From NCBI RefSeq assembly GCF_037042905.1, contig NC_087250.1, positions 18,416,001 to 18,480,000 of the forward strand: DNA of 64,000 nt, written 5' to 3'. This DNA is from Lytechinus pictus (lineage: Eukaryota). The notes beneath the pieces were generated by a model that saw only the letters and a list, made by a program, of their open reading frames with translations, searched no databases and was not told the origin of the DNA. A program made the translations under genes and the position numbers. This document shows, one piece after another, positions 1-64,000 of this stretch. Within the stretch, counting starts at the first letter, position 1, and every line of letters begins with the position of its first letter.

Positions 1-2177
1 TATTTCAAAATGGCTGCCAAAGTATGGATACAAATTAGTGTTGAAAATAGTATATTGATACATATTTTGTTTTGACAGATTTTTAAAGAACAGGTTTGAT
101 CATGATGTTTTCGCCTGTGATTTAGCTTGCTATTATAACACTTTTTAAAATCCCACAGAAAGGAACACCAGTAATTCATTCATCTGATAAAAAAACATTG
201 ATGAAGTATGTGATATGGTATGTAATGTCAGTTACCGAAAACATGAACTTTTTTTTCTCATTTCCTGGAAAAGAGGATATATTATATGAAACTTGGTAGA
301 TTTCCTCTCTAGGTAACACCCCTCCCTTCTACACCAAAATTAAAGATTACCAATTAACAATGAAGCCATAGGGTACCATTAAATATATGTAATGTCAGTT
401 ACCAAGTGGAAAATGTAATGTCAGTTACCGAGATGTAATGTCAGTTACCATGATAAAACGTTGGTTACCAATATTGAAATGCAAATATGTGGTAAATTTT
501 ATGGTGAAGAAATATTGTATACTTGTTATTTAAGTCTTTCACTTTAAAAGTCACACCAGAAGGAGCTTGCTATTGACTTTTAAAAGGTATAGTTCACAAG
601 GAATACTATATGAAATTATGAAGGAAGTTGCATTCCCATCTTGCAAAAAAAATTACTGTGAAATTGTTTTGTACATGCACTTACCAAGTACCTAATTGTT
701 TGTATCAGACAATTTTTTGTTTGGTTTTCGGGGGGGGGGGGGGGTAGGGGGTACTTTTCCCAACCTATTGCCTAAATCTGCAACATTTTTTAAGCTTAAC
801 ATTGTGATGAAGGGGATTTCCAGGGTCCCTTTTTTAGTTTCTAGGATTCTTTTGAGCATTGCCTCGCTAAAAGTAAATTCCTGGTTTTTATACCTGTTAG
901 TAGTGTGGATGTGTGATACAATTTTGTTTTTGGTTTACAAGTATAGATGAAAAGTGAAATTTGACAGTTCTGATCAATGTTGCATGGATCTACTAAAACT
1001 GTGGTTTTTTTTTCAATTTTACAAATAGTTCAGTTTCAGTTTAGAAGCTGGAGTTTATTTTTTGTTGACAGCTTATAAAACAAATTAGCAAAGAAAATGA
1101 TTAAACAAATTATGAAGAGAATTGAAATTGCTTGCACTGACCAGAATAGAAATCAATAAAACTACATGGCTGCATGAGATTCGGGGGAGGGGTACATGTA
1201 GCCTAGGGGAGGAGACCCTTATTCATTTTGCCTTTTTTGAGGGGAGGGGGAGGTTGGAGAAGGAAAAGGTTTAAAAAGTCAATATAAAACTGATGAATAT
1301 ATTATGGGTGTATAATCAGAAAAATCCATGTGTACAGTCAATGCAATATTAAATTACTATAGGAAAACATGTAGCTGCTATGACCCCCCCCCCCCCCCCC
1401 CCCGGAGTAAGTAAAACATACATTTCTTATCTTTGGATAATTAAAAATGTGAAGTATTATGAAACTTTTATGATTTTAAAAAGCCTTACATATAAGTACC
1501 AAGAAAATTATGCCTTTGAAAATCATATAGCACTAGTAAATGTTAATGTGTATATTGTCAGTTACCGACTAGTAATGATAAAAATGTTCAAATCAAAGAA
1601 AGGAATTAAGAAAAAGAAAAAGTTTTTTCATTGGATTGTTCCTAAAAACTTGGGTATACTTCCCCATCAAGCTCACTTTCATGTGAAGCCCTGCACAGAA
1701 GATACAATGCAATGATTCCACACATTTGACTTCCATGTGTTATCTCTATGGCAAATTAAGTGTAATGTCAGTTACCGTAATGTCAGTTACCAGCATGGTT
1801 GTGGAAAAATTATCATAGTCCCCAAAAGACAAAAACGAATTGTTTAATATTTTGACACATCTTAACCTAGTAACTGAGGTATATTTACATATTCAAATTA
1901 TTACTCTATCTACTCAGGGACATGAGATATTTCAATTTTAATGAACACCCTGAAATTGCATGTCCTTTTGCGTAATGTCAGTTACCGACACATTTTTGCT
2001 TGCTGATGCGTAAAAAAATGTGGTTACATAGGAAAACTTAGTATCAGAGTATACAGCAAGGTTCACTTTATTAACTCTATCAAAAGCAAACTCCCATCAT
2101 TTGTTGTTTTAGAGATACACACAATGAAAGGTGTGAAAACATTGTGCTGTGTAATGTCAGTTACCGTGAAAATGCCC
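1..2177. mobile_element. Right part of a probable PIF/Harbinger-like DNA transposon with a repeated GTAATGTCAGTTACC motif; left boundary not located
   Basis: Motif occurs about 9 times between ~220 and ~2166; ends ...GAAAATGCCC|TTA, directly followed by sequence homologous to the 34564-35293 element. Confidence 0.55.
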
Positions 2178-2385
2178 TTATGTATTTCTCTGTTTTTCAA
2201 CTTTTTGTTTTTAATTGTTTTTTTTAATGGAAAATGTCCAGGACTTTATTTTGACGATAAACAAAATTAGATTAATTGATTTTTATCAGTAAACGGAAAA
2301 ATAGTGATACATGTATAAACTTTGGCTAAAAACACTATTTGCATTGGATTTGTACACAAATTCTTGTTTTTGAGTAATGTTGGTG
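2178..2385 (+). mobile_element. Fragment of the piggyBac-like MITE family seen intact at 34564-35293
   Basis: Aligns with ~34896-35100. Confidence 0.8.
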
Positions 2386-2554
2386 GGATTCAAACACAAG
2401 ACCCTGATTACAAGACGAGATTCAGAACCGCTCCACCACGACGCTTCCACATAATACATTTAACCAAACTCAAGATGGTCAAATACGCTGATTTCTTACA
2501 TTTCTCAACAATCTATTTGGACCATCATGTGGAACTGAAGAAGTGTTGACTTAC

Positions 2555-10324
<7,770 letters not shown>

Positions 10325-11614
10325 TTTTCTCTCTATTGTTGCGGGTTTTCAAGTTTACCGCTGCTTTAGTGGCCGTGTTTTTTTTTATTTGTTCTGTCTT
10401 CCTCGATCGAGAGAGGGCGTGTACCAAGGCCCTATAGGGCCGGCCTTGTAATCAACGAAGTATTGTATTTCTGTGATTCTATAAATCCCTATCTCAGAAA
10501 ATAAAAAAATTGTATGATGTGCATACTGTACAACATGTACAGGCACGGATCCGGGGGGGGGGGGGCTGAAGGCACACGAGCCCCCCCCCCCCGTAGGATT
10601 TGAAAAAGAGAGAGGCAAATTGACCTTACATATCCAAAACCTTTTCTTTTTTTTTTTCTTTTTTTTTGCTTGTTAGTTATACTTGGGCGGACGAATAATA
10701 TTGACCTTAAATTTAGGGGACAACATTTTTTATTAGGTATTTTGCTTGTCAAATTTTCAACGGGTAAAATATGGCACCCCTTTTTGAAAAAATCCTGGAC
10801 CCTGTAGCACACCAAAAATTTCAACTCTGGATCCGCATCTAGTGTACCTGTAAAATGAGACAATATTTTTGCTTTCTTCAATAATATAATCAATACATTT
10901 TGGATTTTGTACCATTGTTTAAAAAAAAGAGAAGTCGCTTTGTCGTATTTCATGTATTATTTAGCCTATTTCATTCCGTGGAACTTGCCCTTGATGCCTA
11001 CTTTTCATTTCTTTCTTTATTACCTTTCTCAATCTTTATTTACCTTTCCATAGGCTAAACTTAGTTGCACTGAGATTGGGGAGCCATAAAAATATATGAA
11101 GATATTTTTTGTATTTACTTGTTGGATTTTTCTGAACGAAAATACCCCCTTTTGGAAAAAATTGATCCGTTCCTGCCTCTTTTTCCCCAATTATAACAAA
11201 TAGCTAGACTCGACGCTGGGTCAGATCTTTTTTTTGGGGGGGACAGGTTTTTATTGAGAAAAAAATATAGGATAGCCCAGCATTTCAGTACCAGACGATT
11301 ATGGTTATCCCTCAAACTATTGTGATTAATCATAGATTTTAGTTCCGTGAATGATATGACGGGGGGGGGGGGTTACCTTGTTATAGCTATTTGTCGATCT
11401 TCCTTTGTTATTTTTATTATCAATTTTGTATTGTTATATCGATACACCTATTTGACAAGCGGCGTGCCAATTAATTTCATAATGAAACATTGTTAAAAAA
11501 AATCATTATTTTTAGGACGTCGGATTAACACTATTTTTTTAAAGGTATTATTATCTGAATAATTGCACCGCCGCTGAAATGTTTTGATTCCTTGATTTTT
11601 CAATCTTTTCTTAA

Positions 11615-11800
11615 CAATAACAACAATAATAGCGGTATATTATTTACCCAGGGTAGCCACTTCAGTTCCGAAAACTGGGCCCAGCGGGCCCTGCTATTAT
11701 TACCCCGGCTTTAGCTGAGCTGTCTATATAGCGCTCAAGCATTCAAGGAATTAGTCCTGCCGGGTATACCCATTCACCTCACCTGGGTCGAGTGCAGCAT
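11615..11800 (-). mobile_element. SINE, 3' part
   Basis: cccattcacctcacctgggtcgagtgcagca core shared with 20855-21132 and 62445-62720. Confidence 0.8.
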
Positions 11801-12988
11801 TCTTTAAAAACACAAAAGGCAAACTTGAGGATGGAGGAATGGATGACCGGATGAGGAGTGACAGCACTTTCCACCAAATGCTGTCCCCTTTCGACCCTTT
11901 TAGAGCGTGTTGCTCCCTCACCCTTTCATACGGTGATGGGCAATAATTTCTATCTCGCCGATAAAGCCTATATATATAGCACAAATGGGAAAATTTAAAA
12001 GGTGACAAAAATATTTAAGGCCTATGAGACGAGCATTGAGGCCAATTAGAGCATCCGAGATCATAGCCTAATTGGTGGCCTTATTATGGATTAATCTAAG
12101 CACTGCTTAAACATTGCCATAAGGGATATCGAATGCTGATTCAGGTAGGCCTATTATTAGTGAGGTAGGCCTATACGATTGACACATTTTAGAAATGTAA
12201 AAATTAATTAAGATTAAGATTAATCTTGAAGTAAATTACCCCCCCCCCCCAAAAAAAAAAAAAAAAAAAAAATTGGGAAAATCTGATAACAGGCGATATA
12301 TACTTCAGGAAACGCTAATGAGCTTTTTTAATCATCAGATTTTTAAAGGGAAAGCGGTTTGAGAATAGCGGCTAAGTTTGAACTTTTTTTGGGGGGGAGG
12401 GGCCTGGCCCTTGGAAGCGGGGGTGCCCGGGGGGGGGGGGGGGTGACTAAAATGGTGTGCCGAAGCAGCTATCAGCCATTCCCCTGGAAATCAGATTGGT
12501 GTACTAAAATGTAGAAACTTGACCCCCCCCCCAAAAAAAAAAACCACACATTTTGATCTTAGAGTGATAATCTTTATTTTTGCTTGTCATTTTTCCCCCG
12601 TAAAAAACCGTTCCCTAACATGAGGAGGGGTGCATGGAGGGGGGGGGGGTAGGCCGGGTTGTTAGGCCCAGACCTTTTTTATTTCTCTATTCGATTACGA
12701 GTAGTGCATAATAAAGCAGAGTCTGAAGTAGTGAGACTAGATTTACAATGTACTGTTGTTGCCTCTTTTTATAGAGAAAGAGAGTTTTGGAGAAGAAGGG
12801 AGTGCATAATTATGAGACTCGATCAGACATGAAATCGTATTTGATTCGAGTCTGTTCAAGCAGCTCGTAGACGTAGACTACGCACTGATCATTGGCATGA
12901 ACTAGTTGAACTGATGAAGCGCTAACTTTATTTTCGAAGGATTTAGACTACCCATTTCTCCACGGATTGATGCTATTTTCACCTCAAG

Positions 12989-13016
12989 ATGACAGATATA
13001 AGGATAGTTCCCTTAG
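12989..13016 (+). CDS. INTS11: INTS11 exon 1 ([10 protein letters not shown])
   Basis: aagATG, G|GTTTGT donor. Confidence 0.9.
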
Positions 13017-16000
13017 GTTTGTATATTATGAGCCTATGTGTTTATATTTGATTGATAGTAATGTTTTTTACCGTGTTACTTTGCCGATTATTTCGTTGAC
13101 AGTCCCATGTATTGTCATCCATGTTTGTTATAAATTATAATAGATCAACATTGTCATTCACAATGACAGACTGCACGCGTGTATGAGCTGAGCTTGACAA
13201 GTTGATCATACGACACTGTCAATGATTTGCAGGATTTTAGTGATTCTTTGGTGGTGGTAGCTACTAATGAATCAGCGTCACTAATGCCATTAATTATTTA
13301 GTTTTTTCGCAATTTGATAAATGAATTCAATTAGGAATAGGAATTTATACTTATAGGATATTTTTTTCTACTGTTCTATTAGTATAGTTCTCTCAGGCCC
13401 CTCAATGGCCTCAAGGCTTCAAGCCAAGGCAGGCCAGGCATCTTTTTTCAGGGAATTATTTTTGCAAATTTGTTTTATCAGCATTGTTTTTTTTTTTTTT
13501 TTTTAGGGGGGGAATTTGGTTATAAACTAATCTTAAAGTGACAATTAAAACTGACGATCCTCTGTGCAAATCTGCTTAAAAGATGGAACAAATTACAAAT
13601 ACAATCCAAAAAGTGTTCCGTTGATTGAGGCCAAGTCAATCTTGACGTTCATATGCCATATTAATCAATATAATGATTGTGGGCATTAACGGAAAGACAA
13701 GGCAAGGCGGCCAGCTCAATGTCATTTAAGCTTTCCAAGTCAAGTCTGCTGGAGCTGTTCCCACTTGCAATCTTGTCCAGGGGCCTGTAACACAAAGCTT
13801 AGCCTTAGCTGTATTAGCAATGGTCGTAGAACATTTTTAACAATTGATTGCATTGACTACAATGGCCAGTCAGTCGTAAAAATCAAGCGTATGATTGATC
13901 ACTGACTTTTGTGTGACGGGACCCAGATGATGTTTTGTGTTGCTATAAAAATCATTTAAACAATAAGATATGGAAGCAAGACTCCAAAGAGTTTAGAATA
14001 TATCCTTTTAACATGTTGACTACAAATACATGATTCCCAGTTTGAGTTGGCAATGCTAGTAGAATAAGTGATTGTATGATTTGACATTCATTTTGAAAGG
14101 GGCTGGTCAGGATGTTGGACGGAGCTGTATTCTTCTGACGATAGGAAGTAAGAATATCATGCTGGATTGTGGGATGCATATGGGCTTCAACGATGAAGTG
14201 AGTATACCTCCTTTCCCCATCCTCCTCTTTTTCTTCTTCTTCCTCTTCTTCCTCTTCCCTCCTCCCTCTCCCTCCTCTTCTTCCACCTCTTTTTATCAGT
14301 CATGTCATTCCTTCTCCTGTTTTCCTGTATCTTTTCTTATTTGTCCTCATTTTCTTTTCTTGTTCTCGTGTTGGCTTCTTTCCTTGATTTTGATATTTCC
14401 ATTTCTGTTATTCTTTTATATTTGTTCTTATTACTCCACATGGGTATGTTTGATTATAAAAAAGGGACTTTTTGGTCATTGTTGTCTTTTAGTATAAATT
14501 TCCACTTTCCCTCTTTCTCTCTTGAAAAAAAAAATTCTTAACCATCTTTTTCCTTCTTGTTCTTCCTCCTCTTCAAAACATTTCCATTTTCATATATTTC
14601 CGCATATTCTTTCCAAACTTACTCTGTTGTAAATCTCAATACTCTGTTCTTCTGATGACCTGCCACAATATCTAATTTTGAATGTGTGTTTTTACCCTTT
14701 TTTTCCCAACAGAGAAGATTTCCAGACTTCTCCTACATCAACAAAAATGGTGGATTGACAGACCATCTTGATGCAGTTATCATTAGGTATTTGAATAGTT
14801 CTTGGAATATTTCAAATGATCTTTTTTGGTTTATTCAATTATTAGTTGATTTATTAATTTATTTGTTTTATTTCTGCATACCTGTTTATTTGTTTCTCAT
14901 GAGTAACATATTTAAGTGTTTATTCACTTCTCTAAGGATTAGTACATGTTTTGGGGGAGTGTATCTAAGAACTAGACAGCATGGGCAAAAATGGGTGGCC
15001 ACTTTAATTATTACACTGTCGCATGGAAGCGTTGTGGTGTGACCTTTCTGACTCTCACCTTGTAATCATTGTCATGTGTTCGAATCCCACCATGGCCTAA
15101 TGTCCTTTGGCAAGATGTTAATTCAGACTTTCCCACACTCCACCCAGGTTTATGTGAAAGCCTATGCAATATGCCTTGCAGTTGAGTCTTGGAACTCTTG
15201 TCTTGTTGGAATGCTCTCAGGGAGTTGAAAAGTGCTTACCGGTACATTGTTTGCAGGCATGCCAGGGTCCGATGACCACGTTGAAAATAATTCCAATGTA
15301 AAGTGCTTAGAAACGCAAAGTTTTATGCACTATATAAACGTGAAGTTGGTTCAGTTGGTAATGTCGAACCAAAGGTCGTGGTGGATTCAAGTCTACCCTG
15401 TGCGGATGACTGCGTTGTGTGTAAACATCGCTCCCCTGTTCCATAGATGCAGGCTATGTTACAGTGGAAAACACTCCATCCCTCGGATAGCATGTTAAAT
15501 GGAGGCCCCGTGTAAAGGAGAGTCGCCACTTTTGCACGTTAAGACCCCACTGCACGTTTTGTATAGAGTAAGGGGAAACCTGTAGTGGTCCACCTGCACT
15601 CCCCCCAACCAGTTATATCGAGAGGAGAGACCTGCGGGTCACTTTGATTCAGTTTGCTTTTCACCTCCCGGGCACAAGAGATGCCAAACAAATACAAGCA
15701 GCCATGCATATATCTCTTAGTATCACATTTCTTCATAATAAATATTGTTCTCCAAATAAATTGCTTTTCATGTTTTTTCCATCCCCAGCCATTTTCATCT
15801 TGATCACTGCGGAGCCCTCCCTCACATGTCTGAGATTGTCGGCTACGATGGACCCATATACATGACACAGCCCACCAAGGCTATCTGCCCCATACTCCTC
15901 GTAAGTGTGCATGCCTATTGCGGCAATGCATTATTCATTACACTTTTCAATCTTCAAATTGGCAATATTTATGTTAAGTGTTATTTTTTCTTCCATTCAT

Positions 16001-19000
16001 TTTTATTCAAATGCAATATTTTTTGTATTAGAATAAAAAAAAAAGAGTAAAGTTTGATTAAAAATGTCTCAAGGAGTTACACATTTTCAAATTTGCAACA
16101 GAAAAACAAATTTTACAAAGCATTGAATCTAAGAAAATGGGGTAATAATATCCAAGTCCTTAGGAAGCGCATAGAGACATTATTCATAATGTGATATGCG
16201 CTATACAAGAACTGTATATTATGATACAATAATAAAGGGCACAGTAATTATAGACTCTTGAAAACACATTTTTTTAATCTTGCATGATGATGTTGTTGAC
16301 AGAATGTTATATCAAAGATAAATGCCAGTTCTGGTAATGATTTCAAAATGAGTACGTACAGAATCCAATAAAATGAGCACCCAAGTGTCTGTTTGGATAA
16401 ATTGTAAGCTATGAACCAAAGGACACTGGAAGAAACTGTGTCATTGCTGAGAAATAAGCAAAATAAGCATGGGGTACGCGCAAACTGTCAAGTATTTTTT
16501 CCAAGCAATAATAATACACTGTCCCACATGGCTTTATCTGTGTTGGTTATTTACTGTGTGATCTTTTTTCAGCCTAGATTTTATGATTTCTCAAAGTTTC
16601 ATTAGTGTAACTGTACCAGATCAAGATCCACAATAGTTACAATTATTCTTGGTTTTACAAATTTTCTCATGATGTCAGCATTTACAGCGACTACTTGCAT
16701 TTATATTTTAACCTAAAGGCAGTCAGTACCTGTGTGTCGATATGTCATGTTTTAACTTTTAAAATTTTATTTATTCTTTTAAATAGGAGGACTACAGGAA
16801 GATAATCGTAGAGAAAAAAGGAGAAACCAATTTCTTCACATAAAGGCAGTCAGTACCTGTGTGTCGATATGTCATGTTTTAACTTTTAAAATTTTATTTA
16901 TTCTTTTAAATAGGAGGACTACAGGAAGATAACTGTTGAGAAAAAAGGAGAAACCAATTTCTTCACCTCACAAGTAAGTATAAAGTTGCCATAAAAATGC
17001 CTGCTCAATTTATAAATCAAAATATTCCACCAGTATTTCCTTCTAACACAGATACTACTTGACCTTTTCTACGCGTACATTTCACCAATGCACACTCGGT
17101 GCCACACGAATTTCGCATTTCACGTTAAAAAAACCAATCCGTTGTTTCCCTCCCTGAAAATAATTCAACACAGAGAGGTTCATGGCCCAGCACACAAAGA
17201 TTTAATTAGACTTTATGTCTTGTAAAACCACATAACTAATAACAGTAATAATAATATGTTCCATTTGTATAGCCCAGCTACTATAATTGCATATACTCTA
17301 CTGCAGTTGATACTTGGTTTCATATTATACCCCAGCTGTAGCTGAGCCGCCGTATAGGCGCTAAAGCATTCAAGGAATAAATCCTACCGGGTACCCATTC
17401 ACCTCACCTGGGTCGAGTGTGCAGCACAGTGTGGGTAAATTTCTTGCTGAATAAGGGAAACACGCCATGGCTGGGATTGGAAGCCACGTCCTTCTGATTG
17501 AAAGACGAGATACACTGTAATACAGTGCGTCCCCCAAAAAACATCCCTCTGAGATATGGTAGTATTCTCTATTGAATGTACAGGACCAGAAAGCTCAATT
17601 CATGTTCTAACTTCTATGAAAATTTCATTGGTCTCGCTTCAGTGGTTTTGAATACACATGTAACAGTGGTGCGTTTCAGCCCATTCCAAGTTTGCTGCAC
17701 TGATGTATTTGCGTCGTCTCTAGCATGTTTGCCCTTATTTCAGCCATTTATCAGAGGGACATTTTTTGGGGAGACATTGCTGTATACATTTAAACAATCA
17801 AGAATATATTTTCTACTGGAAATATAAGTAAATTTATAGTAAGTAAATTGTTAATATTTATATTGCTCATGAATAATAATATCAAAAGTATGAATATGGT
17901 ATTATTTTTGTATATAGGTATTTTTATTGTGATGTCGAATGAAACCCATATGATGGGTATACACATGATGCACCGGTGTGTTGGCTCATTTGGTAGGGCG
18001 TCCGTCTCACAACTGGGAGGTTGGGAGTTCAAACCCCGGCCGCGTCAGACCAAAAGGCATTAAAACATGGAAGTTACTGCTACCCTGTTTGGCGTTCAAC
18101 AATTAAGGATAGAGGCTCGTCGATCTGGCGCTGTACAGCGGCTGCCGGGCCCACAAAACAAATGGGTGAAACAAATTTTCAGAGTATTTCATTTCAGATG
18201 TCTATTTCAAGCAATAAAATATGGATGGATATTTAGGGATTCAATGATTTTCGTTATCTTAATTGACCTCTCTTTCAATCCACAGATGATCAAAGAATGC
18301 ATGAAGAAGGTGGTGGTGGTGAATTTACATCAAATCATTCAGGTAATTGTGATGATTAAGAAGACAAGAGTAGTAAGAAAGAGGGGAAGGGGTGGAAGAG
18401 GAGAGGCAGGAGGGGTACATGTAGGAGGTGGGGGGGGGGAGGTAGGGGGAGAGGAAGAGGAGGAAATGAAGGATTCAGCAGAATCACTAGAAGTATTTGA
18501 ATAGTATCTAAAATCCTATAAGTTTTCATGTTATTTTTGTTTTAAGGTCAAGTCCACCCCTGAAAACTCTTGATTTGAATAAATAGAGGAAAATCGAACT
18601 ACCAAAACGCTGAAATTTTCATCAAAATTGGATGTAAAATAAGAAAGTTATGACATTGTAAAGTTTTGCTTATTTTTCACATAACAGTGATATGTACAAC
18701 GCAGTGATATGCAAATGAGACAGTCGTTGATGTCCCTCACTCACTATTTCTTTTTTTTTTTTTTTTTTTTTTATAATACAATATTTCTATTTTTTACAGA
18801 TTTGACAATAAGGACCAACTTCACTGAACAATATAGTATTTAACAATGTTAGTTCCACATGTTCAGGGAGGAATTAATCATTGTTTCACTTGACAATGAG
18901 GAGAAAATCAGAATATTTCATATAATAAAATACAAAAGAAATAATGAGTGGATGATGTCATCAGTCTCCTCATTTGCATACTGAACAGGATGTGCATATA

Positions 19001-22000
19001 ACTGTTTTGTGGAATTAAGCAAAACTTTAAAATGTCATAACTTTCTTATTTTACATCCGATTTTGATGAAATTTTCAGTGTTATGCTTGTTGGATTTTCT
19101 CTTTTTATTCAAATCAACTTTTTGTTGGGGTCGACTTGTCCTTTAATATTGTAGCTAATCTGCTCTGTTCATGCACCCACACGTATATGCAACATTATGA
19201 TTTATGTAATTCCATAGCCCCTCGTTCCATCTACGCCTCTGAATAGTTCACTTTATAAAATTTATTATTAAGGAGATGAACATGGAGGAGTACATGTAAG
19301 AGTAGAAGGAGGAGGAGAACAGAATGATTAAGTGATGATGTTGAAGATGATGATGATTATGTTGATGATGACGATGATGATGACGATGATGATGATGACG
19401 ATGATGATGATGAGGATGATGTTGATGATGATGAAGATGATCAGGGAATAATTTTGCTTTACAAATTTGAATAGCATTTTTGGTCATAAGAGAAAATCTC
19501 TCAACTAAGTAATGTACAGTCCTATGTAAAAATATGCTATACAGAAGACTTTATGCATAGCAGTCTTTAAGCGCCTTGAGCACTCTCCAGAGTGGACTTG
19601 ACGCGATGTATCATTATCATTGTTATTATGATTTTAATCATGTGGAGCAAATTCCGATGCGATACCAGGAAAATTATTCCCCGATGATGATGATGGAGAT
19701 GATGATGATAATGATGATCATGGTGATGATGATGGTGATGATGAGGATATTGATGATGAAAAAAAATCCAACTTAAACTCCTTAAATAAGGGCAACATAC
19801 TGAATATGGTGTGTGATCTGACTTTCAAAATATTATTTCTCGGTCATACAGTAATCACAGTCCTTCCAAACACTAATTAAATCTTACCTGTTCAGTTAAT
19901 CCACATAAAAAAGGTACAGATGGTACATCAGTTAACCCTTTCTTTATATTTCTCTTTCCACAGCTAGTTCTTTTATGATTTTACTACTAATAAATAAATG
20001 TTATTTTGTACGCTATTGAAACATCTTTGATACCCTTTAACAGTAATTATCCTATGTTTGACATTTATACTGCATCAGCAATTTTGAAACGGGTATTGTG
20101 ATACTTGCAAATATTTTGTTTGAATTTCATGAATGTAATTTAATTGTCTTACTCTATGAAGTGCATGGAGAGACTATTTTAATTATGCATGTCATATATC
20201 AATCTTTATTCACATATTTATGAAATGAAAATGATCATATAACAATCAATCTCGTTCATTTGATACTTTTACCTTTGTAGGTGGATGACGAGTTGGAGAT
20301 AAAGGCTTATTACGCCGGTCACGTGCTAGGGGCAGCCATGTTTCACATCAAAGTTGGGCAACAATCTGTTGTATACACAGTATGTCGTATTGCATAATCT
20401 CAAAAGGCTAGATCTTCCAAAAAGTTAAAACCATAGGCCCGAATTCACAAAGGTGGTTTCGAAAACCACCAGTTCATTCTATAGTTTATACAGATTTCCT
20501 GTATAAATTTGGCTTAATTTATCGAGTATACTAAAAAGTGTCCAATACTGATGCGCGCCTTTATCACATTTGCTCCAAATTGACGCCTGTTGCCATGGTT
20601 AAGTATGCTATTTTATTCATGAGTCCACTGTTTTGAATTAATGAGTCCACTCTTCAAAACAGTGGACTCATGAATAAAATAGTGTACTGTGACAAAAACA
20701 TGCATCAGTATTAAACATGTTTTAATATAGGCAGTAAATTAAGCGTAAAGTGATTGGTTTAAAAACTACCTTTGTGAATTTGTTCCATACTGTTCGACTG
20801 GTATCTACGGGGCTCACAAATGTCTTCAGGTGGATTTCCAAGGACGTGAATGTCGGGGGCGTCGTGGTCTAGTGGTTATGATTCTCGTCTGTTAAGCAGA
20901 GGGACGTGGGTTCAAATCCAAGTCATGGCATGTTTTCCTTCAGCCAGAAATTTACCCACATTGTGCTGCTCTCGACCCAGGTGAGGTGAATGATATTAGG
21001 TGAAGAAATTCCTTGAATGCCTAAGCGCCTGATCAAGGTAGCCATGATAATGCCAATGTAATAATAATATGGGAGAATAGTTTTTGGAACTGAAATGGCT
21101 ACCATGGGTAAAATATGATATTATTATCATTATAACAATTTACGAGTCTTCCAAAACCTGTGAGCAAAGATTTTGTGCTCTTATGCCGCATCTAGATCTA
21201 CGTGTAGATATAGATCTATCATGATATAAGATATAATGGTAATTGTCCTTGATTTTACATACTTTCCCATGAAATTAATGTATGCTGCAATTACATCCCT
21301 TTACCCTCGAGGGAGTTTGTCTTTGTTATTTGTCTTTAATTTATTTTACAGGGGGATTACAATATGACTCCAGATAGGCATTTAGGGTAAGTTACACTTT
21401 TTGTAATGATCTCAAAATGAATTCTAATTGAACCCACTAAAATGACCTGGAGCCCGTAACACAAAGCTTAGCAATGATCGTAGAACAAATTTTCACGATC
21501 GATTGCATTGACTACATTGCACAATCAATCGTAAAAATCAAGCTTACGATCAATCGTTTTGCTTTATGTTACGGAGCCCAGGTAACTGTTTGTATAAGAA
21601 AGAAGAGACCCCATGATCTTGTATGAAGATGTTTAATTGCTGAGAAATCAGAAAATAAATAGATCTTCCTGGATTCCCATTCCTGTGTGTTTGAGAGATT
21701 TTCTGTTACTGATTGGTAGCTGTCGGTATTTGTAACTTGTTAGCTTAACTATAATTTGCCTTGGTGGAACTGGAATTAGTATGCCACTCTTACCACTTTT
21801 CAGGTCTTCCAAGCATTACCAGTTATTGGTCCGTTTTTCAAGCAATTATAAAGCACAGTCCCACATGTAGTGATCTGTGTTGGTGATCTTCAGTGTGTTT
21901 ACTTTGTATCTATGATTTCATGATTTCACAAAATTATATATAGGTTGTGACGATCTACAACGATATGGCAGTCGACCAAGATTTTTACAGACTTTCTCAT

Positions 22001-25000
22001 GAAATCAGTGTTTACTTCAACTGCATGTACTCGAGTCAAGCTTTGAAAGGGATATTTGTGTATTATTGAGTTTTAAGAATTGTGAACCTGAAGATTGACC
22101 AGTTTTTTGTTTCTTTTTAAAATTTCTGTTAGTGCTGCTTGGATTGATAAATGTAGACCCAACATCCTCATCACAGAATCAACTTATGCGACCACAATCA
22201 GAGATTCAAAGAGGTAAAATATATTTTTTCATTTGATATATTTCTTAATGATAAGGATAATATACAAATAATGCATGTAAGCTCGTGCATGCAAGGCCAA
22301 ATAATGACCGATGTGTGAAAAGAGCCAATGGATATATACTGCACCGAGGTCTGCAGGACCGAGTGCGGTACATTAATTTGGCAAGTTGAGCACAGAGTTC
22401 ATTATTTAGGCAATGCTCAAGAATGCGTGTATTGTTTGTTTTATACAACCCTCACCCATGTCACTGAGTTAACCCAAATGCTATATTTGATCTAAATTCT
22501 AGATAATTCTAGATAATTCCAGAACTCGTACTATCCTGCACTCTGACATCAGAGTGCAGGATAGTGCATTTTGGATGCAATATTGCAATTCGCTGAATAT
22601 CATGTGATCCAATTTGGACCAATCAGATTACAGAACATTCTTGGGAGTTGTATGATATATAATAAACTGGGCTGAGGGGTGTCAGAGCAAATTCACTCTG
22701 TAGCATGCCCGAGATGCTTATCAATGAAAAATTTTAAACAAAATTAAGAAGGATTGAAAAAGAATGTCTTAAGGTGTTTTTTTTTTATTTTGGAAGTTAA
22801 TCCGGTAGGATTAATTCCTTGAATGCACTGAGCGCTGGTGATGGTAGCTCGAGCTAAAGCCGGGGGTAATAATACCAAGCGCTTTGTATCCTGAGGCAAA
22901 AAGCGATATATAAATCCAGCTATTATTATTATTATTAATTTGTAATGTATTCAGGAAGGCTTTTGCATAGAGGATTGGGTGCACAAACAATCTTTCCTCC
23001 AGGTTTTGGAAACTCATACGAAGTATTTCATTTGGAATATTTCTTCATTCAAATGCTACATCACTATAGGCCTACTGTATATTGTCATTTGTGATATACT
23101 GTATACCACTTCCAATTTCGGTAATAATTGACTTTTCCTGCATTCCTACAGCTGACCCCGACTCTGTGCCATTTTTATTCAAACAACATCAGCTCAAAGT
23201 ATAATGATGATATGATAATATCTGTGATTATGAATCTTTCAACTGTGTGATTTATCTGTTATAGGTGTCGAGAGCGAGATTTCCTAAAGAAGGTTCACGA
23301 TTGTGTATCGAATGGAGGGAAGGTCCTTATACCTGTCTTTGCATTGGGTCGAGCCCAGGAGCTCTGCATACTACTGGAATCATACTGGTGAGGATGAGAC
23401 TGATGATGATAATAATAATTACATGTATAAGATAGTGCTCTATTAAAGGGGAAGTTCACCCTGAAGAAAAGTTTGTTGTAAAAAATAGCAAAAAGATAAT
23501 AAAAAACATTGGTGAAGGTTTGAGGAAAATCTGTTCAAGATAAAGAAAGTCATTAGAATTTTAAGTTTTTGATTTTTAAGGTCATAAACGAGCAGCTGCC
23601 CCATATGTTATGTAATATAAAATGCATGAATTTCATTTTTTTAATGGTTCCTGATGACTTATTTTTATTTTATTTTCATGATCGGGTGTGAAATGATTTG
23701 TCAACTGATATACAAAAGGTAGAGTAAAAACTATCTTTAATTTTCTGAGAAAATGACATTTCATTGATTTTTTTTACTCTTCGCTATGTAGGAATGCTGC
23801 TCGCATATGACGTCACAAATCAAATAATTAAAATTCTAATAACTTTTTAATTCTTTGACTTTTTTTTCTCAAACCTTCGGCAATTTTTAAAATTATTTTT
23901 TTTATTTTTTCCGCTATTTTTACAATAAACTTTTTGTCAGGGTGAACTTCCCCTTTAAAGCAGATGCAAACCAGAAGCGTTAGTAGCACCACCTCAAATC
24001 CTTAACTTCTCATACCTGGCCAGTTTCCAAACCCATAATGCAACATTCAGAGCCGTGTAATCTTGTAATAGCGACCCACTTGAATGATAATATACACAAA
24101 TTCATTTCTCAATACACTGGAGTAGGATTTGAATCCACGACCCTCCGATTAAAGGTTCAGCATGGAGAAATATAAGCCTTAGAAGATTGCTCTCTGATAC
24201 TAAAGGTGGTTTAAAACTGCCTCAATCACAAGAATCCCTGTTAAATTACAATAACTTTTTCAGGCTAAAAAATACCCATTAATTATTTTTGCATTCACCC
24301 CTCCCCGAAACATACGCTTCGGGGTAAGTTCCTGAAGTTGCGAGCATACAGTATGGTCTGATAAGCACGCAAGGCGCGCGATTCAAAATCGCTAGCTCAG
24401 CAGCCACCCACGGCGCCCGCGCCCAACTACACGCTGGGCTAAAAGTTCCCATAATTTGCTTTCCCACTGTCAAAATACCTGCAACCTTGGAAAAAATCCC
24501 CTCAAAATTTCTCGTAATTTTTATGAGTACCTACTTTCTAGCAGGTATTTTCTTTTGGGGATATTACGCGTAAGTTGCTTTCACATTGCCAAAATTAACT
24601 GGTATTTTCTGATCTGGGTAAATTTCCCGATCAGAAAATATGTGGAACTGAAGAACTTCGAGATGGTTTGAAACCAAATTAAATGACAAATTTATCTTAT
24701 AAAGCCTAACCTTGATTGGAATTCCTGATGCCATTTACTACAATTTCGATATATTTTTAATTTGTTTTAATTTTGATGTGTATTCTTTAGGGAGAGGATG
24801 AATCTTAAAGCACCTATCTACTTCTCTACTGGACTAACAGAAAGGGTAAATATCAGGGCCCCGTCTTACAAAGAGTTGCGATTGATCCAATCAATCGCAA
24901 ACTATGGAAGGCCAGCAAAGTCAACATATAAAATGCATGTTTGTTCAAAACCAATTTTACATATGAATGTATATCCATAGATTCATTGATTTCTTGACAA

Positions 25001-28000
25001 TTTGGTGTGATCTCCTTTGTTTACAAAGGACATTTTGCAAATTTCCTGTAGAAAGAATTATAACACTGATGGATTTCCATAGAGTTAATATTGATTGGAT
25101 TAATCGTAACTCTTTGTAAGACGGGGCCCTGATTTGATTTGATTGAATAAACTGGGTCCCATTTCATAAAAGTTGCTAAAATAGCAACTTTTGTTTGAAT
25201 GTCTACTACCATGATAACAGTGAAATTCTACTTCCTGATGGGCTCTGCCAATGAAAGTTGGCATTTTAGCAAGAGTTGCTATTGTAGCAACTTCTTATGA
25301 AATATGCATGCAGCTTTCAACAGAGATTATTTAGATATGAACTATTCTATTCATTTATAATCAATTAGACTTTGTGTTTGGAATCCAGTCTTCATAAATT
25401 GATTATTTCTACGACAGGCAAACCTCTAAGGTGCTCATGTCATTGACCTTTATTTGTGCATGCTCTAATTGTATCTAAACACTGACTTATTGGGGTTGAT
25501 ATGAATATATACCTGCCAACTGTCCCAATTTAATAAGAAGATTCAGAGCTTTTGGGAAAATGGCACCAAAACTGGAACAACCTACGTCATAATATAAGAT
25601 CAATAACAGATTTCAACCGATTCAAATCTGTGTTAAAAACATACCTTTTTAAAAAGCACATGTATTAGCCCTATACAAAATCAAAACAATTAATCCACAT
25701 GCATAGAGACTATTTATCTGGTACTATGCATCTCTAAGAACTGATTATTATTATTATTATTTTTTTTTTTTAAGATCCCCTAAAATCTGAATGTTCCATT
25801 TTGTAAAATTTTGAAGAAATAAATTTTACATCAATGAATATTGTAAATCTTCTTTTGTTTCAATGTATTGATCCACAGGCAAATCATTACTATAAGCTCT
25901 TCATTACATGGACAAATCAGAAGATAAAGAAGACATTTGTGAAAAGAAATCTCTTTGAATTCATACATATCAAGGTAAGATAATAATGAAATATTTTTTA
26001 GTTTTTTAACTAATTCTTTGATAATAATGATTGGTTGTGTTTTAACTAATTCTTTAATGCTGATTTAGTTATGTGTATTGATCATTTGGAACTCGCTGTA
26101 TCCATACCATACACATCATATGTAAATAGTCTTGGAGTACCAGTACTGACTCTCGCCATGTTACAGAGGGTTGCGTGTTTGAATCCCACTTTGGCCTATC
26201 ATCCTGTGGCAAGGCATCAATCCACATTTTGCCACTCTCAACCCAGGTGTTAAATGAGTAGGATGCAAAAATCTAAGTAGTATATCTAACAATTGAATCT
26301 TAGAACTCTTGTTGGAATGCTCCCCAGTGAGTGGAGAATGTGTAGATATTGTGTGCTGGCATGCCAGGATCTGATGGCTTGGGTAATAATTTATCTGTAA
26401 AGTGCTTAGAGATGTCATTCTGACGTATAAGCCAGTTCACAGTTAGCTCATGATCAAATTTCCTCAAATGACCTTTGTGATTTTTCATTAGGATAAGCAC
26501 AATCATTTTCAAATGTAGATGTTGCGTAAGCTTTACCGGTAGAGTATTCAAATTCTAAGAACAAAAGGCATTGTATAGACCAGGTGACTAGAATAGTACA
26601 TCAGGGATAAAGTTTGGAAATCTGTTTTATTGTCTGCCTTTGGCACATTTGACTATTGTTTAGGCTACTGTCAAATACCAGTGATTATGAAGGCTCTATT
26701 TATTACTCTATAGCTTGGATGTGATAAATATTTTGATAGGAATACATGTATGATCATCAAATCACAAATGCCTATGTCAGTGAATTTGAAAGCCACCTTC
26801 ATGGTTGTCTCCAATAACCTTTTTCTGCTCGTGCGCAGTTTACAACCGTGAACAGGCTTCTTGGCAACAGGCTTATTGGGCGCTATACATAAGCAGATAA
26901 TTGTTCTTATTGTTGTTGTTATTATTTTCTCTTTGTTTGCATCCCCATTGTCTTGGACTGCATGTCCAATTTCCATAATTCACTAGTTTTCAACTCTATT
27001 GTGAGAACCTGTGTGCTATGCTGATGTTATCACGTCTTTTTATGAATTGGAAGTAAATACTAAATTGGATTCTTACTCACAGCCGTTTGATCGAGGATAC
27101 ATCAACAATCCCGGGCCGATGGTGGTGTTCGCCACGCCCGGTATGCTCCACTCCGGACTCTCCCTTCAGATATTCAAACAGTGGGCTTCGAATGAGAAGA
27201 ACATGCTCATTATGCCGGGATACTGCGTGGCGGGGACGGTCGGCCATAAGGTGCTCAGCGGGCAGAAGAAGATAGAGATGGAGAATAGACAGACGGTAGG
27301 ATGCCTTGTTGTTATGGTTACAAGATGGTGATGATGATGTGAGGTTCATGATGATAATGAGTATGATGTGGTGGTTGTGGTGGTGGTTGTGGTGGTGATA
27401 AGAATGGTGATGACGATGATAATGATAATGATGTGGTGATGGTAGTGATGATGATGATGATGGTGGTATTGATGATGGTTATATTGATAATGATGATTAT
27501 GATGTTGATGATAAGTGAGAAAAGAAAGCTTATCATGCCAGACTACGATGTAAGAGCAATGGTCAGTCATAAGGTGCTCAGCTGACAGAAGAAGATGGCG
27601 ATGGAGAATAAACAAACGGTAGGATGAATGTTTGCTATGGTTACAAGGTGGTGATGATGATGATGATAATGATGGAGATGATGGTAATTATTATAATGTG
27701 ATGCTGATATTGATGATGATGAAGATGATAATTATTATAATGTGATGCTGATATTGATGATGATGATGATGACGAAGATGATGATGATAATGATGGTGAT
27801 GATGATGATGATATGCGAAGATTGTGATATTGTTCATAATTACAATGATAATGACGTCTGTGATGATATTGGTGATACTAGTGATGACTAACGCCTATAC
27901 ATGTACATTTGGTGTCTAGTGTGTCATTTCAATATTTCAGTAGAAGTAGAACAGTTACTTTCATCTTGTTCAGTGTAATGATGGTATGTTACAAATATTT

Positions 28001-31000
28001 TTCTAATGAACATATTTATTATAATCTTTGTCATGGGCTACAGATTGATGTAAAGTTATCGGTGCAGTATATGTCCTTCAGGTAAGTTTTCTTAAAATCT
28101 CAAAAGTACTTAGTTCTAAAGAAATATTGGGGAGAAGATTAAATAAGAGGGGATTAGTAAAATCAGGTATAATGTTACCCATGCAGGGGTTCGAGAGTTC
28201 ATCTTTTAAGCTGATTTTGAGCTATTTTTTCTTTGGAATTTCAGCCTATTTTAGCTTACCTATGTACAAAGATTATGGGAGATCTTTGAATTTCAGCTTT
28301 TTCAGCTCGTTTTACTTATTGTAGCTTACCTCTGTACATAGTGTATGGGATCTATTTTAATTTCAGCTCTTTAATAATTGTAGCTTACCTCTGCACAAAA
28401 AGTATGGGATCTCTTTCAATTTCAGCTCTTTTTAGTTATTGTAGAATACCTCTGTACAAAAAGTATGGGATCTTTTTTAATTTCAGCTCTATTTGCCTAT
28501 TTTAGCTAACCTCTGTACAAAAAAAACTATAGGATCTCTTTCATTTTCAGCTCTTTTCAGCTCTTTTTACTTTTCAGCACTCACATCCCTGTCATAAAAA
28601 ATGTACAAATTTATTTTCTCTTCTAATTTTCTCATGCAGTACATGCTGAAATGAATGCATAAAATGTATAACTTTATATGAATGTGCTTTGCTTTGAAAG
28701 TTGCGAAGCACTGTATTCCTCATAAAAATCTTACTGCAAATACATTAATTAAGTACTATTCAAACTAAAGATAACTAGAACTAAACTCGTTCCTCAGGCA
28801 AATCCCTGAGTTGAGTTAAAAAAGCTCCTCACTTATGAGAAATCATGAAATAAAACTGCAAACAGGCAAGTTTTTGTTATAATATTTTGTTCTGGTCATT
28901 CATTTTGTAATATGGTATATCCAATTCTATTTTTGTCTGAGTATGAAAATAAATAGAAAATTAGCAAAAATTACCAATTTGAGGATAAAAGCAGATTAAT
29001 CATGACTCTATGGAGCCTATGTAGTTAATGTAACTTGCACTTCCTTTTCAATGCAGTGCCCATTCTCATGCTAAGGGTATAATACAGCTGATCAGAATGA
29101 GCAAACCTACAAAGAATGTTGTTTTTCCTAAATCAATGCTTTTTATTTGGAGCTTATCTCTAAAAATGTTCTCTAAATTTTCAATAACATGCAAACAATA
29201 AAAATCACTATTTAAAATTCAAATTGGAAAATTTTTGGTCATATGTTGCTATGCTCATTCATATGACTCATAATATGTAATGTTTATCCATTTTCTAGTT
29301 TTGCGAAGTATATGTTACTGGGCCCAAAATTTAAAATGGTTGCCAATTTGAGGAACGAGAGCTGATTATTTTAAACTTAAAACAAGTTTTGCATCTTATG
29401 GGTTTATCTATTAACCCATACTGTCTTTTCAATGCAGTGCCCATGCTGATGCTAAGGGTATCATGCAGCTAATCCGAATGTGTGAACCTAAGAATGTCGT
29501 CCTGGTTCACGGTGAGGCCGGCAAGATGGCATTCCTCAAAGAGAAGATCTGTAAAGAATTCAGTAAGTTGGCAACACTTCTCTTGTGAGATTCCTTGATT
29601 GGCAGATATTTTGCAGTAGTTTTGTTTTTTGGTGTAGTTCACTCGAGCTATTAATCGGTTGATTATTTTTAGTATGCGTGGGAATAATATTGATGATGAT
29701 GATGATGAGGGTGGTGGTGGTGATGGTGATGATAATGATAATGATGATAATGATAATTATAATGAGAATGATGAAAAAATAATAATAATAATAATATATA
29801 GTATTTCTAAAGCGCCAAATCCACATTGATTATGTGCTCAAGGCGCTGAAATATACTTGGTATATCATTATTACCCCGGCTGTAGCTGAGCGGCCATATA
29901 GGCGCTAAAGCATTCAAGGAATAAAACCTACCGGGTACCCATTCACCTCACCTGGGTCGAGTGCAGCACAATGTGGATAAATTTCTTGCTGAAGGAAATT
30001 GCGCCATGGCTGGGATTCGAACTCACGACCCTCTGTTTCAAAGTCCGAAGACTAATCCACAACGCTCCACTAATAATAAAGGAGGATAATGAAAATAGTA
30101 TTGAAGTAATCAAGGGAAAGTAATGGCTATATTGTGCCTTTGATATTTTGAATCTTTTGTAATTGCATTATGGATATGGATAGTTAATTTGAAGATAATC
30201 ACTTATACAAAGATAAAGCGGGCAAACTAGGTATTACAAGTGTTACAGTACGAAGATGCAATTTCAAAACAATCAATTACAAGGTTTAACTTCATCGTCT
30301 TAAAGGGGAATCCAGCCTTGGCCATAAAATGTTGTGTTGGGAAGGAGAAAATAAATTAAACAGAGTGGTGAAAGTTTGAAAGAAACCGGTCAAGCAATAA
30401 GAAAGTTATAGCTGTTTTAAATTTGAGATCACTAATACTATGTAGATTTCAAATTGGCAACTGGGTAAGTAAATTATGACAAGGGGCTAGGACAACTTTC
30501 CCATAGGCCATGTACTTTATTATCAGGGATTTGTGGTTTTCTCCTAAGTACCCATTCCCCTGGGGCAGTAATCTAAATATAACCCAGGTAGTATATTGTT
30601 TTATGTCCTCATGAAAGAAAAATATAATTTGAAATAAGTTTTGGGAAAAATGACATTTTAGCCATAATATGTATTGGAGTACATGGAAGAGTAGTCCTTG
30701 CCTTACATCACTATGCCATCCCATATGCGGCAAATTCGAAGTCTCCATGGGTATAGTGATTACCAATATTTACAACTTTAAAAAATTTATAACTTTCTTG
30801 TTGTTTGTCCAATATTGTTCAAACTTTCACCTATCAACTTGTCTGATTTTTCTTTTCCTTATAAAAACAAGTTATTATTTGGGTTGGATTCCCCTTTAAT
30901 GATGAAATGAAATATCATGCATGTCTTTTTTTTCCTCTGCATTATTGGACAGAAATCCAGTGTTACATGCCAGCAAATGGAGAGACGATTAATATTCCTT

Positions 31001-34000
31001 GTAAGACGAATCTGATGGCAGATGTTTCATTGGGACTGCTGAAGAGAAGCGCTTCACTTGCAGGTAATATGGAAAGAGAGTGAGAGAAAGAGAGAGAGGG
31101 GAGGGGCTGAGGGGGAAGAGGGAGGGGGAGGGGAAGAGAGAAGAGAAGGATTATTTACATTCCTTGCCAGACGAATCTGATGGCAGATGTTTCATTGGGA
31201 CTGCTGAAGAGAAGCGCTTCACTTGCAGGTAATATGGAAAGAGAGTGAGAGAAAGAGGGGGGGGGGGGGGAGGGGAAGAGAGAAGAGAAGGACTATTAAT
31301 ATTCCTTGCAAGACGAATCTGATGGCTGATGTTTTATTGGGACTGCTGAAGAGGAGTGCTTCACTTGCAGGTAATATGGAAAGAGAGTGAGAGAAAGAGG
31401 GGGGGGGAGGGGAAGAGAGAAGAGGAGGACTATTAATATTCCTTGCAATACGAATCTGATGGCAGATGTTTCATTGGGACTGCTGAAGAGAAGCGCTTCA
31501 CTTGCAGGTAATATGGAAAGAGAGTGAGAGAAAGAGAGTGAGGGGGAGAGAGAGAAAGAGGGGGAAGAGGGGAGGGGGGGAGAAGAGGAAGACTATTAGC
31601 ATTCCTTGCAAGACGAATCTGATGGCTGATGTTTCATTGGGACTGCTGAAGAGAAGCGCTTCACTTGCAGGTAATATGGAAAGAGAGTGAGAGAAAGAGC
31701 GAGAGGGGGAGGGGGAAGAGGGAGGGGGGGTTGAAGAGGAGGACGATTAATATTCCTTGCAAGACGAATCTGATGGCTGATGTTTCATTGGGACTGCTGT
31801 AGAGAAGTGCATCACTTGCAGGTAATATGGAAAGAGAGTGAGAGAAAGAGAGAGAGGGGAGGGGCTGAGGGGTAAGAGGGAAGGGGGGGAGAAGGACTAT
31901 TAGCAGTCCTTGCAAGACGAATCTGATGGCCGATGTTTCATTGGGACTGCTGTAGAGAAGTGCTTCACTTGCAGGTAATATGGAAAGAGAGTGAGAGAAA
32001 GAGAGAGAGGGGGAGGGGGAAGAGGGAGGGGGGGTTGAAGAGGAGGACGATTAATATTCCTTGCAAGACGAATCTGATGGCTGATGTTTCATTGGGACTG
32101 CTGTAGAGAAGTGTTTCACTCACAGGTATGGGCTGGTAGTATGGGAGGAAGAGAGGGGGGGGGGTGAAAGAGAGAAAGGGGAGAGATGATTAACATTCCA
32201 TGTATGATAATCTTCTTAGGAAACAGATGTGACCTCTCCATCTGTACAATCCTAGAAAATTTGCTGGGATGCAAGCAGACATTCCACTCTATATTCATTC
32301 AGCCAACCCGTTTTACAAGACAAATATTGCACGTTTCAAAATTTGTGATGTTAGTGATGATGCAGGCAACCTGTGTATTCACAGTATTATACAATTGCAC
32401 TTGGCACAAGTGCCTGGTACTTGTTGCATTATTTTAAATAATATTGAGTGTGCTGCATCGCCACAAAACATTGCAAAATATGTATTATTTTATTATAACT
32501 TACTTCACATCTACTCGAGATGTTTGTCTAGAATCTAAGGTAGATATCAACCTATTATGATTAATTCTGTAATCAACAAGGAGGCAAGAGTATATTTCAT
32601 TGCCTTCCTTTATGTATCACTGGCATAGCAAGAGTGGACCATGGAAGTGTTTGTGTATTAGGTCAAGGTCAAAGGTCATTTCAGATGAATGAATCACACT
32701 TGTATCTTTCTGAAACACCCCCTGGATGGGAATATGAGATTATATGCCATTGTTTTTGCCATTTTTTTCATTCGTCTTTTGTCTTAATTAAAGATAATCC
32801 AATAAAATGACCACCAAGTATTTGTATGTATAAATTAAAAATATGTGCCAATTGGCTCTTGACAAAATGTGGAATTGCTGAGAAATGAGCGAAATAAGCA
32901 CTGAATTCCATGAAATGTTAGGTATTTTTCCAATATTAATGCACTGTACCACATAGTGTATACCTTTTTTCTGTTAGTCATCATCATAATTATTGGTTTT
33001 TAGCTAAGATTTCATGATTTCACAAAAATGAGTTGATTTTAATGAAACAGATCTAGATCATGATAATATGGTGTTAATAAGCCTTGATTTTAAAGGCTTA
33101 CCAGGGAATAATTTTCCTGGTATCGCATCACAATTTTTGAAAGACTGCTATGCATAAAGTCTTTTGTATAGCATATTTTTACATAGGACTGTACATTACT
33201 GAGTTAAAAGCTTTTCTCTTATGACCAAAAATGCTATTCAAATTTGTGAAGCAACTTATTCCCTGCTTACTCATGAAATAATTGTTTGCTGCAATTATTT
33301 TCTTTTACCTTGAATACTAGGCATGACCTTGTCAGGACTCCCAGAATCCAAGAAATGTCATACAATGCATGGAGCACTTGTCATACGAGATCAGGTAATT
33401 TCTATTGCTGAATCATTGCTAAATATTTATGTTTTTTGTGGGCCGACCAACGTGCTGGAAGGCACACGTAGCGTTCGCTAGGACGGAAGTATGGATGGAT
33501 GGATGGCTCTTGTCAACCATTTCCCCCCTAAAATGTGAACCTGACCAAGCAAGCAATCTCCAATTTCGATGTCGTTTGGCATGTGGGTAGTGCCGGGTAC
33601 AAGTATTGCCTATGTGAAGTGGTGACGGAATATGTGCAAGTTGTTGACCGCATATATATTCTGGTTGGCTCATAAGAACAAAGGTGAACATCAACCTCTC
33701 TCCATAGTCCGACTTCTACGCCGGAGTGACGCCCACAGGTTACTAGTGTATTCCCTTAACATAGCAAGCATGAAATCCATGAATGGTCAAACTCTAGTTT
33801 GTCATTATTTTTATTCACGCAATTTGTACTAAGCATAAATTTTGAAGAGTGTTGAAGATTTCTGATAGGTTTTTTTTATGTATAATATGGTCTCATGTGC
33901 TCATATTTGTCTTTGCTCTCTGGATATTTATTTGATACTGTAGTCCTACGTGTTTGTAATTGTGTTATTTCTCTGGATACATATATTTAATTTGGTCCCA

Positions 34001-35912
34001 TGCATACATATACATGTATGTGTTTGCTATCTAGATACACTTATTAATACCATGGCATGGACCCATGTGTTCATATTTGTGTTTGCTTTTTGGGTACACT
34101 TATTTGATGCCATGGTCCCATGTGACCATATTCGTGTTTGTTCTCTTGATACACTTATTTGATATGGTCCCATGCTCTCCTATTTGAGTTTGTTTTCTGG
34201 GTACTATTGTCCCATGCAATCATGTGTGTATGTTTGCTGTTTGGATACTTAGATTTTTACTACTGTCCCATGTATTCTTATTTGTGTTTGTTATAGAGGA
34301 TACAGTTAGAGGAGCCATCTAAAGTCATGCAGCAGCTCGGCCTGGTTGAACATGATATTAGGTTCACATCTACTGTATCGACGTCGGCCTCATCCATGGA
34401 AGCGCTCACAAAGAAACTCAAAAGGTTAGTAGCCAAATGCTTTTTATTTTTCTTACATTTACAAGGGGGGGGGGGGGGATGAACTTGCATAAAAGCAAAA
34501 TATTTTTTGCTTTGTAAGTATGTTTGTGAGGATCATTTCTAAATAGCTAGAAGTACTTTTTAACCCTAAATAGACTGATCTATTTCGATGCCTAAGAAGC
34601 CCCCCCCTTATAATCTCGGCCGTCGATCGCGCCATCGCGACGAAAATTGGCACATGCTTTACCCATGGCATTATCTACAAAACTATTATATCAAATTCTG
34701 CAAAAAATCTCATTGCTCATTAATTATGCTAATTTATGCGTAAAATCACAAGTTTGCTCTAATAAATGAAATAATGCCCCAAAAATCCTAATTTTTGTTT
34801 CACATACTCTAGATAGGCATCTGATCAAATTGATTTTTCAAAAATTTCAACATCACATTTATTTCCTTATGTATTCTATTGTTTTTTTCAATTTCTTATG
34901 TATTTCTTTGTTTTTTGACTTTTTTTTAAATTGTTTTTTCAATGGAAATTGTCGGGGACTGTATTTTGACCATAAACAAGATAAAATTAATTGATGTTAA
35001 GTAGTAAAAGGAAAAATAATGATACATTTTATGAATTTAGGCTAAAAACACTATTTGTATTGGATTTGTACACAAATTCAAGTTTTTGAGTAATTTTAGG
35101 TTTGCATGCACTTACGAAATGTTGGGTAATTTCGGAACCGCATCACAATTTTGGTCTCAAAAGTTGTGCGAGACTTGAAAGTAAAAAGTCAGCGAGCGAC
35201 GCGGTAAAAAAAATTTGAGCGGCGGATTTATCGCGAAAAATTTTGAGGGGGGGGCTGAATCAGCCCCCCCCCCCCCCCAGTGTCTTCTTAGGGTTAAGAT
35301 TACTCCATCAGTGATAATAATTGCATTGTCGGCTGTGTGATTATGTATGAAATTATTATTATTATTATTATAATCTTGAAAAGGAGACTGATTTATAACA
35401 AGAGGAGCGCCTCTGGCAGTCTCACCTGCATTATGCTATTCAATATAGCAGCCTTGCTGATGTTGAAAACGACTATAGAATAATCATTCACAAAAAACAC
35501 CATGCATAATACTATGTTCATTGACGCTAAATGACATATGACCTTGATCGTGTGACCGAAGACTTGTGCAAGATGATCAGTAAGCCAATGACAGAATCTA
35601 CAAATTTTAATGAATGATGATAGATTTTTTGTTATGTGAGACTCTATTATTATGTTATTTGGCTGGTGATGTTTTGTGTTTCTGTTTTTGGATTGATGTT
35701 TAGGAGATTCCCACATGAATCTGTTCAACTGATGCCAGATGCTTCTATCATGATGGGATCAATACTACTTAAGGTAAGAGATGATGATGGTGATGATGAT
35801 AATGATGATGATGGTGATGACGATGGTTATGATGATGATGATGGTAGTGGTGGTGATGATGATGATGGTGATGGTGATGATGTTGATGATGTTGGTGGTT
35901 GTGGTGGTTACG

Positions 35913-35944
<32 letters not shown>

Positions 35945-36205
35945 AGTGCTGATAATGCTATGGTGACGGTAATGATAATGTTGATGGTAGTGGTGATGAT
36001 GACGATGAGTCGATGATGGTGAGAAGGGCAATGTTTTTGATGATGATGATAGAGGTTGATGATTGCTCTTATTATGATGATGATGACAATGGTGATATTT
36101 AAGAATGACGATGGTGGTGCTAGAGGTGCGAGGGTGATGATTATTTGATACGGTAATGATGATGTTGATGATAATGGTGATGACTGGTGATAGTGATGAT
36201 GATGG

Positions 36206-36239
<34 letters not shown>

Positions 36240-36335
36240 AATGGTGATGATGGTGATATGATGATGATGGTGATGATGATGATGATAATGGTGATGATGA
36301 TGATGATGGTGGTGGTGATGATGATGATGGTGATG

Positions 36336-36367
<32 letters not shown>

Positions 36368-39300
36368 GATGATGATGATGATGGTGGTGATGACGGTGGT
36401 GATGATGATGGTTATGATAATGATGATGGTGGTGATGATGATGGTGGTGGTGGTGATGATGATGACATTGAAAATATGATGGTGGCCATGATGACGGTGG
36501 TGATAGTGATGATGGTGGGGATGATTTTGATTATGATGATAAAGGTGATGTTTTTAATGTTGGGGAAGATGACATTGGTAATGTTGGTAAAAATGATCAT
36601 GATGATGGTGATGGTGAGGAGAAAAGGGAGGGGAGGCGAAAAAAATATATATATGATAATAATAGTGATGAATATTAATGTTAATGGTCATGATAACGAT
36701 GACAGTGATTGTGCTAATGATGGTAATGTTGATGATTACAGAGACTAATGTTAGTGATGGCTATGAAAGTGATTAGAGTTGGCATGATTGCGAGTATAAG
36801 AAGTATATTTATAGAAATTACAGTTCCATCTTATTAAAAATTTATTTTGTAATGAAGTGATATTTTTCATTCGTTTTATTTTCCCTCCAGATGTCTAGTG
36901 AATCAGAAGAAAGCTTAGATCTTCTTGTTTCATGGCCGTATCAGGTATGCATACAGAATTATGTTGAATCTTAAATGGTCTAGCCGAACCCAAGAAAAAG
37001 TTTTTTTAATGAAAAGAGAGACACCTTGTTAAAGTCACATATTGCAAAGTTCATTTTAAATCAGTAGACCATTTCGTGGAAGTTAGCTATGAGGCGCCGA
37101 TTGTACCAATATTATATAGAACAATTATTTGTTATATAATCATTATTTATTAAATAATAACTATTATTTATATATAATTTACATTTTATTCGTAAATAAT
37201 TACTATTATATAAAATAACATTTCTAATTATTTATATATAATTCCAAGTAATACTTCATTATTTGTAAATAATAATAGTTCGACATTCCATAATTTATAA
37301 ATAATGATTATTTGTTTTTCATTATTTATAAATAATGATTATTTGTTTTTCATTATTTATAAATAATGATTATTTAGTTTTCATTATTTATAAATAATGA
37401 TTATTTATTTTTCATTATTTATAAATAATGATTATTTATTTTTCATTATTTATAAATAATGATTATTTGTTTTTCATTATTTATAAATAATTATTTTTGT
37501 TTTTCATTATTTATAAATAATGACACTACATACTTAATTATTCATAAATAATTGCAATTCGTTTTTCCATCATTTATAAATAAGTTTGTCAAGTTTTCTA
37601 TTATTTATAAATAATAATTATTTATTAAAGGGGAATCCAGCCTTGGCCATTAAATGTTGTGTTGGGAAGGAGAAAATCAAATTAAACAGAATGGTGAAAG
37701 TTTGAAAGAAATCGGACAAGTAATAAGAAAGTTATAGCTGCTTTGAAATTGAGATCACTAATACTATGTAGGTTTCAAATTGGCAACTGGGTAAGTAAAT
37801 GATGACAAGGGACAAGGACAACTTTCCCATAGGCCATGTACTTTATTATCAGGGATTTGTGGTTTTCTCCTAAGTACCCATTCCCCTGGGGCAGTAATCT
37901 AAATATAACCCAGGTAGTATATTGTTTTATGTCCTCATGAAAGAAAAATATAATTTTGAAATAAAACTTTTGGGAAAAATGACATTTTAGCCATAATATG
38001 TATTGGAGTACATGGAAGAGTAGTCCTTGCCTTACATCACTATGACATCCCATATGCGGCCAATTTGAAGTCTCCATGGGTATAGTGATTACCAATATTT
38101 ACAACTTTTGAAAATTCATAACTTTCTTGTTGTTTGTCCAATATTGTTCAAACTTTCACCGATCAACTTGTCTGATTTTTCTTTTCCTTATAAAATCAAG
38201 TTTTTATTTGGGTTGGATTCCCCTTTAACAATGCCAGTGCACATTTCTTTATTTATAAATAATTGGTTGAGTTTCCCATTATTTATAAATAATGATTATT
38301 TGTTAAATAATGAAAACGTCTCGAGTGCGCCATTATTCTCATTATTTATAAATAATCATTATTTAATGTTCCAGTTTTCCATTATTTATAAATAAAGATT
38401 ATTTGTTAAATAATAAAAAATATCTACCTCATTATTTATAAATAATAAAAATTTGTGTGTTTCATTATTTATAAATAACAATTTTGTTTCAATATCCCAT
38501 TATTTATAAATAATCATTATTTATAAACAATTTTTAAAATTTACCATTATATACAAATAATCATTATTTATATACAAATAACCATTATTTATAAATAATG
38601 GAAAACTCGACTATAACATGCAAATGTGGGACCGCCCATGATATGAATATTCATGATGCGATCTCCTTTTTCGTGATTTTTCTTCACAAATTTTTGTCCA
38701 TTTCCTCTTCATAATGACATTTCTTGAAGCAATTTTCTAGGGATATGGTCTGATTGTAATATTCTTCATTTTCTATTTAACTTCGTCTTCGTAGAAATAT
38801 CAAAAAGTGTAATATTATACGATTTTTCCTACAGTTCACAATCCCCATAGGCGCGCGTGTATTTCACCTTTTCCATCGTAGGGACAACCGGTGAATCGAC
38901 GGAGTGCTCTTCATCGAAATACTACGTTGGTTGGTCCCCGGAACTGGCGGGCGGAATTTAGCCCGAAGCCTCGATGGAAGTGGATCAAGTGCATATGAGC
39001 TGAGAGAGTGAAGTATCAGTGTACGAGCATCGATCAGGCCCTTCTACTTTCTATAAATATTCTTTGTTGCTTTTTTTTGTTAAGTTAATTTTTCCTGGTG
39101 TAGAGATAAGTTTCAGTTCTAATAATGCACTTCAAATACATTTTGGAGTGTCTGTTTGAGGCATTTGGGGCGATTTTACCCCGGCCCCAAAATGCTCAAA
39201 GCAACGACAATACGGGGGCATGATGACCCCTAAATTTTTGAAAACTTTTTTTTTTATTGAAAATTATCACAAAATTCACCAAAAGTGTTCATATTTCACT

Positions 39301-42300
39301 TTTAAAACTCCAAAAAGTGCCCAAATGACAAGCTTGGTCGCTTCGCTGTGTCGCTTTCAACTTGAGAACGTTTACACGTCTGCTCCCCCCCTCCGAAAGA
39401 AATTCTGTGTACTGCCATGCTCAAAAGAGCCTAGCTGGCACATTGATTTATATATACTTTCATTTTCATTATTTTTATCTAATTATCATCATGGCCTTAC
39501 GCATAATTTTTTCCAGGGGGGGTCAGGACGCACATAATCTTTCTTTCGATACTGTTACAAACAAAATAAAATCTAGAATGAAGTGTTCCAATCAGACTGC
39601 CTTCTCATCAAAGAATCCTCCTTTGACAGCATAACAGCACAACACACTCTTGGCATCCTGTTGGTCAACTTGTTGAGGGATTCACTTGAAATACCCTGCA
39701 ATGCTTTCTGTAGTATCTCCCACAGATGAGTCTCACTTGTTGGGCAAGTTTCTCGAACCTTCCCAAAGCAGCTCGATGGGATTGAGATCTGGGGACTGGG
39801 GCGGCCAATCCATGATTTCCAGGACTTGTTTCTCTTCCTTTTTCTTCAAGTAGTCTTTGCATAGTCTTGACGTGTGTTTTGGGTCATTGTCCTGCTGGAA
39901 AACGAATCCTTCTCCAATCAGGTGTTTCCCTGAAGGGATGGCCTTCCGCTGTAGGATTGAATGATAGCCATGCTGGTTGAGGATACCCTCTACTCTGTGC
40001 AAGCTGCCTACCTTTCCTGCACCAAAGCAACCCCAAACCATGACATTACCACCACTATGTTTCACAGTTGGCTTGATGCACTGGGGTATCATCTTTTCTC
40101 CCTTTCACCGTCTCACATAGGTACGTTGCTTGCTGCCAAAAACCTCGAACTTTGATTCGTCAGACCAAAGAGCCTTCTGCCACTGCTCCAAAGACCAGTC
40201 TTTATGCTTCCTAGCCCAAGCAAGCCTTTTCTTCCGGTTCTTTTCTTTGAGGAGTGGTTTCCTTGAAGCCACACGGCCCATCAGCCCTGCTCCACAGAGA
40301 CGTCTTCTAACAGTTGCAGAACATACAGGCATCTCACGGGTGTTGTTGAGGTCAGCTGTAATCTGTGAGCAAGTCTGACAACGGTTGCGCAGACTGCTCA
40401 CCCGAATGTATTTATCTTCAGCAGGAGACATTGTTTTTGGCCTACCACTTCGTCTCCTGTCCCCATTAGACCCAGTAGCCTCTTTGCGTTTCAGGCTGTA
40501 GTGAACAGCATGGATACTGATCTTGAGTTTCCTGGCTATTTCTCGCATGGAGTAGCCTTCTTCCTCAAAACTACAATTGACTGACATGTTTCCAAAGAAA
40601 GCTGTCTAGTCTTAGCCATTTTAATTTTGTGACTGACTTCTGACTAAGAAAAACTGAATAGGCAAAATGAATGAAGGTGCACTGGAATAAGTGTTAAAAA
40701 ACTCTGAATAACTTTTGAATTCATGAATTTCAAATTGCACTGATGTCTACTCCACTTCCATGCATTTTCTTTAAAGAAGGATTAGGCATTTGTCAAGTTC
40801 AGATGTTTTCCAGGATAAAGATGCAGATTTCCATAAATTATCTGTCTTATGAACAATACTCAGCAACAAATTCTGAGGACATCTGCTGTAACATTCACAA
40901 AATAATGGGAAGAATTTCAGAATAGAACCCCAAACAGAACAATGTTAAAAGAAGTTAGCATTTTTTAGAAAATGCCATCTTGACTGGTAGCCTGCCCTCT
41001 TTGGCAGCTGCACGTCTCTTAAGAGCTTTGAATTTGTTTGAATCAATGATAAAATGTAGACTGGTGTATAGCCTTCACTTTAAAACAAAAATGCAGCTGT
41101 ACTATGAGGCTTAACTTCAGTAAAGTCTACCAAAGTTCGAAAAACACACACTGAAGGCAGGTGTTCCCAAACTTTTGGAGGGGAGTGTATAAATAATGAT
41201 TATTTGTATATAATGGTAAATTTTAAAAATTGTTCATAAATAATGATTATTTATAAATAATGGGATATTAAAACAAAATTGTTATTTATAAATAATGAAA
41301 CACAACAAATTTTCATTATTTATAAATAATGAGGTAGATATTTCATTATTTAACAAATAATCTTTATTTATAAATAATGGAAAACTGGAACATTAAATAA
41401 TGATTATTTATAAATAATGAGAATAATGGCGCACTCGAGACGTTTTCATTATTTAACAAATAATCATTATTTATAAATAATGGGAAACTCAACAAATTAT
41501 TTATAAATAAAGAAATGTGCACTGGCATTGTTAATAAATAATTATTATTTATAAATAATAGAAAACTTGACAAACTTATTTATAAATGATGGAAAAACGA
41601 ATTGCAATTATTTATAAATAATTAAGTATGTAGTGTCATTATTTATAAATAATGAAAAACAAATAATCATTATTTATAAATAATGGAATGTCAAACTATT
41701 ATTATTTACAAATAATGAAGTATTACTTGGAATTATATATAAATAATTAGAAATGTTATTTTATATAATAGTAATTATTTACAAATAAAATGTAAATTAT
41801 ATATAAATAATAGTTATTATTTAATAAATAATGATTATATAACAAATAATTGTTCTATATAATATTGGTACAATCGGCGTCTCATAGTTATAAATATTCA
41901 TTCTCTGACTGTTGTCGTGGTTACAATCAGAGGCCAGTTTTTCTCAGTCGATCGTTAATCTTGAATTTAGCCAGTGCTGACTGTTCTTGGCCCCATCTCA
42001 CAAAGTGTTACGATTGATCCAATCAATCTCAACTCTATGGAAATCCATCCATGTCATAATTTTTTCTACAGTAAACAAAGAGAATCACACTGAATTTTGA
42101 AGAGAATGATGATGTATGCATATATACATCATATCTAGGAAATATTTTGAACCAATTTACATTATAAATGTTGATGTTGCTGGCCGTCCATAGTTGTGCT
42201 TGATAGGATCAATCGCAACTCTTTGTAAGACAGGGCCTTCACAGACAAATGTAAATGAAATAACAGATAGAACACCTGAAAGTTATGGGGGTCATTTTGA

Positions 42301-42668
42301 AACTACCCCCATTTTTGCCAATTTCACGTACAAATAGAGGCAAATTCTGTTTTTAGTCAAATTGTATAAGTGTATCATTATTTTCGCCTCTAATGATAAA
42401 GCCCAATTAATTTTATTCTGGTTATGATGTAAATGGTGTCTCCAATGTTTTCTGTCACGAAACAATAAAACAGGTGAAAACTAATAACTGAGAATTTGTG
42501 TTAATACCGCCATTTGTAAAGTAAATATTTATGTAAATTTTTGTGATTAATTACACATGAACTTTTTATTTGTCTACATTCTATTCTATTTTTTTTTTAC
42601 AGGAGGAGGAACTAGGTAGTTCACTGTTGAGTATGCTACATTCACCAAAGACCTCAACAGCAGAATGA
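12989..42668 (+). CDS. INTS11: Integrator complex subunit 11 (CPSF3L; MBL/beta-CASP endonuclease), complete 21-exon gene, 598 aa
   Basis: All 21 exons have GT-AG junctions with consistent phase and sum to 1797 nt. Motifs: [99 protein letters not shown]-terminal VSWPYQEEELGS. Confidence 0.97.
13778..13926. mobile_element. Harbinger-like MITE (GGCCCGTAACACAAAG TIR family)
   Basis: TIRs; homologous to 21448-21581 and 58219-58355. Confidence 0.75.
14100..14197 (+). CDS. INTS11: INTS11 exon 2 ([10 protein letters not shown]...FNDE)
   Basis: 98 nt, AG/GTGAGT. Confidence 0.95.
14713..14786 (+). CDS. INTS11: INTS11 exon 3 (RRFPDFSYI...AVII)
   Basis: 74 nt, cAG/GTATTT. Confidence 0.93.
15024..15340 (+). 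mobile_element. tRNA-derived SINE
   Basis: B-box gttcgaatccc, gtcctttggcaag..ctccacccagg core; related to 26160-26430. Confidence 0.75.
15345..15710 (+). mobile_element. SINE with a Deu-domain-like core (DeuSINE/SURF1-like)
   Basis: tRNA-like head, then ccctcggatagcatgttaaatggaggccccgtgt...gcacgttaagacccc resembling the Deu domain from memory. Confidence 0.55.
15789..15900 (+). CDS. INTS11: INTS11 exon 4 (SHFHLDHCG metal-binding motif)
   Basis: 112 nt, cAG/GTAAGT. Confidence 0.95.
16314..16711. mobile_element. Decayed Kolobok-like MITE
   Basis: aagataaatgccagtt ... acttgcatttatattttaa ends; related copies at ~21390-22050 and ~32790-33300. Confidence 0.6.
16714..16966 (+). repeat. 127-bp tandem duplication of the INTS11 exon 5 acceptor and most of the exon
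   Basis: 16714-16840 and 16841-16966 are near-identical. Confidence 0.95.
16914..16973 (+). CDS. INTS11: INTS11 exon 5 ([20 protein letters not shown])
   Basis: 60 nt, tAG/GTAAGT; the second, complete copy of a tandem duplication. Confidence 0.92.
17262..17510 (-). mobile_element. tRNA-derived SINE
   Basis: ccgggtacccattcacctcacctgggtcgag core; similar to 29780-30070. Confidence 0.85.
17973..18230 (+). mobile_element. tRNA-derived SINE (second family)
   Basis: A-box tggctcatttgg, B-box gttcaaacc, body ending in aataaaa. Confidence 0.7.
18286..18342 (+). CDS. INTS11: INTS11 exon 6 ([19 protein letters not shown])
   Basis: 57 nt, cAG/GTAATT. Confidence 0.93.
18545..19142. mobile_element. 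Kolobok-like MITE with long imperfect inverted arms
   Basis: aggtcaagtccacccc / ggggtcgacttgtcct|ttaa; arms complementary over more than 100 bp. Confidence 0.85.
19442..19683. mobile_element. CAGGGAATAA-TIR MITE, inverted copy of 33102-33265, carrying a short insert
   Basis: Body is the reverse complement of 33102-33265; sits inside an (ATG)n tract. Confidence 0.8.
20281..20379 (+). CDS. INTS11: INTS11 exon 7 ([21 protein letters not shown]...VVYT)
   Basis: 99 nt, tAG/GTATGT. Confidence 0.95.
20436..20787. mobile_element. Palindromic Harbinger-like MITE
   Basis: gaattcacaaaggtggttt / aaactacctttgtgaatt arms and a central hairpin at 20607-20683. Confidence 0.75.
20855..21132 (+). mobile_element. 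tRNA-derived SINE, near full length
   Basis: A-box gtggtctagtgg, B-box ggttcaaatcc, ctcgacccaggtgaggtgaatg core, (TTA)n tail. Confidence 0.88.
21352..21386 (+). CDS. INTS11: INTS11 exon 8 ([12 protein letters not shown])
   Basis: 35 nt, cAG/GTAAGT. Confidence 0.94.
21448..21581. mobile_element. Harbinger-like MITE nested in a decayed Kolobok-like MITE
   Basis: gcccgtaacacaaagc / gctttatgttacggagc TIRs. Confidence 0.75.
22133..22213 (+). CDS. INTS11: INTS11 exon 9 ([27 protein letters not shown])
   Basis: 81 nt, tAG/GTAAAA. Confidence 0.94.
22800..22936 (+). mobile_element. SINE 3' fragment
   Basis: attccttgaatgc..gctaaagccggggtaataat..(TTA)n. Confidence 0.75.
23265..23387 (+). CDS. INTS11: INTS11 exon 10 ([11 protein letters not shown]...[19 protein letters not shown])
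   Basis: 123 nt, tAG/GTGAGG. Confidence 0.95.
23447..23954. mobile_element. Kolobok-like MITE
   Basis: TTAA|AGGGGAAGTTCACCCTGA ... TCAGGGTGAACTTCCCCT|TTAA. Confidence 0.9.
24204..24678. mobile_element. Probable MITE
   Basis: imperfect TIR ggtttaaaactgcctc / gagatggtttgaaacc; CpG-rich body. Confidence 0.5.
24791..24845 (+). CDS. INTS11: INTS11 exon 11 ([18 protein letters not shown])
   Basis: 55 nt, tAG/GTAAAT. Confidence 0.93.
24854..25131. mobile_element. Harbinger-like MITE (GGCCCCGTCTTACAAAGAGTT family)
   Basis: TIRs with CAG/CTG flanks; at least 8 related copies in the window. Confidence 0.88.
25879..25974 (+). CDS. INTS11: INTS11 exon 12 ([32 protein letters not shown])
   Basis: 96 nt, cAG/GTAAGA. 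Confidence 0.94.
26160..26430 (+). mobile_element. Decayed tRNA-derived SINE
   Basis: tttgaatcccact..ggcaaggca..ctcaacccaggtg; similar to 15024-15340. Confidence 0.7.
27083..27295 (+). CDS. INTS11: INTS11 exon 13 (PFDRGY...[10 protein letters not shown]...[12 protein letters not shown]...ENRQT)
   Basis: 213 nt, cAG/GTAGGA. Confidence 0.95.
27325..27860. repeat. Degenerate (GAT/GGT)n microsatellite blocks
   Basis: Seen directly, on both sides of the exon 13 pseudo-copy. Confidence 0.85.
27513..27660 (+). pseudogene. Degenerate copy of the 3' half and donor of INTS11 exon 13
   Basis: cataaggtgctcagctgacagaagaagatggcgatggagaataaacaaacgGTAGGA aligns with 27245-27301. Confidence 0.85.
28044..28081 (+). 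CDS. INTS11: INTS11 exon 14 ([13 protein letters not shown])
   Basis: 38 nt, cAG/GTAAGT. Confidence 0.93.
28235..28580. repeat. ~60-bp minisatellite, 5-6 copies
   Basis: tttcagctc..ttgtagcttacctctgtaca..tatgggatct repeated. Confidence 0.85.
28960..29130 (+). pseudogene. Degenerate copy of the acceptor and 5' half of INTS11 exon 15
   Basis: cttttcaatgcAGtgcccattctcatgctaagggtat vs cttttcaatgcAGtgcccatgctgatgctaagggtat. Confidence 0.85.
29438..29562 (+). CDS. INTS11: INTS11 exon 15 ([11 protein letters not shown]...LVHGEAGKM...KEF)
   Basis: 125 nt, cAG/GTAAGT. Confidence 0.95.
29780..30070 (-). mobile_element. tRNA-derived SINE
   Basis: gggattcgaactc B-box (reverse), conserved core, (AAT)n tail. 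Confidence 0.88.
30304..30895. mobile_element. Kolobok-like MITE, young family
   Basis: TTAA|AGGGGAATCC ... GGATTCCCCT|TTAA; highly similar to 37629-38224. Confidence 0.92.
30953..31063 (+). CDS. INTS11: INTS11 exon 16 ([36 protein letters not shown])
   Basis: 111 nt, cAG/GTAATA. Confidence 0.92.
30985..32215 (+). repeat. Tandem array (~140-165-bp unit, 8 copies plus a remnant) of the INTS11 exon 16 3' half, donor and a purine-rich spacer
   Basis: attccttgcaagacgaatctgatggc...tcacttgcagGTAATATGGAAAGAGAGTGAG repeated. Confidence 0.97.
33102..33265. mobile_element. MITE with CAG..CTG ends and 5-bp TSD CTTAC
   Basis: CTTAC|CAGGGAATAA ... TTATTCCCTG|CTTAC. Confidence 0.85.
33321..33394 (+). 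CDS. INTS11: INTS11 exon 17 ([25 protein letters not shown])
   Basis: 74 nt, tAG/GTAATT. Confidence 0.88.
33885..34308. repeat. ~55-60-bp degenerate minisatellite, about 8 copies, ending at the exon 18 acceptor
   Basis: tggtcccatg..atatttgtgtttgc..ggatacacttatttgat repeated. Confidence 0.8.
34297..34424 (+). CDS. INTS11: INTS11 exon 18 ([26 protein letters not shown]...)
   Basis: 128 nt, tAG/GTTAGT; LGLxEHxxRFT motif. Confidence 0.88.
34564..35293. mobile_element. piggyBac-like non-autonomous element
   Basis: TTAA|CCCTAA ... TTAGGG|TTAA. Confidence 0.8.
35704..35773 (+). CDS. INTS11: INTS11 exon 19 ([23 protein letters not shown])
   Basis: 70 nt, tAG/GTAAGA. Confidence 0.88.
35780..36620. 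repeat. Long degenerate (GAT/GGT)n microsatellite
   Basis: Seen directly; source of the poly-M/D/H/I ORFs. Confidence 0.95.
36891..36944 (+). CDS. INTS11: INTS11 exon 20 ([18 protein letters not shown])
   Basis: 54 nt, ccAG/GTATGC. Confidence 0.88.
37629..38224. mobile_element. Kolobok-like MITE nested in the left foldback arm
   Basis: TTAA duplicated; empty site with a single TTAA at 41531-41534. Confidence 0.93.
39545..41187 (-). mobile_element. Tc1-like transposon lacking its 3' TIR
   Basis: TA|CACTCCCCTCCAAAAGTTTGGGAACAC terminus at 41187 (minus strand); transposase remnant inside; no matching second TIR found. Confidence 0.85.
39592..40619 (-). pseudogene. Disrupted Tc1-family transposase with DD38E spacing
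   Basis: MAKTRQLS.. / HTH..GRP / WSDESKF / VMVWGCF / FQQDNDPKH / [12 protein letters not shown]; frameshift near 40565, in-frame TGA at 40105-40107, further frameshifts after ~39765. Confidence 0.92.
41989..42239. mobile_element. Harbinger-like MITE (24854 family, opposite orientation)
   Basis: ggccccatctcacaaag / ctttgtaagacagggcc. Confidence 0.8.
42603..42668 (+). CDS. INTS11: INTS11 exon 21, terminal ([21 protein letters not shown])
   Basis: poly-T tract + cAG acceptor, TGA stop; EELGS matches the INTS11 C-terminus. Confidence 0.88.
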   Translation, partial: EEELGSSLLSMLHSPKTSTAE

Positions 42669-43115
42669 TGAATGTTGAAGAAATTTAAAGGAAGGAAACA
42701 AGAAAAGTTAGTGACTACAAATCGTGCTACAGTCCCAGACATTCATATTTGTGGATTATCTTTTTTAATACTTCAAGCATCTGTTTGTTACTCTGTTGCA
42801 TTCTCAAAAGAGCTTGCATCCAGAATGAAGAATGTTGAGAAAGAGACGCCTGAAAGAAATTTAAAGGAAGGAAACAAGAAAAGTTAGTGACTATTAATCA
42901 TGCTACAGTCCCAGACATTCATATTTGTGAATTGTCTTTTTTAATACTTCAACCATGCGTTTGATACTCTGTTGCATTCTCAAAAGAGCTTGCACACAGA
43001 ATGAAGAATGTTAAGGAAGAGACATCTCGAAAAAATTTATAGAAAGGAAAAGGGAAAACTTAACGTCTTTAACGATGATAAATCGTGCTACAGTCCCATT
43101 CATTCATACTTGTGG
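42668..43115 (+). repeat. ~180-bp tandem repeat (about 2.5 copies) at the start of the INTS11 3' UTR
   Basis: tgctacagtccc at ~42725, ~42901 and ~43086. Confidence 0.85.
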
Positions 43116-43715
43116 GGTAGACTTTTATGTCGCATTGGCCGGATGACATCCCTTTGAGATTCTATTTTCTCCACACATTGCGCTTCTCCCATGCACTATC
43201 AGTGGGTAAAATGCAGTAGACTGGTCTCAACCTGGCCATGTCCTGACCATGTTTATTAAAAACTTAAGTGCATGAAAATGAATCACTTAATAAGAAGTTG
43301 ACAGGTATGGAGTGTGCCCTCTATAGACGAAGTGAGAGAAGGGTTGCCATAGTTCTAGCAATGAATCAAAATGAAGGTGTTGATGATAAAGTGGGAAAAC
43401 AGTTTTGAAGCGAGATCACAGAGAGGTGCTATTTATTTAAAATTTCCTTTTGAGATTGTGTCTCCACCTGTGACTCTGCCATATTGCATCTCATTCCCCA
43501 CAGCTTTTGTCAGTGAGACATGAGGAAATTTTCTCTTCTCCACAATCAAGAATTTTTATAAGTTTTTGATAAGTTTTCGCTTGTGAGGCTCTAAGCTTCA
43601 TCAGACCTTCGTTGTAGGTGACATTGTTGGTGAAACAGCCCGACAAAGGGTGGAGGAGAGAGCGTATTGTCCCAATTCTCTATTCTGGGTTCTGTCTTTA
43701 AAGAGTTAGATTGAT

Positions 43716-44729
43716 CAGGGGTCCATATTACAAAGAGTTACGATTGATCCAATCAACCACAACTATGGAAAGCCAGCAACATCAACATATATTATTCATG
43801 TTTGTTCAAAATATTTTCTTACTATGATGTATATTCATGCATTTATTGTTTTCTTGAATATTCAGTGTGCTTCTCTTTGTTAACAAAGGACATTGTGCAA
43901 ATTTCCTGTAAAAAAAATTATGACATTGATGGATTTCCATAGAGTTCAAGACGATCAGATCAATCGTAACTCTTTGTAAGACGGGACCCTGATCAACCTC
44001 AACTCTATGGAAATCCATCAATGTCATAATTTTTTTTACAGGAAATTTGCACAATGTCCTTTGTAAACAAAGAGAAGCACACTGAATATTCAAGAAAACA
44101 ATGAATCAATTGAATGAATACATCATAGTTAGAAAATATTTTGAACAAACATACATTTTAGACGTTGAAGTTGCTGGCTTTCCATAGTTGTAGTTGATCG
44201 GATCAATAATTTTTTTACAGGATATTTGTCGTTTGTAAACAAAGAGGAGCATACTGAATTGTCAAAACAATGATGGATGTATGAATGTACATATCTAGAA
44301 AACATTTTGAACAAACATGCATTCTAAACGTTGATGTTGCTGGCTTTCCATAGTTGTTGATCGGATTAATCTTAAATCTTTGTAAGACTGGGCCCTGTTC
44401 TACATGCATGTGGATAGCCTCCCTAATCCTTCTGGTAGATTATGGAAAAAAGAAAACTTTCTCATCTTTACATACCAATCAGGGGCCCGTCTTGCAAAGA
44501 GTTGCAATTGATCCAATCAATCGTAACTCTATGGAAATCCATCAGTGTCATAATTTTTTCTATAAGAAATTGGCACAATGTGAATTTTCAAGAAAACAAT
44601 GAATCCATGAATATACATCATAGTTAGAAAATATTATGAACAAACATGCATAATAGATGTTGACATTGCTGGCCGCCCATACTTGCGATTGATCAGATCA
44701 ATCGTAACTCTTTGTAAGACGGGGCCTGA
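43716..44729. mobile_element. Cluster of four full or partial copies of the 24854-family MITE in mixed orientations
   Basis: Copies at ~43716-43991, ~43992-44215, ~44216-44397 and 44480-44729. Confidence 0.85.
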
Positions 44730-47700
44730 TGAATCTTTTCAGTAATGTTACGTCAATTAGGTCTCTTAGAAAATGACTAGAAATGACATTTGCTTGTTTT
44801 ATTTCAATGGGCTAATGTGTCTTATTTAAGTTTTATGCTTTTGGGAAAAAATCTAGTCATTTGAAATTTTGTTATATTTTTATAATTTGAGTGTATAAAA
44901 ATCCTTTTTATCAGCATATCATACCAAGTTTGACTCTCATTTGGCCTTTACTGGAGCCCATTCCATAATTTTTTTTATAATGCGAAATTTTCAGTAACAG
45001 TTCAAAGCTAGTGAAAAGAGTTAAGAGTCACTCTTCGATTCGCATTTTATTCAAATTGAATTGTTGGGATGAACTTGGTATTTTAAACAAGTTTTTTTTT
45101 ATAGTTCCAGGATCATTTTGTTACTCTTTCATAAGCACATGTTAAAATGCAAGATATGCTAATGAAAAACTTTGCAAGGTGAGGATCTATTTTTACTTGG
45201 CTGGACTCGGTGAGTTGGTTTATTTTCGACTATGGTTATAAATAGATTGTAAATAAACTTGATACTAAAACATCAGACATAAACTATCGGTAAACAAGTG
45301 GTTTGTATGGTATTTTTCTGAGTCAAGTTGCATTAATGAAATCTATTTGAATTTCTTTGTATATCAACTGGTGAATTTAGTACATTGAAATGGAATTTGG
45401 TATTAAAGTTGTCTGAGCTTAGCTGAATTTAAAAGAGAAAGAAATTGTGGTGGTTAGGCAAGATATGAAAACAAAGTTTGAGAGGAAATTAAATATCATT
45501 GTGAGATTGTAGGTAGGAAAGGAGGGAGTTGCTGGGCGAGGGAAGAAAGAAAAAAGGTGAAATGAGGGGGGGGGATGTCAAGGGAAGAAATGGAGAGAGA
45601 AAAAAAAAAGAAATAAAAGGAACAGGTAAAGAAGAACCAGGAAAAGTGAGGAAGGGAAGAGTGAAACGTGGAAAAGAAAGGAATTGATCAAAAGGTTGGA
45701 AGTAGAAACAAAAAGGAAATGAAATATTTGGGAGTATAAGGGTCCATTGGTGGAAGGGAAAGTCAACACTATGGCAGATGATTTTAAAGATAATAAAGAA
45801 AATAGGAGAGAAAAGGAGCGAGTTCTGAGGGCAGGTGAAAGAGAAGTTTGAGAATTCAGAAAAAAAAAATGTGTGTGAAATTACAGCAGCACGAAACACA
45901 TTTCTTAGAAGTACACATCTTCCATTTGTCATAAATGTTATGATAAAGATGTTTTTTCTGAATGCACTGTAAATTTTTCTTTTCACAATGCTTTTTCTCC
46001 TCTCTTTCCATTCATCCTTTGATCTCTTTCCCTTTCTCTCCACTCTCACTCTTTCTTTCCCCCCATCATCTTTATTTCCCTCTCCCCCCCCTCGCTGTTT
46101 TCCCTTTCCTTCCTGTTCTCCTATAGCACATAAAGATCGAGTCCCCTTTAATCTGTTGCAAATATCAAGGGAATTTGCAGAATTTCTTTCCAGAGATCCG
46201 TTTCCAACCTTGGAGAAACATCTGAAAAAACAGACAAGAAAAAGTTTCTCTCTCTCTGAATTCCCTCCTTTTCTCCTATAACACAAAATGCTCACGCCTC
46301 CTTTCTCTCTTGAAAATATTGAGGAAATAATATTAAGGAATTTCCTCTTTTCTCCTATAACACAAAATGCTAGTCTCCTTTCTCTCTTGCAAATACATGT
46401 ATGAAGGAAATTTGCACAATTTCTTTCCAGAAATCTCAAAGTTTGTATACCACAGAGTAACCCATAAGAACCTTTGGACAAGAAAAGAATGAAACAACTT
46501 GTGAAATCGATAGTTCTTTTTGAGTTGCATTTTCTTTTAATTTCAAAGATGATAGAATGACAATGAATCATGTTTAACTACAAAGCGATGAGCAATAAGA
46601 TTCAACAGAAAAAAAAATGTGCTAAAATTGTTCAAAAATTCCCTTTAAACGAACAACGATTACAATATTCAAAGAATGGAATTAAAAACGTTTATGATGA
46701 TGCAAAAATCTTAAATCTACGAAGAATTAACACACAATTTTCAACAGTATACATTGTTTTAAAAATTCTTACTTGGTACTTTTATCTTAAAGTAAGGCTT
46801 ACGAATTATAATTTAACTTGTGTTGGTTAGATATGTTTAAAATTCAAAACAATTTGTTACACATGTATGCATTTGATGGAATAATAGTTTACTTTGGTTT
46901 AAGCTGCACAGAGTTACAAGTAATATCTGATTTTGTATGGTGTTCTCAAGAAAAACAAGATAAAAAAAAAAAACATTCAAACTTTATTCGAACTGAAAGG
47001 GGAGTCCTCTACTCACTCTCCAAAATAAAGAAATTTGTCTTTAATATAATGCATTGTCAAATACATTTCATACTGAAATGAATGGAATTTTGTATATATC
47101 TAACAACAATTTCTGCTGTTTGCAATGTGCACAAATTCTTCTCAAAAAATGGTATCAACATTTTTATAGTAATTTTGAGAGGGGAGTTTTACCAGCATTA
47201 TTTGTTTATGTCAAACTGGTTGATTAAAACCCGAATGAAAACAATGGAAACTTATACTGCAACACAAAATCATGACATTTCTTGAAACTCTGTGCATATA
47301 AAAAATGCATATTACACTTGAACATATATATTCTTATGGTACATTTAAAGAGTACAATAAAATGCCTTGGATTAGCATCTGTAAAATTCTTTGGCATTGT
47401 TAGCTATTTTGATCTTACATTTATGTTCGTAATCAAAGTTTATCCTTTTCTTGCTATTTGTTTTATTCATCAAAAAGCAACTTTTCTTTCCCTTTTCCTG
47501 CATATTCTGTTTCTTTGCGGCTATCATAGCAGCTCAGTGTAAAATATTGCATTTCAAAGGAAAATAATACTTCTTGGTACATATAGAACGTATCTTTTAG
47601 TGCCGTGTGCAAAGAATGGAAAACTCATCTCGGACACAGCCAATCAGAAAGCACCTTTCAGCCTTGACAGCTTCTCATGGAATGTAAAACAAGCTTTGGG

Positions 47701-49242
47701 ATTGGTGGGTCTAACTCTGGCAATCAGCCAATCACAGTCCACCTTTAACTCACTAGGTGGCTACACAGCTACTAGAATCTCACAAGCAATTTGACTGGCT
47801 AAGCCATAATCCTGTCCAACTACAATCAACCATTCACGGCTCTCCATTCAAAGCCTTTGAGGCTATTGTCTGTTTCAGTACAGTGAATTTGATTGGGTAA
47901 CTAGCTATATGCATTGAATGCTATGAAATTTCCATTGCTTCTTATTATACCAGCTAGTAACCATATTTTAATTCTGATTTGGTTCAAATCTGGCTAAACT
48001 TGCAAAAAACGTACAAAAATAGAACCTGAGAATTCTCTCACTTTTTGTTGTCTTTTTGGCGATAAACGCAGGTGGGGTTCGTGCAGTTGTATAAAATAAA
48101 CATATAAAAACAGGTTCTTAGAACCATTTGAAAAATAATAAAAAATATTTCCTTTGACAATATGACCTAGTAGGTCTTAACTGTATATTATAAGTCCCTG
48201 GCCTTTGATAGATCTCCTCAAATACGAGCCAAAATTTACATCAATTTTCAGAACATAATAAAATGAAAGAGAGAGTATTCCACATCCATTAAAAGATTGC
48301 ATAATTGCATTGAAAGGCCAGGGAATTATAGAATATTGTGTGTTTAAAACTTCTCTGTATAATATACACATATATATACGCTCTTTTTCTTAGTATACAA
48401 TCTTAAAAGTAAAATATACTTAACATAATACATAAGAATGTCCATACGGGGGCACTGTAGAATACACGATAATGCACAAATAAATTTGACTGAGATGAAG
48501 AAAAATGATGAAAATAACACATAAATTCTACGATGAATGGTTTGCAAAATGATTTTTTTTTCTTCCCTACGTCGATCGCATTGCTTACTAAATTGAAGGT
48601 TTAATATTCTGAACTTCTTGTCCTGCCATTTTTTAACAGCGCCACCTTTTGTCCAACTTGTAATGCATGTAGAAATCAATACTAACATTTGACTAGAGAA
48701 TTAGTAGAAGTAGTGGCTATAACTTACACAAAGTTCACAGTCTTACAGTAGAAGGCACACAATATGCCTCTTTGAATGAATGGGCGACTTTGCATTGTTT
48801 TTCGGTGTAGTTTCTTGCAGTAAAACATCATTTTTGGCTCAGAGCAGAGTCCTAAATTACAAAAAAAATTAACTGATATAAGACTTGCTACCAGACCAAC
48901 TTCAAACCAGTAGTATTACCTGGGAAGGTTTACTTTCAAAGGAACGCTATGAATTAGAGCTTGGGAAGTCTTGGCCTATTGAATTCACATTTGAATAAAG
49001 TATGGCATAAAAATAAAAAATTACTTTATAAAGATGGATAGTCAAAACCACACTGTTTTTTAAAAAAATAATACTCCTCTAAAAACAATTCTGGGACCAT
49101 TTCTTTGTAAAACACAATGTTTCATCCCAACTGTACTTTGAACGCGTTAATAAGCAAATGGTTGAAAAGCGCCAACTCTCTTTCGAGAACAGATGTACAG
49201 GAGTTGAAAGGTCAAAATGAAATGGCAGTTCAAAGGTCAAAC

Positions 49243-49403
49243 CAGGTGGGTGTTTAAAAAATCTGTTCGTAAGTTAAGAGCGACTTTAAAAACGACTGGT
49301 GATCCTTATGGCAAATGCTATATTTATTAGCGATGGTTTTGCACCTAAGAAAGGATCACCAGTCGCTCTTAACTTACGAACAGCTTTATGAAACGGCCCC
49401 CTG
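49243..49403. mobile_element. MITE (AAGTTAAGAGCGACTTT family)
   Basis: Inverted arms; related copies at 54095-54307 and 58150-58446. Confidence 0.75.
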
Positions 49404-52004
49404 AATACATAACAAAATGTGAATACAAAAGGTCATAATGTAATGCTTAGTACTCCCTAGTTTGAAAGAGAACACATGTGTCAAGTACTGTACTACTGTT
49501 TAAAAAAAATACCACACACAGTGTACATATATTTTTGGCAAATGCAGTGAAAACTCAAATAGACACAGAAATATTACTACTGTTTGGTAGAGAAAATGCC
49601 AAATCCATGAATGTCCAATATTTTTTTGTCAAAAGAGACTGAAGTAGGTAAAATGTTGGTCTTCTTCAACAACTGTATTATGTTTATTTTTTTCCTAATT
49701 GATTTAATAAGGCAGTATAAATGAGTCTTTTTCTTATGGCACAAATAGTTAATCATTATTAAAGGCACTGCATAACATCAATAAATAGATTCTGCCATAG
49801 GCTATCACTGATGTGAAATTTCATACCAATATCTTTAACTTTAAATAAAGTTGATTTTTTTAAATTTCATCCCTAATTCTGTCCGATTACTTGTGTTGTT
49901 TTTTTTAACAGAAGGCAAGAGTAACGACAAGAAAACTTGAAAAAAAATTGAATTTTCGTCCATTATGGAGTTTCTCTCGTGGATAATTACCTATTAGTAG
50001 CTGGATCTTGAATCATTTCATTGTAGCATTGGCTGGAAATCCTCTTCTTTCCCCTCTTAAAACACACAAAATCTATGTTGTCAAAGATTTTCTCAAAATT
50101 CATGAAATATACACAAGAAACAGGTTAACAGTACAGCAATGATAGTGATAAAGTACATCAATGAATTTTCTTTAAAATCTAAGATGCTCACTTCGGTCAA
50201 CAACGTGAACAACGATTAAAAAGTAGAATACAAGCAACAATTTTGCGGAATGATACAATGGTTCTTAAAAGTACATTAAAAACTACATCAAACTCTATCT
50301 ACATGATATGAACATTAGAGGCAAAATTTGAAGTTAAAATATGAATATTTGACAATGCTTTTTCTTAATTGAAATCACAAGAAGTCTGTTGATGATGTCG
50401 TTTTGTTTAAAATAGTTAACACTAACTATACAGTAGGTGATTAAAATGGGAACAAATGTCCTAAAATGATCGATGCTTGCATTTTCTTATTTTGGAAAAG
50501 CAGTTTTGATTGGTTTTTCAATTGGTTTTTATTAAATAGTTAAAAATAGGGGTAATCAAATGATGTATAGATTATCATTTTAAATAACACCAAAAATAAG
50601 TTCTTTTTTATACATTTACTTTCAAAAGAAATTTCTCTTTTTTCCAAGTTACTGATCAGCATGCTTGTTTTATAATATGCAACTTATTTGAACATAATCA
50701 TAATATATTTTCATGTTTTTGTTCATTTTTTTCTTGCAGTTTTTATGCTTGATGAATTTCAATGAAATAAGCAAAAGGAAAATGAATGCTTTCTCTGAAT
50801 ATTTCATGATCACAAATACATTAAATGACAAACGTAAATTTTGAGTATGTTTTGAGGTTCTTAATGAATAAAAGGTTAAGATCTTTATGAATAGCAATGA
50901 ATGAATAAAGATCTTCTAATCTGTAATGGTTAAACAATATGTAATTATTATTTTAATAAAAAAAAGCATCCTACTCTGTCCTTTTCAACAGATTGAAGAC
51001 ATACAATTTAATGGACTGGGTTTCAGTAAATATGTGCTAGTCAGGGAAAAATAAAAATCCATCTGAAAACCATTAGGAATTTTTTTTTTAGATAAAAATT
51101 ACATGTACATGTAGTATCTAAAAGCTAGTGCATGCATTGTGACAAAAAGTGCTTCTTAGGGGTGTGTTGTGCTTATGTGGTAAAAGTAGACTTTTGTGCT
51201 GGGCAATATAAAACTTGCTTGGTCGGAAGACAATAATGTAAAAAGCATATCGTCTTCCCTTGTGAAAAGATAATGTTCTAGGGGGAAAAAAATGCTCAAA
51301 GGGTGAACAAAACTTCCCTAAGGGGAAAAGACTGTGCTTTGGGGTAAAAAACAGTCATGCTACTGGAAAAAGACACAAGGTCACACACGTATTCACTTTT
51401 GTGGAATAAAATAAATGCTTCTATCCGGTTGTGCTTATCTTCCTACCAATTTATCTGACAGAAAAATAATGGTTTTATTGTGCTTTCATGGCTGAAAGTG
51501 ATACTAAACCAAATTGGTCTATCACCTCTGTAATACATTTCTATACACTGTCTGAAAATGGGATATTTTATTTCAGGGGAAAGGGGAATCCCCTAAAATG
51601 CCCGCTCGGACAAGACAATATTGATACTGTATCACAACAGATAATCCGTCGCTTGGTATGAAAGACACAAATTCCTCTAATATTTTGAAAGACGACAAGG
51701 AAAGACGGTATATATTACATCTTGTACTTAACCCTCACACCTTTGGCACATATCAAACAAAAACAGAAAATAAATTCAACCGTCATATTGTCAGTATCAG
51801 CACAACAACAGAGTATTCTTTTGAAAGGAAGGATATTCACACATTTTTTTTTTTAAGAGTACAATGTCTGACCTCATTTGCTTTCAGAGGCAGTTGAAGT
51901 GAGTTTAAAAAGTTTTTTTGGGGGAAGAAAAGTTTTCTAGAAATTAGTAGCACCTAGACCCCCTATATACTTTGAAGTATTTCTCAATACGATGGGTGAT
52001 TTAA

Positions 52005-52420
52005 TGTCTGGTGTCAGATGTACAATTTAGATTGCCTTCACTAATGCTAACACCAAACATGAGTTCAGTGTTGGTGTTGAATGCACCATTCAGATTGCAA
52101 TCACTAGCTCAAACACCTAACATGCTTTGGCAGTAGGCCTATTTGGCAGTTTAGTGTTAGTGCTTATGTGCTGGTGTTGGATGCACAATTCAGATAACCT
52201 TTGTCAACTCAAACACTTACAGGTGAGTTCAGTGTTGGTGTCTGATGCACAGTTCAAATTATATTCACTAGCTCCAACACCCACCATAATCTGGCAGTTC
52301 AGTGTTAGTGTTTGTGATGGTGTCGAATGCAGAATTCTGATTGCCTTCACTAGCTCCAACACCCATTTATTCTAAGTCTGGTGCTGTGGTGATGTCAAAA
52401 TCAGCCCATAACACCAATTC
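52005..52420. repeat. Degenerate ~70-bp tandem repeat
   Basis: agttcagtgttggtg..atgcac..ttcag..cactagctc.aacacc repeated about 5 times. Confidence 0.75.
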
Positions 52421-53204
52421 AACACCAAAAGATCAGAAGTACCCCAATGCTGGATGTGTTAAAATAAAGCACCTTCTGTAGTTGTCACCCCTTGTCACAA
52501 TGAGCATGTTTTAAGGTCTTTGTTTGTGATGACCATTCAAGAGCCCATTTCACATACCAAAATGAATGATCATGTGACCAATTTTTAATACTGATTGCAT
52601 ATCCAATGATGCACAAGCAATCGTTAAAAGTTATCATATGACCAATTGCGAATCCATACAGGTTTTACAGGCCCTGATGTGAATGAAACTTTCAATATTT
52701 TTTTTTTATGAATCTTCAAAATAGACTGATGAAACTGATGAAAATCATAACTCTATGATCTAAAACAAAAAGAAATCATGGAATAGCTAAAACTCAATTT
52801 TTTTATATATGAATCATAAACTCTATATCTATTTCAACACACAAAAAAATCCTGAAATACATTCATTTATCTATGTAAGATTTCACAACACACATAACAA
52901 TGAAGGAACGTTTAATAAGAGAAATCATGAACATAAGTCCATCAGAGAAATATTGGAAAAAGAAATACGGTAGTCAGGTGCGTAGTAGTACATCCAAGGG
53001 TCCGTTTCACTAATCTTAAAATCAATTTCATCATCAATTTTAACACCAAATTAGTTATAGCTTAAAATTGATTTTACTGTTATCCAATATAAGGCCTTGG
53101 AAAATGTGGCCTTAAAATTGATTTTCTAGAAAACTGATTTTAAGATCGATGAAGGGGCGAGTATGAGGATGGCCATGATTATGCAGCTTGGTTACGTCCC
53201 TCAC

Positions 53205-53314
53205 TCAACCTTGGTAGACCGGGTGGTAGACATCACCCCCGTAGCCTCCCTGTTGGTGGTAGCCTGATCCTGATTGGTAGGGGTGAGGGGATGTGGCTGT
53301 GTGGGCATCACCAC
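53205..53314 (-). CDS. A1CF: A1CF-like terminal coding exon (GGDAHTATSPHPYQSGSGYHQQGGYGGDVYHPVYQG*)
   Basis: strong tcttcctccAG acceptor, phase 1, TGA at 53205-53207. Confidence 0.72.
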
Positions 53315-56300
53315 CTGGAGGAAGAAAATAGGGGTGTGTAAGTCGATAGAGCCGGAGGGAAGCATTGAGGGTTAAAAAGGTGAAATGCTCTACATGTATG
53401 AGTTGATATATCTCACAAATTCACTCAATGCAAACAATTGATCAAACCATTTTCATAATTCATGACTGTTTTTAATTCTAATATAGTAGACAATACAGTC
53501 AAATTGTTTTTCAAAATACATGGCTTTTTAATTTGCTTTACTACTGGAGTTAAAACGCTAATGGCTATTAAATTTTTGTCTGTATATGTATGAAAGTAAC
53601 ATATAAAATATTCAGAATATAGACATTTTCACTTTAACCCGATTTCAAGTTTGGTTTATCAGATTAAATGAGCAGATATAGTAAATAGCTAATGGCGTGC
53701 GCCCCCCCTCTCCCCAACATGATGAATTGAGAGGGGGGCGCCAGACTTTGTGATTGTTAAGAAGCATTTTCGACAATGCATGATATATCATAAAATAAAT
53801 AAAACTCATTAATACTAGAACATATCTGCTTTGTTAAATCTACCTTAACAGGTGGATTAGTTTTAAATTACAAGAAACCTAGATTTTGGAAAACAAAATG
53901 TATTTTTGAAAGGTTTATCTGATCATTACAACTACTTATCACTTTCATGCAATGGTTCTATCAAAGTTCTTATTTACCCCATTTTAAGATTGATTTATTA
54001 AAAGGCCCACTAAGAAAAAGAGGATATCGCAATCAATGGTGATGGGGCAGAGGAGGAGAATGAAGAGAGGGGAAAGACTCAAACTGCACATCATGTGGGT
54101 GTTTCATAAAAGCTGTTTGTATAAAGTTAAGAGCGACTTTAAGAACGACAGGTTAAGAGCGACTTTAAGAACGACTGGTAAACCTTTCTTACGCTCTTAA
54201 TAATCACCAATAAACATTGAATGGTCAATATCATAATCATAAAGGATCACCACTCGATCCGTAAATTCGCTCTTAAATCAGGATCAGCTATATGAAACGG
54301 CCCCCAGGGGCTAATGTAGGGATGATTTTGCCCCTGAAATTCCCCATTTGCTGCAATATTAAAGTTCATCCCATATTGAAGAATTAGGCTATAGGTTGTG
54401 TAAGTAGTCCCCCAACATAAATAAAAAATAATCTTTTGCCTGATGTACACCAACAGATAGCTTCTAGACTACAAGTATGGGGGCGTGGAGGAAGGGGGGG
54501 GCAGAGGATGAAAGAGAAGAAGCTCAGAGACCAATTAAGAAGAAGACAATTATAAAGATCAAGAAAAAGAAGATAAAGAAGCAATCTTAGATGATGAAGG
54601 AGTAAAAATGATTTCTTTTTAATAGAAAATCTCCCTTTAAAGTAAAATACATCCAAACACCAATCTCATCTGCATAGAACTGTCTGTTAGTGACCACTAG
54701 TTTGAAACGTGCATTACAGGAACCTGTTCATAAAGACCACCAGGGGCCCGTTGCAGAAAGAGTGGCGTTTAAACGCAAGCCAAAATATCAATCGCAAGTC
54801 CCAAATGCGCGCTGTTGATTGGTTGAAAATCAAGTTGCGCATGATTTTTAGAGTTGCGATTGATTGCCACTCTTTCTGCAACGGGCCCCTGCTCATAAAG
54901 ACTGCTCTTTCTTTGCCTCTCTTGGGTAGTCTCTATAGACAGGTTTCACTGTATATGGGATGGAAAAAAAATCTACTAATAGCATTACCTACATGAGCTA
55001 GAATGAAAATGGAACAAATTTTGATTAAAACCATTATATTAAAAGTTTGCATTTCTAACTATTATCAAAGTAAACTCATGACATGTGTGTTAGAAGTAGC
55101 ATGCCGCTGATCGAAGGGCACATCGTACCCCTACAATGAAATGGTGCATTCCAGAATATTAGGAGAGAAGATAGTAATGGAATCTTCTATTTGTCAGAAT
55201 AGGGGTTGAAAGTGAACTCTCGTCTGCATCACAGGAAAGAGAGATTTACTAAAGAGCAAATTCCACCCCTACAATGAAATAGAGCATTCCATATTATCAT
55301 GAGAGAAGATAGCAAGGGAATACCCCACTTGCTTTAAATAGGGGAGAAAGGTGAATTAAAGTTTAAGGAAATAGGGGTGGAGAAAAATGAAGAATATTTG
55401 AAAGCAGATCACACCCCTAAAATGAAAATGTAGCATTCCAGAATATATTGAAAGAAGTGAGCAATGGAACGTCCCATTCGCAAATAGGGGAGAAAAGTGG
55501 ATTCCTACCTGCACTAACTACAACAGGGCTAGATGGATAAGAGCTATGATGTGAGCCAATTTGATGAGGATGATGGATGGAGGCGGGGTATGGAGAAGGT
55601 GAAGGGGAGGGGCTTCCCTGTACTGGACTCTCTGATTGGCTCTCCTCACCTAGATATGCAAATGAGGAAGCAAAGCAATGGAAAGGAAGGCTAATATATG
55701 CTCTAAAATGTTTGAAAGCATGATTAATCAAATGCAAGATTTTTTTTTTAGATTCAGACAAATTGTTAATCAGGAATGGGATAGAAAAGTTATACAGAAA
55801 AAAAAGTTGGTAGAATAAGATAATGTGTATTGTAACAATAAAGAAAAATTAAATGAAATCAAGCAAAATGTAAATGATTAAAATGATCGAAGATGAGAGA
55901 ATGTGTGGAAAAAATGATTAAAGAAAAAGTGTAAAAAGGAATGATAAATTGTCAATAACCCTTTCTAATCTTGCTTTCCTAGTCCATGAAACTTACATTA
56001 ACTACATTTTGAAATAAACAAAATCTTTACTAGATATACCAAGAAGTGATTTTAAAATGATATAATGGGCTAAACAAGAAAATGATAATAAGTGGAATAA
56101 GAAAAGAATGATTAAAGGTTTGCTCGCAGATGCAATATTAATAAATGCTACATATATACATGTATATGTCTAACAGCACTCTTGTTACACGTAATACATG
56201 GATGAGAGCGAGTAGACTTGCATTCATGAAAATTAAAAACAATAGAAGAGGTACATGTACATGATGAAATTGAATGCCATGAAATGAAAAGAAAGGCTTT

Positions 56301-59300
56301 CTGCAAGCTTGTTGATATTAGACATATAAAACATGTAAAATGAAAATAAGTCTGATAAACAATCCCCTACATGTACTAGTTCTTTTCCAGGGGAAAAATT
56401 ACATGGGGGCTATGGGTGATTTTGCCCCTATAATACTCAAAAGAGCCCTATGAAATAAGAGAGCGCCCTGGAAAATCAATATTCACTGCAAAAGATTGTC
56501 TAATGTTGCAGATTTTGGCAGTAGTTTGTGAAATGAAGCCCCAGAAAATGATATTTAAAAAAAATTGTTCTGCCCGTTGTTTACCAATAAATTTCTCTGC
56601 TTAAACCAGTCTTATGCCCCCGTTGACTGGCCTCAATGCACTTCCCGATAGGCCTTGGAGATTTGTTGAATGTTGTGCCCTTCTTAATTTCCCTTCTTGT
56701 GCTATAATATTGAAATTTGCCAAATGAAGAAGTGGCCTAGCTTTCCCAGGTATGAAGTCAAGGCCGGCCTCAAGGCCACATTTTGCCGGCCTTGGCCTCT
56801 GGCCGAGTAACAAAGTCTATGGGATGTTTTCCCCAGCAGCTTCATGACTTGGAAATATCAGCCTGACTACAAACATGGCCTTGCGCTAAAAAGCTAAAAA
56901 TTTAAGGCAAAACATATGTTTACATTTTCCATGAGAAAATATTGTTTAAATACACTGCATACTCAGTGAAAGTGTGCTTTTGATAACTGCTTTAATAATA
57001 AATTGTGGACACTGAAGGGCCAAGGAGCTACTCAGTCCCACTCTTTGGTAAACTGATATCAAACCACATGGCAAGATGTTTATCTAAGAATGAATATGTC
57101 GCAATGATCTTTCTTTCGTTTTTTTTCTTTTATGAATTAAAATGAATGGCAAGCATGTTATGGTGGTAATTTCATCATGAACTAAATTTGAGTTTATTAG
57201 ATACCTTGTCTGTTTGGGCTATTCTAGCATTACAGATGCAACATTCAGTTTCAAAGCATAAAATTGTAAACTTTAACATATTCAAACAGTTCTTTCCGAG
57301 CAAACCGTTAAAATTCCATTTTAAACAGTTCTTGTTGAGTTTGCCAGACATAGTTAACATTTAGTTACATACACAATCAATTTTACAAAATTTATTTAAA
57401 AGATTGAACAGGGCTTAAAGGCCATCTGGGACCATCATTGCTGCATGTCCTTTTGACTGTTCTAAATGTCTCTTTCAACGGCCTTGGATATATGTGTACC
57501 CTTTTATATTCCCTTCTTTGCTGTTAAAAATGTGCCCTTTTTGAAAGTGACCTTGCCTTAAAATATACAAATTTATTAGGTCTGATTGTAGAGAAAGTTT
57601 GCTTCATGTGCGTATTAAGGACCATGGCATTTGTTAAAGTGTAATGCTTTGAAACTGTTTGAATATCAGTTACAATGGAACTAGCAGTATGCATTAATAA
57701 AAGTGGCATATTTGTCACTCATCTGTACAGGAAAAGGGGGTGGGGCACTGAGAGTAATTGGGGAATATTTTGATGAATGACAAAAACAGGGGCCCGTCTT
57801 ACAAAGAGTTGCGATTGATCCAATCAATTGCAACTATGGAAAGCCAGCAATGTCAACATCTATTTGTTCAAAGTATTTTCAGTATGCTTCTCTTCTGTTT
57901 TCAAAGGACATTGAGCAAATTTCCAAAAGAAAAAAAATATGACACTGATGGATTTCTATATATACTTGAGATTGATCGGATCAATCATAGCTCTTTGTAA
58001 GATAGGGTCTAGGTCTTACATTGCAATCTATGCATGGCCCTCTCTATTACAGCTCACCTAGTTGTATGCGTGTATTGTGAGATAACAAAAATAATGCAAT
58101 TGGTACCTTTGTACAGAGAGCAGTAAATTGCCACTTGGTCTACACTTGGTCTAAGTTAAGAGCGACTTTAAGAACGACTGGTGAACCTTTTTTTACGTGC
58201 TAAATCATCAGCAATGAACAGGGGCCCGTAACACAAAGGTTAGCGACTGATCATAGAACATTTTCTACGATCGATTCCATTGACTACAATATGTACAATC
58301 AATCGTGAAAATCAAGCGTACGATCAATCGCTAACCTTTGTGTTACGGGACCCTGGTGTACGTACCATTTACTACAAGAAAGGATCACCAGTCATTCTTA
58401 AAGTTGCTCCTAACTTTATATGAACAGCTTTATGAAACACCCAACTGGTTCATCTATAAACAGTTCGTTTACTGTTTGGTCAAATTGCAGATTGCTCCAA
58501 ATTGTAGTTTGTACAGCACTTAAGTCCAATAGGCTATCCCAATTTCGTCTATAATGTCCCCCTGGTTCAACACCACTTGCCTATATGAAATACATTGACT
58601 GTTTAGAAACCAAATATTCAGATGACAAAGTGCAGACAGGTAATTAGAAGAAGTAGAAATTAGACCACTTGGAATAAATGACTGAGAGCCCAACAGACTA
58701 CTAGACGATTGATTGGACTGAGGTAGAACAAGTGAGTTTAGCCATAATGGTGTTAATAGATGATCTGAGAATTAGACCATCTGCAAGTAGACCAAGTGAA
58801 GGCAAACCAAAGGAGCATTTACTTTCAAATTGATGCCTCTTGCCATGACAACACACATTTTCATTTCTTGCCACTCAATATTATGAACTACTTCAATGAC
58901 TTGGCTTACATATGTTTGCTTGCATAATGAGTACAACATTACCCCACCCCCCCCCCCCCCCCTTTCCATAGAAATCAGTTATAAAACTTAATCATCCAAA
59001 AAATACTTTGAGATCATTTTAAAATATTTTATTTATTAATCTGATTATATCCAATTATTTATTTTTATTATTTTCATATATACTTTTCATTGCATTCTTT
59101 TATTCTAATTTATTTTTTTCCATTTTTGTGTCGGACATTTTCCTATATATACAGTTGTTATTGCTAGTTCATAACAAGATGATTAATCCCCATAAAAAAA
59201 GGAAAAACAAAACAGACAAATTAATATATAAATAAAATAAAAAATACACGCATGAACATAAAACAAAAATAGAAACTAAATAAATGAATAAAAATAATTT

Positions 59301-62300
59301 TTAAAATTTATATACCACACTGAGAATCTGCAAAGCATGTTACACATTCATTTTCTTCTCATATATTATAGTTCATGATATCTATTAACTAGTCATCCAC
59401 AAACTAATGATGAACCTCGCTCATTTTAGTCTTTTTCGTCTTACATTTTTTTTGGTCAAGTTACACAACCTCGAATGACATCGCATGAATTATGAACACG
59501 CATGCACACTCCACAAGAGAAACTTCTAGTAAAACTTATGCCACAATCAGGCGCGGATCCAGAGAAGGACTTTATTTCATTTCAGACTTTTTCCTGTCTT
59601 CGATTTCTTTCTTTAGTTTATTTCCAGAGTTGGACTACATCCGGGGTGTGAATCGTCCCAAAAATTTGACAAGCAAAAAAAAAAAATGAAAAAAGTTCAT
59701 CATTCATGTTACTGGGTGCATAATGAAGCAATGAAGGTATTCTATGTGGAGCATCATTATATTTTTAAATATTAAGAGAGTGCCTGCACCTTCCGCCAGC
59801 CCCCTGGATCCGCGCATAGCTGATTGAATTTTGGTTTTCTTGAAAGCATTCTTCCATCCACTGAGAACCAAGAAGAACAGTTACCCTATGTGTGGTACGT
59901 TGGGTTCACACGCAACTTCGCGTAATAACCAAAAGTACTTCCATCTCGCTTTCAACACCTGAAGTCATGCCTTCAGTCAACCCTAACTGTAGAAAGCCAA
60001 CAATGCCCATATCTAAAATGCATTTTAGTTCAAAATGTTTTCTAGATATGATGTATATTCATAAATTCATAGCTTTCTTGAGAATTTGGTGTGTTTGTGT
60101 GTGTTAACTTTGCAAATGTCCTGCAGAAAAAATTATGACACCGACGGATTTCCATAGAGTTACAATAGATTGGATCAATCGCAACACTTTGTAAGACGGG
60201 GCCCTGATCTGTTTCTTGATTTGCTTTCATAAATTTGCTATTGATTGCAAATATTTTTCTACAACACCTCCCAAGATTGGCTCCAGTACCACCTGTGTAA
60301 AGTCTATTGAACTTAGAGAATTCTGAAAGTGACAGATTTCACAGGGCAAGTGCATTTCTGGCTCTCAGCGGATGACTTTAAGAACCAGATGGAGCGACAT
60401 ACATGTACCTCTTACCATCGACAGGAACCCCCAGGGAAGCCAACAGGCACTCCGCAGCAAAGTTCTTGGCCTGGTCCGGGGTCTGGCAAAGTTTCTGGGG
60501 TGTGAGACCATCGGGATAGTTGGCCATTAGACCAGGAACTGTCACCTGAAGAAAGAAAGGAAATAGAGAGTTCCATTGAAATGCTGGCATAGTAGAATGG
60601 GGGCTATGGACAAGTAATGGATAGACTAGACCAGTTCTTGGCCTGGTCTTGGGACTGGCGAAGCTTCTTTGGTGTGAGTCCATCAGGACAGGTGGCCATT
60701 AGACCTAGAATCGTTACCTTGAAGAGAGAAAGAAAGACACAGAGAGTAGAAAAATAATGCTGAAAGGACGCAAACATTCTTTGGAAATGTTGGCACTGGT
60801 GATGGGGGTAACAGCCAAGTGAGTCTACCGGTAGACCAGTTCTTAGCCTGATCAGTGGTCTGGCAAAACTTCAAGGGTGTTATAGTAGGTCATTATACCT
60901 CCGACTGTTATCTGGACAATAAAGAAAACGTGCAGATACATGTAATTTCTGTTGAAATTTTGTTATTAGTCATAGAATGACCAAGTTCTTGGATTGCCAG
61001 GTCCGAGGTTTCACAAAAACAACTATTTGCAATAGTGATCTCATCGTGTAGATGAAGAGATGGATGTCACTAGTGGGTCAATGGGAAAGGAAGGCTATAA
61101 AAAGTGAATATAACAATATAATACATTCCATGTGACACAAATTGACCAATCACAAGGCTTGTTCTACAATTATCATGCATTTAGTAAAATGCAATAGTGA
61201 TCTTACCTTATAGATGAAGAGCTGGACGTCACTGTTTGTACGATGCGAGAGGAGGGTGAAGTTTGGTGGTCCCCACTGATTCTTATTGCACAACTCCTCC
61301 AAGACCTACAGTAAAAGCACCAATCAGAAGGTTGATATACACATGTGGGATGTTATCAGAAACTAGCAAGCCATGCACTTTTCACTGAAAAGTTGCAACT
61401 CATCGCCTTCCCGCGCACTGCGCGTTGCCTCCCGCACAAAGGCCATTAGTGCGCACTGCACATTGCCTTCCCGCAGAAAGGCCATTAGCGTGCAGTGAAC
61501 AGTGCGCGCTAACGGCCTTTGTGCAGGAAGGCTGCAAACTGATTAATTAGTTTGCTTCTTGCATCGACAAGTATGAATTGACTTGCTTTTTACACAATCC
61601 AGGGCTAGAAATAAGAATTAAAAGGGACACAACCTTTTTTTTAAGGGCACTTAACAAGGGAAGGTGGTGCTCACTTTCTGGGGGCATCATAAGTGAAATG
61701 GGATGCATGCAATGGATTACTGCAGGGAACCATGCAAGGCCCACAGATATGAATGTCTTATGAGCTACATGTAGTAATCTACTTAAGATATGAAAACACT
61801 CGCTTTATACACACAGGAACATACATCAATGAATGATGGTAAATAGTGAAAATGTGCATGTACACAGTAGCATGACAAATTATTGGTAATCAGGACAAAA
61901 ATGAAAAGGAAAGGAAAAGAAAGGAGGGTTTGATGGTTATAAATAAAGATATATGTTTGGATGACATACATATGACTTTGCCCATCCCCTTAATTGCAGG
62001 GAACTCTCATAAACATTCTGTGCTTTTAAAGTGGGTTCCCTTTTATCATTTATGTATTTCACTTTTTGCTTTACATTGTAAATTTGTCAGCATTGTCAAG
62101 TCGTTATTCATTTTTATCATCTCATTTGAAAGCAAATCTACATCATTTAAAATTGATTCTAGCTGTAATAAATAAGCCACAGCTCAATGAAGAATCAATA
62201 AAATGATAACACATGCAAAATCCCCTCTACATATCCATGTATCGACAATCTATACAGTTGAGGTACTAGAAAAAAGAGCAAGTACAAAAAAGGAAGGAAT

Positions 62301-63492
62301 GAGGAAATATGATAATACGAAATGAAAAACTCAAAGCGATAAAAAAATATTGTATTTGTACATTTATTTCATAAAATAGGGTTAACATGCATGTAGCAGA
62401 AATGTTAGTAAATATTCTGGTTTCATATATAATCTGTGATTTGTGGACATGTCGTGGTCTAGTGGTTCTCCTGCCTTTCAAACAGAGGGTCGTGGGTTTG
62501 AATCCTAGCCATGGCGTGTTTTCCTGGCTTCAGCAAGAAATTTATCCACACTGTGCTGCACTCGACCCAGGTGAGGTGAATGGGTGCCCAGCAGGATAAA
62601 TTCCTTGAATGCTTCAACGCCTACATGTACATGCCAGCACAGCTAAAGCCGGGGTAATGATAGTAACGCTTTGTATACTCAGGCAAATAGCACTTTATAA
62701 ATCCAGCTATTATTATTATTCAATGGGTGAATGTAAACCATGGACGATCCAATAAACTAGAGGGCTGCTGTGAAACTGGCCTATATTTTGGCAGAGGATG
62801 CAGCTTTTGTCTTTGCCTTTATGAGTCTGATACTCTTATGCAAAACATCAGCCATAGTCTAATGAGAAAGACTAGATGCACAATGGCTATGTAACAAAAA
62901 ACCTGGAGAGAATCCTAGTCGAGACACAAACGATGAGAACGCGAGACCTACTTTACATCTATATCAGCCGTATTGCTGACGTTTCACGTAACAACATCAG
63001 TCTCCTACAGGCAAAGACAAAATGTCCAGATTACATGCTACTGTTGAATATGAGAAGTAGAGGTGTTGTGGCTCAGTCTCCTGACTCTGAACCACAGGGT
63101 CGGGGGTTCAATTCCCATCACAGCACTTGTGTCCTTTGGCAAGGCGTTTATGTACATTTGCCACTCTCCACCCATGTGTAGTAGATGGGTACCTGGTAGG
63201 AAGGTACCCCTTGAATGTCTGATCAGGGTAGCCATGCTAAAGCAGTGGTAATAGTATACAGCGTTGTTTGTATTAAAGCGCTATATAATTGTTGCATATT
63301 ATTATTATATGAAATAATGTTATGTTAATATGAAAGTTAAGAAGTATGGATGGGTACTGGCAACCAATGTCATTCACACATAGAAAGTCTGCTTAAATGT
63401 TAGTATACCTGAATGTTATTTTTCTCTGGTTTAAGAGTTACGGGGTTCGTTGGGGTCAATTCCATTCCGGGAAGGAGGTCGAACAGGCGTGG
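53205..63492 (-). CDS. A1CF: A1CF/RBM47-family RNA-binding protein (APOBEC1 complementation factor-like), 3' portion; RRM exons expected beyond the right edge
   Basis: Phase-compatible exons 63409-63492, 61207-61305, 60416-60545, 55509-55649, 53205-53314. LFDLLPGMELTPTNPVTLKP...VLEELCNKNQWG...QLFIYKVTVPGL...TPQKL...AKNFAAECLLASLGVP closely parallels the A1CF C-terminal dsRBD-like region as I recall it. Confidence 0.88.
54095..54307. mobile_element. MITE (AAGTTAAGAGCGACTTT family)
   Basis: gtttcataaaagctg / cagctatatgaaacggcccc. Confidence 0.72.
54741..54891. mobile_element. Harbinger-like MITE with near-perfect TIRs
   Basis: CAGGGGCCCGTTGCAGAAAGAGTGGC / GCCACTCTTTCTGCAACGGGCCCCTG. Confidence 0.88.
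55125..55503. repeat. ~140-bp diverged tandem repeat (3 copies) abutting the donor of exon 55509-55649
   Basis: accccta.aatgaaa..gcattcca..aatagggg..aa.gtg at ~55128, ~55265 and ~55412. Confidence 0.75.
55509..55649 (-). CDS. A1CF: A1CF-like exon, Ser/Pro/His-rich tail
   Basis: 141 nt, ctAG/GTAGGA, phase 1 on both sides, open frame. Confidence 0.7.
57787..58010. mobile_element. Harbinger-like MITE (24854 family)
   Basis: cagggggcccgtcttacaaagagttgcgattgatcc start. Confidence 0.8.
58150..58446. mobile_element. AAGTTAAGAGCGAC MITE with a nested GGCCCGTAACACAAAG MITE (58219-58355)
   Basis: Both TIR pairs visible; the outer element is split by the inner one. Confidence 0.78.
59975..60207. mobile_element. 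Harbinger-like MITE (24854 family), left end decayed
   Basis: ends ctttgtaagacggggccctg. Confidence 0.75.
60416..60545 (-). CDS. A1CF: A1CF-like exon (VTVPGLMANYPDGLTPQKL...LGVPVDG), dsRBD-like C-half
   Basis: 130 nt, ttcAG/GTAAGA. Confidence 0.9.
60604..60930 (-). pseudogene. Two degenerate copies of the acceptor and 5' part of A1CF-like exon 60416-60545
   Basis: 60604-60717 reads VTILGLMATCPDGLTPKKLRQSQDQAKNWSSLSITCP*; ~60830-60911 reads ITVGGIMTYY then, in another frame, KFCQTTDQAKNW. Confidence 0.85.
61027..61095 (-). pseudogene. Degenerate copy of the 3' half and donor region of A1CF-like exon 61207-61305
   Basis: gcaatagtgatctcatcgtgtagatgaagagatggatgtcact vs gcaatagtgatcttaccttatagatgaagagctggacgtcact. 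Confidence 0.75.
61207..61305 (-). CDS. A1CF: A1CF-like exon (VLEELCNKNQWGPPNFTLLSHRTNSDVQLFIYK), dsRBD-like N-half
   Basis: 99 nt, tgtAG/GTAAGA. Confidence 0.9.
62445..62720 (+). mobile_element. tRNA-derived SINE, near full length
   Basis: gtggtctagtgg A-box, ggtttgaatcc B-box, shared core, (TAT)n tail. Confidence 0.88.
63060..63308 (+). mobile_element. tRNA-derived SINE
   Basis: gtggctcag A-box remnant, ggttcaattcc B-box, gtgtcctttggcaag..atgggtacc core. Confidence 0.8.
63409..63492 (-). CDS. A1CF: A1CF-like exon (PRLFDLLPGMELTPTNPVTLKPEKNNIQ)
   Basis: 84 nt, ctccAG/GTATAC. Confidence 0.9.
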
Positions 63493-64000
63493 CTGGAGTC
63501 GAAGGGACAGTTAGAGGAACAAAAGTACAGGAATAAACAAAGGAAAATACCAGAACATGTTAGTCCAAATTGTAGTATTATAGTCATAAATACGTATAAA
63601 TATATTATGAAATTGATTAGACAATATTAAGAGAGAAATAAATACAAAACACAACTGCCTGTAGGCAGGATACCCATATCAAGTTATTACAATGTTTCAT
63701 GAAATTGCTATGAATTGAGGTGGCAAGAGTTTTATGATGAAGTCTTGGAATTTGATAAGCTCATAGAAATTTGTAATCAACTTGTTGATAACAAGTACTT
63801 TTTCCTTGACAGAGCCTATAACCACGTGCAAAAACTGATCCTCATACATCTTGCATTTTGTACATATGAAATATTAAAGGAAAGAAGTTAATTTTTGTTT
63901 TTTCTTTTTGATAAAATTGTTTTAAAAGCCTTCTGCTTTAGTTCAATTGAATAAGGTAGTCAATGAATAATATTAACCATGCTTCAAAAACATATGGTTA

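What the first reader, a model, noticed from the sequence alone, without database searches (positions are those of the whole stretch)
30985..32215. Minisatellite built from the INTS11 exon 16 3' half: eight 5' splice sites in series
Seen: the last ~80 nt of exon 16, its CAG|GT donor and a variable, nearly pure-purine (GA/G-run) spacer are repeated, with donors at 31064 (real), 31229, 31371, 31508, 31671, 31822, 31975 and 32126. Copies 6-8 share an AAG>TAG change, recording stepwise expansion. Reading through the first donor hits TGA at 31081-31083, so any downstream donor yields a truncated or NMD-targeted INTS11 lacking the C-terminal domain that binds INTS9 (established). The spacers have no pyrimidine tract, so the copies are unlikely cassette exons. 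Inference: an array of extra U1-binding sites with G-rich spacers could alter intron 16 splicing or pausing, and may vary in copy number between individuals.
Basis: partly seen in the sequence, partly recalled or inferred. Interest (0 to 1): 0.7.

Follow-up and report, generated by a model that had tools for sequence, protein, structure and literature searches.

The report
Splice-donor minisatellite in urchin INTS11
In a sea urchin's INTS11 gene the end of one exon and its splice signal are copied seven more times into the next intron; this is real but a known kind of repeat, seen in amphioxus and a few human genes, that most likely leaves normal splicing untouched.

Summary
The array is real. 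The last 79-85 nt of INTS11 exon 16, its donor and a G/A spacer recur 8 times (30979-32128), with a decayed ninth fragment. The gene is an intact 21-exon sea urchin INTS11 (595 of 598 residues identical to L. variegatus). This is a 'mirage', or F7-IVS7-type junction minisatellite. Such arrays usually splice at the first donor. RNA from a related organism covers exon 16 about 40-fold, while 8 of 9 array bins stay at 1.9 or less. Junction counts were not displayed, and that organism's array is unknown. Two corrections: the copies are recombination mosaics, not a stepwise series, and copy 2 does hold a plausible acceptor (a 58-nt frameshifting cassette), with no sign of use. Contigs of a second relative suggest about 3 units, so the array is old and changes length. 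Three other INTS11 exons and two exons of a neighbouring gene have edge duplicates, and the scan noted the same in RCE1, ISYNA1, UBR2 and TBC1D9 of this genome (unchecked notes). Best reading: a neutral duplication scar. New member of a known kind; low interest.

The parts
12989..42668 (+). INTS11 gene, 21 coding exons, 598 aa
   Evidence: tblastn with P0002; joined CDS 595 of 598 identical to P0002, 20 of 20 GT-AG introns; PDB best hit INTS11, E 2e-35
30953..31063 (+). Real exon 16 (111 nt, about codons 432-469); its 3' 79-85 nt are unit 1 of the array
   Evidence: 40 and 44 RNA reads at 31002 in runs X22 and X23
31064..31149 (+). Authentic donor CAG|GTAATA and spacer 1 (93% purine, G4 motif 31098-31133); read-through stop TGA 31081-31083
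31150..31291 (+). Copy 2 with donor 31229; holds a candidate cryptic acceptor CAG|31171 that would define a 58-nt frameshifting cassette (31171-31228)
   Evidence: acceptor matrix score 9.6; 8 of 1370 intronic AGs score higher; stop at codon 521 if included; no sign of use
31292..31742 (+). Copies 3-5 with donors 31371, 31508, 31671 and their G/A spacers
31743..32046 (+). Copies 6-7 (donors 31822, 31975): carry the TAG allele of copy 8 but the donor and spacer type of copy 1; mosaics
32047..32179 (+). Copy 8, terminal unit with TAG, a divergent exon end and a different donor (CAG|GTATGG at 32126); probably the oldest full copy
   Evidence: contigs of organism A laid over it in both DNA runs (rows 32113 and 32114)
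32180..32230 (+). Decayed ninth fragment of exon 16 without a donor; starts with the same GGAGAGA purine patch as the exon
   Evidence: score 46; 0 of 1000 shuffles, 0 of 142 other segments; blastn 28 nt at 86%
33321..33394 (+). Exon 17, acceptor partner of donor 31064
   Evidence: 42-53 RNA reads

Best explanation
This is an exon-intron junction minisatellite (a 'mirage') with no selected function. A slip or template switch from the G/A tract just inside intron 16 back to the GGAGAGA purine patch inside exon 16 duplicated the exon's 3' end, donor and tract (inferred). Unequal exchange between units then changed the copy number and shuffled alleles (mosaicism shown; the process inferred). G-quadruplex-prone G-runs in each spacer may aid instability (inferred). 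In splicing, exon 16 is defined from its only acceptor (30953) to the first donor (31064), so donors 2-8 are functional-looking but normally silent and leave with the intron (inferred from known cases and from a relative's RNA). Rare use of a later donor would carry TGA 31081 and should be removed by nonsense-mediated decay (frame shown; decay inferred).
For: Anatomy matches published cases: human F7, lamin B2 and PDGF use only the first donor (PMC1557585); amphioxus BflGb9 has a 157-bp duplicate of an exon 3' boundary and mirages appear not to disturb splicing (PMC3087553; PMC3902484). The gene is intact. Of 121 INTS11 homologues, 106 match this segment and none has a local repeat of it; the one double hit, P0001, has its two matches 655 residues apart. 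RNA of organism B: exon 16 has 40 and 44 reads at 31002, while 8 of 9 array bins have mean depth 0-1.9, at most 4% and 7% of a fully covered copy. Copies decay as pseudo-coding DNA: a stop in 3 of 7 and missense changes in 6 of 7. Mosaicism: 8 of 15 site pairs fail the four-gamete test. G4 motifs in 6 of 8 spacers; G4Hunter maxima 2.2-3.0 in 8 of 8, against 22 of 2559 windows at 1.5 or more overall. Edge duplicates also sit at exons 5, 13 and 15 and at two exons of the neighbouring gene.
Against: No junction count was obtained: one search showed 15 joints and hid 146, and no splice joint was among those shown. The RNA is from a different organism (fixed differences such as 31002 T>C in 40 of 40 and 44 of 44 reads), whose own array is unknown; the tool cut reads at the G/A spacers; decay would hide aberrant forms; reads from a copy could be laid on exon 16 itself. 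One of 9 array bins (31495-31613) had sense-strand depth 14.7 and 23.5; I ascribe it to dispersed GA repeats (DNA depth 5984 and 3129 there) but did not see the reads. All 8 GT donors are intact and donors 2-7 are identical to donor 1. In human CBS and 6-16, two downstream pseudo-sites are used. Copy 2 has a good-scoring acceptor.
Confidence: 0.78

Rival explanations
1. Leaky array (CBS or 6-16 type): donors 2-3 are used in a few percent of transcripts, all carrying TGA 31081. They are degraded, so functional INTS11 mRNA falls slightly, more so with longer arrays. This would be a by-product, not a selected switch.
For: Donors 2-7 are identical to donor 1 and score 8.2 on the gene's own donor matrix; only 4 of 1463 other intronic GTs reach that. 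CBS and 6-16 use two extra sites. G-runs after a donor can act as intronic enhancers (search listing only, 10.1101/2024.10.07.617118). About 280 and 460 read-bases lie on array bins outside the GA bin.
Against: Copy 2's bin has depth 0.96 and 0 against about 24-28 expected for full use. Units here (137-165 nt) are longer than in CBS (31 bp) or F7 (37 bp); the 100-bp lamin B2 and 81-bp PDGF arrays use only the first donor.
Confidence: 0.14
2. Nascent poison exon: copy 2 has gained a pyrimidine-richer 5' end and a CAG at 31170. A 58-nt cassette (31171-31228) spliced between exons 16 and 17 shifts the frame, stops at codon 521 and triggers decay, tuning Integrator endonuclease dose.
For: Acceptor score 9.6, above 18 of 20 leave-one-out scores of the real acceptors; 8 of 1370 intronic AGs score higher. 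All 6 differences of copy 2 from the exon lie within the 21 nt before this AG. A donor identical to the real one closes it.
Against: The matrix rests on 20 sites. Upstream lies a pure-purine, AG-rich tract with no evident branch region. The new intron would be 107 nt against 515-5658 nt for the gene's 20 introns. No support. Conservation of this AG was not seen.
Confidence: 0.06
3. The array is partly an assembly artefact (over-expanded or mis-joined repeat).
For: No reads from the window's own individual were found: no run held half the words, and no genome is held.
Against: The 8 exon-derived copies differ pairwise by 3-11 of 79 nt and all spacers differ. Contigs of organism A lie on internal and terminal copies.
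Confidence: 0.02

Closest known systems
Amphioxus 'mirages' (BflGb9, BflGb6, Adh3; PMC3087553, passages read; PMC3902484, one passage)
   Same: Minisatellite-like tandem copies of an exon-intron boundary in an invertebrate deuterostome. BflGb9 duplicates an exon 3' boundary with a 157-bp unit; BflGb6 has 150-160-bp units, 6 versus 3 copies between haplotypes, with boundary units left out of homogenisation. Splicing is reported as normal.
   Different: Here it is a sea urchin and the gene encodes the Integrator endonuclease; each unit carries a long G/A spacer with G4 motifs; within-species length variation and normal splicing are not directly shown.
Human junction VNTRs: F7 IVS7 (37 bp, 5-9 copies), lamin B2 (100 bp), PDGF intron 4 (81 bp), CBS IVS13, 6-16 (PMC1557585: abstract, Introduction passages and Discussion read; the other four genes known only through that paper)
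   Same: The first unit spans the exon-intron boundary, so identical donors follow the real one. The most upstream donor dominates in F7, lamin B2 and PDGF.
   Different: Longer unit with about 80 nt of coding sequence; purine spacer; CBS and 6-16 also use two downstream sites, which could not be measured here.
G4-forming minisatellite CEB1 (PMC2673046; search listing and start of abstract only)
   Same: G-rich tandem units whose G-quadruplexes are tied to array instability.
   Different: CEB1 is not derived from an exon; G4 folding was only predicted here.

Membership tests
Mirage / exon-intron junction minisatellite | Head-to-tail copies whose first unit spans a real exon-intron boundary | tested here: met
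Mirage / exon-intron junction minisatellite | Copies keep the splice signal | tested here: met
   8 of 8 CAG|GT; scores 8.2-8.5 against 3.7-12.1 for the 20 real donors
Mirage / exon-intron junction minisatellite | Minisatellite turnover: exchange between units, divergent boundary unit | tested here: met
   8 of 15 four-gamete failures; copy 8 and remnant 9 divergent
Mirage / exon-intron junction minisatellite | Copy number varies between alleles | tested here: inconclusive
   About 3 units inferred for one contig of organism A against 8 here; that is between organisms and rests on matching depth values
Mirage / exon-intron junction minisatellite | Normal mRNA is made from the first splice site | tested here: inconclusive
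   Depth pattern in a relative's RNA fits, but joints were not displayed; no local repeat in 106 matching homologues
Tandem alternative (mutually exclusive) exons | Whole exon duplicated with its own acceptor and an open frame | tested here: not met
   Copies lack the first 26 or more nt and the acceptor of exon 16; spacer AGs have pyrimidine fraction 0.23 or less; stop in 3 of 7 copies
Poison exon | Inclusion introduces a premature stop upstream of further junctions | tested here: met
   58-nt cassette stops at codon 521 of 598
Poison exon | The exon is included in RNA | tested here: inconclusive
   Copy 2 bin depth 0.96 and 0 in a relative's RNA, decay not blocked, joints hidden
Poison exon | Splice sites conserved across species | not testable with these tools
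   displayed 40 of 545 difference rows; none at 31150-31228
INTS11 (CPSF3L) | MBL, beta-CASP, RMMBL and IntS11_C domains; closer to INTS11 than to CPSF73 | tested here: met
   Pfam on P0002, which is 595 of 598 identical to the window's product; PDB E 2e-35 for INTS11 against 3e-12 for CPSF73

The most novel reading that the evidence does not exclude
Sea urchin genomes generate exon-edge duplications preferentially at splice sites, and in INTS11 one such array has begun to matter: copy 2 has become a 58-nt poison cassette (or a leaky second donor), so array allele or length tunes the dose of the Integrator endonuclease through decay. That would be a regulatory exon caught at birth inside a mirage.
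Probability: 0.07. Interest if true: 0.6.

Novelty: new member of a known kind. Interest (0 to 1): 0.22.

Why it matters
As a single locus it is ordinary: the kind is described in amphioxus and humans, and this scan has noted larger examples in the same genome (unchecked notes). Its value is as one more case in a pattern: 4 of 21 INTS11 exons and 2 exons of the next gene carry edge duplicates. In the gene, 4 of 8 local duplications hold a splice site against 1.2 expected (P 0.019; 3 of 7, P 0.066, without this array). The pattern bears on how cryptic donors are kept silent and how new exons or introns arise. Eight near-identical donors with diagnostic alleles make a natural test of the first-donor rule outside mammals. 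Annotation and read-mapping tools can mistake such copies for exons.

Tried and rejected
Whole-genome context: no genome held. Run search: no RNA holder listed and no run held half the words; this blank is not used as evidence. Junction counts: the one lay allowed (2 of 3 raw RNA runs and 2 DNA-contig runs of the 24 listed; about 6 in 100 of each RNA run read) was crowded by a high-copy repeat at about 32566-33311, so splice joints, if any, are among 146 hidden rows. Donor use is therefore left open. RNA structure masking donors: fold of 30985-31300 has z -0.84, 20 of 100 shuffles as good; rejected. Structured RNA: no Rfam match in 29500-34500. Stepwise expansion: rejected. Tandem alternative exons: rejected. 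My first exon table had four boundaries wrong and gave a frameshifted CDS; it was corrected, and only the acceptor, donor-motif and duplicate lists are used. PMC10078293 (passages) shows tandem repeats often affect splicing in humans but gave nothing on donor-reiterating arrays. Earlier notes near this window: none. Echinoderm precedent: searches (15 of 19 papers listed, judged by title and start of abstract) showed none; I ran no search for INTS11 with repeats, most subscription papers are not covered, and no supplements were opened.
Full report
Observation. The repeat is as described. Tandem Repeats Finder gives 30979-32128, period 151, 7.6 copies, plus a 304-bp two-unit period over 31419-32128. 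GT donors fall at the eight stated positions and spacers 1-7 are 58-86 nt and 90-94% purine. Copies 6-8 carry AAG>TAG, and read-through stops at TGA 31081. Two additions: donor 8 is CAG|GTATGG rather than CAG|GTAATA, and a donor-less ninth fragment lies at 32180-32230 (score 46, reached by 0 of 1000 shuffles and 0 of 142 other segments).

Gene. An 83-residue translation over exon 13 matches INTS11 in the PDB at E 2e-35 and CPSF73 at 3e-12. The closest named homologue is Lytechinus variegatus INTS11, P0002. Mapping it gives 21 exons. The joined CDS has 20 of 20 GT-AG introns, no internal stop, and 595 of 598 residues identical to P0002. Exon 16 is 30953-31063. Using donor 2 would stop at codon 475, before Pfam IntS11_C at 506-589. 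Human INTS11 CTD2 (503-600) is needed for dimerisation with INTS9 (PMC7980224 passages).

History. The copies differ pairwise by 3-11 of 79 nt. Of 15 pairs of informative sites, 8 show all four allele combinations: copies 5 and 7 share two alleles near the unit start, while 6, 7 and 8 share TAG. This is mosaicism by exchange between units, not a simple ladder. The unit starts at a GGAGAGA patch inside the exon, and the remnant starts with the same patch at the end of a G/A tract. I infer that purine microhomology set the first junction. Six of 8 spacers hold a canonical G4 motif, and all 8 reach G4Hunter 2.2-3.0, against 22 of 2559 windows at 1.5 or more. G4-linked instability is known for CEB1 (listing only); its role here is inference. 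The copies decay like unselected DNA: a stop in 3 of 7, missense changes in 6 of 7.

Relatives. No run held half of the words. I laid two raw RNA runs of organism B and two DNA-contig runs of organism A on 30900-34460. Both organisms differ from the window at fixed exon sites (31002 T>C in 40 of 40 and 44 of 44 reads), so neither is the window's source. In run X3 a 408-nt contig of depth 36.7 lies on 31301-31423, and the same depth appears at 31002, 31036, 32113 and 32114. If these are one contig, its donors are 129 and 138 nt apart: the exon plus two copies, the last like copy 8. Run X1 also has a contig over copy 8. This suggests the array predates the split and has changed length. It rests on matching depth values, since 7694 piece rows were hidden. 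At 31002 both organisms have the C found in copies 2-8, so the window's exon changed there after the copies arose, or is polymorphic.

Splicing. Exon 16 had 40 and 44 reads at 31002, exon 17 42-53 and exon 18 20-31. Eight of 9 array bins had mean depth 0-1.9, at most 4% and 7% of what a fully covered copy would give. The ninth bin (31495-31613) had sense depth 14.7 and 23.5; it is mostly spacer 4 and draws DNA depth 5984 and 3129, so dispersed GA repeats are the likely source, though I did not see the reads. No splice joint was displayed (15 shown, 146 hidden). Organism B's array is unknown, reads were cut at the spacers, and decay was not blocked. The RNA thus fits first-donor use but does not prove it. 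Of 121 fetched homologues, 106 match the exon 16 segment and none has a local repeat of it. Donors 2-8 score 8.2-8.5 on the gene's own matrix, like donor 1, and only 4 of 1463 other intronic GTs score as well, so they are silent by position rather than by weakness, if silent. No RNA structure stands out (z -0.84).

A correction on cassettes. But all 6 differences of copy 2 lie at its 5' end and create a CAG at 31170 with score 9.6, above 18 of 20 leave-one-out scores of real acceptors; 8 of 1370 intronic AGs score higher. A 58-nt cassette would shift the frame and stop at codon 521. Against it: a 20-site matrix, a purine tract upstream, a 107-nt intron where the shortest real one is 515 nt, and no RNA support.

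Context. Exons 5 and 15 have upstream copies of their acceptor and 5' part, and exon 13 a downstream copy of its 3' end and donor. In the gene, 4 of 8 local direct duplications contain a splice site against 1.2 expected (P 0.019). Without this array it is 3 of 7 (P 0.066), or 3 of 5 (P 0.019) if two copies of a dispersed AT-rich element are also dropped; the test is post hoc and small. Two exons of a minus-strand DND1_DSRM-domain gene near 60-61 kb also have edge copies. Earlier scan notes report the same in RCE1, ISYNA1, UBR2, TBC1D9 and SLC37A4 of this genome (not checked by me); one supplied the term 'mirage', which I verified in print.

Known kind. Borensztajn et al. 2006 (PMC1557585; abstract, Introduction passages, Discussion) describe human minisatellites whose first unit spans an exon-intron boundary: F7, lamin B2 and PDGF use only the first donor, while CBS and 6-16 also use two more. 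Their F7 mutants show the downstream sites are functional but lose to the most upstream one. In amphioxus such arrays are called mirages; BflGb9 duplicates an exon 3' boundary with a 157-bp unit, BflGb6 has 6 versus 3 units between haplotypes, and splicing appears normal (PMC3087553 passages; PMC3902484). Three defining features are met here and two are inconclusive. Searches listed no echinoderm case, within a library that lacks most subscription papers.

Verdict. A real junction minisatellite, most likely a neutral scar spliced at the first donor (0.78); minor leak to later donors with decay (0.14); nascent poison exon in copy 2 (0.06); artefact (0.02). New member of a known kind. Interest 0.22.

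Noticed in passing
window 16708-16966: 127-bp tandem duplication holding the acceptor and first 53 nt of INTS11 exon 5 (97% identical); the upstream copy has no donor and runs straight into the second unit.
   Followed up: partly
window 27238-27503 and 27561-27812: The 3' 58 nt of exon 13 with its donor and the following (GAT)n tract are copied downstream (86% over 98 nt); the copy keeps ACG|GTAGGA and has an in-frame stop.
   Followed up: partly
window 29044-29122: Upstream copy of the acceptor and first 63 nt of exon 15 (84%), 381 bp before the real one.
   Followed up: partly
window 60415-60750 and 61028-61256, minus strand: Neighbouring gene with a DND1_DSRM domain (E 7e-10 and 0.0075; A1CF/RBM46/47-like is my recollection). 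One exon has an upstream copy of its acceptor and 5' part, the other a downstream copy of its 3' end with a decayed donor.
   Followed up: partly
window 33887-34292: Degenerate 55-bp minisatellite that ends at the pyrimidine tract of exon 18, 5 nt before the exon; organism A contigs skip 65 nt of it (34005-34069) in both runs.
   Followed up: no
window 30300-30899 and 37625-38228: 600-bp segment present twice in the gene at 96% identity, with inverted arms of about 78-145 nt; looks like a recent MITE-type element. The first copy ends about 50 nt before exon 16.
   Followed up: no
window 32566-33311: High-copy dispersed repeat in intron 16 (DNA depth up to 97,646 in organism A contigs; reads on both strands in RNA), which crowded the tables.
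   Followed up: no
window 39665-40155: Minus-strand reading frames resembling a Tc1/mariner transposase fragment in intron 20 (the family name is recalled, not searched).
   Followed up: no
window 42678-43115: 176-bp tandem duplication starting 10 nt after the INTS11 stop codon.
   Followed up: no
P0002 and P0121: The L. variegatus annotation holds two 598-aa INTS11-like proteins, 596 of 598 identical, each on a contig of the same length: a recent duplicate or an assembly doubling.
   Followed up: no
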